Below are positions 1-64,000 of a stretch of DNA of 64,000 bases, one piece after another. The DNA is taken from positions 1 to 64,000 of the IMG/VR virus record IMGVR_UViG_3300042868_009074; one strand, 5' to 3'. The notes beneath the pieces were generated by a model, which saw only the letters and a list, made by a program, of their open reading frames with translations, did no database searches and had not been told where the DNA came from. How positions within the stretch are numbered: position 1 is the first letter of the stretch; the number at the start of each line of letters is the position of its first letter. Position numbers and translations under genes: made by a program.

Positions 1-162
1 GGAACAAATAAGGCTATTGCATTTTGTCAAGACTGCCCCGTAAAAACACCATGTGCTTTATATGCTATTGAAAATAATATTAACCATGGTGTATGGGGCG
101 GTCTATCAATTCGTGCAAGAGCTGTTATCCGAAGAAATACTAAAATTAAATCACTCCACTAG
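1..162 (+). CDS. whiB: WhiB-family transcription regulator (5' truncated by window edge)
   Basis: Frame 1 reads GTNKAIAFCQDCPVKTPCALYAIENNINHGVWGGLSIRARAVIRR...*, with CxxCPVxxxC and GVWGG WhiB hallmarks. Confidence 0.9.
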   Translation, partial: GTNKAIAFCQDCPVKTPCALYAIENNINHGVWGGLSIRARAVIRRNTKIKSLH

Positions 163-971
163 ATAAGTAACAATAGAAGTAGAATGAATCATCGAGCCAG
201 ATTTGTAACAGGCCTTGGAAATGAATCACAATCACAAATTAGTAACATCTGTTGTAAATGAATCACCACAAGCAAATAAATAACATAGAGAATAAATGAA
301 TCATTGCATTTGACAAGTAACAATTTTTTCGAATGAATCAGAACGCACAATTTGTAACGATAAATGGAAATGAATCAACAAAACAAATTAGTAACATGGG
401 TGTTGAATGAATCACTGGAAGTAACAAGTAACACGAGCCGAAAATGAATCATTTGTCTGGATTAGTAACACATTATTAGAATGAATCATTAGCTTGGATT
501 AGTAACATATTATTAGAATGAATCAATCAAAACGAATTGTAACATTGTTCGCAAATGAATCAAAGCGCCTAACTAATACCATAGGAAGAAAATGAATCAC
601 TCCCTCAGAGAATACCATTTCCTTCGAATGAATCAATGGGATCAACTAATATCAATTAAACAGAATGAATCATCCAGTCGGACTTATATCATGACCAATA
701 AATGAATCATAGTTACGGACTTCTAACATATCTAGTAAATGAATCGCCACTCTTGACCTGTAACAAATCATGCGAATGAATCATCCTAAATTATAAACTA
801 TCACCAAAATGGAATGAATCACATTGTTCGATTAGTATCACAGTTATCAAATGAATCAGATCAAAAGAACTAGTATCACTACAACCAAATGAATCATTGA
901 TTCGGATTTATATCACAATAACAAAATGAATCATACCTATCTATCAGTAACATTAGAAGCGAATGAATCAA
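163..971 (+). repeat. Periodic array of 22 units (~37 bp): AATGAATCA-N12-14-(mostly R)TA(A/T/C)CA-N9, with unique spacers
   Basis: AATGAATC(A) starts at 183,220,257,295,332,369,406,443,480,517,554,591,627,664,701,738,775,813,850,888,925,962; second motif GTAACA/GTATCA/ATATCA/ATACCA at a near-fixed offset; half unit at 163-182. Confidence 0.95.
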
Positions 972-1024
972 ATTTGCAGTCTATGCAAAGATATGAAAAC
1001 AATATTAATACAAAAGGATAAATA

Positions 1025-1462
1025 ATGCTTCTATCTATGATGCTAATTCTTGCAGTCACTTCAACTCTTTTAGAGTTAATGATTGCTGCCAGAGTCCCAG
1101 CTTGGCGCAGACTTTCTGCTAAAAGCCCACTGTTTAATTTATTAAACTCATTGTTTATCTCATATATTATGGGTATAGCATTTGGTGCAGCTGGCCTCAT
1201 TGCCTTGGGTGCAGGTGTAATATCAACTGTACTCTCAGTACCTGGATATCAATTCCTTTATTGGAATTACGATAGCCCTATGGCAAAACGCCATGGTGGA
1301 AGTATGTATCAACATACATTCAAGAAATGGTCTACAACCATTACTGACTTCTTCCACCTTATCTATAAGATTTTACGAATTCTTACAGCTCCAATATGGA
1401 TCACTCGCGCAGCGATTGTGAAATATAACGCATTCAAAAATCGTAAATCTGCAATCGCTTAA
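1025..1462 (+). CDS. Hypothetical membrane protein (about 3 TM segments)
   Basis: 145-aa ORF with hydrophobic stretches; AAAGGA upstream. Confidence 0.7.
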   Translation: MLLSMMLILAVTSTLLELMIAARVPAWRRLSAKSPLFNLLNSLFISYIMGIAFGAAGLIALGAGVISTVLSVPGYQFLYWNYDSPMAKRHGGSMYQHTFKKWSTTITDFFHLIYKILRILTAPIWITRAAIVKYNAFKNRKSAIA

Positions 1463-1484
1463 TTTATTATTAAATATATCAAGC

Positions 1485-1510
1485 AAAAAAAGGGAAGAGA
1501 CAATCTTCCC
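1485..1510 (-). terminator. Hairpin GGGAAGA-gacaa-TCTTCCC with A-tract on its 5' side (terminator-like for - strand transcripts)
   Basis: Perfect 7-bp stem 1492-1510 preceded by A7 on + strand. Confidence 0.4.
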
Positions 1511-1542
1511 GCACAATCAATTTACTCAGGAGGTAAATAACC

Positions 1543-4074
1543 ATGGCAAATCGCCGTACCAACCGCACATATACACCTTCAGTACGTCTGCGGTCCATGC
1601 CACGTGGACCACTACGTTCTGTAAATAACTACCAGTTTGGATTCTATGACATTGGCGTTCTTCGCCACTGTCTTAACACCAGTAATCCTACAGAATATCG
1701 CGTAGCTGCACTGCCAATACCACAGAATGATATTGAGCTCAATGCTGCTAAGAAAATCATCCAACACCCAGCTGTTGAGTATGCCATTGTAGACAAGAAT
1801 AAGCTTGTTCTTACTCTCATAGATGGCAGCTCAAAAGGCTGGATGGGCAACCTCACCGAACTTGGCTACACAGTCAAGGGAGGTGGCAAGGCTGCCAAGC
1901 GTATGAAGTCATTTCATCGCCCAACTCTAATCAATGCTCACTTTGATCATCTCAACGTACAAATTGTTGAACCAACAGACTATTCTACGGTCGATTGGGC
2001 CAACGATGTATCTGACGATTATTCAACTCCAGAAGTCCTTGAGCGTCTGCTCGATGGCTGCTTCGTAGTCTCCTCGAGAATTATGAAGCAAGGCATTGAA
2101 AATCTACCAGTATATGAGCCATACAATACTCACGATACCGATGAGTATTATTATGACCCAAATATCCGTCGTCAACTTCAGAACTTTCTCGCAAATTCTA
2201 AAGTCTTTAATGCTCGCATTATTTGTAATCTCGGCACCATCAAGGGCAACATGATCGTATCTGATCGTTTGCCTGAAGGTATCGATGTAATCACAGCCCG
2301 TGCAAACATTAAGACCGAGGTTATCTATAACGGAGGTTATCGTTTACTCGCTGAGCCACAAGGCCCTAAGTCACGTGTTATCACTGACGATCAGACCGTA
2401 ATTAACTTTCCAAAGTTATTTCGTAAGTCTGAGATGGAAATGTGGCTTAAAGAAGAATATGAAAAGATGTTCCAAGATGCTATCAACGGTAAGTTGTTGC
2501 AGAACTGGAAGTCTATCTATACTCGACTTTGGCGAGACTCTGACGATATCGAAGATAAGGAAGTACAGGCTCGCATGAGCTATGTAGCATATCGTTGGGT
2601 AGCAGCAGGCTTGAATATTACGGATTCTCCGTGGCTATTTGAGAACCTTGCTATTTCACACGCTATGCCATTGCAAAAGCGTATACCCATTCCTTGTTCA
2701 GTCTATGAACAAATTATTCCAGAGTCTATTGCTCGCATGGCCGGCTATGACATTGATGTTGAAACTGAAACGATTCAACGTATCAATGAAATTGGCGTAC
2801 ATGTAGTAAATGACGTAGACTGGATTGAGATGTATGAATCTCATGGTGGTCACGACGCTGACGACTTCTTTAAGCTGTTCTACCGCCACATTGAAGGCGG
2901 AACATATGACGGAGAAAACGTAGTAATTGCTATTCGTTCACCGAATGGTAAAGGCGAGTATTCCGTATTTAAACATGTTGAAGGCCAATGGTCTCCAACG
3001 TGGGTAAAATCTAACGGAGAAGAAGTTAAGTTTCCTGTAGTAAATGGACGTGGATGGTCTACCAGATTATCCACAGCTATTCGCTTCAACGAAGTATCTT
3101 ACACTGGCTTGCCCTCTACATATCTCCCCTCAGATGCTCACGTATCTGAAAGCTATGACCACGCTCAAGTTATTGCTGACCTTCAGGCTGCAATGAACGG
3201 TGGCAATGTGGGACGCTATGTCAATGCAGTTATGCTGCATTCCATGGTATTTCCTAACCATCGTACTATGCAACTTTGTTCCTTAGAAGATGCTATTGAT
3301 GGGTGTACTCAAACTGCTGACCCAGCAGATCGTGCAGCCATCGATGAAGAAGCCAAAAAGCTTGTTCATGAAGTTATCGAGTCAGGTCGTCCTATCGACC
3401 GTGCCTTCTGGATGTCTCGTAACTTTAAGAACTCATTGAAGGAAGATCAAACAGTAGAACTATATGATGGAAAGATTACGCAAATTTATGATTTGTGTGC
3501 TCATTATTTCCAAGCATATCGTACTCGTGTAACCAAGTGGTCACAGGAAAACGCACGCCCAGATGATGCCATTCATCAGTTGGGTGCTCGTTTGTACTTC
3601 CATGCACTACCACACTTACGTCGTTTTCGTATGAATATCTACAATGCTAACTCAGCAGAAGTTATTCAGAACAACTCAAACGTACAACGTGATGCATGGG
3701 AAAACCTGTATCAAGGTATCATTGATACAATCGAAAGCTTTGAGAGAGCTCAGGATAAACATGACTTTGTCTTGTCATTATACTCTGCTTCTCTCAAGGT
3801 CACAACTTCTGGTGGGAAAATTTCCGACCAGATTGTTATGAATCGTATTGTTCATCCATATCTTGAACGAGCACTTCAGCACTACGGCTTAGCTAAACGT
3901 GTGATGATTGAGCGACGTCAAGACGGAACTCTTAATATTCAGCAAACAAAAGCTGATCAATGGACTTACAATCCTGATCAAGAAGAATCGAAAACTTTCG
4001 ATGACATCTTTGAATATCAGAAGTTCCACTCTAAACACTCACCCATTATTCACACAACATCCAACCGTGTATAA
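1543..4074 (+). CDS. Putative single-chain two-barrel RNA polymerase, RdRP(RNAi)/YonO-like, with a non-canonical GGHDADD catalytic loop
   Basis: Motifs LLDGCFVVS (cf. FSDGxGxIS), FNARI..GTIKGNMIV (cf. FQIR.GG.KGVL), TDDQTVIN (cf. LNRQ.I), GGHDADDF (cf. GSDLDGD), IRSPNGKGE (cf. KNPxxHPGD), GNVGRYVNA (cf. NLGxIxNA), EDAIDG (cf. AVDFxKTG); strong SD AGGAGG. Confidence 0.65.
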   Translation: MANRRTNRTYTPSVRLRSMPRGPLRSVNNYQFGFYDIGVLRHCLNTSNPTEYRVAALPIPQNDIELNAAKKIIQHPAVEYAIVDKNKLVLTLIDGSSKGWMGNLTELGYTVKGGGKAAKRMKSFHRPTLINAHFDHLNVQIVEPTDYSTVDWANDVSDDYSTPEVLERLLDGCFVVSSRIMKQGIENLPVYEPYNTHDTDEYYYDPNIRRQLQNFLANSKVFNARIICNLGTIKGNMIVSDRLPEGIDVITARANIKTEVIYNGGYRLLAEPQGPKSRVITDDQTVINFPKLFRKSEMEMWLKEEYEKMFQDAINGKLLQNWKSIYTRLWRDSDDIEDKEVQARMSYVAYRWVAAGLNITDSPWLFENLAISHAMPLQKRIPIPCSVYEQIIPESIARMAGYDIDVETETIQRINEIGVHVVNDVDWIEMYESHGGHDADDFFKLFYRHIEGGTYDGENVVIAIRSPNGKGEYSVFKHVEGQWSPTWVKSNGEEVKFPVVNGRGWSTRLSTAIRFNEVSYTGLPSTYLPSDAHVSESYDHAQVIADLQAAMNGGNVGRYVNAVMLHSMVFPNHRTMQLCSLEDAIDGCTQTADPADRAAIDEEAKKLVHEVIESGRPIDRAFWMSRNFKNSLKEDQTVELYDGKITQIYDLCAHYFQAYRTRVTKWSQENARPDDAIHQLGARLYFHALPHLRRFRMNIYNANSAEVIQNNSNVQRDAWENLYQGIIDTIESFERAQDKHDFVLSLYSASLKVTTSGGKISDQIVMNRIVHPYLERALQHYGLAKRVMIERRQDGTLNIQQTKADQWTYNPDQEESKTFDDIFEYQKFHSKHSPIIHTTSNRV

Positions 4075-4089
4075 AATTGGCTATTCAAA

Positions 4090-4135
4090 ACTGGGGAGAC
4101 GAGCTCGTCTCGTCTTCCCAGTAGGTCTATTTTTT
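4090..4135 (+). terminator. Intrinsic terminator downstream of the polymerase gene
   Basis: ACTGGGGAGACGAG-ctcgt-CTCGTCTTCCCAGT stem, then aggtctattttttc. Confidence 0.65.
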
Positions 4136-4160
4136 CATATATAACCCAAAGTAGGTAACT

Positions 4161-4517
4161 ATGTTAACATTCAATCATTATAGAATCGATCCTAATTCAT
4201 GGATTGATGATCTTCAAGCCCAAGTACACATGAGGGAATTATTTCCTGAAATGTATATGGCTGAAGAAATTAAACCAAAAAATCTTATCAGTAAGATTTC
4301 TTATAAAGCAGGCTCTCTGACTGCTGGTACTAAAAACTTTTTTTCAAAAACGGAAACTAAAACAGCTACACTAATGGCTTATTGGGCTGCTGACTCACTA
4401 GTAGGGTTAATGCTTATGCTAACCACTACCAGCTCAATTGCTTTTGTTGTTGCTTTTGCTATGATTATTCTTCATACCTATGCTACCTTTAGCATTGTAT
4501 CAGAAGTAACTAAATAG
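4161..4517 (+). CDS. Hypothetical membrane protein
   Basis: 118-aa ORF with C-terminal hydrophobic segments; AGGT upstream. Confidence 0.7.
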   Translation: MLTFNHYRIDPNSWIDDLQAQVHMRELFPEMYMAEEIKPKNLISKISYKAGSLTAGTKNFFSKTETKTATLMAYWAADSLVGLMLMLTTTSSIAFVVAFAMIILHTYATFSIVSEVTK

Positions 4518-4528
4518 ATTTTAATTAT

Positions 4529-5143
4529 ATGCTAGAAATCCCTGATAATATTAGTAAATTTATTACTAATATGTCTTCTGAAATAGAAGCCATTAAACAC
4601 ACTTTTGTATCCACTACTGAAAAAGAGAAAGACAGCTTCAAACCATTTGCTGTATTCTTCTCTGATCCCGATACAAAATCTTTTGTTATAACATCTAGAC
4701 CTATCTACGATGCTAACGATTATTATACAGCTGTATCAGAAATGTTATTTGCATACTCTGCTAATGACTCTGAAGCTGTATTATTTGCAGTTGACTCAAA
4801 TAAAGAGATTAACGGCGTCACCCATGATTTACTTGAAGTATACATGGCTTGTAACGACTACTGCGCTATCTTTAGTTTTCCTTACTCATTAGATGATAAT
4901 CTCAAATTCCATTGGAATGAAAATTTATTTGACACCCACAGTATGGAAACACTAGAAAAAGCTTATGATACAAGTGGACAATTCCACGCAAGCTTAGAAA
5001 TATTCGAAGCTTTGTATCTCCACACTCATATGCGTATCCAGCATTTTGATATTGGAAAACTTAAATCTTTCTATGATGCTAATAATTTTAATTATGCGCA
5101 TCTACTAGAGCACAGCTCTAAACAAACTACCCTAACCTTATAA
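4529..5143 (+). CDS. Hypothetical protein
   Basis: 204-aa ORF packed in the + strand gene run. Confidence 0.75.
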   Translation: MLEIPDNISKFITNMSSEIEAIKHTFVSTTEKEKDSFKPFAVFFSDPDTKSFVITSRPIYDANDYYTAVSEMLFAYSANDSEAVLFAVDSNKEINGVTHDLLEVYMACNDYCAIFSFPYSLDDNLKFHWNENLFDTHSMETLEKAYDTSGQFHASLEIFEALYLHTHMRIQHFDIGKLKSFYDANNFNYAHLLEHSSKQTTLTL

Positions 5144-5164
5144 ACAGAAAACACACAAAGACAC

Positions 5165-5317
5165 ATGTTAACTTTAGAAAAAGAAAATGTGATTCTTTGG
5201 GAGGCAGAATCAATAATCAAGAATGTTGTTATAGTTGAAGAATCTATACTACATCAAATAGAAAAATATATGCAGGACGAAGCCTTCTATGGCGATCCTG
5301 ATTTTTCTTATTATTAA
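5165..5317 (+). CDS. Small acidic hypothetical protein (50 aa)
   Basis: Manual translation MLTLEKENVILWEAESII...YGDPDFSYY*; fills gap between genes. Confidence 0.5.
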   Translation: MLTLEKENVILWEAESIIKNVVIVEESILHQIEKYMQDEAFYGDPDFSYY

Positions 5318-5337
5318 TATTAAGGTATAATATAAAT

Positions 5338-7011
5338 ATGACAATCATATTGCGACCATATCAAGAAGAAGCTCTTAACGCTATTTTAGAAAATTGTTCT
5401 AAAGGCGTTTCTAGGCAGCTTGTTGTACTACCTACGGGCGCAGGTAAAACAGTCATATTTTCACACCTTCCAATTATTAAACCAGACGCATTACCCATGC
5501 TAGTTCTAGCTCATCGTAGCGAATTGTTGGATCAAGCCAGAAATAAAATTATGGCTTCTAATCCACATCTTAGCGTAGAAATAGAACAAGCAGAGCGTAA
5601 AGCCGGTCAGGTTGACGTAGTTGTGGCATCTGTTGCCACTCTAGGTCGAAATAATACTCCTCGTATAGAGGAATACCCCAAGGATTATTTTAAATCCATA
5701 GTTATAGATGAGGCCCATCATGCTGCTGCTCCTAGTTATCGAAGAATTATTGACTTTTTCTCTCCTGATTTTCTCTTGGGCGTTACTGCGACGCCGCAAA
5801 GATCGGATTCTACTAGGTTAATTGACGTATTCCAAGAAATCGTCTACTATAAATCTATCCAAGATCTAATTGGAGAAGGCTATCTCTGCCCACTTGTTGG
5901 CTACAGAGTTAAATCAAACATAGACATTTCTAATGTCGAAATCAGAAACGGTGAATATGCACAAGATCAACTTGAAGAAGCTATTGATACTCCTGAGCGT
6001 AACGCTCATATCGTCGCTAGCTACCTTGCTTTGGCTAGTAATGAAAAGGCCATTGTATTCGCATCCGGCGTCAAGCACGCCGAAAACTTGGCCCTATCCT
6101 TTATCCAAGCGTCGGTAACGACAGAAGTGATAGTTGGGACTACTCCTCGAGAAAAAAGAGAAGAGGTCCTTGCGAATTTTGCCAAGGGCAAGGTTTCGGT
6201 TATTGTAAATGTAGGCGTTTTAACTGAAGGGTTCGACGAACCATCAGTCCAAGCTATTATACTAGCTAAACCCACTCGTTCAACTCTATTGTATACACAA
6301 ATTGTTGGACGTGGAACTCGCCTACATGAAAGCAAAGTATCTTGCAAAATAATCGACATTGCAGACACCACAAGAGGAAAGAAGCCTATTGGCCTTCCTA
6401 CTCTGTTGGGTCTTCCCCCAGAATTCGATTTAGAAGGACAGAGTCTAACAGACGTAGCTGAAAAGTTTAAAGAACTTGAAGACTTCTGCCCCGGTGAATC
6501 AGTTCGTGTTCTTAATCCACAAGACATTGAACTAGCATATACTAGAATTAACCTCTTTATGCCACCACCACCTAACCCCACTGTGCTAGAATATTCTAAA
6601 CTTGTTTGGGCTGAAGTAGGGGAAGATGACTATTATCTTGGTGTTTCTAATGGTGAGTCTCTTAGGATACATGCTGACACACTAGGCAGGTGGAATGTTA
6701 CCCTTAAAGATTCTAATACTAAAGAAGTAAAAATTCTTGGCATTACTGAAACTATGAGAGAAGCATTCGCTCGCAGTGATCGTTGGGTTCAAAACCACAG
6801 AACTTCAGCTATGAGCCTATTGGATTCATCCGCCACTTGGCGAGCAGATGGACCAACAGATTCTCAGCAAAAACTTCTCAAAAGAATAGGTATACCCTTA
6901 ACGTCAGACATGACTAAAGGTATGGCTAGTCAAATTATCTCTCGTTACTACGAGAGTAATCCCAAGCCTAAATGGCTTCAAAATAAAATATCTTATAAAA
7001 ATAAATGGTAA
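5338..7011 (+). CDS. Superfamily 2 DEAD/DEAH-box helicase (Irc3/ResIII-like)
   Basis: LRPYQ Q-motif, PTGAGKT, DEAHH, TAT, LTEGFD, QIVGRGTR; TATAAT 6 nt before ATG. Confidence 0.92.
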   Translation: MTIILRPYQEEALNAILENCSKGVSRQLVVLPTGAGKTVIFSHLPIIKPDALPMLVLAHRSELLDQARNKIMASNPHLSVEIEQAERKAGQVDVVVASVATLGRNNTPRIEEYPKDYFKSIVIDEAHHAAAPSYRRIIDFFSPDFLLGVTATPQRSDSTRLIDVFQEIVYYKSIQDLIGEGYLCPLVGYRVKSNIDISNVEIRNGEYAQDQLEEAIDTPERNAHIVASYLALASNEKAIVFASGVKHAENLALSFIQASVTTEVIVGTTPREKREEVLANFAKGKVSVIVNVGVLTEGFDEPSVQAIILAKPTRSTLLYTQIVGRGTRLHESKVSCKIIDIADTTRGKKPIGLPTLLGLPPEFDLEGQSLTDVAEKFKELEDFCPGESVRVLNPQDIELAYTRINLFMPPPPNPTVLEYSKLVWAEVGEDDYYLGVSNGESLRIHADTLGRWNVTLKDSNTKEVKILGITETMREAFARSDRWVQNHRTSAMSLLDSSATWRADGPTDSQQKLLKRIGIPLTSDMTKGMASQIISRYYESNPKPKWLQNKISYKNKW

Positions 7012-7012
7012 T

Positions 7013-8530
7013 ATGAAAAATAAAAAAGCATCAATACTAATAACAGCTTTACTTTTGTTTTCTACACAAAGTAATCTAATCTTTAATTCTAACCCTGTTC
7101 AAGCTAAATCTATTTCTAGCGTTAAGAAACGGGCTTATAAGAATATAAAGCTTGAGAAACGTATTGTTAAGAAGAAATCAGTAACTGTTTATCGTAAATT
7201 CTTAGATACATCAGTTCCTTACATAGGCGCTGATACAGCACATGCTTCTTCTAACAAAGGCAAAGGCACTTACGTAGTATTGATTGACACTGGCGTCAAT
7301 GTCGACCACCCCATGCTCAAAGGTAGAGTAGCTCTAGAAGCTTGCTTTACCTTATTTCGTTCATGCCCTAATGGCACTAACCAACAAACTGGAACAGGAG
7401 CAGCTGCACCTGTAGACTGGCATGGCTCTCACGTATCCGGCATTATGGCAGGATCTTATCAACAATATGTAGGCGTTGCTCCAGAAGCTAAGATTATAGC
7501 TATTAATGTATTCGATAAAGATTTATCTTCATCTGAAACAGCTATAACTTTAGCCTTAAATTGGGTTAACTCTATATCTAGGGACTATAATATAGCTTCA
7601 GTTAATATGAGTCTAGGAACTAGCAGAATATATCAAGGTTATTGTGACACAGTCTCTCCTAAAATGACTACTGCTGTTAAGAATTTGTATGACAAAAATA
7701 TAGCAGTAGTAGTGGCTGCTGGAAACTCGTATGCTTTAGGCATGAGTAGCCCAGCTTGCATTAGCTATTCAGTTAGCGTAGCTTCTATGACTTATGATGG
7801 TTATGTAAATGATTTTTCTAACTTATCTAAAAATACTACATTTGCTGCTCCTGGCTATCGAATTGTATCAGCTGGAGCTGGAACCACTATGAGAGCTGCC
7901 ACAGGCACATCTATGGCTGCTCCTCACGTAGCTGGTATATTTTCTATTTATAGACAAATGTACCCAACTCATACTTTACAGCAAGCCATTAATAGAATAA
8001 AAGCTAGCTCTAAAATAGCTACTGACTATTACTCTGATATTAAGATTTCAGCTATCAACATAGCTACACTATCCAATATAGAAGATAGCCCGACTACCAC
8101 AAGTAGTACAACTACCTTACCTTGGATTAATCCCCCAACTACAACTACGCTTCCAGTAACTACTACTACTTTACCAGAAACAATTGTTACTACAACTGTT
8201 CCTTCAGTTCCAGTAGTTACCACTACAACTATTGTATCTAAATTACCTTTATTTAAGCCAACTGATCTAAAGCTCCGTGCTTTAAAAATTAATTCAACTT
8301 ACTTTTACTTATCTTACAGTGATTCTACTGTTGATAAAACATTAGTTAATGATTACACTTTATCGTGCAACGATGGCTCTAAGTTTCCAGTTTCTTTAGA
8401 ATTAAATTATAACTCTCATGTGATTAAAGTAATGTCAAACATTGCTTTTACTTCATGTTATCTTTATGCCAATTTAGAAAATGGCACAACTAGTGCTAAT
8501 AGTTCACCTGCTATCATAACTTATGGATAA
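7013..8530 (+). CDS. Secreted S8 subtilisin-like serine protease with Thr/Pro-rich linker
   Basis: Signal peptide; catalytic motifs IDTG, HGSHV, AAGN, GTSMAAPHV. Confidence 0.92.
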   Translation: MKNKKASILITALLLFSTQSNLIFNSNPVQAKSISSVKKRAYKNIKLEKRIVKKKSVTVYRKFLDTSVPYIGADTAHASSNKGKGTYVVLIDTGVNVDHPMLKGRVALEACFTLFRSCPNGTNQQTGTGAAAPVDWHGSHVSGIMAGSYQQYVGVAPEAKIIAINVFDKDLSSSETAITLALNWVNSISRDYNIASVNMSLGTSRIYQGYCDTVSPKMTTAVKNLYDKNIAVVVAAGNSYALGMSSPACISYSVSVASMTYDGYVNDFSNLSKNTTFAAPGYRIVSAGAGTTMRAATGTSMAAPHVAGIFSIYRQMYPTHTLQQAINRIKASSKIATDYYSDIKISAINIATLSNIEDSPTTTSSTTTLPWINPPTTTTLPVTTTTLPETIVTTTVPSVPVVTTTTIVSKLPLFKPTDLKLRALKINSTYFYLSYSDSTVDKTLVNDYTLSCNDGSKFPVSLELNYNSHVIKVMSNIAFTSCYLYANLENGTTSANSSPAIITYG

Positions 8531-8724
8531 GATTAAACCTTCTTATCTATATAGTGATAGAAACAAAAAATGTTCATCTTGTTTTGTTATTTCAAAACAC
8601 GTTGAAAAATCTAAAAAATATGACATATTACTATGTATAGATTGTTTAAAGGATAAGATATTATCCGATACACAATCATCCAAAAACTAAGACAAAAATA
8701 CTCTATTACACAGAAAGGAAATTT

Positions 8725-8955
8725 ATGTCAATCTCTATCTCAATTGGATCACATCCACAAGATATTATAAACCTTCAAAAAACTAAGGATATTATTTCCT
8801 TCGTTTCAAATCTTATAAAATCAGAAGATCAAGAATTTATCTTCGCTAAAACCAACTATACCAGAAATGATATGCAAAACTTAATCAAATGGTATGGAGA
8901 TCTACTGGATATCCTGTATAATGCAGGTACTCCAGAAGAACTGTTCCCAGCTTAA
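8725..8955 (+). CDS. Hypothetical protein
   Basis: 76-aa ORF with AAAGGA SD. Confidence 0.7.
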   Translation: MSISISIGSHPQDIINLQKTKDIISFVSNLIKSEDQEFIFAKTNYTRNDMQNLIKWYGDLLDILYNAGTPEELFPA

Positions 8956-8971
8956 CTATTCTATTTCACTC

Positions 8972-9054
8972 ACCCGAGTGGCGGAATGGCAGACGCAGGG
9001 GGCTTAAACCCCCCGGAGGGCAACCTCTTACCGGTTCAAGTCCGGTCTCGGGTA
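8972..9054 (+). tRNA. tRNA-Leu(TAA)
   Basis: ACCCGAG/CTCGGGT acceptor stem, GGGGG-CT TAA AC-CCCCC anticodon arm, long variable arm, TTCAAGT T-loop; followed by CTA not CCA. Confidence 0.93.
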
Positions 9055-9079
9055 CTACAAATATAGAAAAGGAAATAAA

Positions 9080-9547
9080 ATGACCGAATTAACCCCACCA
9101 CTTCCTAATATGGATTCACCTAGATCCACAAACGGAATGAAGCAAATGGGAATCATTATGATTCTTCTTGCAGCCGTAGCTTTGCTTATTGGCATTCTCA
9201 TTGCATCACGCGATAACTCATCTGCTCCCGCAGCAACCAATGCTCCAGTCCAAACTTATGCTCCAGCTCCAGTTGTCAACAAGTATGAAGCTTATCTTGA
9301 CCATGTTTACAATAACTCTGGTCAAGCTAATACAATTACTAAAGCTTCTCTTATTGAATATGGCGATACTATTTGTTCTGCCTTAGATAATGGTAGAACA
9401 ATTCCTTATATCGTAGATTATCTTTCAAATAGTTCTTCTAGCGAAACCGATGCTGCTTTGTATGCCTCAGTAATCTTTGGAGCAATTACATATATCTGTG
9501 ATGAATACAAAGGTGATCTTAACCTTTATCTTTCTAACTCTAACTAA
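9080..9547 (+). CDS. Membrane-anchored DUF732-like protein
   Basis: N-terminal TM helix, Ala/Pro linker, YGDTICSALDNG...AITYIC two-Cys pattern typical of actinobacterial DUF732. Confidence 0.6.
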   Translation: MTELTPPLPNMDSPRSTNGMKQMGIIMILLAAVALLIGILIASRDNSSAPAATNAPVQTYAPAPVVNKYEAYLDHVYNNSGQANTITKASLIEYGDTICSALDNGRTIPYIVDYLSNSSSSETDAALYASVIFGAITYICDEYKGDLNLYLSNSN

Positions 9548-9816
9548 TGAAAAAATTCATTAGTAATTTAATTCCAAAAATCAGACCATTTACTGATGGA
9601 TTTGATTACGGTATTAAACATCACAAGACAATTGAAGATCATCACTTCTTCACTTATCCATATGGTTCAGATGAATATAAATTGTTCAAAAAACAAAATG
9701 ATCTTTATCGTAAAGGCATACGTATAGCAAGAGTATATTCTCGCTATAGAAATGAAATTCTTTTACTTATATATGTATTATCGACAGCATTGATATTTTC
9801 ACGCTGCGGTTGGTAA
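9547..9816 (+). CDS. Hypothetical protein with C-terminal TM
   Basis: 89-aa ORF coupled by TAATG. Confidence 0.65.
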   Translation: MKKFISNLIPKIRPFTDGFDYGIKHHKTIEDHHFFTYPYGSDEYKLFKKQNDLYRKGIRIARVYSRYRNEILLLIYVLSTALIFSRCGW

Positions 9817-9822
9817 ATACTT

Positions 9823-9895
9823 TCCCAGATAGCTCAGTTGGCAGAGCAGCGGACTGTTAATCCGCTTGTCGTAGGTTCGAGCCCTACTCTGGGAG
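9823..9895 (+). tRNA. tRNA-Asn(GTT)
   Basis: Canonical cloverleaf TCCCAGA/TCTGGGA, GCGGA-CT GTT AA-TCCGC. Confidence 0.95.
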
Positions 9896-9897
9896 CT

Positions 9898-10101
9898 ATG
9901 ACAAAATCTAAATATGACATGTCTCACCTACTAGGTAGACGTATAGAAATAATTACTTGCACCGATAGATACACTAATCTTGTTCCTGGCTCTCAGGGAA
10001 CAGTAACTGCGGTAGATTCCAACGGAACTGTATTCGCAAAATGGGATACTGGCTCTATTCTAGGCCTCATCCCTGGCGTTGATACCTGGAAATATCTATG
10101 A
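9898..10101 (+). CDS. DUF4314-like small protein (start reassigned to ATG 9898; upstream part of the listed ORF is the tRNA)
   Basis: GRRIE...TDRYTNLVPGSQGTVTAVDSNGTVFAKWDTGSILGLIPGVD pattern. Confidence 0.75.
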   Translation: MTKSKYDMSHLLGRRIEIITCTDRYTNLVPGSQGTVTAVDSNGTVFAKWDTGSILGLIPGVDTWKYL

Positions 10102-10390
10102 TCACTAATATAGTATTGTTATTAAATACTATATTTGCATTGTTTATTATAAGAATAATATACGATGCTATCAAACATAAAGGATAAAATGTTACATTAT
10201 ATTCAATCACTTATTACTCGTTATTCTTTTAAGCGTACTGCTAGACAACGTTATAAATCTTATAACAAAATACATCAAACTCCTTATGGAGTTCCCACTA
10301 GAAATCAAGGTTATTACGAATGAAAGATATACTAATCATATTAGTTATTGCAGGTGTTCTAACTTTTATAGTAGAAAAACTTTGGAAGCC

Positions 10391-10558
10391 ATGACATATA
10401 TTAAAATGCACGTAAAAGATAAACTGGACATTATTGCCCATGTTTTAACTCGCAACGGAGTTACTGTTTGGTATGGTATACCAGAACAAATAGTAGCTGA
10501 GCTTAAAGCTAATGGTTACAAAATTAAAAAACGTAAATCTTTTTCTAAAAATATTTAA
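10391..10558 (+). CDS. Small hypothetical protein
   Basis: Likely start at internal ATG of listed ORF 10286..10558. Confidence 0.55.
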   Translation: MTYIKMHVKDKLDIIAHVLTRNGVTVWYGIPEQIVAELKANGYKIKKRKSFSKNI

Positions 10559-10573
10559 CAACACCATACACCC

Positions 10574-10646
10574 GCGCCTTTAGCTCAGTTGGTAGAGCAG
10601 TGGACTTTTAATCCATGTGTCCCGGGTTCGACCCCCGGAGGGCGCA
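10574..10646 (+). tRNA. tRNA-Lys(TTT)
   Basis: GCGCCTT/AGGGCGC acceptor stem, GTGGA-CT TTT AA-TCCAT. Confidence 0.95.
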
Positions 10647-10648
10647 CT

Positions 10649-10927
10649 ATGACAAATGAACTAAACTCATTAAACGAACTTACAATTGGTGATATCGTAG
10701 GTGACACTAATCGTATCGTTATTGCCTGCACTAAAAAAGCAGAAAGAATTCCGGATGACTCTTATGCATATTGGGTTACCATATGCTTTAAAGAACAAGA
10801 GTATCATCCGTACGTAGTATGGAATGTTATTGCTCGTCCCGAGGGTTTTAGTTCCGTTGAAGGAGATTACTACTTTACTCTGGAAGAAGCTTTAATCCAA
10901 TACAAAAAACGTGGGGGAGAAGCTTAA
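10649..10927 (+). CDS. Hypothetical protein (start reassigned to ATG 10649)
   Basis: ATG begins 3 nt after the tRNA-Lys discriminator; upstream part of listed ORF is the tRNA. Confidence 0.7.
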   Translation: MTNELNSLNELTIGDIVGDTNRIVIACTKKAERIPDDSYAYWVTICFKEQEYHPYVVWNVIARPEGFSSVEGDYYFTLEEALIQYKKRGGEA

Positions 10928-11071
10928 TGAATAACTTAACTCTCACCAATATGATTGACCAGACTATCACCGATATCTCTGGTCAAAACTTTGTCCCCAC
11001 AGAAAAAATTATAGATCTATTATTAGATATTAGATTACACTTACTTATACAGGAAGAAGCAACACCCACTT

Positions 11072-11272
11072 ATGAAAGTTAAACTTAACGTAGAAATTCA
11101 TGCTGATATTCCAGGCGAATTTCAAGATGACGCAGATGCAGTTCAATTACTTCAAGAAGAAATAAACGAACGCTTTGAGATCAATTATGAATATGATAAA
11201 GGCGATCAACCTTCAGTTATGTTCGAATCAGCTCAAATTAAGATTTACATCCCAGGGGCAGGTAAACTATAA
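11072..11272 (+). CDS. Small acidic hypothetical protein
   Basis: 66-aa ORF in packed small-gene run. Confidence 0.6.
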   Translation: MKVKLNVEIHADIPGEFQDDADAVQLLQEEINERFEINYEYDKGDQPSVMFESAQIKIYIPGAGKL

Positions 11273-11564
11273 TGTGCTCAGGCTCAATAGAACAGCATGA
11301 TCTCGATCAATTAGAGCGGGAATTAGAAGAAAAAAAAGCTGTAGATAATTATGTTAATAACTACAGAGTATCTTTTTCTACTTTTAGCTTATTAGTTCCA
11401 TCTTTACGTGATTAATGCCATGCAGTGATGTGCAATCACTAAACATTTTGGGAGCTAACAGTCCCCATTGCTACGGGATCTTATTCGTTTACGACTAGCC
11501 CGTCCACAAAGTGGACATACCAATTCACCTTTTCCCCTAGACCAGGTGGCCACAACTGTCCTAC

Positions 11565-11638
11565 GGGCCCTTAGCTCAGTCGGTTAGAGCATCGGACTCA
11601 TAATCCGTGTGTCCTGGGTTCGAGCCCCAGAGGGCCCA
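11565..11638 (+). tRNA. tRNA with CAT anticodon (Ile2-like or elongator Met)
   Basis: GGGCCCT/AGGGCCC acceptor stem, TCGGA-CT CAT AA-TCCGT; no C1:A72 mismatch, so not initiator. Confidence 0.92.
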
Positions 11639-11782
11639 CTATGAACTTTATTATTTCATTTCTTGAACTCATTGTTATTTTATTAAATACAACAGTCTTC
11701 TTTAGATTTTTATTTATATCATTAGCAATGACTCTATACCTATACTCAGTCAAAAATATACGAACACAAAAGGAATACCCTA

Positions 11783-12097
11783 ATGACAAACACAATCCAT
11801 ACCCCTGAAGCTGCTCTTAAACATTATAAGATTCAACCAGCTTCTGATTCAGATTTTCCATACACTAAAGTTGGTTCTGAAATATACAATGCTGTTGTTA
11901 TACAGTTTATTGATATGGCTGATGATTTAGCTAAGAGTTTAAATAATAAACTTAAATTAGATTATCAAATTTCATCTCTTGATATACTTGATTCTCTAGC
12001 TACTGTTGGCCTAGAGCTTAATGTATTTGAAGAAGATCTTACCGAATACAACTGGCCATCTCTTGCCTATTTGGAAATTCTCAAAGAGAAAAAATAA
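11783..12097 (+). CDS. Hypothetical protein
   Basis: 104-aa ORF, AAGGA upstream. Confidence 0.7.
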   Translation: MTNTIHTPEAALKHYKIQPASDSDFPYTKVGSEIYNAVVIQFIDMADDLAKSLNNKLKLDYQISSLDILDSLATVGLELNVFEEDLTEYNWPSLAYLEILKEKK

Positions 12098-12360
12098 TGC
12101 CTTACATAGAGCAAGATGATCGTGTCTTTTTAGACCAAAGGGTTACATTTAACAATAATGCAATTCAAACTCCTGGCGAATTAAATTATGCTATTACTAA
12201 ACTATTAGATCACTACATTAGCTCTCATGGTTTATCCTATACCAACATCAATGAAGCCATTGGTGTGTTGGAGTGCTCTAAGATGGAATTATACCGTCGT
12301 ATAGCTGTTCCCTATGAAGATATTAAGATGCAAGAAAACGGAGACGTTTATACCGTATGA
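12097..12360 (+). CDS. DUF6899-like phage protein
   Basis: MPYI...GELNYAIT...NEAIGVLECSKMELYRR.AVPYED.K..ENGDVY pattern. Confidence 0.75.
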   Translation: MPYIEQDDRVFLDQRVTFNNNAIQTPGELNYAITKLLDHYISSHGLSYTNINEAIGVLECSKMELYRRIAVPYEDIKMQENGDVYTV

Positions 12361-12536
12361 GTAATAGAGTAAACGTTACCGCTCATGTATATAAGCCATC
12401 TACTGTCTATTATCCTGATAGTTCTAGACAATGTGCTCATGCAGATTGTACCACTCGTCTTTCGATGTATAACTCTACAGAATATTGCTGCACTCATGAA
12501 CGTCAATATCGCAATCTATATGTATATAAGGATTAA
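12357..12536 (+). CDS. Small Cys/His (zinc-finger-like) protein, 59 aa
   Basis: Manual translation includes CAHADCTTRLSMYNSTEYCCTH; ATGA-coupled. Confidence 0.6.
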   Translation: MSNRVNVTAHVYKPSTVYYPDSSRQCAHADCTTRLSMYNSTEYCCTHERQYRNLYVYKD

Positions 12537-12538
12537 TT

Positions 12539-13009
12539 ATGGGAATGGATGTTTACGGCGTTAAGCCTAAAAACGAAGCTGGAGAATACTTTCGCTCCAA
12601 TGTTTGGTTCTGGCACCCTTTATGGGATTGCCTAGAAAACCTTCATCCAACACTGTGTGAGAAGTGCGAATCTCCTCACGACAATTCAGGCTCTGGCCTT
12701 AATGCTAGAGACTCTTTAGCTTTATCTAAGCTTTTAAAAAAAGATTTAGATTCAGGTGTTATCGAAGAATATATTAAAAAATATTATGAAGCTATTGCTT
12801 TAGTTCCTCTTGATGATTGCAAGTTTTGCGACAACAAGGGTACTCGAGACTGGCCTTCTGATGATGGCACAGTCCTCACTAAGCAATGCAACGCTTGTGC
12901 AGGAACTCTCAAAGTTGCTAACTTTGTTACTCATTATCATATGGACATTGAGCTCATGAAAGAGTTTCAAATCTTTCTTGAAAACTGTGGTGGATTTACA
13001 ATTTGTTAA
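12539..13009 (+). CDS. Conserved phage protein with CxxC zinc-ribbon insert
   Basis: MGMDVYG...FRSNVWFWHPLW; CKFC and CNAC. Confidence 0.75.
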   Translation: MGMDVYGVKPKNEAGEYFRSNVWFWHPLWDCLENLHPTLCEKCESPHDNSGSGLNARDSLALSKLLKKDLDSGVIEEYIKKYYEAIALVPLDDCKFCDNKGTRDWPSDDGTVLTKQCNACAGTLKVANFVTHYHMDIELMKEFQIFLENCGGFTIC

Positions 13010-13245
13010 TCAAACCCAAGAACCCTCCTGCTTCTCCTCCTCTCCCTATCAGAGAAAGAATACTTGCCAAATACCATAATGATCTCACCATGATGGATCA
13101 CATAGATGCCTTTGTTCTATACGAAGCAGCTATGCATAAACTATATGTTAAGGTTAACCCCTGGCTTGCCAGAAATAAGTATGGCAAACCTTCGAGAACT
13201 AGAACTCGAAAAGATTTTGAGCCTAAAGAGGAAGCTTATGATTAG
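13003..13245 (+). CDS. Hypothetical protein
   Basis: 80-aa ORF, TTG start. Confidence 0.55.
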   Translation: MLIKPKNPPASPPLPIRERILAKYHNDLTMMDHIDAFVLYEAAMHKLYVKVNPWLARNKYGKPSRTRTRKDFEPKEEAYD

Positions 13246-13455
13246 CTCCCTTTAGCCAAATAGATTTATAGCAGCTAGTGAATTCAAACTTACTACGTGG
13301 TAAAACACAGAAATAAGCCGACTGAATTGCTAACTAAAAGCAATGATGCTAGTGGCCCCATATCGCCCCATTGCCTGCTATAATTAGTTTAAAGGATAAA
13401 ACATGTCTTCACCCTTATTACATTATCGAATACCCACCCTACTTCTCGTTTTCAC

Positions 13456-13529
13456 GAGCTAGTAGCTCAGTTGGTAAGAGCATCATTCTTATAAAATGAA
13501 GGTCCGGGGTTCAATCCCCCGTTAGCTCA
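13456..13529 (+). tRNA. tRNA-Ile(TAT)
   Basis: GAGCTAG/TTAGCTC acceptor stem, TCATT-CT TAT AA-AATGA, CGGGG-TTCAATC-CCCCG. Confidence 0.88.
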
Positions 13530-13554
13530 CAATTAAAATTTATTAGGAGAAATC

Positions 13555-13842
13555 ATGATCGACATAGATCAACTCTATCAAAATGAAATTGATTTATTAA
13601 ATGATAGAATTTCTACTTTTACAGAATTCTCATTTAATATAAACAATCTATTTAAACAAACTCAAGGCGTTCGAAATTCTTTAGACCTAGCTCAAGAATA
13701 TGTTAATAGCAAAGATTATATAAACGGTTATAAGTCTCTTCTTCATTCTATTTCTTTATTAGTAAATATTAATGAAGATATACTATCTCAATATTCTCAA
13801 ATGTCTATAATCCTAAAGGATTCTAATGGCTCGCAAATTTAA
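13555..13842 (+). CDS. Hypothetical coiled-coil protein
   Basis: 95-aa ORF, SD AGGAG. Confidence 0.7.
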   Translation: MIDIDQLYQNEIDLLNDRISTFTEFSFNINNLFKQTQGVRNSLDLAQEYVNSKDYINGYKSLLHSISLLVNINEDILSQYSQMSIILKDSNGSQI

Positions 13843-14236
13843 AGTTAAAGGTCTCAAAAACCTCTCCGATGTTGTTCTTTCTCAAGTATCTTGGAAAGAC
13901 AAAGCACATTGTAAGACCAAAGAAGTTTCTATATTCTTTGGCAACCCTAAATCTAATGAAACTAATCTAGCTGTTTCTATTTGCAAGTCTTGTTCTGTTA
14001 GACAGGACTGTTTCTATGAGGCTATCCAGTATGGATATGACGGTGTTTGGGGCGGTTCTACTGCTGAACAACGACAGTCTATTATAGATGTAGTTATGGA
14101 ATCTAACATAACTAATCTAACAAAAGAAACATCTAATACTCTACTTTCCTATGTAGACATGATAGGTAAAACCAAAAATTCAGCAACAGCTGATCTTATA
14201 AACATCAAATTATCTGAATTGGATCCAAATGTCTAA
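13826..14236 (+). CDS. whiB: WhiB-family transcription regulator
   Basis: WKDKAHC...CKSCSVRQDC...GVWGG...R. Confidence 0.9.
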   Translation: MARKFKVKGLKNLSDVVLSQVSWKDKAHCKTKEVSIFFGNPKSNETNLAVSICKSCSVRQDCFYEAIQYGYDGVWGGSTAEQRQSIIDVVMESNITNLTKETSNTLLSYVDMIGKTKNSATADLINIKLSELDPNV

Positions 14237-14939
14237 TAATATTTACAACACTAATGACGATGATATCTTCGATGATTACCAAGAACCTTCTACTTCAACT
14301 GATCCACTCCTTGAAGCTCCTCTTGTTAATGAAGATAAATCATTTGAAAAAGTTTTCTCAGATTTAAATTCTCCATTTGAATCACTCATCCAAAATTCTT
14401 CACTCAAAGTAAACTTTGGGGAAGCTTTCTACAACGCTGCTCATGAGTGGATTATGCAAGGCTATCGTGAAGCTGGCGATATATCTATTATAGATTCACT
14501 TGTTAAAATGAGCGATGGTAAATATCTTTATGAACACCGTCTCAATTGCTCCCGGCAAACTCTAGCTCGTAAAAAAACTGTACTTAAATTTTTGTCTATT
14601 CTCCTAGACAACACAGATGAATCTAACACTATTGTTTCTAATAATACGCATCATGATTTTAATTTCTCTGAAGCTTACTTTAGTATGTTCTTTCGTAGCT
14701 TTTACAATATACAGCTACATACTTTTCATCATGAAACCGCTTTGTATAAAGCTTTGTGTGAAATACTAGAAGTAGAACCAGATCACGATCTTTGTGATCC
14801 AAATGTAGAAACTGTTGCTATTACTAGCACTACAGACTACATTAATACTTTGTATATGCAATACTTCGACAGAGATTCCCTACAGCAGAAAATTGATAAG
14901 TATCTTGAAGAAATTTCCTTTAATAAAAATCAAGCCTAA
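14229..14939 (+). CDS. Hypothetical acidic protein
   Basis: 236-aa ORF overlapping whiB end. Confidence 0.75.
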   Translation: MSNNIYNTNDDDIFDDYQEPSTSTDPLLEAPLVNEDKSFEKVFSDLNSPFESLIQNSSLKVNFGEAFYNAAHEWIMQGYREAGDISIIDSLVKMSDGKYLYEHRLNCSRQTLARKKTVLKFLSILLDNTDESNTIVSNNTHHDFNFSEAYFSMFFRSFYNIQLHTFHHETALYKALCEILEVEPDHDLCDPNVETVAITSTTDYINTLYMQYFDRDSLQQKIDKYLEEISFNKNQA

Positions 14940-15360
14940 AACAGCTCAACTACTCTTGACTATAGGTAGTGCAGCTGGCTTAGCAGCTATCAATTACACG
15001 ATTATACATAATCCTATTGTATTCGTATTTGTTATGTCTTTATTCTTACATGAATTTGGACATTACTTTATTGCCAGGAAGTATGGCGCTAACGCCGACC
15101 TTCCTTATTTTATCCCTTTATTCCCATTGAATATTGGAATAACAAGAATTAGAAATTTAAAACCCAAACATATTCCAGCTGTTTCTATAGCTGGTCCAAT
15201 GTTTGCTTCTATGTTTTTAATATTCTTTATAATGTTTAATTCTATTTATAGATTATTTGCATTCATGCCATTATTTTTAATTTTAGCTTTTGAAATTATA
15301 TTGAACTATTTTGGTTCTGATGGAAAAAAATATCGTAAATATAATTTACAAACAGTCTAG
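14905..15360 (+). CDS. M50 (site-2 protease-like) membrane metallopeptidase; start uncertain (TTG 14905)
   Basis: LHEFGH zinc motif, VSIAGP, TM segments, SDG equivalent of the D ligand. Confidence 0.78.
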   Translation: MKKFPLIKIKPKTAQLLLTIGSAAGLAAINYTIIHNPIVFVFVMSLFLHEFGHYFIARKYGANADLPYFIPLFPLNIGITRIRNLKPKHIPAVSIAGPMFASMFLIFFIMFNSIYRLFAFMPLFLILAFEIILNYFGSDGKKYRKYNLQTV

Positions 15361-15441
15361 TTCAAACACAACCCTACAAGTATAGATTATTTCTACGCTT
15401 GTCAACCATAAATCCTTATATAGGAACTAAGTGAGTAAACA

Positions 15442-15675
15442 ATGAACACAGGCATAAAAAACTACCAAGATAAAATACAATCTTATTTAAACGATTGTTA
15501 TTTTGACATTGGCTCAACTCCTACTGGTAACATTCCTTTTATTCTAGATGAAGCTCATCTAGCTAAGATGTTAACCAGAATAGTGGTGAGTGCAGCCACT
15601 GTTTTAACTACTACATTATCCCTTAAGCAATACTCTAAAGAGATGATCAAACACTATAGAAAGACTAAACTATGA
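15442..15675 (+). CDS. Hypothetical protein
   Basis: 77-aa ORF. Confidence 0.6.
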   Translation: MNTGIKNYQDKIQSYLNDCYFDIGSTPTGNIPFILDEAHLAKMLTRIVVSAATVLTTTLSLKQYSKEMIKHYRKTKL

Positions 15676-16064
15676 GTTCTTACCCAGAAAAAATTCCAGA
15701 TGGAATTGGATCTATAAATGCTTTTCCATTTTCCTTTACCGCAGGCAAGGATGTCAAGCGTGAGTTAGAATTTCAAGTTGATCAAATCAATTCTCGCATA
15801 GAGAAGATTGTTGAACACTTTGTGTATAACGATATTCCTATAGTCCATTATATTCTCAAGGCTTCCAACCAAAAGAATGATCTTAAAAAGCTGGCTAAAG
15901 CTATTGACAGACTTGCTGACCTTGTCCAAATACAAGAGAACCTTTCTTCTCGCCTTAACATAGTTAAGGTTCTCGAGACTGACTCAGCTTGGTTTGCTTC
16001 AACTTTTTCTGACTATTCTTCTGAATTAGATCAAGACTTAATTAATATCATTAATCACCAGTAG
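15672..16064 (+). CDS. Hypothetical coiled-coil protein
   Basis: 130-aa ORF, ATGA-coupled. Confidence 0.7.
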   Translation: MSSYPEKIPDGIGSINAFPFSFTAGKDVKRELEFQVDQINSRIEKIVEHFVYNDIPIVHYILKASNQKNDLKKLAKAIDRLADLVQIQENLSSRLNIVKVLETDSAWFASTFSDYSSELDQDLINIINHQ

Positions 16065-16069
16065 GAACT

Positions 16070-17884
16070 ATGACTGTCAATTATTCAATTATTCAATCAG
16101 ACGAAGGTGCTATAGCAGTACAATCTACTGTTCAGTCCTTTAATCTAGACCACATTACTAACAAAGATATTGTTTCTTTTTATACCCGGTTCTCTCAATT
16201 CAGTGCTTGGGATACAGGCATTCTTCCAGTAGACGGAAGTGGTGTTCTATCCATACGTACTGCTGGCGAATACACTCAGTTTGCCTATCAGCATAAACCT
16301 GGTCTTTACCATGTTAACTGGGGTGAATCAGAAGGTGCAGCAGCTGCAGCATACTATCTTGCTCAACCATATCGAATCATTATTTGTGACATGAAAGATG
16401 GCAATCTTCTTGGAGCTAGAATGTTCTACTCCCCATATCCCATAACCAACCCATCTCAGCCACTGTACCATGTTAATCTTCCTAATATTAACTGCAATGG
16501 CTACCGTGGCAATGGTGTTGGCTGGATCTGCCTATACCAAAATGAAGATTGGTCTACTCTTCCACTTAATGAACGGATTGTTCGATTCATTGAACGCTGT
16601 TCAGGTGTAGAAACTTACAACGATGCCAATATGTCAGAGACTGATGGTACTCGTTTTTACAAGAAAAATGATAAACCATCTTATTTCTGGGACCCAGTAG
16701 AATGGGAAACCAAATCCGCCGAAGAAGGATATCAATGGACTCTAGATGAAGATCTTTTGATTCCTGTCCTAGTTAAGTCCATGGACAGTCAGTCTGAGCA
16801 TTGCTCTAACGGTGTTCCCCTAACATTTGCTGATGCTCTTGTAGGAGACTACCAGGCTTACTACTATGACAAAAAGCACACTAAGACCATCAATGCTGTC
16901 ATACGTCCTGATAAAGAATTGGATCCTAAAGAAATCCTTTCTTTCTTTGTAGCTTCTTACAACGGAGCTAATTCCCAAAGTAATCCTTTATTAAATAATA
17001 CTTTTGAATCTTCTGAATTAGTTAAACAAAACGTTGGCTCTGCCACTTTTACTGGTTCAGTATTAACTAACGCTCCTGCAGCTCATGCTTCTCATGAAGA
17101 TTCCCCAGATGTTTATTGTGAGACTTGTGAAAATTACTTTACTCAAGATGATATATCTGGAGACTACTATGGCAATAATGTTTGCACTGGTTGCTTAGAA
17201 GACAGTTTTACCTATATTGAATCTGCTGATGCTTATTTTAATCATGAAGATGAAAATATTATATATATAGAACTTCAGGCTACTTCCTTCCATACTGAAT
17301 TTGACTCAGTTGAGATATGTGAAAACTGCAATCAAGCATACGGTAAAGAAGGAAAGAATAACCCTCCTGACAAAGTCATTTGTTTAGATAACAATGACAA
17401 CGTTTGCCCTAAGTGCATTGAGAACTATGCTTACGATAAAGGTATTTCTACTGGGACTTGTGTTTCTTGTGCTAAGTTTGTTGTTACTGAACCAGATTTT
17501 TCTCATCATTACCTCAGCACTCACATTAGTCTTCCATATTATGACTATGAGACTAACGAATCATCGTCAGACGTTAAAGTAGTAACATTCTGTTCTTCTT
17601 GTCAAGACAAACTGCTGATATGTCCATGTGGATTGGTTAAATCTAAATCTTTAGAAGATTTCAATCCTTGTACCCCAATACAATCTGGCACAGGTGAAGA
17701 TGCTATTTCTATAGATAAAGCTTGTGTCTCCTGTGTCAACTTTACCTTTCATGACTCAGAAGAGTTAGAAGCAAATTTTGTTCCTGTATCAATCAGTAAT
17801 TTTACAAATTATCAGAATCAACTTACTTCTATTACTTCAATCCATCAAGGTTTTCAGAAAACTGTAGATGAAGAACCATTTTAA
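16070..17884 (+). CDS. Prokaryotic E2-like (family D-like) protein with C-terminal multi-CxxC region
   Basis: YYLAQPY..I...RMFYSPYPITNPSQPLYHVNLPNIN...GWICL; seven CxxC pairs downstream; lies next to JAB/E1/Ubl. Confidence 0.6.
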   Translation: MTVNYSIIQSDEGAIAVQSTVQSFNLDHITNKDIVSFYTRFSQFSAWDTGILPVDGSGVLSIRTAGEYTQFAYQHKPGLYHVNWGESEGAAAAAYYLAQPYRIIICDMKDGNLLGARMFYSPYPITNPSQPLYHVNLPNINCNGYRGNGVGWICLYQNEDWSTLPLNERIVRFIERCSGVETYNDANMSETDGTRFYKKNDKPSYFWDPVEWETKSAEEGYQWTLDEDLLIPVLVKSMDSQSEHCSNGVPLTFADALVGDYQAYYYDKKHTKTINAVIRPDKELDPKEILSFFVASYNGANSQSNPLLNNTFESSELVKQNVGSATFTGSVLTNAPAAHASHEDSPDVYCETCENYFTQDDISGDYYGNNVCTGCLEDSFTYIESADAYFNHEDENIIYIELQATSFHTEFDSVEICENCNQAYGKEGKNNPPDKVICLDNNDNVCPKCIENYAYDKGISTGTCVSCAKFVVTEPDFSHHYLSTHISLPYYDYETNESSSDVKVVTFCSSCQDKLLICPCGLVKSKSLEDFNPCTPIQSGTGEDAISIDKACVSCVNFTFHDSEELEANFVPVSISNFTNYQNQLTSITSIHQGFQKTVDEEPF

Positions 17885-17916
17885 TAAAATAAAAACAAAT
17901 CTTTATAAGGAGATTT

Positions 17917-19572
17917 ATGTCTAACGATACTAAGGAAATAAAAACCATCACTTTAGATGATTTAAATTACTTTTGGATGCCTAACGGTGCTCCATGCTTT
18001 ATCGCCAATAACTATGATGTTGTTGATGATTACTGCGATACTGTTGAAAGTTTTGGCTTTCAAATTTATTATATCATAACCGATAAAGAAACAAGTAAAA
18101 CTGTTCAAGTCAAAAACGACAAAGGAGTTATGATTCCAACTGAAGTATATGATTATACTCCAGCTGTATTTAAAGTTGTTAATAACTTTACAGGTCGTGC
18201 CGTCATGGAATCCAAAGAACCTTTCGGTACTTCATTCTGCCCAGTAAAAGAAGTAGCAGAGTATACTATGCCTTCAATTCCTCGGATTATTATCGATAAA
18301 CTTGATGAGTTCTTTAGATTAGTTCATGCTCAGCATGGCACTGAGTCTATTGTTATCTTGACTTATGATACCACTAAAGAAGGTTCTGAAGGTTGGGGCG
18401 TCTTAGTCCCCGAGCAAGAGAACAACTCTGTTCACTGCAAGTATGACAATGATTCTATTGCTGCTATTAAACCAGATCATGTCATGATTGTTGGCTCTGT
18501 CCACAGTCATCCTGAGATGTCGGCATATGCTTCTGGTACAGACCATGAAGACCAAGCTGACTTTGATGGCATCCATATTACTTATGGCTGGCAAAAATCA
18601 GTTAATGCTGGAGCTACCCAGTATCACTTGGAGCTTCAGATTGGTGGTTCTAACTATGTACTCAAACCTGAAGATGTATTTGAATACAACCCTCCTCCCA
18701 CTAAGGACCCTGACCCAGAGGTTCTAGAGTGGAGCTCTAAAGTAAAAAAAGTATCCCCCCCGCTTATGGGGGTTTCGGGTACTCAGGTGGCGCATACACC
18801 AAGCCAGTCGTACCAGGCAAGTTGGGCTCTTCAAGCGACCAACTCTCGACCTATTCAAGCTGGTATGGATACGATTAGTTCTTTCGATAGAACTAAATTC
18901 ATATCTGACCTAGGTACAGTTGAAGCAGATGCTGTAGTTGCTATAGAAATAGATGATTCAACTAATCCAGATCGCAACTGCTTGATCTGTTATTTTCCTC
19001 TAACTTTAGCTGATCTCAACACTGGCTTCTGCATGACTTGTGATACTCCTATAATCACTCCAGAAATGGGTCATAGAGATATTCTAGCATTCCTAGACTA
19101 TTACTGTGACCAACGTGCTTTGGATCCTACAGTTCCTTATTATGTTTACTGCATGGATGAAAATAATAATTCAAATAACTTTTTGATTAATATTAAATCT
19201 GCTGGTCAAATTTCTAATCTAGAAGATCCTGAAGTAGAATTATATTCTGGTGCTGACTTTCTAGAGTATACAGTTTGCTGCAGTACGCCATTAACTATGG
19301 TGGAACTGTGCAAGTGCACTGTTACTGTCTTAGAGGAACACGTTGCTGACTTTGACAAAGCACACAAGGAAGTAGACATCTATGATTCTACTGACGACTG
19401 CTTGTCATGTGATAGTTATTATCAAACTTCATGTCCTCAATTTAAAAATGCTTTAGTTAATTATGTAACTTATAATTCTATTGTAAATGTTCAAATAAAA
19501 AAATGCGACAACTATGTCTATTATAAAGACTTAACTGCCGTCAATAATTTCGAAAGTACTTATTATGACTGA
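17917..19572 (+). CDS. JAB/MPN+ metallo-isopeptidase with C-terminal Cys-rich domain (possible -1 frameshift isoform ending at 18878)
   Basis: HGTES (Glu) and GSVHSHPEMSAYASGTD JAMM motif; CLIC, CMTC, CLSC in the C-terminal part. Confidence 0.85.
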   Translation: MSNDTKEIKTITLDDLNYFWMPNGAPCFIANNYDVVDDYCDTVESFGFQIYYIITDKETSKTVQVKNDKGVMIPTEVYDYTPAVFKVVNNFTGRAVMESKEPFGTSFCPVKEVAEYTMPSIPRIIIDKLDEFFRLVHAQHGTESIVILTYDTTKEGSEGWGVLVPEQENNSVHCKYDNDSIAAIKPDHVMIVGSVHSHPEMSAYASGTDHEDQADFDGIHITYGWQKSVNAGATQYHLELQIGGSNYVLKPEDVFEYNPPPTKDPDPEVLEWSSKVKKVSPPLMGVSGTQVAHTPSQSYQASWALQATNSRPIQAGMDTISSFDRTKFISDLGTVEADAVVAIEIDDSTNPDRNCLICYFPLTLADLNTGFCMTCDTPIITPEMGHRDILAFLDYYCDQRALDPTVPYYVYCMDENNNSNNFLINIKSAGQISNLEDPEVELYSGADFLEYTVCCSTPLTMVELCKCTVTVLEEHVADFDKAHKEVDIYDSTDDCLSCDSYYQTSCPQFKNALVNYVTYNSIVNVQIKKCDNYVYYKDLTAVNNFESTYYD

Positions 19573-20320
19573 TCAAAAACGTTTTGTTCTTGTTGGAGCT
19601 GGTGGCATTGGCACTTGGCTTGCAGCTGGACTTGCTCGCATGTTAGAGTTTAAATATCCTGGCTCTGCTCTTATTATCGTCGATGGTGATACATATGAAG
19701 AACGGAACAAAGAGCGTCAATCATTTTCTCAGATGGGAAACAAAGCAGTTGCTACTGCCCATGACTTGACCCAACAGTTTCCTAACACTATGTTTATCCC
19801 AGTCCCTAAATGGGTTGTTGACGACAACTTTGGTGGAGTCACAGATGATCAAGATTCTCCTAAAATTAAAGCTTCTGCTTTGATTACCGAAAACGATGTA
19901 GTCTTTGCTGTTGTTGACAACTTTGCTGCTCGTAAGATTATCTTTGATGCTGCTCAAAACTTAGACAACGTTGACATCTTTACTGGTGGCAACGATGACG
20001 CTTTATTTGGTAGTGTTTATCATTACCAACGCCGTGATGGTCACGATGTAACTGACCATCCAGTGCATACTCATTCTGAATATGAAAATCCTCCAGACAA
20101 AAATCCTGGTGAATTATCATGTCAAGATCGTGCCAAAATCGAAGGTGGTACTCAGCTATTGGCTACCAATATGGCTGTAGCTGCCTTCCTTCTTGGTCGC
20201 GTACAAAAGACAATTGTGTCTAATCAAAATCCCGACGAAGCAGAAATTTATTTTGACCTTGGTATCGGCAAGTCCGAACCATATGATCGTCGACCAACCC
20301 TACAACCTGTAGTACAATAA
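19565..20320 (+). CDS. ThiF/E1-like ubiquitin-like protein activating enzyme
   Basis: GAGGIG, VDGDTYEERNKERQ, DNFAAR, candidate catalytic Cys in LSCQD. Confidence 0.9.
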   Translation: MTDQKRFVLVGAGGIGTWLAAGLARMLEFKYPGSALIIVDGDTYEERNKERQSFSQMGNKAVATAHDLTQQFPNTMFIPVPKWVVDDNFGGVTDDQDSPKIKASALITENDVVFAVVDNFAARKIIFDAAQNLDNVDIFTGGNDDALFGSVYHYQRRDGHDVTDHPVHTHSEYENPPDKNPGELSCQDRAKIEGGTQLLATNMAVAAFLLGRVQKTIVSNQNPDEAEIYFDLGIGKSEPYDRRPTLQPVVQ

Positions 20321-20334
20321 AGGAGATAACAGTT

Positions 20335-20592
20335 ATGACTGCTATGAATAATACCGGAGGAGCAGCACAGTCTGCTTCTGGCCAAATGGCAAATGTCCGT
20401 TTTGGCGTTTACACTCAACCAGCACCAGTTGCTGGAAAGACTGTTCGCGAAGTTCGCGAGCAGTTCTCAAAGCTTTGGGGAATACCTTCTGATGCAGTAG
20501 CATACAAGGGTAAAGACAAGCTCGATGAGGATACTGTTATCGGTGCATCTGATAACGTAGAGTTCCACCGCCGTGCTGGCGAAAAGGGTTAA
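20335..20592 (+). CDS. Ubiquitin-like (beta-grasp) protein ending in Gly
   Basis: VRFG...VAGKTVREVR..F...WGIP...LDEDTVIG.SDNVEF.RRAGEKG; SD AAGGAG; directly after E1. Confidence 0.78.
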   Translation: MTAMNNTGGAAQSASGQMANVRFGVYTQPAPVAGKTVREVREQFSKLWGIPSDAVAYKGKDKLDEDTVIGASDNVEFHRRAGEKG

Positions 20593-20614
20593 TTTAACTC
20601 TTCCCTAAATCTGA

Positions 20615-20662
20615 GGGAGAGTATGCTTAACTTACTTTGAGTGTACTCTCCCACTTTTTTTC
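20615..20662 (+). terminator. Intrinsic terminator after the Ubl gene
   Basis: 15-bp stem GGGAGAGTATGCTTA/TGAGTGTACTCTCCC followed by a T run. Confidence 0.8.
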
Positions 20663-20695
20663 AAAGCCACCAGTTACTAATCAAGGTTTATATTA

Positions 20696-22312
20696 ATGCT
20701 TTTTTCTCAAATAAAATTAGGTCATCCAACTTTATGGATTAAATCTATAGATTCTTTTAAGACTATAGAATCTATTGTAAATTATCCATCTAGAATTTAT
20801 TTTACATTAGATCCAGTTAAAGGTTTTTGTGAATATAAAAACCAAACTTGGAAACCAGTATTGGTAGACATGCCAAACCCAGATGATCCTGGTACAACTA
20901 TTAAAAAAACTACTTTTGATTTTGTAGTTGCAAACGAATTCCTTTCTACTTACCTAGAAGATAAGCCAAAGACATTTATATTTAACATCTTTGCTCAAGC
21001 TCAAGAGTTTGTAGGAAGTTATGCTGGCTTATTTAACCACGCTATGATGCAGTATCGTGATGCCTTTTGGACTAATGATTTATCTGAAATGCCTCTTCAG
21101 TATATTGTTACATCCCCATTTGATTGCCCTGAAGAATTTGCACACTTGTTTAAATTCGTAGAAATGGGCTATCCTTCTTCTGAAGAACTAACATCAGTTC
21201 TTTCTCATATCTCTACCTCTTCTGACGGTCAGTTAGTTAAGCCAGAGACAGTAAAAGATATTGTCAATGCCGGACTTGGTTTATCTGAGTCTGAGTTTAT
21301 CAACTTATCTTTACAATCTGTTTTAGAATGTGGCGAAGTATCTTCTGAATATATTTATTCTCAGAAGATGAGCGACATGAAGAAGAACGGCATACTTGAA
21401 ATCATCAAGCCTAAAGTTCACTTTCAAAATATTGGTGGCCTTGATGCCATTAAAGATTTGATTATACGTAATGCTAATCTATGGCATAACCCAGAACAAG
21501 CTGCTAAGTTTGGTATTTCTCCAATCCGTCGCATGCTTATGGTTGGGGTTCCAGGTACTGGCAAGTCAGCTATCTGTGAAGCTACTGCTAATGCCCTGGG
21601 TTTGGACCTAGCTCGTACTGGCATTAGCCAGGTAATGAACTCTTACATTGGTCAATCAGAGCAGAATATGCGTACTGTATTTAAACAAATCAATGCAATG
21701 GCTCCACTTTGTGTTTGGATCGATGAGTTTGGTCGAGATCTATCCGGTGGCTCCAGCTCGTCTCATGTAGATGGTGGCACTACAGACCGTGTCCACGGAG
21801 AGTTCCTTACAGGCCTTCAGGAGCTTCCTGACAACGTATTCTTGATGTGTGCAGCTAATCAGCTAGAACACCTTAAACCAGAGATGCTTCGTGCAGATCG
21901 TTTCGATAAGATTATGTTTGTAGGCTTGCCTTCATTTAGTGAGCGTTCTGATATTATTAAAATATATCTTTCCGACATTGACACAGATCATGTGTATAAT
22001 TATGATGCGATTTCTCATGCTACTCAGTATTTTACTGGTGCTGAGATCAAGTCTCTTATTAAGGAAGTTAAATTTTACGTTAGTTCTTCAGAACTTCGTG
22101 CAATCAATACCAATGATGTAGTTTCTTATGCTCCTAAAATGAGAAACATTCTTTGGAATAAAAGTCGTCCAATGATTCAAGACCTCTACAAAACAGCTAT
22201 AGATCAATGGGATTGGGCATCGACGGATCAGTTCGAAGATGCTAAACTTATAATGAACCCCAATCGTTCTACAGCACCTGTTTCAGCCCCTAAAATACCA
22301 GTATTTAAATAG
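20696..22312 (+). CDS. AAA+ ATPase (Ycf46/SpoVK/CDC48-like)
   Basis: GVPGTGKS Walker A, VWIDE Walker B, AAN...PEMLRADRFD second region of homology. Confidence 0.92.
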   Translation: MLFSQIKLGHPTLWIKSIDSFKTIESIVNYPSRIYFTLDPVKGFCEYKNQTWKPVLVDMPNPDDPGTTIKKTTFDFVVANEFLSTYLEDKPKTFIFNIFAQAQEFVGSYAGLFNHAMMQYRDAFWTNDLSEMPLQYIVTSPFDCPEEFAHLFKFVEMGYPSSEELTSVLSHISTSSDGQLVKPETVKDIVNAGLGLSESEFINLSLQSVLECGEVSSEYIYSQKMSDMKKNGILEIIKPKVHFQNIGGLDAIKDLIIRNANLWHNPEQAAKFGISPIRRMLMVGVPGTGKSAICEATANALGLDLARTGISQVMNSYIGQSEQNMRTVFKQINAMAPLCVWIDEFGRDLSGGSSSSHVDGGTTDRVHGEFLTGLQELPDNVFLMCAANQLEHLKPEMLRADRFDKIMFVGLPSFSERSDIIKIYLSDIDTDHVYNYDAISHATQYFTGAEIKSLIKEVKFYVSSSELRAINTNDVVSYAPKMRNILWNKSRPMIQDLYKTAIDQWDWASTDQFEDAKLIMNPNRSTAPVSAPKIPVFK

Positions 22313-22324
22313 ATAGGATAAATA

Positions 22325-22966
22325 ATGTCAGATGAAGTAATGAATTCCGTACAGGAATTCTTAACACAATTAGATGATGATTCAAATTCACCAGAGCAAG
22401 TATTCTCTAGTGACAACAAAGATTATGAAAATGATCTTTACAAGAAATGGTTTCGCTCTAAGAGCCAGAGTGGATTTTTATCCATTCGTCCTTGGTTCAC
22501 CGGAATGAAATTTAAAATTGATATTGGCAAAACTTCTCCAGATGGAAAGTTGATTAGCCATACTCATCTTTATGTAGACGCTGTAGACTTTGCGGCTTAC
22601 CTTCGTGCTATTGTACAGGGCAACGCTGCTTCTATATTCCCAGCAAATGATCGCATGGGGATTCCATCTCCAGAAGGTTTTGCTTCCTATGGTGGATCTA
22701 AGGTAGAAGGTAAAGCTATCTCTCGCATCTTTAAGGCCCACCACTGGACTAATGGTGACACAGTAGACCCTAACGCTTTCGTCTGGAAGTCTGGTCATTT
22801 TGCAGCAAGAGTCTCTGACACTGGTGCATTTATACCTGATATGAAGTCTCCTTTATCTGTCGACTCCATTAAAGTTACTCGTCAAGATATCTGTTCTATA
22901 TCTTATATTTTAGATTTAGCTCTTAATTCTTATGTAGCTAACAATCAGAGCTGGTACGAGGTTTAA
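22325..22966 (+). CDS. Hypothetical protein
   Basis: 213-aa ORF. Confidence 0.8.
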   Translation: MSDEVMNSVQEFLTQLDDDSNSPEQVFSSDNKDYENDLYKKWFRSKSQSGFLSIRPWFTGMKFKIDIGKTSPDGKLISHTHLYVDAVDFAAYLRAIVQGNAASIFPANDRMGIPSPEGFASYGGSKVEGKAISRIFKAHHWTNGDTVDPNAFVWKSGHFAARVSDTGAFIPDMKSPLSVDSIKVTRQDICSISYILDLALNSYVANNQSWYEV

Positions 22967-22967
22967 T

Positions 22968-23345
22968 ATGACTGAAGAAAATACTACATCTGTTTTTACA
23001 GTTGATCAATTGAAGGAATACGTAGAATCTTTATTCGTTAACTTTTCTCAAATGATTGATGAGAAGTTTGACGAAATAGATAAAAAAGTAGAAGCTTTTG
23101 AAAAGCAAATAGCAACTCTGGTTATTGGCTTTGGTGAACAAGCTGTCTTTCTTGAGGCTTTGCTAGCCCAACTATCTTTTGCTACTGAAGATGAACAAAA
23201 AGCTTTTCAAACTAACGTTGGAGAAGCTAGAAAACAAATGCTGAAAGTGATGAAAGATGGATCTGAAAACCTCGTGGCCGGTGAGAATGAAAGACTTGCC
23301 TCAGCCATTAATGACGTGGTTAATTCAAAGTCAGCTGAGCTCTGA
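22968..23345 (+). CDS. Hypothetical coiled-coil protein
   Basis: 125-aa helical ORF. Confidence 0.75.
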   Translation: MTEENTTSVFTVDQLKEYVESLFVNFSQMIDEKFDEIDKKVEAFEKQIATLVIGFGEQAVFLEALLAQLSFATEDEQKAFQTNVGEARKQMLKVMKDGSENLVAGENERLASAINDVVNSKSAEL

Positions 23346-23544
23346 AAATAACGGACACTGCGTACTATTCGTAGATCCTCATTCAATTGATTTAATTAAA
23401 GATATATCTAACCTATCTCAGGTATATCCTTTAGTTAAGTCTATGTACCCAGATATGACATCTTTGCATGTCGTATCATTTCCTATAAAGCAATTTATAG
23501 AGAACAAAACTTTATCCTTCCACTCAGTAAAGGCTGTATTATGA
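23257..23544 (+). CDS. Hypothetical protein (start uncertain)
   Basis: Fills gap between flanking genes. Confidence 0.45.
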   Translation: MDLKTSWPVRMKDLPQPLMTWLIQSQLSSENNGHCVLFVDPHSIDLIKDISNLSQVYPLVKSMYPDMTSLHVVSFPIKQFIENKTLSFHSVKAVL

Positions 23545-24188
23545 TAATTTCTTCTATTGATACTCTTGATCAATTAAATGCAATTTCTTATTCTCAATTT
23601 TTAGAATCTGATCTTATTACTTTTAATTTAATTTCTGCTTATGTTATTAATAATAATTTGTATTCAAATTTGCGGGCCGCCCTACAAATAGAATCTTATT
23701 CAGATTATTCCCTTAGATTAATCGACGATAATCCAGAGAGTACTTACTCTGCTGAAACTCTTGCTACATTTGAGACTTATGCTCCATTAGCTGATGGAGT
23801 TAATTATTACTTCTATCCTTATTCTATTAAAGAATTTACTTCTCAATTCTTTTCTGGGCTTGTTCCCACACTTGCCGAGTCAATTATTTCCTTAATGAAA
23901 TCAACTGGTAGAATCACTCAAATTGGTGGAGGATCAGGTAAGGCTATTATTATAAAGACCCAGTTAATGACTGACGTTCATTTTCAGTCCATTCCTAAGA
24001 CAGTTTCTCCTCAAGAATCTATTCTTGGCATAACTGATGCTCTTTCTTCTTTGACTTCTTACGTTAAAAACAATGAATATCTTTATGACGTTATCGCTCA
24101 AAAAGATCAATTGATAATTGCCCTTCGCGAAGAAGTAAATCAACTTAATAATAAAGTTGTGTCCGTTTATCAAACTACTTGGAGGTAG
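23541..24188 (+). CDS. Hypothetical protein with C-terminal coiled coil
   Basis: 215-aa ORF, ATGA-coupled. Confidence 0.75.
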   Translation: MIISSIDTLDQLNAISYSQFLESDLITFNLISAYVINNNLYSNLRAALQIESYSDYSLRLIDDNPESTYSAETLATFETYAPLADGVNYYFYPYSIKEFTSQFFSGLVPTLAESIISLMKSTGRITQIGGGSGKAIIIKTQLMTDVHFQSIPKTVSPQESILGITDALSSLTSYVKNNEYLYDVIAQKDQLIIALREEVNQLNNKVVSVYQTTWR

Positions 24189-24191
24189 ATC

Positions 24192-24974
24192 ATGCAATTT
24201 GTAGTAGACCCCAATATGGAGATGACTCCTTCTAATATCTATCAAATGCTTTACAGTTATCGGGATACTCTGTTCTATGCTGCTCTTGATTCTGAGCATC
24301 GTCAAGTTGTAGATGTTGCCATTCAGGTTACTGAAAAAGGTCATCACCCAAAAGACGCTCTATTCCATAAAGCCTATAAGACTTTGTGTAAAATTTTTAA
24401 TGTAGATTTTGGCCCACAATCTTTTGCTCAAGTTTTCTTAACTCCTTCATCTGAAGTTTTAAATTCTGGTCCACAAAAAAAGCCACTTAAAAACTACATT
24501 GCCTGCACTAGTTACAGTTGTGGTTCCAACTTGTCTAACGACTACGAATACGCTAATGCTGTTGAGTTTGCTTCTTGTTCTAATTCATCTGTTCCTGGGA
24601 TGTATTGCATTGCAGCCACCTGCCAAACACAGTGTCCTGTTTATCAGGCAGACCAATCTCTATATGCTTCTTACCAGTTCTCCCACGATGATATCAACTA
24701 TGATTATACCGTCCATACTTACAGGCACATCTATGGAGATATACACTATCAGATTTTTGATCAAGATAATAATTTGATTAATGAATTAAAATTTGATTCA
24801 TTAACTCATTTGTCTATAGACCCCAATGAACTTTCTAATGAACTTAAGTCAATAGTCAAAGAAGTTCATCATAATATTTTTTATTCTGAATCTTTTCCTT
24901 TATCAGAACTACAATCTGAACAAGAAATTTCTCAAGATAATAAGAAATCATATTTAGCTACACTAATTTCCTAG
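24192..24974 (+). CDS. Hypothetical protein with Cys cluster
   Basis: CTSYSC...CSNSSVPGMYCIAATCQTQC. Confidence 0.75.
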   Translation: MQFVVDPNMEMTPSNIYQMLYSYRDTLFYAALDSEHRQVVDVAIQVTEKGHHPKDALFHKAYKTLCKIFNVDFGPQSFAQVFLTPSSEVLNSGPQKKPLKNYIACTSYSCGSNLSNDYEYANAVEFASCSNSSVPGMYCIAATCQTQCPVYQADQSLYASYQFSHDDINYDYTVHTYRHIYGDIHYQIFDQDNNLINELKFDSLTHLSIDPNELSNELKSIVKEVHHNIFYSESFPLSELQSEQEISQDNKKSYLATLIS

Positions 24975-24981
24975 GAATAAA

Positions 24982-26337
24982 ATGTCACATAACTATTCTG
25001 TTTTAGATGAACTTTTCGTCAAAAATTTACAATTCAACATAGACCTTCAACCTTTAATTAGTAGCAACAGTAAAATGGACACTGTCCCCCCTGCTTTGGC
25101 TTCTTTGATTCTCTCTAAATCAATTGAGCAATCTTGGGCTCCTAGTAATTACTACAACTCTAATATTGTAGCTAACGAATTGCAAACTGTTTTTCCTTTT
25201 CTTTCTGAAATAACTTATAACGTTAGTCTTACTTCTCATTACTTAGATGATCTTAAGAGCAAGAATTCTATAAAGTATGACAAATCATTCTTTAACACTT
25301 TTGCTCCTATAGCTGTTAGGTATACTAATGGCAGCAATATGTGGTTGATTGAGCGTCCTCCTTTTCAAGCCAATATTACCTACAGGGCTGCTGGTTCTAA
25401 CAGAATAGGCAAAGAAGTTTCCTATTCTATCTGGATGCCGTGGACTGTTATGTTTTTAGATGTTCGTCCAGAGCAGTCTTTCTATGATGCCTACTTGTAT
25501 TTTAATGATGGTCCTATTAGTTCTTTAGACGATGTTGCAGTTCCTTGTTTCTTTCCAAATATGTATGGCGACGGCAGGATGTGTTTAAATCAATCTGGTG
25601 TTATGTTGCAACAGCATCTGTCTCAAACTAATTCCTTCGATATCGCTACTATATATAATTTTCTTATTAATGATTACATGTCTGGTGGATGGAACTTAGA
25701 TTTAGGTATTCAGAATTTTGATAGAATTAGAAATCTTACTCAATTAACTAAGCAGTCTTATAGTCAAATAGTTCATGGTATTCCTAATGACAAAAACTAC
25801 CCCTCTTCTGTTTCTCCTAAAACTGGAAGAATTATACTTAAAAAGTATGTAAGTAATTTCTTAAATTATTTTTCTTTGTCTCCTATGAATTTAGTTTTAG
25901 ATCTCGTAACTTCCGTTAAACAACAAAAAGTACGTGACTTTAAAACTTATGCTCAATTAATTGAATCTCATGAAGATACCGCTTCTCCTGTTAATTCTCT
26001 TCTTTCTAGCTATAACACTGGTTCTCCGAGCATACTTCAGTCTTACAGGCTTCTTGTTTCTCCCAAGTTCTGCACTAGAGAAGTACTACATGATGATCCT
26101 CTTACCGATTATGCCAAGGTAGCTAAATCTATTATAGCTGTATTGGATGATCACCTTAAAGATAGTCTTCAAGATATTCTTACAACTACAGATCAATATA
26201 AGGTTATACAATCTTTTCAGACTGAGAATCCAATTCTATACATTGAAAATGAAGATACTGTGTTTATAGTAGATGAGAACTCTTCTGAGGAATTTTTCAA
26301 GCAGCTTATTGGCATTAAAGAAACGGCATCGTTATGA
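24982..26337 (+). CDS. Prokaryotic E2-like protein (paralog 2)
   Basis: IERPP...YSIWMPWTVMF...LYFNDGPISSLDD...FFPNMYGDGRMCL. Confidence 0.6.
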   Translation: MSHNYSVLDELFVKNLQFNIDLQPLISSNSKMDTVPPALASLILSKSIEQSWAPSNYYNSNIVANELQTVFPFLSEITYNVSLTSHYLDDLKSKNSIKYDKSFFNTFAPIAVRYTNGSNMWLIERPPFQANITYRAAGSNRIGKEVSYSIWMPWTVMFLDVRPEQSFYDAYLYFNDGPISSLDDVAVPCFFPNMYGDGRMCLNQSGVMLQQHLSQTNSFDIATIYNFLINDYMSGGWNLDLGIQNFDRIRNLTQLTKQSYSQIVHGIPNDKNYPSSVSPKTGRIILKKYVSNFLNYFSLSPMNLVLDLVTSVKQQKVRDFKTYAQLIESHEDTASPVNSLLSSYNTGSPSILQSYRLLVSPKFCTREVLHDDPLTDYAKVAKSIIAVLDDHLKDSLQDILTTTDQYKVIQSFQTENPILYIENEDTVFIVDENSSEEFFKQLIGIKETASL

Positions 26338-27500
26338 TTCAAGCTTCACTATTATCTACTAAGTCTCGCCAGTATTGGAATGACAATAGCACTTTAAAGA
26401 ACCTTAGTGCTAACAACGAGTATTCCGATCCTTCCGACACTAATAACCCTAAGGCAGCACTTTCTTTTGTTAATAGCTTAAATGATAAGAACGTAGATTC
26501 TGGCTTACTTCCTCCCGGGGTAAGGGTTTTTCTTCCTGGTTTCGTGATTTTTGAGCGTCCTCCTTCTATGCAGATGGTTCAGTACATTGATGCTAATGTT
26601 GACTCCATAAGAGAATACGAGGACAGCGGTTCTTTCTATGAAGATGGTGATTCTGAATCTGGCGAGTATCACGAAGAATTGAATTCTTATTCACTTCGTA
26701 TACCCGTTCCTTGGCAGTTATACATGGCCACATACAGCACCAATCCTGCTTCTATGTATAGAGTTACCAGTATTCGTATGTATTTTATGAATACACCTTT
26801 AAATCATCCCGACGTTGAATTGTATGCTCCATATGTAAATAATTTCTTTACAGACGGATCCTTATGTACTCCTATGTTTGATACTATAGATGAGATAGAC
26901 AGATATCCTCAAAATCTTGCTGGAGTTATTGCTTCTGCTTATGATTGGATCTGGAACACTGGCTTCAATGCTGATCTCAAGGAATGCATAGACATTAATT
27001 TTAATCATAATATTGCTCGTAAGAATCCTGTCATTAAGGACTTTCTTACTAAGTATGGAATACGTGAATATAAACCAGAACTTAGCAGATACGCTGCTTT
27101 TTATGATTATATGTCTCAACTTTCTGTCACTGATATAATAAATTTAGAGTGGGCTAGTCCTTCATACGGTCATCATTTTGATATGGATAAAGAGTTTCTG
27201 TTTTTAAATGATGAGGCTTTATTGGCGGAATTTCATGATTCCGAGTATTATAATCCTGATTCCGATGATGAGTACTATGATTTTAAACGCTTTCTTCCTG
27301 ATGTTAGTCAGATTAGCAAAACATACTCTAACATAATAGACTCTATGTTCTTTTCTAGAAGGACTAGAAGTATGGTTCGTGGGATTTATTCTGACTTAAC
27401 TGCTAAAAACAATATAGTCCTCAGCAGTCCTTCTTATTTTTGTCAGTCTTTGGCAAATCATATTCAATCTAATCCTTCTATTCTAGTTGATTCACTCTAG
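26334..27500 (+). CDS. Prokaryotic E2-like protein (paralog 3)
   Basis: FERPP...RIPVPWQLY...MYFMNTPLNHPDVELYAPYVNNFFTDGSLC. Confidence 0.6.
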   Translation: MIQASLLSTKSRQYWNDNSTLKNLSANNEYSDPSDTNNPKAALSFVNSLNDKNVDSGLLPPGVRVFLPGFVIFERPPSMQMVQYIDANVDSIREYEDSGSFYEDGDSESGEYHEELNSYSLRIPVPWQLYMATYSTNPASMYRVTSIRMYFMNTPLNHPDVELYAPYVNNFFTDGSLCTPMFDTIDEIDRYPQNLAGVIASAYDWIWNTGFNADLKECIDINFNHNIARKNPVIKDFLTKYGIREYKPELSRYAAFYDYMSQLSVTDIINLEWASPSYGHHFDMDKEFLFLNDEALLAEFHDSEYYNPDSDDEYYDFKRFLPDVSQISKTYSNIIDSMFFSRRTRSMVRGIYSDLTAKNNIVLSSPSYFCQSLANHIQSNPSILVDSL

Positions 27501-27552
27501 TTTATATGATATTATATACCTATATATAAACTTTAAAGGTATTATTAAAACC

Positions 27553-27846
27553 ATGCACGGTAAAAAACCACTAGAACCAATCTTTACTAGATCTGAACTA
27601 GCTCAGATACTTAACGTTTCTCCATTAACAATTGCTAATCGTGAAAAAAATAAAAAGTATCCTAGTCCAAAAAGAGATTTAAATAAATATAGAATATATA
27701 ATTTAAATGATGTTTTAAATCTTCAACTTATAACTTATTCTTATATAGATCCTAAGCCAATTATTTCTATACTTTATGACAAAGGCTATAAGGATAGTAA
27801 ATTTCTTGGTGAAATGATAGATCAAGCTTTATCGAAGAGAGTATAA
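27553..27846 (+). CDS. MerR-like helix-turn-helix DNA-binding protein
   Basis: FTRSELAQILNVSPLTIANRE...PKRDLNKYRIYNLNDV. Confidence 0.8.
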   Translation: MHGKKPLEPIFTRSELAQILNVSPLTIANREKNKKYPSPKRDLNKYRIYNLNDVLNLQLITYSYIDPKPIISILYDKGYKDSKFLGEMIDQALSKRV

Positions 27847-27847
27847 T

Positions 27848-28069
27848 ATGAGCGAAGATGATAATTCATTTAAATTAATAGACGACGTTAGTGACTATGT
27901 TTCTACTGACATAATTGTTGACTTAAAATCTGGCATCTATAATCTGTTTGTAAGTCTAGTAGAATATCTTTCTATTGACTTTGGCCCAGTTCAAGGCGCA
28001 GATGAAGCATGCAAATATCTAGAGAGACTATCGGCTCAAGTCCGAGAAGCTTTCGAAGAAAAACAATAA
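27848..28069 (+). CDS. Hypothetical acidic protein
   Basis: 73-aa ORF. Confidence 0.65.
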   Translation: MSEDDNSFKLIDDVSDYVSTDIIVDLKSGIYNLFVSLVEYLSIDFGPVQGADEACKYLERLSAQVREAFEEKQ

Positions 28070-28092
28070 ATAACTATACTGAAAGAAATAAA

Positions 28093-28518
28093 ATGTTAGA
28101 TCCTAAAAATATAACAACCATTACCGCTGGTGTTGTCGCAGACCCAGAGTTAATAAATGACAAAATAGCTAAGTTCCGCATCGCGTTGGACTACGCTGGT
28201 TCTGAAAAGGATTCTGAATCTAATTCAGGATACTTCGATGTTACCTATTACCTCAAAGATAAAGAGGGCTTTATTGGAAAGAACGCTTCATTTGTACACG
28301 GTCAAATCACCGGTGGAAAAATGAAGAAGGGTTCTCAGATCTCCATTATTGGCCGTCTCTTCCAGGAGCGTTGGTCACAAGATGGGACTAAGCGTTCTAA
28401 GATAGTTATCATTGCAGAGCACGTTTCTTATGCAGCTGGTGGAGCTAAGCCAGCCGATGGAGCAGTCACTGCTTCTGGCACAGCACCTAAATACGCTTCA
28501 GTACCTGAAGAGTTTTAG
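28093..28518 (+). CDS. ssb: Single-stranded DNA-binding protein
   Basis: N..TITAGVVADPE...KGSQISIIGRLFQERWSQDGTKRSKIVIIAEHV, C-terminal PEEF tail; start at 28093. Confidence 0.85.
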   Translation: MLDPKNITTITAGVVADPELINDKIAKFRIALDYAGSEKDSESNSGYFDVTYYLKDKEGFIGKNASFVHGQITGGKMKKGSQISIIGRLFQERWSQDGTKRSKIVIIAEHVSYAAGGAKPADGAVTASGTAPKYASVPEEF

Positions 28519-29258
28519 TGGAGGAATTCTCTCAGGAAGATCTTGATTCATTAATTGAAGAAGCTCTCTCTGGAGAAACATCTAAGTTAGTCCCTAAAAA
28601 TGGACTTTATCTTAGCCTAATGGAAACTAATATGCTGTCTCATATGTATGAGACTTTTACAAAGCATATACCTAATGAAAGACTAGTCTCTTTATTCCAG
28701 GAAGTTAGAAATGATATTCTTTCTTCTAAGAATTCTATAGAACTTAAAGACCTTCATACCATTACTAAGAATTGCAGAAAATGCGCTGATGTTTCAGGTT
28801 CTTCCGAACTTCCTAAATGGAACTCCAAAAATCCGGACGTCTTATTAATTATAGACAACCCCAATGTGGATAAAGAGTCTATTGATTTACTTGTTTCTAA
28901 GATTAAATCAATAGGCTTTGATTCCAGTAAGGTGTGTCTTACTTATGTTACTAGATGTCCAGTTTTTAGAAAACCAGAAAACTCTGAAGTTATAAACTGC
29001 TCCCCTTATTTACATACGGAAATACAGTTACTTAATCCAAAGCTAATAGTTACTTTTGGCTTATTGCCATTAGGTGCTGTATTAAACTCTACGGTGCAGC
29101 TTAAGCAATACAGGGGTGTTATATCGTGGCTTGGCTATTGGCCAATACTTGCTACTTATTCTCCTGCTCATTGTCTTAGGTCCGGCGATCAAATGGTAGA
29201 ACAGTTTACTTCAGATATACAACAAGCTTATAACTTCTGCTATACTGATGCTGTTTAG
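28518..29258 (+). CDS. Uracil-DNA glycosylase family 4-like protein with degenerate catalytic motifs
   Basis: CRKC, TYVTRCP, CSPYLHTEIQLLNPKLIVTFG; motif A reads IDNPN and motif B reads TYSPA. Confidence 0.75.
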   Translation: MEEFSQEDLDSLIEEALSGETSKLVPKNGLYLSLMETNMLSHMYETFTKHIPNERLVSLFQEVRNDILSSKNSIELKDLHTITKNCRKCADVSGSSELPKWNSKNPDVLLIIDNPNVDKESIDLLVSKIKSIGFDSSKVCLTYVTRCPVFRKPENSEVINCSPYLHTEIQLLNPKLIVTFGLLPLGAVLNSTVQLKQYRGVISWLGYWPILATYSPAHCLRSGDQMVEQFTSDIQQAYNFCYTDAV

Positions 29259-29270
29259 GTACACTTAATT

Positions 29271-29690
29271 ATGATAACTTTATTACAAAAAACTACGATA
29301 CTCGAATCATCTTATGATGAAGAAGACTCTAATTATTTTTTAGAAACAATTCAAAAAGATTATTCTATTCTTTATTCATCTAAGGATTATCCAGTAGATG
29401 CTGTAACCGAATCTATCAATACCTTTATTATGCTGCATGCGACTATTAGTATGCCTGATAAAGGTTATGGTAAGTTTTGGAGCGCCAAACCAATTGGTGC
29501 ATTTAGATATGTCTTGAATGCAGATGGTTCTTTTGGCGAATACTCTATCATAAAACCTCTTACCGGTTATTTAGTGCAAGGTGCTTATTGGAGTAACGGT
29601 TTTTATTATTTAGTTTCTCATTTAGATTTTGTTTTAGAAGCTAATTTGTTTGTTGATTTAGCTACCAAAGAGCAGTATAATTACCCTTAG
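29271..29690 (+). CDS. Hypothetical protein
   Basis: 139-aa ORF. Confidence 0.7.
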   Translation: MITLLQKTTILESSYDEEDSNYFLETIQKDYSILYSSKDYPVDAVTESINTFIMLHATISMPDKGYGKFWSAKPIGAFRYVLNADGSFGEYSIIKPLTGYLVQGAYWSNGFYYLVSHLDFVLEANLFVDLATKEQYNYP

Positions 29691-29723
29691 TAAATTATTG
29701 CTGTACCTAAGGTAGAATTAAAC

Positions 29724-30182
29724 ATGAGCAAAAAAGCTTCCATGGAAGAACGTTTCTTTGAAAAAGTTAATAAAACTGATTCTTGTTGGCTTTGGACTGG
29801 TTCCCTAACTTCTCGTGGTTATGGATGTTTGGGCGTTGCTGGTAAAACTACTGCAGCTCATAGATATTCTTATCAAATCCATACCGGAGAAATTCCAGAA
29901 GGTTTAATAATCTGTCATAGCTGTGATGTTCCATCGTGCGTAAACCCTGACCATTTATGGGCTGGCACTTATGCCGACAACATGAAGGACATGGTAAAGA
30001 AAGACAGACATGGGGAATCCAGTAGAAAGAAAACTCATTGTAGAAAAGGTCATTCTTTTGAGGAATTTGAACCCCTTGTATATATTAAGAAACAAGGCAG
30101 ACAAGCTGGAAAAGAATATAGAACTTGTAGAGAATGCAAGCGTATAAGCGATTATAACTACTATACTAAAAACAATAAATAA
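29724..30182 (+). mobile_element. Free-standing HNH homing endonuclease
   Basis: CWLWTG...AHRYSY...ICHSCDVPSCVNPDHL...NMKD, C-terminal THCRKGH..RTCREC. Confidence 0.9.
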
Positions 30183-30189
30183 ATTTCTA

Positions 30190-30261
30190 GCCTTTATAGT
30201 TAAATGGATATAACAAGAAACTTCTAATTTCTCGTTCTAGGTTCGATTCCTAGTGGAGGCA
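30190..30261 (+). tRNA. tRNA-Arg(TCT)
   Basis: GCCTTTA/TGGAGGC acceptor stem, AGAAA-CT TCT AA-TTTCT, CTAGG-TTCGATT-CCTAG. Confidence 0.9.
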
Positions 30262-30334
30262 CAGAGAGTAGTTGTTACTCAGGTCCATCGAAATACCAGA
30301 ATAATAACTACTCTTTATAATCGAAAGTAAAAAT

Positions 30335-31624
30335 ATGAAAAATAAATTACTAGCTTTTGCTGTACTTTTTTCTACCCTTATTCCTTTTTCATCAATTCCT
30401 CACCCTACTATTGCAAACGCAACCATAGCAGTACCAACTACGACCATTGTCTCAACGACAAACCAAATACTCACCTTGGACTCTGACTCGCTATCCAAAA
30501 CTTCGATGGTCTTGCAATCAAACACCAACAGCAACAGTGTCTACTGGACAGTTCGAGTACGAGACCCATTTGGTGGACGCCTAACTAGCAGCATCGTAGG
30601 TGCACGACTCTGCTCTACAGTATCATCGTGGCCCGATGGTGCTGGTTGCACCGGCGCCACTTCAATTGGTCAAGGCAACAACGTTGATCGAATTTATACG
30701 TTCCTTTTCCTAATTTCACCAGACGCTCCAAACGGTCAATGGCTAGGAAGAATCTTTGGCCCAATCAGCGGACAACCCGACATCATCGGACAATCAAGAA
30801 TTTTAGTGACTGCACCAGTCACCACAACTATACCTTCCACTACTACTGTAGCCCCCACTACAACTACCACAACTGTAGCTCCAACTACCACTACTTCAAC
30901 AACCAGTACAACAACTAGCACAACTGTTGCAATAAGAACAACTGTTCCAGATCTTCCAACTTTTGAACATTTATATATTAAACAACAAACTTATTATCCA
31001 TATAACATAATTTATACTAATTTTTCTTGCGAAGACCATTATTCAAAACCTAAAGTAATTCATTATATGTTAAAGGATAATTTTACTGAAGTTTTAGTTA
31101 AAAATTTTTACTCTTCTTGTAAACAATTTACTTTTGATTATCCTAAAAATATTTCTAATTGTTGGCAGGTTGCTCCAGTAAATGCTACTGGCCAAGGTCA
31201 GTGGAGTAATAAAGTTTGTTATGAAGAAACTATTGTAGCTCCAACAACTACCACAACAACTATTCCAAAAGTTTTAGCTTCTTCTAATGCTTACAGTTCT
31301 TATTCTTCTTTTGTCCCAAAATATAAAAAAGTAAAAGTTAAACAAACTTTATTTTACAGGACTGGCGCTATATGCTTTGATGGTTGGAGATCCTATTCAA
31401 CTGGATCAGGAACTTGCTCTTGGCATGGCGGTGTCTATAAATGGTTGGGATACAGTAAGACTACTTGGGTAAAAAAAACTGTACCCATAATACCAAAAGT
31501 ACCGATTGTTACTGGTAGTTGTTATGGTTGCATTTCTTCCATTACTGGACGTCCTAGGACTAATTATGTAAGCGGTTATACTAGATCTAATGGAACATAT
31601 GTTAATAGCTACTGGAGATCTTAG
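30335..31624 (+). CDS. Secreted Thr-rich protein with Fn3-like and DUF3761-like modules
   Basis: Signal peptide, poly-Thr linkers, VAPVNATGQGQWS (Fn3-like), GAICFDGWRSYSTGSGTCSWHGGV, C-terminal VSGYTRSNGTYV. Confidence 0.7.
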   Translation: MKNKLLAFAVLFSTLIPFSSIPHPTIANATIAVPTTTIVSTTNQILTLDSDSLSKTSMVLQSNTNSNSVYWTVRVRDPFGGRLTSSIVGARLCSTVSSWPDGAGCTGATSIGQGNNVDRIYTFLFLISPDAPNGQWLGRIFGPISGQPDIIGQSRILVTAPVTTTIPSTTTVAPTTTTTTVAPTTTTSTTSTTTSTTVAIRTTVPDLPTFEHLYIKQQTYYPYNIIYTNFSCEDHYSKPKVIHYMLKDNFTEVLVKNFYSSCKQFTFDYPKNISNCWQVAPVNATGQGQWSNKVCYEETIVAPTTTTTTIPKVLASSNAYSSYSSFVPKYKKVKVKQTLFYRTGAICFDGWRSYSTGSGTCSWHGGVYKWLGYSKTTWVKKTVPIIPKVPIVTGSCYGCISSITGRPRTNYVSGYTRSNGTYVNSYWRS

Positions 31625-31628
31625 AACT

Positions 31629-31892
31629 ATGAACCATCAAGATTATGTCTACGTAATATTTGAAGACAGTTCAGTTCTTCATTCTTGTGCTTGGGCAGAA
31701 GATTTAGAGGCTCTTATTCTTGTTTTTAATTCTGGGGCCATCTGGATATATGATGATGCCACTCGAGATGTCTATCAAGGTTTAATTAATTCTCAATCAG
31801 TTGGTAAATATTTTAATTTAAATATAAGAAATACTTTATCAGGAAATTTAATTTATAAGAAAGGATCCCAAGTTGGGCAAGAAGCGCAATAA
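31629..31892 (+). CDS. KTSC domain protein
   Basis: LVFNSGAIWIY...VYQGLINSQSVGKYFNLNIR. Confidence 0.82.
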   Translation: MNHQDYVYVIFEDSSVLHSCAWAEDLEALILVFNSGAIWIYDDATRDVYQGLINSQSVGKYFNLNIRNTLSGNLIYKKGSQVGQEAQ

Positions 31893-32095
31893 AAATAGGG
31901 GTCCTAAGAATAATACTAGGAAATCAAACAATCCCCATTATACTGTATATAGCTCATATAAGGTTTCTCCTCAGCAGATTAATACTTTAGCTTATTCTGT
32001 ATTTGGATCGTTGTATTATAATCCTGTGGAAGATTGATATTCCCGGGATTCTACGATATACTTATTTCTAACTTTTTAAATATATCGGGGAAATT

Positions 32096-32704
32096 ATGAC
32101 CACTATAATTGCAATTCAAGGGCCAGACTATGCCCTGGTGTGTAGCGATTCTAGAATATCTAGCATGGACGAAGGTGGCTTTACATCCCAGATCACAACA
32201 TTAGGTTCTAACTCAGCTAAAGTAGCAGAGAACAATAAGTATCTATTAGGTGCTGCCGGCGACATGAGAGCTATTAATATACTGCATCATGCTTTTACCC
32301 CACCTATTCCTCCTGTTGGGACTACTGGTAAGAAGTTAGATAACTTTATCACTACTAAGTTTGTTCCATCATTAAGAGAATGCTTTGAGAAACAAGGTTA
32401 TGCGTCTCCTGAGAATGAATCATCTACACATATAGCACAGCATGAATCTACTATTTTGACAGTAGTATCTGGTAACATCTATATTATTGATGGCGACTAT
32501 TCTTGGACTTCAGATGTTAATGGCATTTATGCTATTGGCACTGGCAGTTACTATGCACTGGGTGCTCTACAAGTTCTGTGTTCAACAAAAATAGCGACAC
32601 CAGCTCAAGCTAAAAAGAATGCTTTAAAAGCTATTGCCATATCGGCTAAATACGATCCATATACCGGTGGACCATTCCACTGTTATATTCAGGAAAAATC
32701 TTAA
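32096..32704 (+). CDS. Proteasome-beta/HslV-like Ntn threonine protease
   Basis: M-TTIIAI (N-terminal Thr), SDSRIS, Lys in SAKV, GAAGD, AIGTGS, DPYTGG. Confidence 0.85.
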   Translation: MTTIIAIQGPDYALVCSDSRISSMDEGGFTSQITTLGSNSAKVAENNKYLLGAAGDMRAINILHHAFTPPIPPVGTTGKKLDNFITTKFVPSLRECFEKQGYASPENESSTHIAQHESTILTVVSGNIYIIDGDYSWTSDVNGIYAIGTGSYYALGALQVLCSTKIATPAQAKKNALKAIAISAKYDPYTGGPFHCYIQEKS

Positions 32705-32722
32705 TTTATTTGGGGAATAAGA

Positions 32723-33040
32723 ATGGAATTAGAAGAACTAATCTGCGAACAATGCAACAAGCATTGGCAACGAACTAAAGCTAGAGGCAGAAAACCTAAG
32801 CTATGCCCAACCTGTCTTAATTCTACATCATTAGTTCTTGTTCAAGAGGATGACGATATGTTTGAAGAAATCCCTATTGCCGAAGAACCTACTCCTGACA
32901 AGACTTTGTATAAACCCAATTCTAAATGGCAGTGTTCTGCTTGTGACGCCAAAGTTAGAATTGGTGTAGGCGTTAATGTTCCACCTGTTCACAAATGCCC
33001 CAAACGTGCTAATAGACTATTGTCATTAGACTTAATATAA
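32723..33040 (+). CDS. Double zinc-ribbon protein
   Basis: CEQC...CPTC and CSAC...HKC. Confidence 0.7.
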   Translation: MELEELICEQCNKHWQRTKARGRKPKLCPTCLNSTSLVLVQEDDDMFEEIPIAEEPTPDKTLYKPNSKWQCSACDAKVRIGVGVNVPPVHKCPKRANRLLSLDLI

Positions 33041-33179
33041 AATATTTCTATCTATAAATAACCAGTAACAACAATAGAAAGAATAAAATGACAGCGACGA
33101 CTGTACAAATGATAGCAGCTTTATTAGAGCTTGCTTTTATACTATTCAAAACACTTACCTCCAATTTGTTGGTTTCATC

Positions 33180-33530
33180 ATGATGAATTTTCCAACATGG
33201 CCTTGTAACTTTCCTCAAAAGGCACAGGTTACTAATGATGACAAAGCGGAGAGGATATCTAAAAAAATGTTTAAAAAAGGACCTAGTCTTGAAAAAGTTA
33301 TAGGTGACTTGGCACTCAGTGGTGGCTTTGAGCAATATAAGACTATCAAAGACATAGCTTTAGATCCTATAGCTAAAGAAAGCTTTATCAAATCATTAGA
33401 TAGCTATTTAAATGATTTGACTCTAAAACAATTAAGTTTGACCAAACTTGCTGAAGGTTCTTATATTATGAATTTTGATATAGACGATCCTGCAATTCCT
33501 TTTAAAGAAGGTCAGAAAAGTGACTTATGA
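33180..33530 (+). CDS. Hypothetical protein
   Basis: 116-aa ORF. Confidence 0.6.
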   Translation: MMNFPTWPCNFPQKAQVTNDDKAERISKKMFKKGPSLEKVIGDLALSGGFEQYKTIKDIALDPIAKESFIKSLDSYLNDLTLKQLSLTKLAEGSYIMNFDIDDPAIPFKEGQKSDL

Positions 33531-33747
33531 TGAGTGGATACAAATAGGCCTCAAGAATAAATTTTGCGGTCCTGCTGTATGTGAGATTCACGATGGACTT
33601 CCATTGACCTTAGAAGAAGAGGATGAGTTCTTTAAGGGCTTTGATCCCTGCGTACATATTGTTAGACTTTATGAGACTCCAGAAATTGCTCATTTAGTAG
33701 AGGATAATCATCCTCCTTCTAATTGGAGAAAACCTTATGACAAATAA
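33520..33747 (+). CDS. Conserved small phage protein
   Basis: WIQIG...FCGPAVCEIHDGLP....DPCVHIVRLY; GTG start. Confidence 0.7.
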   Translation: MTYDEWIQIGLKNKFCGPAVCEIHDGLPLTLEEEDEFFKGFDPCVHIVRLYETPEIAHLVEDNHPPSNWRKPYDK

Positions 33748-33934
33748 ATATTTTCAATTAGCTCAAGAATTTTATCCTTACACTAAATCTGATGCAAGCC
33801 AGGCAATTCTAATTGGACCTTCTTTGAAAGATCATACCTGTGAACCTAAATGTGCAGACTGCCAATGGTATAATTGGGGGCTATCTTTTATGGATAGGGA
33901 ACTAAAAGGAGAATTTAATGAATTCAATATATAA
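33737..33934 (+). CDS. Small hypothetical protein
   Basis: 65-aa ORF with HxCxxxCxxC. Confidence 0.55.
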   Translation: MTNKYFQLAQEFYPYTKSDASQAILIGPSLKDHTCEPKCADCQWYNWGLSFMDRELKGEFNEFNI

Positions 33935-34331
33935 AGCTTTAAATAATATCTTTATATTAACGCGCAATACAGTTAGTATGTTTTTGCCACTTAAAGAAAT
34001 TAAACTTTCAGAAGATTTAAATAAAGCAGATGCATATCCCCATAAGCATATGCCCACATCTACTGCTACTAAGAGTTCATATAAATATACTAAGAATGAC
34101 CATTCATATCCTTATGATCAAAAGAAAGAAAGCCCTTATAGTTCAGTTAAGGTTAATCACAATAGAAATATTTGGACTGACAGAACAGACATAGCTATAT
34201 TGAGACTTAAAAAAGCCGTTTCTAATAAAGGTCCAAACCCAAAGTTTCATGACAAGCTAATGAAGAAACATCGTAGTGAGTGGCCAGAACTCTGGGTTGC
34301 TATTGACGCTTTGTTGAAAGCTGATGAGTAA
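33918..34331 (+). CDS. Hypothetical basic protein
   Basis: 137-aa ORF. Confidence 0.65.
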   Translation: MNSIYKALNNIFILTRNTVSMFLPLKEIKLSEDLNKADAYPHKHMPTSTATKSSYKYTKNDHSYPYDQKKESPYSSVKVNHNRNIWTDRTDIAILRLKKAVSNKGPNPKFHDKLMKKHRSEWPELWVAIDALLKADE

Positions 34332-34337
34332 ACTTTT

Positions 34338-34532
34338 ATGTTTCCCATTTCTTTGTCTGAAGAAGCTTATAAAAGATTAACTATGACATGGGGTCCTGAA
34401 GTAATTTTGCGCTGCAAGTGTACTGATTGGCCTTCTCATTCTATGTTCGGCCAGAAGGGATCTGGTAGGTGTGGATCATGTCATCAAGTAACTCAAATGA
34501 TTCCTTATAGATGGAGCACTACTGATGGTTGA
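34338..34532 (+). CDS. Small Cys-containing protein
   Basis: CKC...CGSC. Confidence 0.55.
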   Translation: MFPISLSEEAYKRLTMTWGPEVILRCKCTDWPSHSMFGQKGSGRCGSCHQVTQMIPYRWSTTDG

Positions 34533-35277
34533 CCATCTTGAAATGAGAAAAGCTTTAAATCGAGCTCAACAGTCTTTACTAGCACCTGATTCAGGTGGCT
34601 GGTCTAGGATTGATAATATATGGACTGAAACTACTGACGATCTTTATGTGGACAATATAGATTTTCAAGTCAAAAAAGAAGGTTCTTTTAAAGTTACTGT
34701 TGATGGTTTTCCAAGACAAGGTAATAGATATCTTAGAAGAAAGATCCTTTTAGCCTTCCCTCAAGCAGCTATGCCATTTCCTTTGTGTCATAAGCAAGTG
34801 GCGTTAGAAGAAGCTATTAGCGATAGTCATTTTGTGTTATCTACTTTTAGAGATCCTTTGAAGAGTGTTAGTTCTTATATATCTGAATTCATTCATCACA
34901 ATAACGTAAACGGAATTTTAAATCCTTTAAAAGATTATATTTATACTGAAGATGATTATTTTTATATAGAAAAATGTTTTTTATTTTATATTAGAATGAC
35001 AGATTTTATATATAATAATATTGACGATATCTTTGTTGTTCCATTTGATTCTATTGCCGGCGATAAAGATAATTCTTTAACAGCATCTATCTCTAAATTA
35101 TTACCTACCACAGAATATATAGATCCTTACGAAGTAGAACCTCACTCTAGTCGCGATACTAAAATGCAAGATTACTTAATGACAGATAAGTTTCATCATA
35201 TACTAGAGTTAGCTAATCAATCCTATAATAGGGTTTTAGATTTATCTAGCATTAAAAGAGATAGGTTTGTATTATGA
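34525..35277 (+). CDS. PAPS-dependent sulfotransferase-like protein
   Basis: DGFPRQGNRYL (5'-PSB-like) and FRDPLKSVSSY (3'-PB-like). Confidence 0.65.
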   Translation: MVDHLEMRKALNRAQQSLLAPDSGGWSRIDNIWTETTDDLYVDNIDFQVKKEGSFKVTVDGFPRQGNRYLRRKILLAFPQAAMPFPLCHKQVALEEAISDSHFVLSTFRDPLKSVSSYISEFIHHNNVNGILNPLKDYIYTEDDYFYIEKCFLFYIRMTDFIYNNIDDIFVVPFDSIAGDKDNSLTASISKLLPTTEYIDPYEVEPHSSRDTKMQDYLMTDKFHHILELANQSYNRVLDLSSIKRDRFVL

Positions 35278-36017
35278 TAATATTAATTATAGGTTTACCG
35301 GGAGCTGGCAAAACAGCTTTAGCTACTCAGTTGGCAGCTAAGACCAATTCTATTCATATTAATGCTGATGTAGTAAGAGCTGATCTTAGCTCTGATCTTG
35401 GTTTTTCTATAGAAGATCGTATAGAACAGGCTCGTAGAGTTGGAGCTATAGCTAGACTTCTTTCTGACCAAGATAGAGATGTAGTAGTTGATTTTATTTG
35501 TCCCACTAAAGCTACAAGAGAATCTTTTGGTCGCGCCGATAAAATCATTTGGGTAGATAGAATAAATAAAAGTCACTACGAAGACACCAATGCTATATGG
35601 GAAGACCCATTAGAATATGACCTTAGAATTAAACCTCACCTTACTCTTGATCAAGAAGTGGATTTTGTTATTGATCGATTCCAGCTTGTAGACTGGACTA
35701 AGCCAACTACCTTACTGCTTGGTCGCTACCAGCCTTGGCATGATGGTCACTCAGCCCTTATGAGCGAGGGTTTAAAGAGAACCAATCAAGTTGTTATAGC
35801 TGTTAGGTCTAGCTATAAGACTTCTGAGAAAGACCCTTTTACTTATCCTGAAGTTAAGCAGTTCATTGAGTCTAAAGAAACTAATCCTTTTGTATTGCAA
35901 TTTCCTAATATTACTAATATAATTTACGGTAGAGACGTAGGATATGAAATAGAAAAAGTTGATCTTTCTTCTGACCTTCAAGCTATTTCTGCTACAGCTA
36001 TCAGATCTAAATTATAA
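35274..36017 (+). CDS. cysC: Adenylylsulfate kinase-like domain fused to HxGH nucleotidyltransferase domain
   Basis: GLPGAGKT, INADVVR...DLGFSIEDRIEQARR; GRYQPWHDGH. Confidence 0.85.
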   Translation: MIILIIGLPGAGKTALATQLAAKTNSIHINADVVRADLSSDLGFSIEDRIEQARRVGAIARLLSDQDRDVVVDFICPTKATRESFGRADKIIWVDRINKSHYEDTNAIWEDPLEYDLRIKPHLTLDQEVDFVIDRFQLVDWTKPTTLLLGRYQPWHDGHSALMSEGLKRTNQVVIAVRSSYKTSEKDPFTYPEVKQFIESKETNPFVLQFPNITNIIYGRDVGYEIEKVDLSSDLQAISATAIRSKL

Positions 36018-36042
36018 TTTAAAAAACCTATATGGGGTAAAA

Positions 36043-36267
36043 ATGAAAAAAAATTTTCGAGACCAAATTCGTTTTTACATAAATTCTAAATTTCCCAATA
36101 AAAAAATAAAGATTAAGTTCGTCACTCATTCTGGCAAAAAGATTTGCAACGTAAAGCTAACTAAGAAACAATTCAATGCTATTACATTGGCTGCTTCTTT
36201 AAGCAATGAAACCGTTCAAGACTTTTTCTTAAATTCTATTAAAATATATCTAAAGGATAAAAAATGA
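36043..36267 (+). CDS. Small basic hypothetical protein
   Basis: Start at internal ATG after GGGG SD-like sequence. Confidence 0.6.
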   Translation: MKKNFRDQIRFYINSKFPNKKIKIKFVTHSGKKICNVKLTKKQFNAITLAASLSNETVQDFFLNSIKIYLKDKK

Positions 36268-36503
36268 ACCATCATGTACACTTTAGTGACATTATAAAGA
36301 AGTTAAAAAGAGAACCTTTAAATAGTGACCAACCAGACTTGACTACTAATGAGCAAATACTAAACCAAAGATCTTTGATAAAATTTTGGATAGATCATGC
36401 TACCAGATTAGAAGAACAAAATAACCAACTAAAGATTGAATTAGAACAAGCTTCTCAATCAGCCATTATGCTAAGAGAGTTAATGAATGAATCACGACCC
36501 TAG
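36264..36503 (+). CDS. Small coiled-coil protein
   Basis: 79-aa ORF, ATGA-coupled. Confidence 0.6.
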   Translation: MNHHVHFSDIIKKLKREPLNSDQPDLTTNEQILNQRSLIKFWIDHATRLEEQNNQLKIELEQASQSAIMLRELMNESRP

Positions 36504-37098
36504 CAGAAAACCTCCTCTCTATAAGGGCAACAGTGTTCAAGAAGCTTTTGTTCTAAATCTATTAGATGAGAAAAGAAGTGGTCATTACGTTGAGTTAGGT
36601 GCTTTTGATTCTAACTTAGGAAGTAATACATATCATCTCGAGAATGATTATGGATGGAATGGCGTTTCATTTGAAATATTAGATGACAGACGCAATCAAT
36701 TTATATCTAATAGAAAAAATCCTTGTTACGGTGATGCTCTAGACTTTAACTATATTAATTACTTTGAAGAGAATAACTTTCCTAAGCAAATAGATTATCT
36801 TCAAGTAGATATAGACGCCGGCTATCAACAAGATGGTAGACCCTTTGGCAATCATTATCTTACTCTATTGGGCCTTATATCTTTGCCATTGACCCAGTAT
36901 AGATTCTCTGTTATAACTTTTGAGCATGATTCTAATATGTATTTTAGAAATACTGGAATGCGTGACGCACAGAGAGAAATTCTAGATTCTTTAGGGTATA
37001 CTCTTGTGGTTAGGGAAATCCACGAAGATTGGTGGGTTGACCCGAATGTATTACCGATTGATAAATATAGGAAATACCTAAGATGGGAGACACTGTAA
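36487..37098 (+). CDS. FkbM-like SAM-dependent methyltransferase
   Basis: YVELGAFD...SNTYHLE...GWNGVSFE; IDYLQVDID; ITFEHD. Confidence 0.8.
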   Translation: MNHDPSRKPPLYKGNSVQEAFVLNLLDEKRSGHYVELGAFDSNLGSNTYHLENDYGWNGVSFEILDDRRNQFISNRKNPCYGDALDFNYINYFEENNFPKQIDYLQVDIDAGYQQDGRPFGNHYLTLLGLISLPLTQYRFSVITFEHDSNMYFRNTGMRDAQREILDSLGYTLVVREIHEDWWVDPNVLPIDKYRKYLRWETL

Positions 37099-37643
37099 TG
37101 ACTTACTCTACTTTAATAATAGAAGACTTTATTGATGATAAAGATCTAGATCTACTAATAGAATCTTTTGCTAAAGCACCTTTTGATTCCGCGCCAAATA
37201 ATCCAAATCTATTCAGCTATCAAATACCTAGAGACTATATTCATGCAGCAATAACTGACATGATTAATGATAAGCTCACTAGCACTCTAGAAGAGCATTA
37301 TAAGGTAAAGATATCTCAATACACAAGTGGATCAGTCACTCGCTACACAGAAGGACAATATATAGGGTTACATGCAGACTGGGCCCCGGAAGATGTGTAC
37401 GTTCAAACTCTTGATAAAAAGAGAGTAGACATTAGTTCTGTTACGTATCTTAATCAGGATTTTACTGGTGGAGAATTAGTATTCTGTGAAATTAGTAAAG
37501 ATTTATTAATGACTAAATTGATGACTTTAGTTCCAAGAAGCGGAATGGTCATATTCTTTGATGCCCTTAAATCACACTACACCAAGCCAATAATTAAAGG
37601 TGCTAAGTATTCTTATACTAACTTTTATTCTTTAGAGGATTAA
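37098..37643 (+). CDS. 2OG-Fe(II) oxygenase (prolyl-4-hydroxylase-like)
   Basis: LHAD...SVTYLNQDFTGGEL...HYTKP..KGAKYS. Confidence 0.85.
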   Translation: MTYSTLIIEDFIDDKDLDLLIESFAKAPFDSAPNNPNLFSYQIPRDYIHAAITDMINDKLTSTLEEHYKVKISQYTSGSVTRYTEGQYIGLHADWAPEDVYVQTLDKKRVDISSVTYLNQDFTGGELVFCEISKDLLMTKLMTLVPRSGMVIFFDALKSHYTKPIIKGAKYSYTNFYSLED

Positions 37644-37681
37644 AAAAAATTCAAAAGGCTAAGGTTAATAACTATAGGACA

Positions 37682-37996
37682 CTAAAGCCTAAATCTCATT
37701 ACTTGAGCTGCTACTTCTCCAGCTTCTAATACTCCACTAAGAGTTCTCCTGGCCATTCCTCCAGCTTGTGTGACTGCTTCTGCTACCATAGCTTCTGGCT
37801 CAGCAACTTCTGAGGCAACTTGGGCTATAGCTCCTGGTCTTACTTGGCTAATGCCTGTAGAGATTCTTTCTGAATATTTAACTAAATTTTGATAATTGGC
37901 GAATGTCTTATTATTTAGTTCTCCAAAATTTCTAATCATATAATCGTCAGCAGTGCTTTGTAGTTGCCTCATTACCGGGTTGAGTACCTGGCCCAT
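37682..37996 (-). CDS. Hypothetical Ala-rich protein (putative virion/injected)
   Basis: 104-aa ORF downstream of and co-directional with 38001..38921. Confidence 0.65.
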   Translation of the reverse strand: MGQVLNPVMRQLQSTADDYMIRNFGELNNKTFANYQNLVKYSERISTGISQVRPGAIAQVASEVAEPEAMVAEAVTQAGGMARRTLSGVLEAGEVAAQVMRFRL

Positions 37997-38000
37997 TTCA

Positions 38001-38921
38001 TCACCGATAGTTTACAGTACCCATAAAAGTTCCATGAGCCTCTATTGATCCCAATTTTTCTAAATTATCAAAATCTAAATGAGCAGCCAATGCATTATAT
38101 GCTGGGGATTTACGCGCATCATCTAAATAACGTTTTGTATAATTTCCAAACGGCAGAAATTCATCATTTAACTGATGATAACCTGATAGAAAAGTTCTTT
38201 GAATATCATCGGAAGAGGCACCTCCATTTAATATCAAATCTATGGAACTTTGTCCAATTTTGGTTTTTGATATTAATCCAGAAAAAGACTCCGCTTTAGC
38301 CTCCGATAAACCATGTTCACCCATTGCTTTTAGAAATTTATTTTGAAATTCATCAGCTACGTCTTTTGTTATACCAAATGGTGTTTCTGCTCCCTGAGAC
38401 TCGTCTGCAAATTGAGTTAATGTATCTAATACTTGATAAAACTCAATAAAACCTTTTGATTTAGCTAAATTAGTTAAATTATCTACACTATGACCAATTT
38501 CATGTAACCCAGTTTTTAACATTCTTGTTTGGGATTCTGTTGCAACATCGTTTGGATTAAATACTAGTAAGTTACTAATCGTGTTGCTGTCTTTAATTTT
38601 AATACCTTCATGTTTTAACATATCAGCTAAAGCAGTTCTTTGATATGGTTGTACGGTTGCAGCATGTGCCCTAGCTGTTGGGCCCAGAGGGTTAAAGCCA
38701 AATTTTGCCAATACATCATTATTTACGGAAATGCCTAAGGTTCTTCTGGTCATAGTTGAAGCGGGGACGAAATTTTCTTCCATATGAATATAAGATCTAT
38801 CTAACCCTATATCTTTCATGTTTGTTTCTAATGCTCGCATGCCCTTCTTAGCTTCTGGGGCAGATTTTCCAGCAGCAAACATAAAATGGTCAATGGGCAT
38901 TGAGACTGGGAATAAATCCAT
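38001..38921 (-). CDS. Zincin-like (HExxH) protein
   Basis: GLHEIGHSV and downstream EAKAE; preceded by TTACTAT. Confidence 0.6.
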   Translation of the reverse strand: MDLFPVSMPIDHFMFAAGKSAPEAKKGMRALETNMKDIGLDRSYIHMEENFVPASTMTRRTLGISVNNDVLAKFGFNPLGPTARAHAATVQPYQRTALADMLKHEGIKIKDSNTISNLLVFNPNDVATESQTRMLKTGLHEIGHSVDNLTNLAKSKGFIEFYQVLDTLTQFADESQGAETPFGITKDVADEFQNKFLKAMGEHGLSEAKAESFSGLISKTKIGQSSIDLILNGGASSDDIQRTFLSGYHQLNDEFLPFGNYTKRYLDDARKSPAYNALAAHLDFDNLEKLGSIEAHGTFMGTVNYR

Positions 38922-38951
38922 GTTATAACCTTAAAATTAAAAACTAATTAT

Positions 38952-38958
38952 ATAGTAA
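38952..38958 (-). promoter_or_regulatory. TTACTAT motif (candidate late promoter; one of 8 copies)
   Basis: Same motif at 44443, 48048, 51403, 52251, 61029, 61623, 61850, each upstream of a - strand gene. Confidence 0.55.
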
Positions 38959-38996
38959 CCCTTTAAAGTGATAGGACCTCAAAACGCCAAAAATGT

Positions 38997-39005
38997 TGGT
39001 ATAAT
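38997..39005 (+). promoter_or_regulatory. Extended -10 promoter TGGTATAAT for a leaderless gene
   Basis: 7 nt before ATG 39013. Confidence 0.7.
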
Positions 39006-39012
39006 ATAGCCC

Positions 39013-39411
39013 ATGGGAATGTTTGATTATTTTACAATAGAGTACCCTTTGCCCTTAGAGTCTTATGTGCTATCTAAATACAGGTCATTTGTTCATGCTG
39101 CTGTTGGTCAAGATGAGTTTCAGTGTAAGGATATGGATTGCTGTCTAGATAGGTATTTGATTGATAATGCCGGCCGAATATATAAAAGCGATTTAGTAGA
39201 CTTTGAATTGGATGAAAGAACAGAATTTAAAAAGATTTACTTTCATGGACATATAAATGTTTACAGCATGGTTTACCTTGACGAAGAGGGCTGGGGAAGT
39301 AAAAACAAGTTTTGGTTGGAGTATGACTTGAAATTTACTGATGGCTTGTTAGTACAAGCTACTATGACTTCACCTACGGAAGAAGAACTACAGGTCCTAT
39401 CAGGTTCATAG
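39013..39411 (+). CDS. Conserved phage hypothetical protein, probably leaderless
   Basis: MGMFDY...FQCKDMDCCLDRYLID..GR...FTDG; TGGTATAAT 7 nt before ATG. Confidence 0.75.
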   Translation: MGMFDYFTIEYPLPLESYVLSKYRSFVHAAVGQDEFQCKDMDCCLDRYLIDNAGRIYKSDLVDFELDERTEFKKIYFHGHINVYSMVYLDEEGWGSKNKFWLEYDLKFTDGLLVQATMTSPTEEELQVLSGS

Positions 39412-39439
39412 AGTTCACGTATGGTATACTGTTATATAT

Positions 39440-39515
<76 letters not shown>

Positions 39516-39538
39516 ATCTTACCCAAAGGGCTATAAAA

Positions 39539-40450
39539 ATGTATAACTTAGATTTAAGCTATAAAGAAATTTATCCTAAAATTTTTGTATATACCAACTT
39601 GTTTCCGGATCATCAAAACCTGCACAAGATAATGCAAAGATCGGAAGATGAATCACAAGGCAAGGGTGTGTACCATAAATGGACTGATTGGTTTATCTTT
39701 GGAAGATATTGTAGTTCTAGATCCTATAAATTTGCAATAGAAGACATCAAGAAATCTTTTAACGAAGGCATTGAATATGATTTTAATTTATATGAAGAAG
39801 AATTGTTATTACATGATAGATTAAACGAAGCAGTAACAGCAGCTATTTGTAATTATGTAGGTATTAACGATGTACGTTTGCCAGAAAATTCTTATATTTC
39901 AGACCAAAACATAGCTAGATACAACCCAGGAGTGGATTCTGGCGAAGGCAAAACGATGCAGTATCATACTGATTATGGTATTGGAGAATGGTATTGGCCT
40001 GGTGAAAAATTTCTATTGACTGCCACAACATATATGAATGATGACTATGAGGGTGGGGAAATAATGTTTTCTATAGGTGATGAAATAATTAAGTATAAAC
40101 CACAGGCTGGAGAAATAATAGTATTTCCTTCTGGCTCACCTTTGTTTCCAGGTGGTGAACCGTACTTTCATGCAGTTGGGGGGATAAGAAACAATAGTAA
40201 ATCTTTAGTTAGAATGTATTTAAAGCATACAGCTAATGGTGAAAAAAAATGGTATGATGGTGAAGAAAAATATGGCAAAGATGAATGGTATGAAATAGCT
40301 AAAAAGAGAGCGGAAGGGCACAACTCTATTGCCGTTTTTGACAACGAGCCTAGACTATGCTCCGCCCTTATCACCAAGCTATATGGCATCGAAAAAGAAA
40401 GCTATACAGTAAAAGAAGATGTTTTCTATGATGAAGATGAAATCCAATAA
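39539..40450 (+). CDS. 2OG-Fe(II) oxygenase (prolyl-4-hydroxylase-like)
   Basis: YHTD...TTYMNDDYEGGEI...PYFHAV...RMY. Confidence 0.85.
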   Translation: MYNLDLSYKEIYPKIFVYTNLFPDHQNLHKIMQRSEDESQGKGVYHKWTDWFIFGRYCSSRSYKFAIEDIKKSFNEGIEYDFNLYEEELLLHDRLNEAVTAAICNYVGINDVRLPENSYISDQNIARYNPGVDSGEGKTMQYHTDYGIGEWYWPGEKFLLTATTYMNDDYEGGEIMFSIGDEIIKYKPQAGEIIVFPSGSPLFPGGEPYFHAVGGIRNNSKSLVRMYLKHTANGEKKWYDGEEKYGKDEWYEIAKKRAEGHNSIAVFDNEPRLCSALITKLYGIEKESYTVKEDVFYDEDEIQ

Positions 40451-40468
40451 ACAATTAAGAGGTATTTA

Positions 40469-41497
40469 ATGTCGTCAATTTTTATACAAATAGCTTGTTA
40501 TCATGATTTAGAATTATTAGAAACTATAAAAGATGTTTTAAATAAATCTTCAGAAAATAATGATTTACATTTTGGTGTTCATAATTGTTTCTTTGAAGAA
40601 AATCCACATGATGAATCTTTTATGAGATCAGAGTTAAACAAGCTAAATAGAAATTATAAATTATCTATCAAGCACTCTAAGTTTCCAGACAATATCGGGA
40701 TGGGATTAGGCAGATACATTGCTAACGAATTCTATAGCAATGAAGACTTCTACATGCAGATCGATTCTCATATGATGTTTATGCATAAGTGGGACGAAGT
40801 TTTAATTGGCTTGTTGAATGAAGCTAAGAAAACCGGCATTGAAAAACCGATTATAAGCGACCCAACTAATGCTTACCTTGTAGATGGGAATGGACAAAGA
40901 CAGATAGAGGACAAGAGCTTATTTGATCATTTTAAGAATAAAAATTTTGATGTTCAAAAGTTAATTGAAGAACAATCATTTGCAAAAGCTAAGTACAATA
41001 TATCTGGTTTAAATGAACGCAATGAAGTAAGCACTACATTCAAACACTGTTTTGATATAGATTTAAGTGTAGAAAATTTACATAATATTTTTGAATTTAT
41101 ATATATCAACGGTGCTTTTATCTTTGGAGATGGTACACTACATGCTATTAAACCTAATAGAAATTTACTTTTAATTGGGGATGAGACTCTTACTTCTTCT
41201 AGGTTCTATACGCATGGATATACCGTTTTGAGAACGACAGACATCAAAGTTTGCTGCCATCTTACTAGAACTAAGCCAGGTTTACCTGGCGAGGATTGGA
41301 TCGTAGATCGTAGAAGAGAATCACAACAAGATTTAAGAAGTTATAATGAAGCCGAGGGTGAAGGCGAAATTATCTTCAGAAAACTATATGAAAAAAATAT
41401 AATGGAATTAAGAAAAATATTGGGACTGAGAATAAAAGATGATCAGTCACTTGGAAATGAAAGAGACTATCAAGAAGTAATTGATAGCTTATTGTAA
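40469..41497 (+). CDS. Gnt1/Skp1-hydroxyproline GlcNAc-transferase-like glycosyltransferase
   Basis: SIFIQIACYHD...G.GLGRY...YMQIDSHMMF..KWD; GDETL.SSRFYTHGY. Confidence 0.75.
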   Translation: MSSIFIQIACYHDLELLETIKDVLNKSSENNDLHFGVHNCFFEENPHDESFMRSELNKLNRNYKLSIKHSKFPDNIGMGLGRYIANEFYSNEDFYMQIDSHMMFMHKWDEVLIGLLNEAKKTGIEKPIISDPTNAYLVDGNGQRQIEDKSLFDHFKNKNFDVQKLIEEQSFAKAKYNISGLNERNEVSTTFKHCFDIDLSVENLHNIFEFIYINGAFIFGDGTLHAIKPNRNLLLIGDETLTSSRFYTHGYTVLRTTDIKVCCHLTRTKPGLPGEDWIVDRRRESQQDLRSYNEAEGEGEIIFRKLYEKNIMELRKILGLRIKDDQSLGNERDYQEVIDSLL

Positions 41498-41508
41498 AGG
41501 AAAATAAA

Positions 41509-42525
41509 ATGAGTAAAAGAATATTATTAACAGGAGCTGGTGGCTTTGTAGGGCACCATACATTAGAGCATATTTTTAAGACAACAGATTGGGATGTAGT
41601 TATTACTGACTCATTCCGTCATCGTGGAGTAACAGACAGAATCACTTCTATAGCTTCATGGGAAGCTAACAAGCATCGCGCAAAACTTATCACACATGAT
41701 TTGACTGTCCCATTTTCAGATGTAATGATTAAGCAGATTGGACACGTAGACTATATTATTTCTATGGCTTCTGATTCTCATGTCGATAGATCGATTACAG
41801 AACCAGCACCTTTCATAACTAATAACGTAGCTCTCATAGTTAACATGTTAGAGTTGGCACGTAAGATTAAACCAGAAGTTTTTCTGCAGGTTTCTACAGA
41901 TGAAGTGTATGGTCCTGCACCAGCTGGTTACGCTCATGCCGAGTGGGATACTATCCTTCCATCCAATCCTTACTCAGCCTCTAAGGCTTCACAGGAAGCT
42001 ATCTGCAATTCCTACTGGCGTACATATGATGTACCGGTAGTAATAACTAACACGATGAATATTATTGGTGAACGCCAAGACGCAGAAAAGTTTGTACCTA
42101 AGGTTATGTATTCCCTAGAGAAGAATATACCTATGACAATTCATGGCTCTGAGGGTAACATTGGTTCAAGATACTACCTCCATGCGAGAAACCAAGCTGA
42201 TGCACTTCTTTACATTCTAAAGAACCTGCCGGCAACACCATATCCAAACAATGATAGACCAGATAGATATAATATCGTTGGAGAGAGTGAAATAGACAAT
42301 CTCACAATGGCTAAAATGATAGCTAAGTACTGGGGCAAGGAACTTCAGTATGAACTAGTAGACTTCCACTCAACAAGACCAGGACATGATCTTCGCTATG
42401 CCCTTGATGGAAAGAAGTTAGCTGATGCTGGATGGGTTGCTCCAATTCCTTTGGAAGCTTCGCTTGAAGCTACAATCGAATGGACTAAAGAACATCCTGA
42501 ATGGCTATGGAGAGAAGAAGCTTAA
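41509..42525 (+). CDS. rmlB: dTDP-glucose 4,6-dehydratase-like NAD-dependent epimerase/dehydratase
   Basis: TGAGGFVG, SHVDRSI, STDEVYG, YSASK, RPGHDLRYALD. Confidence 0.88.
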   Translation: MSKRILLTGAGGFVGHHTLEHIFKTTDWDVVITDSFRHRGVTDRITSIASWEANKHRAKLITHDLTVPFSDVMIKQIGHVDYIISMASDSHVDRSITEPAPFITNNVALIVNMLELARKIKPEVFLQVSTDEVYGPAPAGYAHAEWDTILPSNPYSASKASQEAICNSYWRTYDVPVVITNTMNIIGERQDAEKFVPKVMYSLEKNIPMTIHGSEGNIGSRYYLHARNQADALLYILKNLPATPYPNNDRPDRYNIVGESEIDNLTMAKMIAKYWGKELQYELVDFHSTRPGHDLRYALDGKKLADAGWVAPIPLEASLEATIEWTKEHPEWLWREEA

Positions 42526-44387
42526 CCACCTAGGTCTGAGGTATCGCCCCTACCAGCTAGTCTGTTAGCAGTATAGCCACCAAGCCCAAGTGCTGAACCT
42601 ACCGCTAGCATCTTGAGGTTTCTTGATCCCTTGATGCCTTGAGTTACAGCTTCAGCCATAGCTTTTGATCCATCTGCTGAAAGCAGTTTTTGACCAGGTT
42701 TACGAGCTGTCCTGATATCTCCACCCATTCTACGAAGAGCTTCCCTTGCTGTTAAATCAACGTCTTGTTGTGCTGTTTTATTTACTATTTTTGCAGTAGG
42801 AGCTGTAGGAGAAGTCGCTGGGATAATTGGGGTTTTAGGCGCTGTGGGTGGAGTTGGAGCTGTTGATGGAGTAATGGCAGCTCCGTGTGGACCAGGAGTA
42901 GTTCTAACTGAAGTTGGGGCACCTACCGTAGGACCTCTAGAGATAGGTGGTTTAGTTGTTGGAGGAACAGATACTGGCGGTACGCTAGTAGAAGTCACCG
43001 GAGGTGGGGTGACTATAGGCTGCCCAGAAGCTACCTTTGCTGCAGTTGCTCCAGTATCATATTCACCTGCTAAAGGGGTTACTTTAGTGGCATTAGCAGT
43101 AGACACACTTGGGCCAGAAGTAAGCGGTGGAGTTCCCGGGGCTGAAACTTGCCCTCGTCCATTAATAGGAGGAAGGGGTCCTTTATAATTATACTCATCT
43201 ACAGTTACAGGTATTGCAAATTTACCTGTAGATCCTAGCGCTGGTGGTGCTGGGATGGTTACTGGTATCTTTCTAGCAGATCTTTCTTGGGCAATTTGTT
43301 CGATTGTTTTATACGGACTAACATAACCATCTTCTCCATGCAGTAGTCTTGACATCTCTGGCGATTCAGATGTAACTGCGTTAATTCTTCCAATTTGTTC
43401 TGGATTTATTTCTCCAGTAATTTTATATTTTTGATCTGCCCCAACAATATTTGTTCTGCCACCGATGTTATCGTCACTATACTGGGTAGCAAGATCAAAT
43501 TTACCTGTTGAGACATCTTGCCCTAAGTAATCAGTAGTAAATCTTGCAGAGATACCTCGTGATATTGGTGTATTTACAACTCCAGTATCTCTCATTGTTA
43601 AGCCAGCCCTAAATGCCGGATTATTTTGATCAACTAATCTATGACCCAATCTACTTTCTAGTCTGGAAGTTATTTCATCTCTAGCTTCCAGACTTTGAGG
43701 ATAAGCGGAAAAATGTCTTCCATCTCCATAGGCACCGGGAGATGTCTTAAAGGTTAATCCACTTTCCTGAAAAGTCTCAGCAGCAGTTAAAATATCACGA
43801 GGATCTATAAAACTGTTTCCAGTTTTACCAAAAGGAACATGATTTTTTTGATAAAAATTAAGAAAGTGATTAGGTTTAATGCCTAAGGCAGAGACTCTTT
43901 CATCAAATTGTGCTGCAACAGTTTTGTCAATTACAGACAAATCCATTCCTCTTCCAGCTTTAGCTAGGGCATCTTCGTGTGTTAGGTCAGCAACAAAATC
44001 ACCATGAATTTTCCATCCATGATTTTGATTTATTCCGTTAGGTCTAACAGATTCATATCTTGAGTCAAATACTCCTGACGGAGAGTCCAGTTGAAACATA
44101 TTGTTAGAAAATTCGTGAGGACTAATAGCTTTTGGCAACTCATGCCCAAAAACTCTTCGAGAATAATCAGCTATATCTGCCTTAGCTACCTGAGCCAATT
44201 GTCCTTCTGGCAAACCGCTGACTGGGCTTACATTTCCATTTATATTAGGTCTTATAAATTGAAAAACCTCAGTCCCATCGTCCCTAGTAAGGGCTGATAT
44301 ACTAATTATTTGATTAGGGCTAGTTATGAGTTTGGGGAATTTTTTACTTTGTGAATCGAAAATAATTTCATGAATAGATTGAGCCAT
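42522..44387 (-). CDS. Putative virion protein with LanKC-NTD/OspF-like lyase-type domain and Pro/Thr-rich tail
   Basis: HGWKIH...LTFK...GRHFSAYP...ISARF pattern; long P/T/A linker; C-terminal hydrophobic Gly-rich helix; TTACTAT upstream. Confidence 0.55.
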   Translation of the reverse strand: MAQSIHEIIFDSQSKKFPKLITSPNQIISISALTRDDGTEVFQFIRPNINGNVSPVSGLPEGQLAQVAKADIADYSRRVFGHELPKAISPHEFSNNMFQLDSPSGVFDSRYESVRPNGINQNHGWKIHGDFVADLTHEDALAKAGRGMDLSVIDKTVAAQFDERVSALGIKPNHFLNFYQKNHVPFGKTGNSFIDPRDILTAAETFQESGLTFKTSPGAYGDGRHFSAYPQSLEARDEITSRLESRLGHRLVDQNNPAFRAGLTMRDTGVVNTPISRGISARFTTDYLGQDVSTGKFDLATQYSDDNIGGRTNIVGADQKYKITGEINPEQIGRINAVTSESPEMSRLLHGEDGYVSPYKTIEQIAQERSARKIPVTIPAPPALGSTGKFAIPVTVDEYNYKGPLPPINGRGQVSAPGTPPLTSGPSVSTANATKVTPLAGEYDTGATAAKVASGQPIVTPPPVTSTSVPPVSVPPTTKPPISRGPTVGAPTSVRTTPGPHGAAITPSTAPTPPTAPKTPIIPATSPTAPTAKIVNKTAQQDVDLTAREALRRMGGDIRTARKPGQKLLSADGSKAMAEAVTQGIKGSRNLKMLAVGSALGLGGYTANRLAGRGDTSDLGG

Positions 44388-44469
44388 AATTTTAAAAATC
44401 CTTACTAAAGCTAATCTAGAAAATAAGCGTTACTAGTTATATATAGTAACCTATGTATGGAGGTATGTT

Positions 44470-44685
44470 ATGGCAGCAAAGAAGCCAGCTAAGAAAAATA
44501 TAACAAGTGTTAAAGAAGTTAAAAAAGAATTGCCCGGAAAAGCTATTATGTATTTTGGGGTTCCCGAAAGAGCATTCGTTTGCCCGTCTTGCAATAAAAC
44601 TTTAATTAAAGGTATTATATACGAACACAATAGTAGTTCGTATTGCACTAGAGGTTGTATCCCAGCCCCAGAAGTGGTAGTATAG
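44470..44685 (+). CDS. Small zinc-finger protein
   Basis: CPSC...YCTRGC; SD GGAGG. Confidence 0.65.
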   Translation: MAAKKPAKKNITSVKEVKKELPGKAIMYFGVPERAFVCPSCNKTLIKGIIYEHNSSSYCTRGCIPAPEVVV

Positions 44686-44689
44686 CCCC

Positions 44690-45055
44690 ATGCAAAACTA
44701 TTGGCTCTCAGAACAGCATAAAGATATGGGCAGTGAGATGGCTGGCAATGTCAGTTATAAGCTACCTGCAGCTGAGCAGGAATTCGCCAATGCACTAATG
44801 GCTATTGCCAAGAAGTACGGCAAGCTTGCCAATGGAGATGGTAACGGTATCTGGGTTGGGTACGTTGATGCATCTGAAAATGATAATGCTGAAATTGGTG
44901 TTATGTGTTCTAATTGTGCTCTTTATGCCGGCGGTGGCGTTTGCAAGATCGTTAAGCAAAAGGTACAAGATGGCGGTTACTGCCGCCTTGCTGCTATTCC
45001 AGATGGCGTAGTCAACGGTAGTAAAAAAGACGACGACGATGACGAAGAAGACTAG
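44690..45055 (+). CDS. Protein with HiPIP-like four-Cys motif, probably leaderless
   Basis: CSNCALY....CKIV..KVQDGGYC; TGGTAGTAT 6 nt before ATG. Confidence 0.65.
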   Translation: MQNYWLSEQHKDMGSEMAGNVSYKLPAAEQEFANALMAIAKKYGKLANGDGNGIWVGYVDASENDNAEIGVMCSNCALYAGGGVCKIVKQKVQDGGYCRLAAIPDGVVNGSKKDDDDDEED

Positions 45056-45309
45056 GGCTTTACTCCCCACTTACCTATAGGGCAAGTAGCGTGTAGTAAT
45101 TTAGTCTTTGCGGGCATAAAGCAACCGCACTTAGTGCAAGTTTTAGCTGCCGTTAAATAAGGGCAGTCTTGACAAACGGAATATCTATATTCTTGTTCAT
45201 CATCAGTTACGTATTCTGTATCTGGATTTGCAAAATCCCATGGACGTACAACGCCAGTCTCCTGACGTTCTGCGTTCTTTTTTTTCCATTCTTGCCAAGG
45301 ATTAGTCAT
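45052..45309 (-). CDS. DUF6171-like Cys-rich small protein
   Basis: RYSVCQDCP...TCTKCGCFMPAKTKL..ATCPIGKW. Confidence 0.75.
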   Translation of the reverse strand: MTNPWQEWKKKNAERQETGVVRPWDFANPDTEYVTDDEQEYRYSVCQDCPYLTAAKTCTKCGCFMPAKTKLLHATCPIGKWGVKP

Positions 45310-45313
45310 AGTA

Positions 45314-45520
45314 CTATTCTACAGGAGAATTGAAGTCTTGTCCATCCCAAAGAAATCCTTCTTCAACCAACTGGTCAACAATTTCAACAATTGTAGGATT
45401 ACTACGCATAATAGCAATGGTTTTTTGTAACTCTTGTGGCAACTCGCCACCGTCCACTGTTTCCGGAAATCTTCCAATTTTTGCAACTTCTCCATCAACT
45501 ATAAATGCAAATATACTCAT
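45314..45520 (-). CDS. Small tail-associated hypothetical protein
   Basis: FAFIVDGEV...GFLWDGQDF; follows tail-fibre-like gene. Confidence 0.65.
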   Translation of the reverse strand: MSIFAFIVDGEVAKIGRFPETVDGGELPQELQKTIAIMRSNPTIVEIVDQLVEEGFLWDGQDFNSPVE

Positions 45521-45561
45521 ATTTTAATTCCTTTCATTAAAACTTATCATATCTATCAAAT

Positions 45562-47260
45562 TTAAAACAGAATACATGCATTACCGTAGGCTCTCCATGC
45601 TCCTGTGGTAGCACATCTTCTCATGTCCAAGGTACCTTCGACCCCACCACCAAAGTTACAACCGGTGGTTTGTTCGCATGAACTATCATTATACCTTAAG
45701 TACCCATCTCCAAATATATTTATACTATAGTACCCAGTAATTGCCCCCTCAAACCCCGTTGCATAAACGCATTCACCACCACCTGGTGAAGCTGATACAA
45801 AACTGTCAGAACAACCCGAGCAGCCGCATGTTCCACCTGTACAAGCAGAACATGGTCCGGCAGCCGAACACTCAGAGCATGACCCAGACGTACATTCAGA
45901 GCATGTTCTACCTGTACATCCGGTGTAGGCAGAATCACAACCAGCGGTACTGTTTTGGTTGTAAGTGTACCCCGTTGCTTGTCCGCCTCTTGTCCACCTG
46001 TAGCAAGTTCTGGTATTTGTGTTGGAAGCGGTTAGCGTACTTGTTCCGGCAGTTGCTGTTCTTGTTCCGGCAGCACCGCTGCTCGTGGGTAACGTGCCAG
46101 TAACATTACGGGTGCCACAACTGTCGCAGCCTCCATCGCATGAAGGACAGGTGCAGGTGCAGGTTGGAGCAGTACAGCCCCCGGAACAGTCTGGAGCAGC
46201 ACAAGTACAGGCGGCGGTAGTACATGCGTCAGGGTGATGAACAGTACCCGCTTCAGAAGTCCAACCACCATAACCGACTGTAGATATAGAACTATACGGA
46301 CCAGTTCCCAAACTATTGACCGCTGCTACTCTCACTTTTGTTACGGTTGCCGTGTAGCCAGGATCAAAGGTTTTAGAAACAGCAGTAGAACCCGTTGGTA
46401 AAGCACTCGCAAAAGTGGAACCATCATTAGTTGTTGTCTGATAAACGTATCCAGTAATTGCACTGCCACCATTTACGGCAGGCGCGGTCCATGCCAATGA
46501 GTCCTGTGTGCTAGTGGTACCGCTACGAGTCAGTGCCCCTATTGTTGGTGCATCTGGAACCGTGGCAGGAGTTACTATGGCTGATATAGCGGAATATGGT
46601 CCAGTGCCACCATTGGTGCCAGCATTAGTAGCTGCTACTCTGAAGTAATAAGTTTGTCCATTATCTAAAGGATTTAAACCAGTAACCAATTTTGGCGATG
46701 AAGATGATACTGGACTTACTGTCGTAATATCAGAAGCAAATGTTGCAGAAGTAGAATATTGAACGGTGTAAGAGCTGACAGCGGTACCTCCATTATCAGA
46801 TGGGGCAACCCATGATACTGAAGACTGACCTCTTGTTCCAGATGCTCCCACTACAGAAGTAGGTGCACCTGGGACAGTGTTAGGTTTAAATGCAGCTGTT
46901 TCTTCAGACTCTGCGCCATCCCCTAAAGAGTTAACTGCTCTTATCTTAATTTTGTATAAATAACCATTAGTTAATGAAGGAATAACGAAAGATGTTCCAG
47001 ATGTCCAACTAGATAATGTGTATGCGCCGTATTCACCATAAGTGCTTCCATTGTTAGTGGAAATAGATAAAGAATATTTATACCCAGTGATGGCTAGCCC
47101 GGCCATTAAATGCTGGTGCAATAAAACTTACTGTTAGTTGATTACTTTGCTCTGTTACAGTGGTAAGTGTACTTGTAAACGTAGGTGCTCCAGGAATAGT
47201 GCCGGCAGCAAAAAACCCTCTTCCTGGCTTAAAACTTCCTTGCGAATTTAAAAATGGCAT
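45562..47260 (-). CDS. Fibronectin type III repeat tail-fibre-like protein with Cys-rich C-terminus; one extra base near 47101 splits it
   Basis: PGAP...W.AP..NGG..ITGY repeats; removing one base joins ORF 47078..47260 to ORF 45562..47121 as APAFNGGLAITGYKY. Confidence 0.8.
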
Positions 47261-47272
47261 TTTAAATACCTA

Positions 47273-48007
47273 CTATGCAAACTTGGCTTGACTTGCGAAT
47301 ACTTTATATGCTGATGCTGTTTTAAGAATTGTTATAGAATAAATGTCTAAAGCATTTCCTGTTGATGGTGCTGATCCGCCAAACCAATTAATTGTTTGAG
47401 AAGATCCATTTATATTTACAACACTGAGCTTTCTTGCATTTCCCGACTTATCAATTATAATAGTTACTGTAATAGTTTGTCCCGCTGAAAGAATATTGTC
47501 TAAATCAGTAATACTACCATTGCCTCTGATATTCAAAGTAAAATCTGCAGAAGGTGTTCCCGTAAAATAATAAATAGAACTTGTCAATACATCAATATTA
47601 GTAGGAGTTGCACTCAATGCAGTGGTTGTATCTAGCGTTGCAGTTTCTAAAACTTGCTTTAGAACAATGCCATTATTGATAGTGGTAGTTCCAGTAGACG
47701 CTCCAATTGTTGCAGCGGTTGACGAACTCAGCACAGCCGAAGAGGTTAGAACGTCTGTTCCATCTACTTTATATGTTTTTCCAGAAGCTACATCAAAGCT
47801 GTCGTCTGTTTTTAAAACATCAGCAGCAGATCTATAAAGAGTTGTGTCAGGAGTAGCTGATCCAGAACTCCATTTCAGCTTGCCACCTGCATCTATAGAG
47901 AAGTTTGGGGTAGCACTTCCATATGGGGCTATTTCTAAAGCTGTGTCTGCTGCGGTATTAAATTTACGTGCACGTAAAATATTGTAAAAATTGGGCATTG
48001 GCCTCAA
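47273..48007 (-). CDS. Tail fibre/baseplate-associated structural protein
   Basis: Beta-rich Thr/Ser/Gly composition; DAGGKLKW..GSATPDTTLYRSAADVLKTDD and NW.GGSAP...DIYSITILKT patterns common in phage tail proteins. Confidence 0.7.
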   Translation of the reverse strand: MRPMPNFYNILRARKFNTAADTALEIAPYGSATPNFSIDAGGKLKWSSGSATPDTTLYRSAADVLKTDDSFDVASGKTYKVDGTDVLTSSAVLSSSTAATIGASTGTTTINNGIVLKQVLETATLDTTTALSATPTNIDVLTSSIYYFTGTPSADFTLNIRGNGSITDLDNILSAGQTITVTIIIDKSGNARKLSVVNINGSSQTINWFGGSAPSTGNALDIYSITILKTASAYKVFASQAKFA

Positions 48008-48054
48008 CCAAACCTTTCTAAATTAAAAGCCCTCGAGCTTATTTAATATAGTAA

Positions 48055-48297
48055 TTAGCTTTGTGCTTTTTTGTCTACTTTAGTAAAAACTTGATTGATT
48101 TCTGTGGTAGATAGTTTGCCATCGTCCAAAAAGGCACGAGAAAGTCCCTCAACTACTGTAGCAACTCCAGCCATGCCTGCCATAAAGCAAGCTTTCCATA
48201 TAGGAACGCCGGCAATAGCACCAGCACCGATGACGCCAAGGCCAGATGCAGCAAAGGTAGCTACTATTCTTAAAATTATATTATATGTAGTCTTCAT
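48055..48297 (-). CDS. Small two-TM protein (holin-like)
   Basis: Two hydrophobic helices, C-terminal LDDGKLSTTEIN. Confidence 0.6.
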   Translation of the reverse strand: MKTTYNIILRIVATFAASGLGVIGAGAIAGVPIWKACFMAGMAGVATVVEGLSRAFLDDGKLSTTEINQVFTKVDKKAQS

Positions 48298-51200
48298 TTA
48301 ATCCTCATCATTTTTAATCATGGCGTGGACATAGTGAACCAAAAAGGCACAACCTGTAGCTATGATCGTAATTTTTCTAGTTTCTCCAGAAAGAGTTGCG
48401 AACACTACGACACTACCTGAAATGGTAAAAGCCAGTGCTGAAGTCTCCCTTGAGAATTTTTTAATAAAGCCCCATGGACTAAATTTCCTTTTCATTGTTT
48501 CCTCCTCGTATTTAAATATACTGTTTCTTGTGAAGTGGTTATCTTCTTGATCTTCCGGACCCTCTATTCCAGGGTCCTCTTCTTCTTCGCCTTCTGGATT
48601 CTCATCTTCCTTGCGACCATTGCTATTGGTTCCGTCGCCAGGACCTCCACCAGAGCCCCCAGAACCGCCTCCAGAGCCCCCAGAACCGCCTGATGGACCA
48701 GATGACCCAGTTCCTGCTCCCACGCCAACCGTAGCTGCTGATAGAGCTGCTGTAGCAGCCAAGAGAGTTCTACGAGATCCCACGTCTACCTGGGATCCAG
48801 TTGGCACATAGTCGTCAAGACCTTCTCCGTAAACGTCAATTTGAGTTTCAAATTCATCTTTAATTTCATCTGGGGCATCAGAAACTGCAGCTACCAAGGC
48901 TGCTTCCTCTGCTACAGATAGGTCACCAACTGGAATAGAATCAAAGATTTCAGCTGCCTGATCTGTGTCAATTGATTCCAAGACCTTCTCGCTGGTTGCG
49001 AGGTCAGTGGCCTGGTCTTCAGTAACGCCGTTTTCAATAACCGAATCAACTGCATCAGAGACCTGGTCTTCTGTAATGGTATCTGACTCCAAGACTCCAA
49101 CCAGTTCCTCAAACTGTTCATTCGATATCGGAGCATCTAAAATTGAATCAATAACAGAATCAAATTTTTCATCTGAAATAGGCTCATCAAAGATGTTGTC
49201 CAATGCAGCACTGAACTGTTCTGTAGATAGTGGCTCTTCAAAGACTGCTTGCACTGCAGCATCAAACTGCTCATCGCTCAGAGTTTTAACATCTTCAAAG
49301 ACGGCTGCTACTGCATCATCAAACTGAGCATCAGAAAGTGGACCATCAAACACTGCGGTAACAGCGTCTTCAAACTGTGCATCAGATAATTGAGTTGGGT
49401 CTTCAAATACTGCATCTACTGCAGCAGCGAAGTTCTCGTTAGACATGGGTCCATCAAACACTGATTCAATTACGGTAGCAAACTGAGTATCTGAGAGCTC
49501 TTGATCTAGAAGTGAGCTAACAACAGCGGTTAGTTGTTCTGGTGTTTCTGCGTCTGCAACTAAGTCATCAACTGCGTCTGCAATTCCTGCGTTAGACATA
49601 GGTCCATCAAAAATGTCTTCTACTGCAGCGTCTGCAGCGTCTTGAGTATCTTTAGGAACTATTATTTCTGGAGTTGGATCTTCAGGTATAACAACTGGAG
49701 TTACTTCTTCTGGAATTGTAGTAATAACTTCTGGGCTAACTGCTGGCGTATCTACTGGTTCAAATATTGTTTCAATAATGGTTGTTACAGGTGGCGAAAT
49801 TGTCGTAGTTGTTATTGTTTCTGGTTCTGGCGTTGAAACTGGAGTTAGATCTAGGTCTGGAATTGAAACAGTAGTATTTTCTGTTGGAAGAGTTTCGACA
49901 GGGGGAGGGACAACCTCTGGTGCAGTTGTTGTTGTTGTTGTGCCTGTTGGCACTTGTGGGACTATGGTTGTGGTTGTGGTGGTTGTATCCGGATCTGATG
50001 TTGTTGCATCAGCAACTTCCTGAGGACCATACAAACAGCTCCCTATTCCCTCGCCCACACATGGGGCGGTACCTGCTTGAATTTTAAATCGTACAGAACC
50101 ATAGCCAGTTTGACCTGAAGTATCAATCACATAAGTAGTATTTGCAGCATATGTCCAAACACCCCAACCGCCAGATTCTATGTTGTTATCTAAATTATAA
50201 AAAAGAATACTGTACATATACGGCTGCGTATTACTTGCATCTGGTGCATCCCAACTCAAGGTCACACTTCCATCGTCATTTGCTATGGCTGTTAAATTTT
50301 GGATAGAGTTAAAGTAAGGTACAGTAGTTGTGGTCGTTGTATCTGGTACTGTTGTGGTTGTAGCCGTAGTTGTTGTCGTAGACGTTGTTGTAGTAGTTGG
50401 CGGAAGAGTTGGTGCTGTTTCATTATTTGGCTCAACTCCACCAAACACCGCACATGAACTACCAGATTGATCGCAAGACAGCGTTGTTCCTATCTGGTCA
50501 TCAATCATTAAGACTGGTGGCAAACCTTGGTCATCTAAGTTGAACGATGTAAAGCCTAATTTATAAGTTCCAGTAACAGATACTTTATATGTTGATACTT
50601 GCCAACCAGTAGCACCGTAGGAGTTTGTCGAGTAGTCACCTGTGCCAGGGTTAGAAAATCCTAACAGTGCGTACGACTGATTAAAGTTATTAACTGTGAT
50701 TGCTGGAGTCGACGCAACGGTGACAGGAACAAGAGACGTAATAGATCCATCATTAAATGGAACGTAGTCAGTTGCCATATAGTTCCAAGACATTGTGTAT
50801 GTAATGCCAGCAGTTAATTGAACTTCACGAGTAATCCATGCTGCATCAGTTGGATTGCCACCGCCAAAACCAGATGCCTGTGCTTGTGACGACAGCATTG
50901 TTGTTATCTGAGATGTTTGAGTTGCAGAAAGACCAAGTGCTGCAGTAGCTTGAGTAAACGTTTGCTCACCTTTTGGCTGCAGGGCAACAGCATATGTTCC
51001 GCCCTTTGGAGAAAAAGTCCAGCTGCCTGCAGCAACTGCTGCAGCATAGTAAGGATTGTCGATTGTTTCGTATTGTGCAGGAGAGGTGTTTGGGATTACC
51101 CTGGTAATCGTTGGGCTCCCCATTGCTCCATTTGCGCCATGAGTAAATGTTCTAGAGCCATTGAATATTGTTACACCAGTTCCGCCACCGTTAATTGAAG

Positions 51201-51375
51201 TGCCAAGTGTTCCAGTTTGTGACCCTCTAGACCAGCCAGTTAGCGTGCCGTCTTCAAATCCAGCATTTGGTATAGATACAGAACTACCTGTAGCCCTTGC
51301 TGTTATTGGGGAAATCCAAGCAATAACAAATAATAATACAAGTATCCATGATCCACGACGTGGTATTATTCTCAT
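48298..51375 (-). CDS. Large secreted/membrane-anchored protein with Fn3-like domain, Thr/Pro linker and acidic 17-19-aa repeats
   Basis: Signal peptide; poly-Thr; about 9 repeats like VFDGPLSDAQFDDAVAA; GGS linker; two C-terminal TM helices. Confidence 0.8.
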   Translation of the reverse strand: MRIIPRRGSWILVLLFVIAWISPITARATGSSVSIPNAGFEDGTLTGWSRGSQTGTLGTSINGGGTGVTIFNGSRTFTHGANGAMGSPTITRVIPNTSPAQYETIDNPYYAAAVAAGSWTFSPKGGTYAVALQPKGEQTFTQATAALGLSATQTSQITTMLSSQAQASGFGGGNPTDAAWITREVQLTAGITYTMSWNYMATDYVPFNDGSITSLVPVTVASTPAITVNNFNQSYALLGFSNPGTGDYSTNSYGATGWQVSTYKVSVTGTYKLGFTSFNLDDQGLPPVLMIDDQIGTTLSCDQSGSSCAVFGGVEPNNETAPTLPPTTTTTSTTTTTATTTTVPDTTTTTTVPYFNSIQNLTAIANDDGSVTLSWDAPDASNTQPYMYSILFYNLDNNIESGGWGVWTYAANTTYVIDTSGQTGYGSVRFKIQAGTAPCVGEGIGSCLYGPQEVADATTSDPDTTTTTTTIVPQVPTGTTTTTTAPEVVPPPVETLPTENTTVSIPDLDLTPVSTPEPETITTTTISPPVTTIIETIFEPVDTPAVSPEVITTIPEEVTPVVIPEDPTPEIIVPKDTQDAADAAVEDIFDGPMSNAGIADAVDDLVADAETPEQLTAVVSSLLDQELSDTQFATVIESVFDGPMSNENFAAAVDAVFEDPTQLSDAQFEDAVTAVFDGPLSDAQFDDAVAAVFEDVKTLSDEQFDAAVQAVFEEPLSTEQFSAALDNIFDEPISDEKFDSVIDSILDAPISNEQFEELVGVLESDTITEDQVSDAVDSVIENGVTEDQATDLATSEKVLESIDTDQAAEIFDSIPVGDLSVAEEAALVAAVSDAPDEIKDEFETQIDVYGEGLDDYVPTGSQVDVGSRRTLLAATAALSAATVGVGAGTGSSGPSGGSGGSGGGSGGSGGGPGDGTNSNGRKEDENPEGEEEEDPGIEGPEDQEDNHFTRNSIFKYEEETMKRKFSPWGFIKKFSRETSALAFTISGSVVVFATLSGETRKITIIATGCAFLVHYVHAMIKNDED

Positions 51376-51456
51376 CAGTCAGCCCTCCGATGTTCAAGAA
51401 TAATAGTAATGATCATCAAGGATTTTTCATTAGTGAATCCTAACTGAGAAAGGGAA

Positions 51457-51488
51457 AAGCCCCAGTAGAAATTAATCCACTGGGGCTT
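51457..51488 (-). terminator. Intrinsic terminator downstream of endolysin
   Basis: AAGCCCCAGT...ACTGGGGCTT stem; U-rich tail on - strand. Confidence 0.7.
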
Positions 51489-51681
51489 CGCACCGGCCTC
51501 CGTTGCAAGGAGATCAGTATATCATAAGATACTAATCTCTACTACTACTGAAGGTAAAATATTTAATCTATTTCTATATCTGGATCAGATTTTTTAATTC
51601 CGTCAAATACAATAGCCAATATGGCAAGAGGCATTGCAAACATTGAAGCGACAATAGATATTACTAATATCGCTTTCAACA

Positions 51682-52215
51682 TTAAGCTGCGCCTGGTTTT
51701 GGCGTTGCTCTCCATGCAGCTTCAAACTTTGCAGCGTCATTAGCCATTTCTGGAGATAATTCAAAGTGAAGCCATTTGCCACCGAAACTTCCGGCGTTGT
51801 CTTTAGCATCGTAAATTTTTACGCCCTTGACCCCTTCGCCACGGGAACAGCGGTATCCACGACCGTAGCCAACGTTTTTGTCTGCCTTGTCAGCATCGAA
51901 AGCATAGTCATGAATCTCTTCAATGCCAAGCTCTTTTGAATACTTAAGAAACCAATCCCAAGCTTCAACTGCAGCTTTACGATCTGTATAACCAACGTCA
52001 CATGCACGACCTGTTGCATGAACTGATAGCCACTTTTCCATACCAGGATCGCCTAGCTTTTTACCAGCGGTATTGGAGTTACGCATTAAGCGATTTGAAT
52101 AAGCTCCAAGGTTAGTGAACTTCCAACGCTTTCCGCATAGTTCAATTAGCTTTTGAGTGCCAGGCTTTGCGCCCTTGCCATCACCGTCTGAGTTGCCTGT
52201 ATACTTTCTTGCCAT
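51682..52215 (-). CDS. M15-like peptidoglycan peptidase (endolysin)
   Basis: SVHATGRACD and WLHFE zinc motifs; SD AAGGAG. Confidence 0.8.
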   Translation of the reverse strand: MARKYTGNSDGDGKGAKPGTQKLIELCGKRWKFTNLGAYSNRLMRNSNTAGKKLGDPGMEKWLSVHATGRACDVGYTDRKAAVEAWDWFLKYSKELGIEEIHDYAFDADKADKNVGYGRGYRCSRGEGVKGVKIYDAKDNAGSFGGKWLHFELSPEMANDAAKFEAAWRATPKPGAA

Positions 52216-52260
52216 TTTATTTATTCTCCTTATATACTATCGTGTTAATAATAGTAACGA

Positions 52261-52897
52261 CTAAATGTATTCCCCGAATCTTTTGATCTCCCTACCGGGA
52301 ACGCCAACTACAGTAGCGTTATCGTTTATGTGATCTATAACAACTGTTCCAGCTCCTAGCGTACAGTTTGATCCTACGCTCTTAAAGTTAATTATGACAC
52401 TACCAGCTCCTATAGAAGTAGCTTCCCCTACATTGACATCTCCGCAGATTCTAGCTCCAGGACTAACCGTGCAATAATCCCCTATTGTACTGGACTGATT
52501 AATGGATGCAGCTGTGTTTACATGTACGTGGACACCAAGATTAACTTTAGTGGTTAAAACAGAATATGGACCCATTGTTAAACCATTTCCGTATTGACAC
52601 TGTGTTCCAACTACAGCCGTTTCATGTATCAGATTGGCAGCACGTTCGATTCTATTTATATTTGATTCTATTTCTCTTCTTATTCTAGACGAGTTAATAG
52701 CTATTGTATATTTTAAATTTGGATATTTATCTAATAAAAAATTTATAAAAGATACATCACCAAGTAAATCGCCATTATTAACAGATGGGTCGTCGTCTAA
52801 ATAGCCTATGACATTCCAATATTCATATTTATCAGAATGAGCCAGGTATTCTAAATCTCTAGAATGCCCACCAGCTCCGAATTAAAACTAAATCCAT
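52261..52897 (-). CDS. PglD/NeuD-like sugar O-acetyltransferase; one extra base near 52880 shifts frame after about 6 codons
   Basis: Hexapeptide repeats, VVGVP; restored N-terminus MDLVLIGAGGHSRDL...GYLDD; span 637 nt = 3n+1. Confidence 0.8.
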
Positions 52898-53325
52898 AAT
52901 TTAATCTTTGAAAAATCGTTATCACAAATTCCATATACATTTATTATGTCTTCTGGTTTTTTTGGGAATAGTACAACACTGTTATTTAGTTTTTTAACTC
53001 CTGGAAAAGCCCATATTAAACCTGAAGATGTCATCGTATACTCATCTGTCTGATGCCAAAAAAAGTTAGCATTGGGGTAATCATTGAATAAAGATTCAAA
53101 TGCTTCTGAATTCTTGCAATGTAGCCAGTATCTTTTATCTAAATAGTCTTTTATATTAATTTTATATTGAGCTTCATCATGACCTAAATACCAAGACCCA
53201 TCAAATAGTCTAATGTCTATCTCTACATCGTATCCTTGAGATAAAGCTTCTTCAATATACTCTGGACTATTTTCTAGATCTTTTTTAATACCGGCGTAGT
53301 TGCCTCTATGTGCAATTAATTTCAT
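52888..53325 (-). CDS. GDPD-like phosphodiesterase (short)
   Basis: LIAHRGN, GYDVEIDI, LGHD, WLHCKN. Confidence 0.8.
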   Translation of the reverse strand: MKLIAHRGNYAGIKKDLENSPEYIEEALSQGYDVEIDIRLFDGSWYLGHDEAQYKINIKDYLDKRYWLHCKNSEAFESLFNDYPNANFFWHQTDEYTMTSSGLIWAFPGVKKLNNSVVLFPKKPEDIINVYGICDNDFSKIKLWI

Positions 53326-54692
53326 TTTGTATAATTTTGTAAGAAATAGTTAAGGTCTTCTGGTGTACCAATTCCCCACATCTTTTCTATATTTTTTACT
53401 CTAATTTTTTTACCATCTTCTATAGCTTGATTGAATACAGGGCAAACATAAAACTCACCATTTGTTCTAATATCTTTATCTATCATTTGCTCCGCATATT
53501 TTACATAGTCGGAACCCTTTTTCCAGAAGTAAATGCCAACGGTAGCCAAATTGCTAATAGGTTTTTTTTCGGCAACTTCTGAAACAAATCCGTCTTCATT
53601 TAACTTTGCATAAGACCACTTGGGATGCGAGGCCTCAAATGTTAAAATTCCACCATCTATTCCGTCCGCATTAAAGGCGTACAGCGCCTCATTGCTATTC
53701 CATTCCACAAATTGATCTGAGTTAGCCATTATCAAAGGACTGTCATTATCTATTAATTCTTTTGCCAAAAGAGTCGTGCATGCTGCTCCCTCTGTAAGCG
53801 AATCAACTTGCACTATTTTGCAATTTGGGGCTATAAGCTTAAGCAAATACTGTAAATTGTATTTCTCATAGTGTTCTTTTTGCACTATGAATATATAATT
53901 TGCCTCAATGTTTAAATTCTCCACAACCACTTGAATCATCGGTTTTCCATTAACTTCTATTAAAGGTTTTGGAAATGTGTATCCAGCTGCTTCGAATCTA
54001 CTTCCCGCTCCAGCCATTGGTATTAATACATTCATTTTTTCTGATCTCCAAGGTATATTTTTTTCTTCTTTTTGAGAAAGAATATTAATGATTTTATCAA
54101 TTTTTTTAACATTTAAATCATCTCTATTTTCTACGGCAATTAGATTAGCTCCGCTATCTAAAGCCCCCTGTCTTCCTATGTGACTATCTTCGATTATCAC
54201 ACAATTTTTAGGTAGGGCATTACACGCAATCATGCATCGCCAATACATTTCCGGAAAAGGTTTAGTTCTTTTTACATCGTCGTTACTCATGAAGTAATCT
54301 ACATACTTGATTAAGCCCAGCTTAAGAAGAACTAGTTTTACTGTGTCTCTAACGCTATTTGAAGCTACTGCTATTTTTATATTATTGTCTTTTATTCTTT
54401 TAAAATAAGAAATTAGTTCTTCATCTTGATATAAATTATCAAAAATCGACAATGTTTCTTCTTGTTTTTTTTGCCACACAGCATTGTGCAAATTAGCAGG
54501 TAGCCCTTTTGATTCTGATAATGTATTTAATTTCTTAGTTGTTGGTAGACCATCGTATATGCTTAAGTGCTCTTCTCTGGAAATTGTGTATTGGTCACCA
54601 AAAAAAGCAAGGGCTTTGTTTAGTGCGTGATAGTGGACTTCTCTGCTATCGAGAAGTACTCCGTCTAAATCAAATATAGCTAAATTATTCAT
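53322..54692 (-). CDS. HAD phosphatase fused to NTP-transferase (sugar nucleotidyltransferase-like)
   Basis: FDLDGVL, KPFP, IEDS; PMAGAGSRF...PKPL, EKKPIS, GTPEDL. Confidence 0.88.
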   Translation of the reverse strand: MNNLAIFDLDGVLLDSREVHYHALNKALAFFGDQYTISREEHLSIYDGLPTTKKLNTLSESKGLPANLHNAVWQKKQEETLSIFDNLYQDEELISYFKRIKDNNIKIAVASNSVRDTVKLVLLKLGLIKYVDYFMSNDDVKRTKPFPEMYWRCMIACNALPKNCVIIEDSHIGRQGALDSGANLIAVENRDDLNVKKIDKIINILSQKEEKNIPWRSEKMNVLIPMAGAGSRFEAAGYTFPKPLIEVNGKPMIQVVVENLNIEANYIFIVQKEHYEKYNLQYLLKLIAPNCKIVQVDSLTEGAACTTLLAKELIDNDSPLIMANSDQFVEWNSNEALYAFNADGIDGGILTFEASHPKWSYAKLNEDGFVSEVAEKKPISNLATVGIYFWKKGSDYVKYAEQMIDKDIRTNGEFYVCPVFNQAIEDGKKIRVKNIEKMWGIGTPEDLNYFLQNYTK

Positions 54693-54696
54693 ATGA

Positions 54697-55365
54697 TCAC
54701 ATTCTTAGTAGATAGTTTTTCTTTACGTATGTTTCATCATACGAACCATAAAAATCGCCCATAGGACCTTGCAAAGAATTGGTAACATCATAGCCTAACT
54801 CCCCCAATACCATACCTAGTATTCTTTCAGTTGCGCATGATTCATATTTATTATTTGGAAGTATATTAAAAAATCCACAATCAGATAGATCTTTCATTAC
54901 CTGATCTTGGCACAACATCATCGGGCCGAAAACACCTTTATAAATACCAGGCACTCCATACCCTACGGACTCTCTCATAACTGAATCCGCCCATACAGAC
55001 AGATCATTGTCATTTGCATCTCTGCCTATTGGAACCGGTGGAGAATCCCACCATCTTATAGTAGTAAGTTTGCTACTTTTTACAAAATCAATATTATCTT
55101 TCAATACAAGAGAGTCATGAATACAGTAATAAAAGTCTTCTTCTGGATTATTTTTATAACCTATGTTATAAGCCTCTAGGGCGTAATGCCTATTCTCAAC
55201 ATCATATATGACAACTGAAGAGTCTATGTCTTGAAAATATGATTTATCATTTGAATCAGAATCTACGATAACTATTTTTTCATTTGGATGAAAACGCATT
55301 ATAGAATCAATGCATTCGAAAATAACAGGATAATTAGAGTCAAATTTACACGGTATTATAAACAA
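54697..55365 (-). CDS. GT-A fold glycosyltransferase-like protein
   Basis: IVIVDSDS, CIHDS, ER motif. Confidence 0.6.
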   Translation of the reverse strand: MFIIPCKFDSNYPVIFECIDSIMRFHPNEKIVIVDSDSNDKSYFQDIDSSVVIYDVENRHYALEAYNIGYKNNPEEDFYYCIHDSLVLKDNIDFVKSSKLTTIRWWDSPPVPIGRDANDNDLSVWADSVMRESVGYGVPGIYKGVFGPMMLCQDQVMKDLSDCGFFNILPNNKYESCATERILGMVLGELGYDVTNSLQGPMGDFYGSYDETYVKKNYLLRM

Positions 55366-55367
55366 AA

Positions 55368-56102
55368 CTACTCCTCATTGGTAAGCAGAAAGCAGCCAAA
55401 GCCTTCAGGCAGGTCTTTTATATCTATGCAATTGTCATAATCGTCAAAAGCGTGGGTGTATATTTTAGATAATGATGCTACCAGACTACGATGACCTTCT
55501 TCTCTATTCGGATTAAAAGAAGTATGCAAAGACAGTACCATTGGTATTTTTGCTTTCATTAAAGATTCTTCAAAAGAAGGTATTGCTATTGATTCATAAC
55601 CTTCAATATCTACCTTGATTAACGAGTAATCGCCTAAGGAAAGAAGCTCTTCCATATCAACCCCATCTACTATTTCCCTACCTGGATTAACAGAATCTAA
55701 TACTCTCGTCATTGAGTCACCTAGTTCAACACTAGGATCTATTGCTACTTGCTTGCTTGAAGAGAATGCCTTTTCCAAAAGAATAACATTTTTAAATTTG
55801 TTAGCTTCTATATTTTTCTGTAAAAAACTAAAAGCCACTGGATCTGGTTCAACAGCTATTACTTTTCTGGAAAGCTCCGCTGCATATAGGGTGTTTGGAC
55901 CAATCCACGCACCTATGTCTAAGAAGTCTTTTTGTTTATTCAAATATTTGTCATATGCTCTGAATACAGAAGGCTCTGAATCTGGATAGAATTTTTCCCA
56001 ATAGTCAAAACCTGGTGGTCTATGAAATAAATCATCATCTATTACATTAAATGTAAAATTATTTTTTTTAACTGTAATCTTTTCTGTCATTAGAGAAACC
56101 AA
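55368..56102 (-). CDS. FkbM family methyltransferase
   Basis: FLDIGAWIG, AVEPDP, IKVDIEGYE. Confidence 0.88.
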   Translation of the reverse strand: MVSLMTEKITVKKNNFTFNVIDDDLFHRPPGFDYWEKFYPDSEPSVFRAYDKYLNKQKDFLDIGAWIGPNTLYAAELSRKVIAVEPDPVAFSFLQKNIEANKFKNVILLEKAFSSSKQVAIDPSVELGDSMTRVLDSVNPGREIVDGVDMEELLSLGDYSLIKVDIEGYESIAIPSFEESLMKAKIPMVLSLHTSFNPNREEGHRSLVASLSKIYTHAFDDYDNCIDIKDLPEGFGCFLLTNEE

Positions 56103-56746
56103 CCTTCACTTCTTCTTCCGCCTATGTGGGTGACTAATGGTTCATCATATATATTTCCATAAAAACCAAATCTATAATCTTTATCTATAGAATGAACTTT
56201 TGTTGTAAACTCAGATTCTCCACCATGATCTGGCCAACCCATCTTAACCGTAGACATAGGATATAAGCATGGGTTTAATGTAAATAATCGACCATGTTGA
56301 AAGTAATCTTCTTTTTGAGAATAGTCTTCAAGATGTTGAAAGACAAATCCACCTACTGCTTCTTCAGGAGGATTAACAGAAGCGCGAACTAAAGCCATTT
56401 GAACAAGATGTGGATTCTGTCTTAATAAAAATGCCATGTGTGCTATGTCTATTGATTTATTAAATAGAAAGTCATCTTCTAAATGAAAAACGTAGTCAAC
56501 TTCTGGGTTAACAGAACTCCAAGCTGATTGGACTGCTCCAGCCAATCCTCTTCTTTGTTCATGTGATACTATATTAAACCCTGGAAATCTATTAACCAAA
56601 AAATCATGATATCTTGGATCGCCAGAGTCATTAATGATTAACTTTTCAAAAAAATCATAATTAATTACTTCGTTAAATCTATCTATAGTTTGCTCAATGC
56701 AAGCTTGTCTTCCGTCAGTTATTACTACTAATGATATTTTATTCAC
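56090..56746 (-). CDS. Glycosyltransferase family 2-like
   Basis: VITDGR, IINDSGD, FHLEDDF, HIGG. Confidence 0.8.
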   Translation of the reverse strand: MNKISLVVITDGRQACIEQTIDRFNEVINYDFFEKLIINDSGDPRYHDFLVNRFPGFNIVSHEQRRGLAGAVQSAWSSVNPEVDYVFHLEDDFLFNKSIDIAHMAFLLRQNPHLVQMALVRASVNPPEEAVGGFVFQHLEDYSQKEDYFQHGRLFTLNPCLYPMSTVKMGWPDHGGESEFTTKVHSIDKDYRFGFYGNIYDEPLVTHIGGRRSEGWFL

Positions 56747-57627
56747 AATGTTAGTTCCTTTATTGGTGCGGGGTCGTGAATTAAGGTTCCAGTATCTCCA
56801 GTTACTAATATGTTTTTTTCATAGAATTTTACTAAGCCCTCTAAGCCGTCTGACTCGTATACCTTGAAGTGCTCTGCCCAAGCTGCACCATTATATAAAT
56901 CAGCTCCTTCACCAAGCGCCTTGCAAGATTCGTAAGCATTTAGTATTTTTTTCATAAAATGATCTAAGGATCTCCATTGAAAATGTCTAATCTCTATAAG
57001 TTGAGGACCAAAGATAATCTTATCATGACCGTAGTCATCTATTACAGTCTTGATGTTAGTGCCAATATTCCAACCGTTATGCTGTACAAAATGATTTCCA
57101 TTTGAAATTCTTACAAAGCTATCGTCATCTCTGAACTTAAAGCAGCTTTTGTGATTTGTTGGAAGATTCCATTTCCATTGCATTGAGTGAAAGGGGGAAG
57201 TTCCAGGTTCATCGAATTCTGTGATTGAATGATTTGTATACAATACCTTATAAGCATCTACTCCATCTTGGTCCAACAGCTCGAAAGCCTCTTGCAAGGT
57301 CTTGTCGTGCGCATGCCAGATCTCATCAATATCAAACGGAATAACCCATTGAGCTCCATGGCTTCTAGCCATAGAAGCAAGATTGGTCATCTTGTCGGAT
57401 TGAGTGTAGGCTACAACATTGTCATCTAAGATAATAATCTGAATATTTGGATTATACTTTGCTATGTTAGATTTAGCTTCTTCTATTTTTTGTCTAGTAT
57501 CATCTTTTGAAAGATTATCTGCAATTATTATTCCGGCAGCACCGTTTGCAGCAAAGTGATACATCGTGTGATCAATAATATCACCTTCGTCCTTAGCCAT
57601 CCCCACTGCCCAAAAATTAGTTGACAT
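56743..57627 (-). CDS. Glycosyltransferase family 2-like
   Basis: MAKDEGDII, IADNLSKDDT, PFDIDE, RHFQWRS. Confidence 0.82.
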   Translation of the reverse strand: MSTNFWAVGMAKDEGDIIDHTMYHFAANGAAGIIIADNLSKDDTRQKIEEAKSNIAKYNPNIQIIILDDNVVAYTQSDKMTNLASMARSHGAQWVIPFDIDEIWHAHDKTLQEAFELLDQDGVDAYKVLYTNHSITEFDEPGTSPFHSMQWKWNLPTNHKSCFKFRDDDSFVRISNGNHFVQHNGWNIGTNIKTVIDDYGHDKIIFGPQLIEIRHFQWRSLDHFMKKILNAYESCKALGEGADLYNGAAWAEHFKVYESDGLEGLVKFYEKNILVTGDTGTLIHDPAPIKELTL

Positions 57628-58354
57628 TTACATCCTCATTTCCTACTGGGGTTAATCCATTCGCCATATTCCATTGAACGGAATTCTGTCTGTACATTTT
57701 AGCCTGAAGCGGTTCGCTAGTATCTATTGGGTAGAAAGTGTATCCGGCTTTTTCTAGTCTATCATAAAATATAGAATCTGCGCCAGACCAGCACCATTCT
57801 TCGTCGTTCCATCCATCTACTGCGTCAAACGATGCTCTGCTTGTCATCACTTGGTTATGATCTAGCTTATCAGCACCACGTACTAGTGGTTCATCAAAGA
57901 ATCTAACGCCTCTACCGTCAATTCCTCCACCATCGATATTATCGTTAGTATCTTTTACATGCTGTGCACAAAAGACTATGTCATGACCAGTTCGGTCTAC
58001 ATAAGACATCATCTTCTCTAGCATTGTAGGATAAAAATAATCGTCATCTGCTAAGTACATAAGATATTCACCATTGGAGAATCGTCTTACTCCTGTATTA
58101 ATTTGAGTAGCATATCTAGCGGTTTTTAATCTGTCTTCTTCTTTTATATTTGAGTTGAAAGCTATAACATTATCTAATGAAACGTATTCCTCTATGATAT
58201 TAATTACTTCTTGGTCAGAAGAATTATCGTCAGCTATTATTAGCTCAAAGTTATCATATGTTTGATTGATAACCGATTCTATGGCTCTAGTTAAATACTT
58301 TGCATTGTTATAACTTGTTAATACAACTGATACTTTTTTATTTGACACTTTCAC
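57617..58354 (-). CDS. Glycosyltransferase family 2
   Basis: VSVVLTSYN, IIADDNSSD, YLADDD. Confidence 0.88.
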   Translation of the reverse strand: MKVSNKKVSVVLTSYNNAKYLTRAIESVINQTYDNFELIIADDNSSDQEVINIIEEYVSLDNVIAFNSNIKEEDRLKTARYATQINTGVRRFSNGEYLMYLADDDYFYPTMLEKMMSYVDRTGHDIVFCAQHVKDTNDNIDGGGIDGRGVRFFDEPLVRGADKLDHNQVMTSRASFDAVDGWNDEEWCWSGADSIFYDRLEKAGYTFYPIDTSEPLQAKMYRQNSVQWNMANGLTPVGNEDVNVN

Positions 58355-58574
58355 TTCTCCATTTAATCATATTGCGAATATGTACATATTGCCACAGGAT
58401 CCACATTGCTAAAAAACCAGGCTTATCAAATATTATAGAGTATATAACCCAAGGAAATGAATGCAGGGCAACTATCAGATGTCCATACCATTTCTTATTG
58501 CCCACTAAGTAGCTACCAGATACTCCTATGAGTTCCATGCTAAATAATATCCAAGTCCAAGCTGTTTCGCTCAT
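58338..58574 (-). CDS. Small multi-TM membrane protein (PnuC-like)
   Basis: Hydrophobic, Trp-rich; start at MSETAW. Confidence 0.6.
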   Translation of the reverse strand: MSETAWTWILFSMELIGVSGSYLVGNKKWYGHLIVALHSFPWVIYSIIFDKPGFLAMWILWQYVHIRNMIKWRSESVK

Positions 58575-58615
58575 ATGTCTCTCTTCCGTTATATTGTGGT
58601 ACAATTATAACACAG

Positions 58616-58710
58616 GGAGAGGTGCCAGAGCTAGGTCGAATGGGGCATCCTGCTAAGATGTTGAAGGTCTTAAAAGCCTTCCGTGGGTTCGAATCCCACC
58701 CTCTCCGCCA
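58616..58710 (+). tRNA. tRNA-Ser(GCT)
   Basis: GGAGAGG/CCTCTCC acceptor stem, G73, CCA encoded, long variable arm, CT GCT AA loop; TGGTACAAT upstream. Confidence 0.93.
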
Positions 58711-58777
58711 TTATCTTTTCCAGAGAAAAGAAACATACATCATAACGACGAGAGTAAAAAACGTTATGTATAGCATA

Positions 58778-58993
58778 TTAATCCTGAGTTAGAACTTTCA
58801 TTATCAAAAAAGAAAGACGCATCAGATCACGGTTATCAATACTGAAAACGTAATCTGATCCGTCTCTTGCTTTAACATTGAATGTATGCGCTTTTACAAG
58901 CTCACCTTCAGTGTTGAGCATTGTTGCTTCTTTTGTTAGTTGGATCTGATCTATCATTGGCATAAAGCCACTGAAAGAATTATCTTCTGACAT
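58778..58993 (-). CDS. Small hypothetical protein
   Basis: 71-aa ORF. Confidence 0.65.
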   Translation of the reverse strand: MSEDNSFSGFMPMIDQIQLTKEATMLNTEGELVKAHTFNVKARDGSDYVFSIDNRDLMRLSFLIMKVLTQD

Positions 58994-59006
58994 ACTATAT
59001 CCTGAC

Positions 59007-59801
59007 TTAATCTTCTACTAGAATGTATAAATGATTCTGTGGATCTGATTCGTAAGCCCAAAATCTACTGAATATTCTTTGATCGTATTCAAAACCACCT
59101 TTTACAGCGTGATACATTGAGAATAGGTCAACTAATATGGTATCATACAAATCCCAAATCCACCACTTTTGAATTTGTTCGTCGTCATTAACGGTATTAA
59201 ATATCCATTTTAGTATAATATTAAAAAGTTCAACATCTTCTTTTGAAGGTTCTTTATCATGAATAGTTATTAGGTCTTCTGATATGTTAGGACCGATTCT
59301 TAACATTGGCTCATGAGTATTTGGGTGTGGCTTAATTGCATCACGCGCAGGAAAATTACCATTAGAATCTTTAACTACTGCACCAGATAGAAACTGCAAC
59401 CATTCTTTTGGCATCTTTTTCCATACGTCTCTAGAATTGATAAATCCAGTCATACCATGCCCAATCGGACAAGTTAACTCCCTCATGTTCCAAGAAGCTG
59501 CTACCTGAGGATTAGTACTCTTTACATGTTCTAAGTGCCATGGAATTAATATCTGATCTTTAGTTTTTTTTTCCTCATATAGATCAATTGTAAAAGTATG
59601 GTTTTCCATATTGATAGAAGAGATATGTTTCCATTTTAATTTTTCTGCAAAAACATTCATTAATTTTTCTTGTTCAGAAAAAGAAATGTTTATTTTATTA
59701 AATCCTAAAAAACCTTCAGATAAAAACATGTCTACATAATAATCGATATTGTCAATAATATCTTTATACTGACAATTCTCTATTTTTTTTATTACATTCA
59801 T
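59007..59801 (-). CDS. TauD/TfdA-like 2OG-Fe(II) dioxygenase
   Basis: PWHLEH...TGF...W..YDTILVD...YHAVKGG...R. Confidence 0.75.
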   Translation of the reverse strand: MNVIKKIENCQYKDIIDNIDYYVDMFLSEGFLGFNKINISFSEQEKLMNVFAEKLKWKHISSINMENHTFTIDLYEEKKTKDQILIPWHLEHVKSTNPQVAASWNMRELTCPIGHGMTGFINSRDVWKKMPKEWLQFLSGAVVKDSNGNFPARDAIKPHPNTHEPMLRIGPNISEDLITIHDKEPSKEDVELFNIILKWIFNTVNDDEQIQKWWIWDLYDTILVDLFSMYHAVKGGFEYDQRIFSRFWAYESDPQNHLYILVED

Positions 59802-59832
59802 TTTATTGTGTCACTTTTTAGGACCAGCCATA

Positions 59833-59994
59833 CTATTTCTTTTTCTTTGCTGCTCTCATATTATCTATAAGATTTGGATATGGTCTTCCTGCAGCTTTTG
59901 CCATTGCTTTAGCCGAAGCTTTTGCTTTAGGTGCAAGTTTTTTTGATTTTGATTTAGGATTTGGACTATCCCAAACCTGCTTATCTTTTGCCAT
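59833..59994 (-). CDS. Small basic protein (53 aa)
   Basis: MAKDKQVWD...KAAGRPYPNLIDNMRAAKKRK*. Confidence 0.75.
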   Translation of the reverse strand: MAKDKQVWDSPNPKSKSKKLAPKAKASAKAMAKAAGRPYPNLIDNMRAAKKKK

Positions 59995-59996
59995 TA

Positions 59997-60140
59997 TTAT
60001 TTTTTCTTATTCTTTCCCATAATAGACTTCTGAAGAAATGCTGGTAACTTCTTTTGTGCAGCTGTCATTCCTGCAGCCTTAGGTGCAGCTTTTGCTGGCT
60101 TAGCTATCATTTTTTTTGCGGATGCTTTTTTCATTGCCAT
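59997..60140 (-). CDS. Small Lys/Ala-rich protein (47 aa)
   Basis: MAMKKASAKK...KKLPAFLQK..KKK*; SD GAGG. Confidence 0.7.
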   Translation of the reverse strand: MAMKKASAKKMIAKPAKAAPKAAGMTAAQKKLPAFLQKSIMGKNKKK

Positions 60141-60163
60141 TTTATTTTTCCTCTTTTGTTGTG

Positions 60164-60469
60164 TTATTTATTTTTTGAATTATTTCTTTTTGAAATGCCA
60201 GCAGCTTTTTTCTTAGCGTCTGCTTTAGAACTAGCACCCCAAGCATTTAATGATAATAGTAACCTAGTTGGTTTACCATTCTTATCTTTTTCTGGACCGG
60301 GCATTCCGCCCATCCTTGCTAAGAATGAAGCACGTCTTGGGTTGTCTCCAGCTTTTACTGGGGCCTTAAGATTCATACCATCTTTTTTAGCAGAGGCTCT
60401 ACCCTTGGCATTTAATCCACCTTTAGGGTTTTTGCCCGCTTTTGTTTGCCATGTCGGTGATTTCGCCAT
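60164..60469 (-). CDS. DUF6321-like basic protein
   Basis: GKNPKGGLNAKGRAS...RRASFLARM...PTRLLLSLNAWG. Confidence 0.8.
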   Translation of the reverse strand: MAKSPTWQTKAGKNPKGGLNAKGRASAKKDGMNLKAPVKAGDNPRRASFLARMGGMPGPEKDKNGKPTRLLLSLNAWGASSKADAKKKAAGISKRNNSKNK

Positions 60470-60579
60470 TACTTCTTCTTTCTTGCCATTTGGATGAATG
60501 GTGGAAGCTTTTTTTCAGCTGCAGGAATTGCTTTTGATGCCTTCTTAGCTGAAGGATTAGATGTTTTTTTAGATTTCAT
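60469..60579 (-). CDS. Small basic protein (36 aa)
   Basis: MKSKKTS...KKLPPFIQMARKKK*; TAATG-coupled. Confidence 0.6.
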   Translation of the reverse strand: MKSKKTSNPSAKKASKAIPAAEKKLPPFIQMARKKK

Positions 60580-60593
60580 AACAACTCGTCTTA

Positions 60594-60788
60594 TCAGTTT
60601 GGCTTTTTCATCTTCTTGTTTGAAGAAAATGTTTCAGCAGTGGCTTTTTTTGTGCCGTACATCTTGTAAGCAGGAACAGATTTTGCGCCATTAATACTAT
60701 TATCTTTTTTTGGCTTGCCTGCATTTAGAATTGTGTTATTATCTTTATTGGTTTTAGCTGCTTTGTTAGCTGCTTTTTTTGCTGCCAT
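60594..60788 (-). CDS. Small basic protein
   Basis: Start at MAAKK after AAGGA. Confidence 0.65.
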   Translation of the reverse strand: MAAKKAANKAAKTNKDNNTILNAGKPKKDNSINGAKSVPAYKMYGTKKATAETFSSNKKMKKPN

Positions 60789-60789
60789 T

Positions 60790-60987
60790 TTATTTTCCTT
60801 TTTTATTGATCTTCCTAAGGGTCTTAGCAAGGTTTGCCTGCTGTACCGTCAACTTACTATATTTTGATGGATTTTTGGTTACGGCTGATGCCATACCCGC
60901 TACAGATTTATTGGCCTTTTTAGCCTTAGCAGTAAACGCACCTGGGCGCTTGATTGCTCCCTGAATCCAGTTTTTCTTATCTGCCAT
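60790..60987 (-). CDS. Small basic conserved phage protein
   Basis: KNWIQGAIKRPGAFTAKAKK...ANLAKTL. Confidence 0.75.
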   Translation of the reverse strand: MADKKNWIQGAIKRPGAFTAKAKKANKSVAGMASAVTKNPSKYSKLTVQQANLAKTLRKINKKGK

Positions 60988-61073
60988 GTTGATTCCTTAT
61001 AAGTTAAACAAGTAAGGGTGATACCATTATAGTACCACCCCCACCCACTTTTTATATTATAGCACGGATGCTA

Positions 61074-61286
61074 TTAACCGATAGTCTTGCCCTTGGTATT
61101 CTTGATTGGGCGCTTAGCAAGATTCATTTGACCGGCAGATGCTGCTGGCTTAGGGGCTGATGTGCCCTTCTTTTCAATGGTCTTACCTTTGCTATTCTTG
61201 ATAGGACGAACGCCCATCTTTGCTTGACCTGCACTTACGCTTGGTTCTGGTGCCGAAGTACCTTTTCCTGACATTTTCTTTGCCAT
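61074..61286 (-). CDS. Small basic protein with internal duplication
   Basis: KGTSAP.P..SAGQ...RPIKN.KGKTI occurs twice; SD AAGGAG. Confidence 0.75.
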   Translation of the reverse strand: MAKKMSGKGTSAPEPSVSAGQAKMGVRPIKNSKGKTIEKKGTSAPKPAASAGQMNLAKRPIKNTKGKTIG

Positions 61287-61315
61287 TTTATTTTCTCCTT
61301 GTATTAATACTAGTA

Positions 61316-61549
61316 TTATTTTCCACGATGAGATTTGAGATGTACATCTATCTTATCGTCGACCTTGTCAACTTGATCATCTAGGTGATCAAGTTTTTTA
61401 TGTAAATGAATCATATCATCTTTTACATTTATGAGCAAATCTGCGACCACATTATGATCGCTTTTATTTTCTTTTCTTCCCGCTTGAACTAGGGATGCTA
61501 ATATAGCGCCCAATGCAGCTATTAAAGAAACTATAATTGCCGAATCCAC
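61316..61549 (-). CDS. TM plus coiled-coil protein (holin/lysis-associated-like)
   Basis: N-terminal hydrophobic helix then heptads; GTG start. Confidence 0.65.
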   Translation of the reverse strand: MDSAIIVSLIAALGAILASLVQAGRKENKSDHNVVADLLINVKDDMIHLHKKLDHLDDQVDKVDDKIDVHLKSHRGK

Positions 61550-61652
61550 TGAAGTCTACTTCTTCTTAGAGATTTTTTTAGGAGCAGCTATTTTTTTTGC
61601 CATAGAACTCGTGTTCAACAAAATAGTACCAATTTGATAATCTTTATTTGAA

Positions 61653-61814
61653 CTATTTTTTTGCGATGCCTTTTTTGCTGCCATTTGTTTTTTTTCCTTT
61701 AAATTTAGTTATATTGGTTTTAGTAACTTTAGGATTAGGCTGCAAAATACCCTTGAAATTAGTAGTCCCCATTTTTGGGAGTCCGCCTATAAAAAGTTCT
61801 TTTTTCTTAGCCAT
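61653..61814 (-). CDS. Small basic protein (53 aa)
   Basis: Manual translation MAKKKELFIGGLPKMG...KKGIAKK*. Confidence 0.6.
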   Translation of the reverse strand: MAKKKELFIGGLPKMGTTNFKGILQPNPKVTKTNITKFKGKKTNGSKKGIAKK

Positions 61815-61917
61815 GAAAATCCCAAAAATATACTACTAGACATCTAAGTATAGTAATGTAAAAACAAAAAAATTCCCCCTATATATAGAATATAAGGGGA
61901 ACTTTCTTTGAAATATA

Positions 61918-62223
61918 TTAAGCTGACTTCTTAGGTCTGCCTTTTGGATTCTTAGTTTCCTTGGCAGGAGCAGCTTTTTCAGCCTTCTTAGCAGCTGGTT
62001 TAGGAGCTTTCTTTTTAGCTTCATCAACTACTTTTTTGCCCTCTTCAACAGCAGTCTTGACAACTTTTTCAGCTGCAACATCTGCTACTTCTGCAATTTC
62101 CTGGACGTCTTCAACTACTGAATCAATTATTGAATTAATAACTGAATCCTGTATATTTGAAGGTTTGCTCTTCTTAAACTTTAAAAGAAGACCAGTTACT
62201 TTCTTTGCTAATTTCTTAATCAT
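61918..62223 (-). CDS. Protein with histone-H1-like Lys/Ala/Pro tail
   Basis: C-terminal KKKAPKPAAKKAEKAAPAK; SD GAGG. Confidence 0.75.
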   Translation of the reverse strand: MIKKLAKKVTGLLLKFKKSKPSNIQDSVINSIIDSVVEDVQEIAEVADVAAEKVVKTAVEEGKKVVDEAKKKAPKPAAKKAEKAAPAKETKNPKGRPKKSA

Positions 62224-62310
62224 GATTACCTCGTTTAGTTAACTTTATTTTGAATTAATTCAGACTATAGTCTATATCATATTATTTAAATATGCAAGTT
62301 TTTGACAAAA

Positions 62311-62631
62311 TTATTTAGCTTGTTGTGTATCTTTAATTAGCTGATATCTTTCGCCAGTTTCTCTAGAAACAAGACCGAACCCATAGGCAGCTGCTTCTTT
62401 TACAGCTTCCGACAAGGCTTCCTTATCATCTAGAGACATTTCAGAAAGGGGAAGGGAGATCGCTGCGTAAACGTCAACGTTCTCAAAATTTCCTATATTA
62501 ACCTTTCTATTAACTCCGCATATAAAAACGGGGTTCGTACTGATAGTAACCTCTCCGGCCAATGCACTAACTGCTTGGTCTAGTGGTGCGTCTGTGGATT
62601 GCTCCTGGGCTGACTTTGATATCTTAGGCAT
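62311..62631 (-). CDS. Conserved phage hypothetical protein
   Basis: GVNRKVNIGNFENVD; SD GAGGA. Confidence 0.75.
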   Translation of the reverse strand: MPKISKSAQEQSTDAPLDQAVSALAGEVTISTNPVFICGVNRKVNIGNFENVDVYAAISLPLSEMSLDDKEALSEAVKEAAAYGFGLVSRETGERYQLIKDTQQAK

Positions 62632-63433
62632 TTACTTCCTCTTTGATTCCTATTTGCTTTAGTGTTTCGAGTGTTTGTTGTTCAACGTTCATATTATCGG
62701 TATTAATTACCAATGTGGCTATCTTTTTTATATCTTCTATAGATTGTTCTGACTTGTGGGAAGCTTGCACCTCGTCCATAAGTCTACCATCTCTTTTCAT
62801 CAATCTTTCGTCTAATGTTTCTTGAGATGCGTCAAAACAGATGACTATTCCGTTTGGCTGCTTGAGGATAGCCTCTGCTTCGTTTACGAAACGAACATCG
62901 GATACCAGAATCACTACTTGTGGGACTAAGGCATCTTCGTTGTCTCTCGACTCAGCAAAAAAAGATTTAATGTTTGATTTATATATCTGATAGCTTTTTC
63001 TTATTCCCCAATTAACGAAACAATTAGGATCAAAGTCCCTACATATATCTCCTGCTTTTTGGAGGAAAGTTCTAGGCTTAATACCTTCTGGCTCTATTGG
63101 CATAGAAAATACTTGCTCTACCATTTTAGTTAGATCCTGGTAATGCGGAACATTACCTATTGGCGATCCACCAAAAATTTCGTATAGAACATCATGAATT
63201 GCATACATTCTTCTCGATGCTTCATTATTTCCCTGTATGAGCTTCTTGGCAGATGCTAATTCATAAAGAGGAATTGCATAAAATATATGATCCCACTTTA
63301 ATCCGTACTTGTTAGTCTCTAAGGAGCCTTTTGGAACTATGCTCTCAGCAACTGAAGTTTTACCGCTTCCAGCTCTACCAGCTAACCCAATTATGATTGG
63401 GTGATCTTGATGTCTTATGTATTGGTTAATCAT
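62624..63433 (-). CDS. Deoxynucleoside monophosphate kinase
   Basis: GLAGRAGSGKT, RTFLQKAG, SDVRFVNE, HKSE; TGATATAAT 7 nt before ATG. Confidence 0.85.
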   Translation of the reverse strand: MINQYIRHQDHPIIIGLAGRAGSGKTSVAESIVPKGSLETNKYGLKWDHIFYAIPLYELASAKKLIQGNNEASRRMYAIHDVLYEIFGGSPIGNVPHYQDLTKMVEQVFSMPIEPEGIKPRTFLQKAGDICRDFDPNCFVNWGIRKSYQIYKSNIKSFFAESRDNEDALVPQVVILVSDVRFVNEAEAILKQPNGIVICFDASQETLDERLMKRDGRLMDEVQASHKSEQSIEDIKKIATLVINTDNMNVEQQTLETLKQIGIKEEVNA

Positions 63434-63441
63434 AAGTAAGA

Positions 63442-63885
63442 TTATATCACATCATCTTTTGTTTTGGGCGTTTTTCTTTTTTCCAAAGTATCTAGAAATT
63501 CATTAGCAAGAGCGTCGGGTTCCCATACGAAAGATCTTTCAACTTGTACAACCTTGAAATTAAATTCATCTCTAATATCTTCCACTGTCATCAATAACGG
63601 CAATAGAGAATCGTTTCTGCATTTCCATTTTCCGTTTATCTGATTAGCTACAACAGCTGAGTCTGTATAGATTACAGGGTTTAATAGATCTCCCATAGAG
63701 CAGATTAACAGACCAGCAATTACTGCTTCATACTCAGCTTCGTTATTACTCCTTGGGCCAAGACCTCTAGCAAACTGTGCAATCTTTTTTCTATTTCTAT
63801 AGATAGTCGTTGCGCAAGCAGCTTCCCCTATCCTTTTTTGCCCCTGCCCTCTTGATGCCCCGTCACAAAAAACTTCTATAATCAC
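63442..63885 (-). CDS. rnhA: Ribonuclease HI
   Basis: FCDGASRG, NNEAEYEA, YTDSAVV, N/E..D.LAN. Confidence 0.92.
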   Translation of the reverse strand: MIIEVFCDGASRGQGQKRIGEAACATTIYRNRKKIAQFARGLGPRSNNEAEYEAVIAGLLICSMGDLLNPVIYTDSAVVANQINGKWKCRNDSLLPLLMTVEDIRDEFNFKVVQVERSFVWEPDALANEFLDTLEKRKTPKTKDDVI

Positions 63886-63894
63886 CTAACAACC

Positions 63895-63999
63895 CTAACT
63901 AATTTTAACGTTGTATTTAATATTATATCTTTTTGCCATTTGGACTATATTCTCCTCTTGAGAAGGAGAACTAGCAATGTAAGTTGAGTTCAAAAGAAA
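63895..63999 (-). CDS. 3' end of a gene entering from beyond the window
   Basis: Open frame ...FLLNSTYIASSPSQEENIVQMAKRYNIKYNVKIS*. Confidence 0.5.
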   Translation of the reverse strand, partial: FLLNSTYIASSPSQEENIVQMAKRYNIKYNVKIS

Positions 64000-64000
64000 T

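What the first reader, a model, noticed from the sequence alone, without database searches (positions are those of the whole stretch)
18744..18878. Candidate programmed -1 frameshift in the JAB gene giving short and long isoforms
In-frame slippery run A_AAA_AAA (18744-18750) is followed after 4 nt by a CCCCC/GGGGG hairpin (18755-18772) within a C7 run. The -1 frame reads KKSIPPAYGGFGYSGGAYTKPVVPGKLGSSSDQLSTYSSWYGYD* (stop 18876-18878), a natural-looking Gly/Tyr-rich tail, giving about 320 aa. Frame 0 stays open into a Cys-rich domain, giving 551 aa. This could set the ratio of free deconjugase to a JAB-Zn-finger fusion. Alternative: a homopolymer sequencing error has fused two genes, the second starting at ATG 18865.
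Basis: partly seen in the sequence, partly recalled or inferred. Interest (0 to 1): 0.72.

Follow-up and report, generated by a model that had tools for sequence, protein, structure and literature searches.

The report
Conserved frameshift site in phage deubiquitinase-like gene
A large lake-water phage and all its close relatives carry a classic ribosome "slip" signal inside a ubiquitin-type protease gene, which most likely yields a long and a short protein from one gene; this site has not been described before but has not been shown experimentally.

Summary
A7 (18744-18750) sits in the register A_AAA_AAA in the 551-aa JAMM/JAB ORF (17917-19572). After a 4-6 nt spacer comes a C-run/G-run stem-loop. 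The -1 frame is open for 42 codons and stops at TAG 18876-18878.

Relatives settle the interpretation.
- In 93/93 related loci (77 non-redundant, down to about 40% protein identity, from many separate metagenome assemblies) the heptamer is identical and in the same register.
- All 93 keep a G:C-rich hairpin at the same distance, with loops that vary in sequence and length.
- All 93 keep a -1 tail of 25-48 codons. It is Gly/Tyr/Ser-rich and ends in an aromatic motif.
- All 93 keep frame 0 open into a Cys-rich domain.

The two-gene or homopolymer-error alternative is refuted. Independent assemblies show no indel here, and relatives lack a conserved start codon or ribosome-binding site for a second gene.

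The best explanation is a canonical programmed -1 ribosomal frameshift giving a 320-aa and a 551-aa isoform. The site lies in a disordered linker just after the protease fold. The gene belongs to a phage module with E2-like, E1, ThiS-like Ubl and Cdc48/PAN-like ATPase genes, with a proteasome-like gene nearby.

Frameshift efficiency and the roles of the two isoforms are untested. I found no paper describing this site.

The parts
17917..19572 (+). Frame-0 ORF, 551 aa (long isoform): JAMM/MPN+ module, disordered linker, then Cys-rich C-terminal domain
   Evidence: ORF list. Pfam Prok-JAB at aa 130-225, E = 2e-5. AF2 model: residues 1-258 folded, 259-322 at pLDDT below 50, 323-534 folded. Foldseek matches Rpn11, AMSH and the bacterial Ubl-DUB 8tyx at probability 1.00.
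17917..18750 (+). N-terminal part shared by both isoforms (278 aa, ends ...VKK), with the JAMM motif E143 ... H196-S-H198-x7-S206-x2-D209
   Evidence: These residues are invariant in the 28-sequence alignment. Fold matches.
18744..18750 (+). Slippery heptamer A_AAA_AAA (P-site AAA 18745-18747, A-site AAA 18748-18750)
   Evidence: Sequence read directly. Identical and in the same register in 93/93 related loci. Invariant columns in alignment A2. Codon-usage null.
18751..18756 (+). Spacer between the heptamer and the inner stem (GTAT plus the first two C of the run)
   Evidence: In relatives the C-run begins 3-7 nt (mode 5) after the heptamer.
18757..18772 (+). Stimulatory stem-loop: CCCCC (18757-18761) pairs with GGGGG (18768-18772), loop GCTTAT; a possible outer helix pairs 18750-18756 with 18777-18783
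   Evidence: strand folding gives -22 kcal/mol, z = -2.1. All 77 non-redundant relatives fold into a hairpin of -11 to -22 kcal/mol at the same position. Extra inner pairs exceed both controls, and the C4 class has GCCCC...GGGGC.
18750..18878 (+). -1 frame extension: 42 codons (SIPPAYGGFGYSGG...SSWYGYD) plus TAG stop at 18876-18878; C-terminus of the 320-aa short isoform
   Evidence: The -1 frame is open for 25-48 codons in 93/93 loci. All 77 non-redundant tails have an aromatic residue in the last 5 positions, with W at -3 in 41 and Y/W at -2 in 49. The substitution phase shifts to the -1 frame in the overlap.
18883..19569 (+). Cys-rich C-terminal domain, present only in the long isoform (12 invariant Cys; no known fold match)
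   Evidence: Alignment A4. AF2 pLDDT 84.5. No Foldseek hit at E below 0.09 in PDB or AFDB clusters. No Pfam hit.
16070..17884 (+). Context: upstream 604-aa protein, E2-like N-terminal part (lead only) plus CxxC-rich C-terminal part
   Evidence: ESM Atlas gives a structural and feature link to viral clusters carrying Prok-E2_D. No Pfam, NCBIfam or PHROG hit.
19565..20320 (+). Context: E1-like ThiF-family adenylyltransferase, overlapping the JAB stop by 8 nt
   Evidence: Pfam ThiF, E = 7e-14. Weak match to the PRTRC ThiF family.
20335..20592 (+). Context: 85-aa ThiS-like ubiquitin-like protein ending in Gly
   Evidence: ESM Atlas score 0.95 with 215 shared features to a ThiS-family cluster. Sequence ends ...GEKG.
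20696..22312 (+). Context: Cdc48/PAN-like AAA+ ATPase
   Evidence: Pfam AAA, E = 4e-24. NCBIfam CDC48 and proteasome-activating nucleotidase, about 1e-31, below the family cut-offs.
32096..32704 (+). Context: proteasome/HslV-like peptidase, about 12 kb downstream
   Evidence: phrog_1040 HslV family, E = 6e-24. Pfam Proteasome at 29.7 bits, above the 22.4 cut-off. One copy in each of 5 related near-complete genomes (96-100% by CheckV).
10574..10647 (+). Context: phage-encoded tRNA-Lys(UUU), the tRNA that reads the AAA codons of the slippery site
   Evidence: ARAGORN on the whole record.

Best explanation
This is a canonical programmed -1 ribosomal frameshift cassette inside the JAMM/JAB peptidase gene of an uncultured lake-water phage of about 210 kb.

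Proposed mechanism. With tRNA-Lys in the P and A sites on A_AAA_AAA, the G:C-rich stem-loop starting about 5-7 nt downstream stalls the ribosome. A fraction of ribosomes slip back one base.
- Ribosomes that do not slip make the 551-aa protein: JAMM domain, Thr/Gln/Ala/Pro-rich linker, then a Cys-rich domain.
- Ribosomes that slip make a 320-aa protein: the same JAMM domain, then a 42-aa disordered Gly/Tyr/Ser-rich tail ending in an aromatic motif (...SWYGYD).

The switch point (K277-K278) lies in the disordered linker, 19 residues after the last structured element of the protease fold. The two products therefore share a complete catalytic domain and differ only in their C-terminal module.

What is shown:
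- the signals themselves;
- their universal, in-register conservation;
- the coding-type conservation of both frames;
- the domain boundaries.

What is inferred:
- that ribosomes actually shift, and at what rate;
- that the fixed ratio of the two isoforms matters for a phage-encoded Ubl-conjugation and unfoldase pathway (E2-like, E1, ThiS-like Ubl, Cdc48/PAN-like ATPase, proteasome-like peptidase). One possibility is a mixed MPN dimer or oligomer carrying only some Cys-rich domains. Another is that the aromatic C-terminal tail acts as a docking peptide.
For: 1. Heptamer. A_AAA_AAA is identical and in register in 93/93 loci and 77/77 non-redundant ones, from 100% down to about 39% protein identity. 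Elsewhere in the same genes AAA is only 67% of Lys codons and GTA only 23% of Val codons. The expected frequency of the site given V-K-K is therefore about 0.10 per lineage.

2. Hairpin. The C-run starts 3-7 nt after the heptamer. There are 4-7 G:C pairs, and loops of 3-18 nt that differ in sequence. MFE is -11 to -22 kcal/mol in all 77. Extra inner pairs average 1.17 per locus, against 0.47 +/- 0.08 for shuffles and 0.83 +/- 0.07 for arm swaps, with none of 1000 controls reaching the observed value. Compensatory pairs include GC/GC, GTA/TAC and AGC/GCT versus TGC/GCA. The C4 class has GCCCC...GGGGC.

3. The -1 frame. It is open for 25-48 codons in all loci, against a median of 4 at random codon positions of the same genes. 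All 77 tails have an aromatic residue in the last 5 positions. The frame-0 reading of the same nucleotides has none in 68/77. In the overlap the substitution phase changes from the frame-0 pattern to the -1 pattern: 59/87/78 against 6639/4709/18909 upstream.

4. Frame 0. It stays open for 267-353 further codons in all loci. The long ORF is what gene callers find in nearly all of the 120 listed clusters, and 119/120 keep VKK..P.

5. Not an error. Independent assemblies, and contigs from three DNA runs that carry SNPs elsewhere, have no indel here.

6. No second gene. There is no conserved start codon or SD motif at the -1 stop.

7. Location. The site lies in a disordered linker between two confidently folded domains.

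8. Within this record the two JAB sites are the extreme outliers among 57 in-frame A_AAA_AAR heptamers.
Against: - There is no direct evidence that either product is made. The one metatranscriptome that holds the gene covers only 18254-18448, and there are no peptides or reporter data.
- The core C-run and G-run also encode Pro-Pro and Gly-Gly, and they never vary. The core stem therefore gives no covariation signal. Only the inner extension pairs do, and that signal is modest.
- The linker is GC-rich and poor in stop codons. A codon shuffle leaves the -1 frame open at least as long as observed in about 8% of trials per locus. The +1 frame is also often open, with a median of 29 codons but an erratic range of 0-75.
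- The Lys-Lys pair is conserved at the protein level in a wider family. Six of the more distant loci fetched (L095, L096, L099, L100, L103, L145) have no slippery site.
- From general knowledge, A_AAA_AAA is less shift-prone than A_AAA_AAG in E. coli.
- The docking test of the tail against the ATPase and the proteasome-like protein gave no answer.
Confidence: 0.85

Rival explanations
1. Transcriptional slippage. RNA polymerase adds one extra A on the A7 run, producing a subpopulation of mRNAs that encode the same 320-aa product without any ribosomal slip.
For: An added A gives exactly the same protein as a -1 ribosomal shift (read from the sequence). The conserved A7 run alone cannot separate the two mechanisms. 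No RNA reads cover the site.
Against: The run is exactly 7 in 93/93 loci. It is never lengthened, although from general knowledge efficient slippage sites in bacteria are usually 9 or more A/T. The run is locked to the codon register. A stable hairpin is conserved at the 5-7 nt distance typical of ribosomal stimulators, and a structure not yet transcribed cannot act on the polymerase.
Confidence: 0.06
2. No recoding. Only the 551-aa protein is made. The A7 run, the hairpin and the open -1 frame are by-products of a conserved Lys-Lys/Pro-Pro/Gly-Gly linker, or form a translational pause or mRNA-stability element.
For: KK, PP and GG are conserved in frame 0, and KK is conserved in distant relatives that lack a slippery site. 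The GC-rich linker leaves other frames open fairly often. The core stem shows no covariation.
Against: Protein-level conservation of KK does not explain 100% AAA-AAA plus a preceding A, with an expected frequency of about 0.10 per lineage. The -1 tails end at a controlled length of 25-48 codons with a conserved aromatic C-terminal motif that is absent from the frame-0 reading. In the overlap the substitution phase follows the -1 frame. The inner stem pairs co-vary.
Confidence: 0.07
3. Assembly or sequencing artefact. The true sequence has A8 or C8 and encodes two separate genes: a 320-aa JAB protein, and a Cys-rich protein starting at ATG 18865.
For: The -1 stop (18876-18878) overlaps an in-frame ATG at 18865 in this particular phage.
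Against: The homopolymer lengths are identical in independent contigs from other samples (L003, L014, L015). Contigs of three DNA runs that carry SNPs elsewhere show no indel at this site. All 93 related loci from many assemblies have the fused frame. Only 18/77 have an ATG near the -1 stop, and only 1/77 has an SD-like motif there.
Confidence: 0.01

Closest known systems
E. coli dnaX tau/gamma programmed -1 frameshift
   Same: Both have an all-A Lys-Lys heptamer and a G:C-rich stem-loop about 6 nt downstream. In both, the shifted ribosome makes the shorter product, which lacks the C-terminal domains of the full-length protein. One gene therefore yields two proteins with a common N-terminus.
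   Different: The heptamer here is A_AAA_AAA, not A_AAA_AAG. An upstream SD-like stimulator is present in only 39/77 relatives, so it is not a conserved part of the cassette. The -1 frame runs for 25-48 conserved codons, whereas in dnaX it stops after one codon. The gene family is unrelated, and Rfam's frameshift-element families give no hit.
Tail assembly chaperone G/GT frameshift of lambda-like phages (Xu, Hendrix and Duda 2004; cited from my own knowledge)
   Same: Both are -1 frameshifts in a phage gene, conserved across very divergent relatives. In G/GT the frameshift gives two proteins with a shared N-terminus at a fixed ratio, and both are needed in one assembly process. That is the functional logic I infer here.
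   Different: In G/GT the shift gives the longer product. The heptamers vary (for example G_GGA_AAG) and often lack a strong downstream structure. G/GT is a morphogenesis gene, not an enzyme of a Ubl pathway.
IS3-family transposase OrfA/OrfAB frameshift
   Same: Both use an A_AAA_AAR heptamer followed by a hairpin or pseudoknot in a mobile genetic element.
   Different: In IS3 the shift fuses two ORFs to make the active enzyme. Here the shift truncates the protein and swaps its C-terminal module.
JAMM/MPN+ deubiquitinase-like peptidases (Rpn11, AMSH, archaeal JAMM1, bacterial Bil-type Ubl-DUB 8tyx, CBASS Cap3, PRTRC protein A)
   Same: The E...HxHx7Sx2D motif is invariant here. The fold matches these proteins at Foldseek probability 1.00. 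The gene sits next to E1, Ubl and E2-like genes, as in prokaryotic Ubl operons.
   Different: Sequence identity is 8-20%. The Pfam score is just under the cut-off (24.8 against 25 bits). The module has an extra N-terminal beta-rich region of about 120 aa. It is fused to a Cys-rich domain of unassigned fold. No frameshift has been reported for any of these families in the library I searched.
Prokaryotic E2-JAB-E1-Ubl operons (Iyer, Burroughs and Aravind 2006, PMC1779556; PRTRC cassette; Bil systems)
   Same: The gene set and gene order are the same kind: E2-like, JAB, ThiF-type E1 and a small beta-grasp protein.
   Different: This module is encoded by a virus rather than by a host defence island or plasmid. 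It is joined to a Cdc48/PAN-like ATPase and lies near a proteasome-like peptidase. Matches to the PRTRC models are far below their cut-offs.

Membership tests
Canonical programmed -1 ribosomal frameshift cassette | X_XXY_YYZ heptamer in the zero-frame register | tested here: met
   A_AAA_AAA lies in the register GTA AAA AAA. It is in the same register in 93/93 relatives.
Canonical programmed -1 ribosomal frameshift cassette | Stable RNA structure starting about 5-9 nt downstream of the heptamer | tested here: met
   The stem starts 5-7 nt downstream, with 4-7 G:C pairs plus extensions. MFE is -11 to -22 kcal/mol in 77/77. Covariation is seen only in the extension pairs.
Canonical programmed -1 ribosomal frameshift cassette | Suppressed synonymous variation at the site compared with the rest of the gene | tested here: met
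   The site is 100% AAA-AAA with a preceding A, against 67% AAA and 23% GTA elsewhere in the same genes. These are invariant columns in alignment A2.
Canonical programmed -1 ribosomal frameshift cassette | The -1 ORF is conserved as coding sequence | tested here: met
   Length is 25-48 codons in all loci. The C-terminal aromatic motif is present in 77/77. Mean pairwise identity is 0.34, against 0.27 for the frame-0 reading. The substitution phase follows the -1 frame. Caveat: the linker composition keeps alternative frames open fairly often.
Canonical programmed -1 ribosomal frameshift cassette | Both protein products are detected, and the shift depends on the heptamer and the structure | not testable with these tools
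   The RNA contig covers only 18254-18448. No proteomic or reporter data are available.
dnaX-type frameshift site | Upstream Shine-Dalgarno-like stimulator about 10 nt 5' of the heptamer | tested here: not met
   An SD-like 4-mer ends 6-14 nt upstream in only 39/77 relatives. In this window a GGAG is present at 18731-18734, but it arises from the Glu-Trp-Ser codons.
JAMM/MPN+ metallopeptidase | Catalytic motif E ... H-x-H-x7-S-x2-D | tested here: met
   E143, H196, H198, S206 and D209 are invariant in 28 diverse sequences.
JAMM/MPN+ metallopeptidase | MPN fold and family profile match | tested here: met
   Foldseek matches Rpn11, AMSH, archaeal Rpn11-like and the bacterial Ubl-DUB at probability 1.00, E about 1e-5. 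Pfam Prok-JAB gives E = 2e-5 at 24.8 bits, just under the 25-bit cut-off.
JAMM/MPN+ metallopeptidase | Isopeptidase or Ubl-processing activity | not testable with these tools
   This needs an enzyme assay with the neighbouring 85-aa Ubl.
Prokaryotic Ubl-conjugation operon (E1/E2/JAB/Ubl) | Adjacent ThiF-type E1 and a beta-grasp Ubl with a C-terminal Gly | tested here: met
   Pfam ThiF, E = 7e-14. The 85-aa protein ends in Gly and scores 0.95 with 215 shared features to a ThiS-family cluster. The same neighbours are found in distant relatives.
Prokaryotic Ubl-conjugation operon (E1/E2/JAB/Ubl) | E2/UBC-fold protein with a catalytic Cys | tested here: inconclusive
   There is only an Atlas lead to clusters in which 13% of members carry Prok-E2_D (feature score 0.78; TM 0.40 by query and 0.67 by hit). 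No HMM hit.
PRTRC cassette | Matches to the PRTRC_A and PRTRC_ThiF equivalog models above their cut-offs | tested here: not met
   The scores are 21.4 bits against a 101.8 cut-off, and 29.8 bits against 144.75. It is related, but not a member.

The most novel reading that the evidence does not exclude
The frameshift could be a tunable switch inside a virus-encoded ubiquitin-proteasome-like pathway made of an E2-like protein, E1, a ThiS-like Ubl, an Rpn11-like JAMM peptidase, a Cdc48/PAN-like unfoldase and a proteasome-like peptidase.

The short isoform's aromatic C-terminus (W/Y-Y/W-x) resembles the HbYX docking peptides of proteasome activators. It might tether a free deubiquitinase to the unfoldase or peptidase ring, while the long isoform carries a new Cys-rich targeting or ligase-like domain.

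The ratio of the two could change during infection with the supply of the phage's own tRNA-Lys(UUU), which reads the slippery codons.
Probability: 0.1. Interest if true: 0.85.

Novelty: new member of a known kind. Interest (0 to 1): 0.62.

Why it matters
Well-supported recoding sites in phages are few and are mostly in structural genes, such as tail chaperones and some capsid genes. This one is very deeply conserved and sits in an enzyme gene of a ubiquitin-like modification module, in a widespread group of freshwater phages of about 200-216 kb.

It corrects the annotation of hundreds of metagenomic protein clusters, because a 320-aa product is missing from every gene call. It offers a clean natural A_AAA_AAA-plus-hairpin cassette with about 80 sequence variants for studying frameshift stimulators.

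It also suggests that the stoichiometry of two forms of a JAMM deubiquitinase-like enzyme matters for what the phage does with its own Ubl, E1, E2-like protein, unfoldase and proteasome-like peptidase. Interest in these pathways has grown since the recent descriptions of bacterial Ubl conjugation in anti-phage defence.

Tried and rejected
- Curated phage genomes. Searching with the gene's DNA and protein found no match, so these phages are known only from metagenomes.
- Rfam at permissive E-values over 18600-19000 found no family.
- PHROGs has no family for the JAB, E1, Ubl or E2-like proteins.
- MAFFT alignment of the site region came out ungapped, so the 3' arms were misaligned. It was unsuitable for the count of structure pairs or RNAalifold. 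I used an arm-anchored script instead.
- Complex prediction of the 44-aa -1 tail with the AAA ATPase and the proteasome-like protein scored 0.00. The tool's verdict was 'no answer', which is evidence neither for nor against binding.
- Fold searches of the Cys-rich domain in PDB and AFDB clusters gave nothing below E = 0.09 or above TM 0.3. BLASTP against the Cys-rich part of the upstream protein was not significant.
- I first treated the second copy at 233-235 kb as a paralogue in the same genome. I rejected this because the record's two ends are colinear and complete relatives have a single copy.
- I considered the upstream GGAG as a dnaX-like stimulator and rejected it as a conserved element.
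The two pieces were analysed separately.
- Six literature searches found no description of this site or of this phage module.
Full report
**1. The observation**

The window sequence shows A7 at 18744-18750. The 551-aa ORF 17917-19572 reads GTA AAA AAA GTA there, so the register is A_AAA_AAA. GTAT follows, then C7 (18755-18761), GCTTAT and G5 (18768-18772).

Reading from the heptamer in the -1 frame gives KK, then 42 codons, then TAG at 18876-18878.

ViennaRNA folds 18744-18800 at -22 kcal/mol (z = -2.1). The inner helix pairs 18757-18761 with 18768-18772, and an outer helix pairs 18750-18756 with 18777-18783.

The record is AT-rich (36.7% GC), so A7 alone is not special. There are 57 in-frame A_AAA_AAR heptamers in ORFs of at least 100 aa. 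The two JAB-gene sites rank first and second for downstream hairpin stability. Their -1 ORFs are 36 and 42 codons, against a median of 5.

**2. What the gene is**

Pfam finds Prok-JAB at residues 130-225 (E = 2e-5, 24.8 bits against a 25-bit cut-off). The JAMM residues E143, H196, H198, S206 and D209 are invariant in 28 diverse homologues.

An AlphaFold2 model built with that alignment has three parts:
- a confident N-terminal module, residues 1-258;
- a disordered stretch, 259-322 (pLDDT below 50);
- a folded C-terminal domain, 323-534.

Foldseek matches the N-terminal module to Rpn11, an archaeal Rpn11 homologue, AMSH/Sst2, CSN5, PfJAMM1 and a bacterial Ubl-deubiquitinase (8tyx), all at probability 1.00.

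The slippery Lys-Lys is residues 277-278. That places it inside the disordered linker, 19 residues after the last structured element of the protease fold.

The C-terminal domain modelled alone reaches pLDDT 84.5 and has 12 invariant Cys. It has no Pfam hit and no fold match in PDB or AFDB clusters.

**3. Relatives**

The curated phage collection has no match. IMG/VR gave 11 loci, JGI and other metagenomes gave 80, and the protein database gave 481 clusters.

Almost all of the 120 best clusters are 540-630 aa, which is the fused frame-0 ORF. Of these, 119 keep V-K-K-x-x-P.

In a script over all loci, 93 of 93 have these four features:
- A_AAA_AAA in the same register;
- a C-run followed by a G-run;
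- a -1 frame open for 25-48 codons;
- frame 0 open for another 267-353 codons.

After removing near-duplicates, 77 loci remain, ranging from 100% down to about 39% protein identity.

*Codon usage.* In the same genes Lys is AAA in 67% of cases and Val is GTA in 23%. Given V-K-K, the heptamer would be expected in about 10% of lineages, not 100%.

*The -1 frame.* At random codon positions of the same genes, the -1 frame is open for a median of 4 codons, and for 25 or more in only 3.6% of positions.

*A stricter null.* Shuffling the frame-0 codons of the linker gives about 8% per locus. The +1 frame is open erratically, from 0 to 75 codons. The linker's composition therefore explains part of the openness, but not its presence in every lineage or its narrow length range.

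**4. The hairpin**

The C-run starts 3-7 nt (mode 5) after the heptamer. The commonest arms are C6/G5 and C6/G6. The sequence between the arms is 3-18 nt long and differs between lineages. All 77 loci fold into a hairpin of -11 to -22 kcal/mol at that position.

The core C and G runs never vary, and they also encode Pro-Pro and Gly-Gly. The core therefore says nothing about structure.

The bases just inside the core do co-vary. Contiguous extra pairs average 1.17 per locus. Shuffling gives 0.47 +/- 0.08 and swapping 3' arms between loci gives 0.83 +/- 0.07. None of 1000 controls reaches the observed value.

Examples are GC/GC, GTA/TAC, AC/GT, and AGC/GCT versus TGC/GCA. Lineages with only four C have G before the run and C after the G-run, giving GCCCC...GGGGC.

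An upstream SD-like motif is present in only 39/77 loci, so it is not part of the conserved cassette. Rfam has no matching family.

**5. Is the -1 frame coding?**

The tails are 18% Ser, 16% Gly and 11% Tyr. They begin S-x-P-P-x-x-G-G.

All 77 tails have at least one aromatic residue in the last five positions, and 59 have two or more. W is at -3 in 41 tails, and Y or W at -2 in 49. Typical endings are WYD, WYS, WYY, WWQ and WGI. The frame-0 translation of the same nucleotides has no aromatic residue there in 68/77.

Mean pairwise identity is 0.34 for the tails and 0.27 for the frame-0 peptides.

Between close relatives, substitutions upstream follow the usual pattern for a frame-0 gene: 6639, 4709 and 18909 at codon positions 1, 2 and 3. 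In the overlap the counts are 59, 87 and 78. The fewest fall at -1-frame position 2 and the most at -1-frame position 3. This comes from only 17 sequence pairs.

Both frames therefore look constrained, with the -1 frame dominant in the overlap. The frame-0 reading there is a Thr/Pro/Ala/Gln-rich spacer.

**6. Artefact and two-gene models**

- L003, from another sample, matches the gene at 100% protein identity. L014 (98%) and L015 (100% over the residues it covers) are identical or near-identical contigs from other metagenome assemblies. All three have the same A7 and C7.
- Contigs of three independent DNA runs cross the site with SNPs elsewhere but no inserted or deleted letter.
- A second gene would need a start codon. 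Only 18/77 loci have an in-frame ATG within 45 nt of the -1 stop. Only 1/77 has any start codon there preceded by an SD-like 4-mer. By contrast 73/77 JAB gene starts have one.

The ATG at 18865 is therefore incidental.

**7. Ribosomal or transcriptional slippage?**

An extra A in the mRNA would give the same protein, and no RNA reads cover the site. Three things favour the ribosome:
- the run is always exactly seven;
- it is always in the codon register;
- it is always followed, at the classical distance, by a stable structure that could not act on the polymerase before being transcribed.

I give transcriptional slippage about 6%.

**8. Limits of the cassette**

A search of all protein representatives with the N-terminal 278 aa finds 1,472 relatives. 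The more distant ones have 400-500 aa ORFs and the same neighbours: a large upstream protein, ThiF, an ~83-aa protein, and in one case an AAA gene further downstream.

Among the DNA fetched for them, the picture is mixed:
- Six loci have no slippery site and carry a Gly/Tyr/Ser-rich linker in frame 0 (L095, L096, L099, L100, L103, L145).
- Four do have one. L097 and L101 have A_AAA_AAG, and L097 is followed by a -21 kcal/mol stem. L098 and L142 have A_AAA_AAA. Their short -1 tails again end in aromatic residues (WCGYL, YYGYI, NWWGL, WYHGYL).

Apart from L096, which belongs to the distant clade, all 45 loci in that scan with ORFs of at least 520 aa have the site. The cassette is thus universal in the 540-630 aa clade and patchy beyond it.

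**9. Context**

- Upstream is a 604-aa protein with an E2-like lead (Prok-E2_D) and a CxxC-rich tail.
- Downstream come a ThiF-type E1, an 85-aa ThiS-like protein ending in Gly and a Cdc48/PAN-like AAA ATPase.
- About 12 kb further on is a proteasome/HslV-like peptidase, present once in each of five related near-complete genomes (96-100% by CheckV).
- The phage encodes tRNA-Lys(UUU) at 10574-10647.
- It also encodes a WhiB regulator, which is typical of phages of Actinobacteria (my own knowledge).

**10. Mechanism and role**

*Shown:* a complete, canonical -1 frameshift cassette. It is conserved far beyond what coding of either frame requires. It lies exactly at the boundary between a catalytic domain and its C-terminal module.

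*Inferred:* a fixed fraction of ribosomes shift. The result is a 320-aa JAMM enzyme with a flexible tail ending in an aromatic motif, and a 551-aa JAMM enzyme carrying a Cys-rich domain.

The nearest functional parallels are dnaX tau/gamma and the phage G/GT chaperones. In dnaX the shift gives a truncated product that lacks domains. In G/GT the frameshift fixes the ratio of two proteins in one assembly. Because MPN domains commonly act as dimers (my own knowledge), mixed long/short oligomers are plausible.

Long-isoform C-termini are also often Tyr-rich (YYD, YYN, NYGV), with 46/77 having two or more aromatic residues in the last six. A shared C-terminal docking peptide is therefore possible. 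A docking prediction against the ATPase and the proteasome-like protein gave no answer.

**11. Novelty**

Six full-text searches found no description of a frameshift in a JAB/JAMM gene or of this phage module. The mechanism is of a well-known kind. The instance, its gene family and its depth of conservation are new.

**Confidence:** programmed -1 ribosomal frameshifting, 0.85.

Noticed in passing
window 1-51000 versus G000:C1:208000-267600 (L002, L094): The 267,766-bp record is colinear with itself. Genes in the first ~51 kb recur in the same order and strand in the last ~60 kb at 25-82% protein identity, at an offset of about 207-217 kb. Related genomes, three of them with terminal repeats, are 203-216 kb and carry one JAB and one proteasome-like gene each. 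The record is therefore probably about 1.25 genome lengths, joining two related phages, and not a 268-kb genome with an internal duplication. The CheckV '100% complete' label hides this.
   Followed up: yes
window 16070-22312 and 32096-32704: The phage carries a ubiquitin-proteasome-like gene set: an E2-like protein, a JAMM peptidase, a ThiF E1, a ThiS-like Ubl ending in Gly, a Cdc48/PAN-like AAA ATPase and a proteasome/HslV-like peptidase. The JAB and the proteasome-like gene were each found once in five related genomes. The E1 and Ubl-size genes (and in one locus the AAA gene) also flank the JAB gene in distant relatives. I found no paper on such a module in phages.
   Followed up: partly
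window 8972-13530, especially 10574-10647: There is a cluster of phage tRNA genes: Leu-UAA, Asn, Lys-UUU, Met and Ile-UAU, with Arg-UCU, Gly-UCC and Ser-GCU further on. tRNA-Lys(UUU) reads the AAA codons of the slippery site and could influence frameshift efficiency. This was not tested.
   Followed up: no
window 13826-14236: This is a WhiB-family regulator (Pfam 52.6 bits), also found upstream of the module in distant relatives (L097, L098). It points to an actinobacterial host for this freshwater phage group.
   Followed up: partly
window 19549-19569 and the equivalent ends in L002-L093: The long isoform also tends to end in a Tyr-rich motif (here ...STYYD; elsewhere YYYD, LYYN, NYGV). In 46/77 relatives there are two or more aromatic residues in the last six, against a background aromatic frequency of 10.7%. 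Both isoforms may therefore carry a similar C-terminal peptide.
   Followed up: partly
L095, L096, L099, L100, L103, L145 versus L097, L098, L101, L142: Distant homologues (400-500 aa ORFs) split into two groups. One has no slippery site and a Gly/Tyr/Ser-rich linker in frame 0. The other has A_AAA_AAG or A_AAA_AAA and short -1 tails that end in aromatic residues. This suggests the Gly/Tyr-rich segment was ancestrally in frame and that the cassette was gained or lost more than once.
   Followed up: partly
window 22968-23345 and 23257-23544: Two ORFs overlap by about 60-90 nt in different frames, both conserved in the second copy. The overlap is strongly conserved at the nucleotide level. The likeliest reading is ordinary overlapping genes, with the second starting at the internal ATG (MKDLPQPL...). 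I did not examine it for recoding.
   Followed up: partly
window 18733-18747 (run X8): Logan contigs of one lake metagenome break exactly at the conserved motif around the heptamer, and a loose end at 18778 continues into a relative's sequence. The invariant motif of about 25 nt, shared by co-occurring strains, acts as an assembly-graph branch point. That may also be how chimeric contigs such as this record arise.
   Followed up: no
window 61866-61915: Another A-run is followed by TTCCCC...GGGGAA, an inverted repeat in an apparently intergenic stretch. On the minus strand it reads as a hairpin followed by a T-run, so it is probably an intrinsic terminator and unrelated to the frameshift site.
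   Followed up: no
window 7013-8530: This is a subtilase-family (Peptidase_S8, E = 4e-33) protease gene. Its homologue at the record's other end (about 220.3-221.9 kb) is 43% identical.
   Followed up: no

What the first reader, a model, noticed from the sequence alone, without database searches (positions are those of the whole stretch)
24982..27500. Two additional E2-like paralogs downstream: an expanded viral E2 repertoire
Both proteins share (I/F)ERPP...PW...YF...P...N.(Y/F).DG..C with the E2-like gene at 16070 (N....GWIC), each keeping a putative catalytic Cys, but with unrelated flanking domains. Three E2s per E1/Ubl would suggest substrate selection at the E2 level in the absence of a clear E3.
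Basis: partly seen in the sequence, partly recalled or inferred. Interest (0 to 1): 0.7.

Follow-up and report, generated by a model that had tools for sequence, protein, structure and literature searches.

The report
Paired E2-like enzymes in a phage
Two adjacent genes of a large uncultured phage encode diverged ubiquitin-conjugating (E2) fold proteins that each keep the active-site Asn and Cys, are predicted to pair as a heterodimer, and sit in a conserved phage module that also carries a third E2-like protein, an E1, a deubiquitinase-type peptidase, a small ubiquitin-like protein and a Cdc48-like ATPase.

Summary
ORF A (24982-26337, 451 aa) and ORF B (26334-27500, 388 aa) have no Pfam or PHROG match and only marginal BLASTP similarity. 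Their family profiles, however, align at 96% probability (E 1.3e-9), so they are true paralogs. A wider B profile also aligns with the N-terminus of the 604-aa E2-like protein at 16070 (85%, E 6e-6).

AlphaFold models (pLDDT about 84) place the UBC/E2 fold in both cores. An all-against-all structure search returns almost only E2 enzymes at the top (Z up to 5.8). AlphaFold DB hits include PRTRC protein B and UBC-core proteins.

Each family keeps an invariant Asn followed 8 residues later by an invariant Cys, which is the canonical E2 spacing. The Cys is present in all 202 B-family sequences that cover the site.

The gene pair is always adjacent and overlaps by ATGA. It is predicted to form a pseudo-symmetric heterodimer (score 0.73, best control 0.00), and the "unrelated flanks" form the interface.

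The whole E2–JAB–E1–Ubl–AAA…A–B module is syntenic in relatives with only 27-34% identity. Catalysis and charging by the phage E1 are inferred, not shown. I rate it a new variant of a known kind, of moderately high interest.

The parts
24982..26337 (+). ORF A, 451 aa: E2-like paralog. Core E2 fold lies at about residues 100-310; the N-terminal strands and C-terminal helices form the predicted dimer interface.
   Evidence: ORF. Family of 59 homologues. AlphaFold model pLDDT 84.7. In the all-against-all structure search, 37 of the top 37 hits are E2/UEV folds, with Z up to 5.8. AFDB hits to PRTRC protein B and UBC-core proteins.
25558..25584 (+). Active-site loop of A: N193 M Y G D G R M C201 (Asn, then Cys 8 residues on).
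   Evidence: N193 and C201 are 100% conserved in 52 sequences. An ungapped but weak match (E=1) to Arabidopsis UBC1 residues 77-90 puts N193 on N80 and C201 on C88.
26334..27500 (+). ORF B, 388 aa: E2-like paralog. Core E2 fold lies at about residues 54-273.
   Evidence: ORF. Family of 68 homologues; 493 representative clusters in the exhaustive search. AlphaFold model pLDDT 84.1, pTM 0.75. Top 27 structure-search hits are all E2 enzymes. AFDB hits at 3e-10 to 2e-4 include PRTRC protein B and a UBC-core protein.
26841..26867 (+). Active-site loop of B: N170 F F T D G S L C178.
   Evidence: N170 and C178 are invariant in 62 sequences and in 202 of 202 covering sequences of the wider set.
26334..26337 (+). 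ATGA overlap of the A stop codon and the B start codon (translational coupling).
   Evidence: Sequence. The same 4-base overlap occurs in relatives L005 and L006.
16070..17884 (+). 604-aa protein: N-terminal E2-like domain (P138-N139 ... C154, also C142) plus a Cys-rich C-terminal half.
   Evidence: 428 homologues. hhalign to the wide B family 85%, E 6e-6. ESM Atlas neighbours are viral clusters with partial Prok-E2_D hits, structural TM 0.77. IBR_1 hit only sub-threshold.
17917..19572 (+). JAB/JAMM-type peptidase (551 aa) with a Cys-rich C-terminal region.
   Evidence: Pfam Prok-JAB 2.1e-5, 24.8 bits, just under the 25-bit cut-off. An HxH...S..D motif is visible in the translation.
19565..20320 (+). 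Minimal E1-like adenylating enzyme (251 aa) with invariant Cys186.
   Evidence: Pfam ThiF 7.3e-14. Invariant NPPDKNPGELSC loop in five phages.
20335..20592 (+). 85-aa candidate ubiquitin-like modifier ending in Gly directly before the stop codon.
   Evidence: The C-terminal sequence NVEFHRRAGEKG-stop is invariant in four phages at 65-84% overall identity. The fold was not tested.
20696..22312 (+). Cdc48/VCP/VAT-like AAA+ ATPase (538 aa).
   Evidence: Pfam AAA 4e-24. Best solved relatives are Cdc48 and VAT D2 domains, 1.5e-53.

Best explanation
ORFs A and B are two diverged paralogs of the E2 (UBC) superfamily. They are closest to the poorly annotated viral relatives of Pfam Prok-E2_D and share ancestry with the N-terminal domain of the 604-aa protein at 16070.

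Shown or strongly supported:
- Each keeps the E2 core: a beta-meander, an active-site loop and the following helices.
- Each keeps an invariant Asn and an invariant Cys 8 residues later.
- They are co-translated (ATGA overlap).

Predicted: they form a pseudo-symmetric heterodimer through their N-terminal strands, homologous core segments and C-terminal helical extensions.

Inferred mechanism:
- The 251-aa E1 adenylates the C-terminal Gly of the 85-aa Ubl and takes it onto Cys186.
- The Ubl is then passed by transthioesterification to the E2 cysteines (C154 of the 604-aa protein; C201 of A and/or C178 of B).
- The A/B pair acts as a second, distinct conjugating unit that delivers Ubl to other targets or builds another linkage.
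- The JAB peptidase reverses conjugation, and the Cdc48-like ATPase acts on the products.
For: Homology:
- A-B hhalign 96.4%, E 1.3e-9.
- Wide B HMM reaches A family members at 6e-12.
- Wide B against the 604-aa family: 85%, E 6e-6.

Fold:
- Models have pLDDT about 84.
- The all-against-all structure search gives only E2 enzymes in the top 27 (B, Z to 4.5) and only E2/UEV folds in the top 37 (A, Z to 5.8, 132 residues at 3.5 A), spanning nearly whole E2 chains. Bacterial BubB, Cap2 and the CdnG-E2 also appear.
- AFDB Foldseek hits PRTRC system protein B and UBC-core proteins at 1e-5 to 3e-3.
- The ESM Atlas puts all three proteins next to viral clusters with partial Prok-E2_D hits.
- 6 of 62 B homologues touch Prok-E2_D. 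A short relative at 1e-37 (P0368) passes its cut-off with 26.4 bits against 25.

Active site:
- Asn and Cys are invariant at 8-residue spacing, or 8-9 in distant A-likes.
- This equals UBE2D2 N77/C85. Cys85 is confirmed in 10.1101/2023.09.26.559546; N77 is from my own knowledge.
- An ungapped match to UBC1 residues 77-90 supports the register.

Pairing: ipSAE 0.73 against a best control of 0.00. That mark was reached by 58 of 80 solved complexes and 2 of 110 mismatched pairs. The runs share at least 95% of contacts and the partner pLDDT is 80-81.

Context: the module order is conserved at 27-34% identity. The E1 Cys is invariant and the Ubl ends in an invariant Gly.
Against: - Neither window protein matches any Pfam E2 family, even at E<=1. 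The PF14460 model run on the whole record gives only a sub-threshold hit, to the second-copy A-like gene.
- Foldseek against the PDB gave nothing significant (best E 0.26).
- Structure-search Z scores of 4.5-5.8 are in a range the tool itself calls common. The argument rests on the uniformity of the hit list, not on the scores.
- The His of the classical HPN motif is absent. The His after the Cys that marks Bil/6d E2s is not conserved either.
- A and B lie about 4.7 kb and five genes downstream of the E1.
- No test of E1-E2 contact was run.
- The complex score used my own alignments, so its calibration holds only roughly.
- The residue-level placement of the Cys rests on sequence register and secondary structure, not on a superposition.
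Confidence: 0.6

Rival explanations
1. A and B have the E2 fold but are not Ubl-charged enzymes. They would act as non-catalytic adaptors, like UEV/RWD proteins. Possible roles are a regulatory or substrate-receptor pair for the 604-aa E2, or decoys that bind host E1/E2-type defence proteins (CBASS Cap2, Bil). The conserved Cys would then be structural.
For: - No Pfam E2 hit.
- They are separated from the E1 by five genes.
- The large predicted heterodimer interface suggests a scaffold.
- In a distant phage group, the gene upstream of the single clear E2-like gene keeps the QRRP/PIPW/FFND strands but has no Cys in the loop. This hints that one partner can lose catalysis.
Against: - Asn and Cys are invariant at the canonical spacing in both families, and in 202 of 202 covering sequences of the wider B set.
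- UEV-type proteins are defined by loss of that Cys.
- The Cys-less protein in L007 is linked only by weak single-sequence hhalign matches (33-44%).
Confidence: 0.25
2. The E2-like fold is used for chemistry unrelated to the neighbouring Ubl cascade, and co-location merely reflects conserved early-gene order in this phage lineage.
For: - The whole 30-kb region is syntenic, including unrelated genes such as SSB, UDG and HNH. Linkage alone is therefore weak evidence of shared function.
Against: - Three homologous E2-like proteins sit with exactly one E1, one JAB and one Ubl in every relative inspected.
- No other known role exists for a Cys-bearing E2 fold (established knowledge of the superfamily).
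Confidence: 0.1
3. The shared motifs are chance resemblance between unrelated proteins.
For: Pairwise BLASTP E-values of 0.07 to 2.
Against: - Profile comparisons at E 1.3e-9 and 6.2e-6.
- Cross-family HMM hits at 6e-12.
- The same top AFDB hit for both models.
- The same fold class in both structure searches.
Confidence: 0.02

Closest known systems
Pfam Prok-E2_D (PF14460): the E2-like proteins of bacterial Ubl/JAB/E1/E2 operons (type 6d of Iyer et al. 2006, PMC1779556), now studied as Type I Bil defence systems
   Same: - E2 fold with a conserved Cys.
- Lacks the His of the classical HPN motif.
- Associated with a ThiF-type E1, a JAB peptidase and a Gly-terminated Ubl.
- It is the only Pfam family that members of the B family touch, and a relative at 1e-37 passes its cut-off.
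- ESM Atlas neighbours of all three proteins carry it.
   Different: - The window proteins do not match the model.
- There is no conserved His after the Cys.
- The proteins are 2-3 times longer, with N- and C-terminal extensions.
- They are encoded by a phage rather than a bacterial defence island.
- There are three E2-like genes per module instead of one.
- The E1 is a 251-aa single domain rather than a multidomain BilD-type E1.
- The gene order differs.
Type II BilABCD (E. aridi E1:E2:Ubl structures; 10.1101/2023.09.26.559546) and Bub systems (BubB, PDB 9eav)
   Same: - A complete prokaryote-type Ubl cascade with a minimal E2 fold.
- An E2 dimer was seen in the BilB crystals.
- BubB appears among the structural matches of both models.
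   Different: - BilB has the CEHH signature (C138, H151), which is not found here.
- These systems are anti-phage defences of bacteria.
- They have no paired paralogous E2s.
Eukaryotic UBC E2s, and the Ubc13-Mms2 (E2-UEV) heterodimer
   Same: - Best solved structural matches (UBE2S, Ubc8, UbcH5, UbcH7, UbcH10).
- Identical Asn-to-Cys spacing of 8.
- The idea of two E2-fold paralogs working as one unit.
   Different: - 6-14% identity.
- No HPN His.
- Here both partners keep the Cys, whereas Mms2 lacks it.
- The predicted interface uses lineage-specific N-terminal strands and C-terminal helices rather than the Ubc13-Mms2 surface.
PRTRC system protein B (Prok-E2_B)
   Same: AFDB Foldseek hits at 1e-5 to 4e-3 for both models. 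It is a bacterial mobile-element E2-like protein that works with an E1-like protein and a JAB.
   Different: No sequence-level match, and the gene neighbourhood differs (PRTRC sits on integrative elements and plasmids).

Membership tests
E2/UBC superfamily (fold level) | Core of an N-terminal helix, a four-stranded antiparallel meander, an active-site loop and following helices | tested here: met
   Models have pLDDT about 84. Secondary-structure order in A is strands 120-125, 128-135, 145-162, 167-175, then a loop, then helices 203-216 and 221-234. In the all-against-all search the top 27 (B) and top 37 (A) hits are E2/UEV chains aligned over about 115-145 residues. The Z scores (4.5 and 5.8) are modest.
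E2/UBC superfamily (fold level) | Catalytic Cys in the loop after strand 4, with the HPN-motif Asn about 8 residues upstream | tested here: met
   A has N193/C201 and B has N170/C178, invariant at spacing 8. The ungapped register with UBC1 residues 77-90 puts the Cys on C88 (E=1, weak). The His of HPN is replaced by F/Y/V. No 3-D superposition was available.
E2/UBC superfamily (fold level) | Forms a thioester with a Ubl handed over by an E1 | not testable with these tools
   Needs biochemistry.
Pfam Prok-E2_D (PF14460) | Score above the curated gathering cut-off (25 bits) | tested here: not met
   There is no hit for A, B or the 604-aa protein at E<=1. The model run on the record gives 11.6 bits, and only on the second-copy A-like gene. 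6 of 62 B homologues hit below the cut-off. The relative P0368 scores 26.4 bits, so the link is transitive only.
Pfam Prok-E2_D / Bil-type E2 (operon 6d, BilB) | Absolutely conserved His C-terminal to the catalytic Cys (PMC1779556; BilB H151 in 10.1101/2023.09.26.559546) | tested here: not met
   In the 22 residues after the Cys, A has H212 in 79% of sequences, B has no His column, and the 604-aa family has H157 in 52%.
Bil-type Ubl conjugation system | Co-encoded Ubl with C-terminal Gly, E1, E2 and JAB peptidase | tested here: met
   ThiF 7e-14 and Prok-JAB 2e-5. The 85-aa protein ends in an invariant Gly. E2-like proteins as above. The order E2-JAB-E1-Ubl is conserved. It differs from Bil in gene order, E1 size and phage origin.
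UEV / inactive E2 variants | E2 fold lacking the catalytic Cys | tested here: not met
   The Cys is invariant in both families, so A and B are not UEV-type.

The most novel reading that the evidence does not exclude
This lineage of ~215-kb phages may carry its own self-contained ubiquitin-like protein-fate pathway. It would comprise one E1, one Gly-terminated Ubl, a Zn-ribbon-fused E2, a heterodimeric double-Cys E2 pair (A/B), a JAB isopeptidase, a Cdc48-like unfoldase and a proteasome-beta-like peptidase. The phage would use it during infection to tag and remove or remodel host proteins (for example defence proteins) or its own. It would be a viral mirror image of the bacterial Bil defence.
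Probability: 0.25. Interest if true: 0.85.

Novelty: new variant of a known kind. Interest (0 to 1): 0.66.

Why it matters
Prokaryotic ubiquitin-like conjugation has so far been characterised as a bacterial weapon against phages (Bil, CBASS Cap2/Cap3, Bub). Here the complete enzyme set is on the phage side and is conserved across hundreds of metagenomic relatives. It has an expanded E2 complement in which two paralogs, both keeping the active-site Cys, appear to have become an obligate pair.

If they are active, this gives a simple experimental system: small E1, 85-aa Ubl, no processing needed. It could show how E2 duplication creates specificity without E3s, and what a virus of bacteria gains from tagging proteins. 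It also gives a fold assignment to several large, entirely unannotated viral protein clusters.

Tried and rejected
- Direct Pfam and PHROG scans of A and B gave nothing useful. The one PHROG hit, to an NTP pyrophosphohydrolase at E 0.0065, looks spurious.
- Pairwise BLASTP was not significant.
- tblastn against 50,697 deposited phage genomes found no match for A, B or the 604-aa N-terminus. The E1 matched only a Bacillus phage ThiF at 27% identity.
- Foldseek against the PDB with the B model had a best E of 0.26. E2s were among the top rows but were not significant.
- Profile searches of PDB sequences gave only a spurious Mis12 hit for B and an E=1 UBC1 hit for A.
- The PF14460 model on the whole record was sub-threshold only.
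- The A-family and 604-aa-family members gave no consistent Pfam family.
- The Cys-rich C-terminal halves of the 604-aa and JAB proteins, as possible RING/IBR E3 domains, gave only IBR_1 at E 0.018-0.043, far under the cut-off. This is unresolved.
- I considered and rejected chance motif similarity, and UEV-type inactive variants (the Cys is invariant).
- The 257-aa gene upstream of the short E2-like gene in L007, as a Cys-less A homologue, gave only weak hhalign matches (33-44%). I keep it as a hint.
- Six literature searches found no description of a phage-encoded E1/E2/JAB/Ubl module with extra E2 paralogs. The held library lacks most subscription papers, so absence is not proof.
Full report
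**What is there.** The finding covers two same-strand ORFs. A is 24982-26337 (451 aa) and B is 26334-27500 (388 aa). The stop codon of A and the start codon of B share the four bases ATGA.

Upstream on the same strand lie five related genes:
- a 604-aa protein (16070-17884);
- a 551-aa protein with a Prok-JAB match (2.1e-5);
- a 251-aa ThiF-type E1 (7.3e-14);
- an 85-aa ORF;
- a 538-aa AAA ATPase (4e-24).

Neither A, B nor the 604-aa protein matches any Pfam or PHROG family directly.

**Is the resemblance more than chance?** Pairwise BLASTP is marginal (A-B E 0.07; A or B against the 604-aa protein E 0.66-2). Each protein, however, heads a sizeable metagenomic family: 59 homologues for A, 68 for B, and 428 for the N-terminus of the 604-aa protein.

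- A: E124 R125 P126 P127, P153 W154, N193, C201, N238-x-D240 L241.
- B: E74 P76 P77, P126 W127, N170, C178, N212-x-D214 L215.

Profile evidence for homology:
- Profile-profile comparison of A and B gives 96.4% probability, E 1.3e-9 over 185 columns.
- A B profile widened with hits from the exhaustive search reaches A-family proteins at E down to 6.4e-12.
- That wide profile aligns with the 604-aa N-terminal family at 85%, E 6.2e-6 over 96 collinear columns. The alignment pairs DSGLLP with DTGLLP, FERPP with QHKPG, PIPWQ with AQPYR, and P-N170 with P138-N139.

So all three are homologous, with A and B closer to each other.

**Fold.**
- AlphaFold2 models built on the family alignments are confident. 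B has pLDDT 84.1 and pTM 0.75; A has pLDDT 84.7.
- Foldseek against the PDB found nothing significant for B.
- An all-against-all structural search of 48,161 PDB representatives returned only ubiquitin-conjugating enzymes in the first 27 rows for B. Z was 3.4-4.5 over model residues about 54-273.
- The same search returned only E2 or UEV folds in the first 37 rows for A. Z reached 5.8, with 132 residues at 3.5 A over residues about 100-310.
- Bacterial BubB, Cap2 and a CdnG-associated E2 appear further down both lists.
- These Z values are individually modest. The uniformity of the lists and the near-complete coverage of the E2 chains carry the argument.
- Foldseek against AlphaFold DB clusters gives the same top hit for both models (3.3e-10 and 1.1e-8). 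It also gives named hits to PRTRC system protein B and UBC-core proteins.
- The ESM Atlas places A, B and the 604-aa N-terminus beside the same viral clusters. Between 11 and 20% of those cluster members touch Pfam Prok-E2_D. They also sit beside a bacterial alpha-hel2 + Prok-E2_D cluster.
- Six of 62 B homologues touch Prok-E2_D below its cut-off. A short (284 aa) relative found at about 1e-37 passes it, with 26.4 bits against 25.

**Active site.**
- In both families an invariant Asn is followed 8 residues later by an invariant Cys that directly precedes a helix (A N193/C201; B N170/C178).
- This equals the spacing in canonical E2s. UBE2D2 has C85 according to 10.1101/2023.09.26.559546, and N77 from my own knowledge.
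- The only E2 the A profile touches in PDB sequences is Arabidopsis UBC1. The match is an ungapped 14-residue stretch that puts N193 on N80 and C201 on C88 (E=1, so only a register check).
- Cys and Asn are present in 202 of 202 covering sequences of the wider B set. They are also kept, at spacing 8-9, in distant A-likes and in the record's second copies.
- The HPN His is absent. The His downstream of the Cys that marks Bil/6d E2s is not conserved.

**The pair.**
- A and B homologues share contigs throughout the hit lists.
- In three relatives at 27-34% identity, an A-family gene sits immediately upstream of the B-family gene, twice with the same 4-base overlap.
- A complex prediction with controls supports binding: score 0.73 (runs 0.69, 0.73, 0.73) against a best control of 0.00.
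- That mark was reached by 58 of 80 solved complexes and 2 of 110 mismatched pairs. The runs share at least 95% of contacts and the partner pLDDT is 80-81. The calibration holds only roughly because my own alignments were used.
- The interface joins the N-terminal strands of both proteins (A 1-10 with B 1-12), the homologous segments A 110-118 / B 57-67 and A 178-182 / B 155-159, and the C-terminal helices.
- It is therefore pseudo-symmetric, and the 'unrelated flanks' are what hold the pair together. The active-site loops are not among the listed contacts.

**The module.**
- The order E2(604)-JAB-E1-Ubl-AAA, then four or five small genes, then A-B-…-SSB-UDG is conserved in all relatives inspected.
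- The E1 has an invariant Cys186 in an NPPDKNPGELSC loop.
- The 85-aa protein ends in an invariant …NVEFHRRAGEKG followed by the stop codon. A free C-terminal Gly would therefore be available without processing.
- The ATPase is most similar to Cdc48/VCP/VAT D2 domains (1.5e-53).
- A more distant phage group has a single clear 269-aa E2-like gene at the B position. It matches both the A and B profiles. The gene before it keeps the strand motifs but has no loop Cys; the link is weak.

**Interpretation.**
- Shown or well supported: A and B are paralogous E2-fold proteins related to the 604-aa protein. Each has an invariant Asn/Cys pair in the canonical register. They are genetically coupled and embedded in a conserved Ubl-cascade module.
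- Predicted: they form a heterodimer.
- Inferred: they are charged with the 85-aa Ubl by the 251-aa E1 and act as a second conjugating unit.
- The main rival is a non-catalytic adaptor or decoy role, which the invariant Cys argues against.
Whether the Cys-rich regions supply E3-like function is open.

**Novelty.**
- The E2 superfamily and prokaryotic E2-E1-JAB-Ubl operons are known (PMC1779556; 10.1101/2023.09.26.559546; 10.1101/2023.09.04.556158).
- I found no paper describing a phage-encoded version with paired extra E2 paralogs.
- No deposited phage genome carries these genes.
- The relatives in BFVD are all 'uncharacterized protein' of uncultured phages.
- I therefore file it as a new variant of a known kind.

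Noticed in passing
whole record (G000, 267,766 bp); window 1-50,663 against record 208,025-267,766: The last ~60 kb of the virus record is collinear with the first ~50 kb at only 65-91% nucleotide identity, with an offset of about 215 kb. It carries a second, diverged copy of the 604-aa E2-like gene (231464-233407), an A-like gene (240641-241807) and a B-like gene (241803-242870). The record is probably a wrap-around or chimeric assembly of two related ~215-kb phages rather than one genome, so the six E2-like genes count as three per genome.
   Followed up: partly
window 32096-32704 (+): A 202-aa protein matches Pfam Proteasome subunit above its cut-off (6.1e-7, 29.7 bits against 22.4). Its matches to solved beta subunits and HslV are weak. 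It is conserved at the same place in relatives. Together with the Ubl cascade and the Cdc48-like ATPase, this suggests a phage-borne degradation pathway.
   Followed up: partly
window 20696-22312 (+): The AAA ATPase beside the Ubl gene is closest to Cdc48/VCP/VAT D2 domains (1.5e-53). These are unfoldases that in eukaryotes and archaea act on ubiquitin- or SAMP-tagged proteins.
   Followed up: partly
window 13826-14236 (+) and 9080-9547 (+): There is a WhiB-family regulator (7e-14) and a DUF732 protein (7.7e-5). Both are typical of Actinobacteria and their phages. With about 35% GC, this points to a low-GC planktonic actinobacterial host. The host was not tested.
   Followed up: no
window 16970-17884 (+) and 18907-19572 (+): The C-terminal halves of the 604-aa E2-like protein and of the JAB protein are rich in CxxC pairs and are probably multiple zinc ribbons. 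Only a sub-threshold IBR_1 hit was found (E 0.018-0.043). They could be E3-like or substrate-binding modules.
   Followed up: partly
window 14815-15360 (+), overlapping 14229-14939: A 181-aa ORF with an HEFGH motif gives sub-threshold Peptidase_M50 hits (1.2e-5, 25.2 bits against 27.2). It overlaps the end of the preceding ORF by about 125 bases, so its true start is probably further downstream.
   Followed up: no
window 7013-8530 (+): A phage-encoded subtilase (Peptidase_S8, 3.9e-33) sits next to a ResIII/DEAD helicase.
   Followed up: no
window 35274-44387, and GC profile 42001-52000: There is a cluster of sugar and nucleotide-modifying genes: APS-kinase-like/cytidylyltransferase, 2OG-Fe(II) oxygenases, a GlcNAc-type glycosyltransferase and a GDP-mannose-dehydratase-type epimerase. 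It is followed by a block of higher GC (0.41-0.44 against about 0.35).
   Followed up: no
loci L007 and L008 (contigs of 88 kb and 186 kb): A more distant phage group keeps the E1-Ubl-AAA…E2-like-SSB-UDG order but has a shorter (269 aa) core-only E2-like gene. The gene preceding it appears to have lost the loop Cys. This may be an ancestral or reduced state of the A/B pair.
   Followed up: partly
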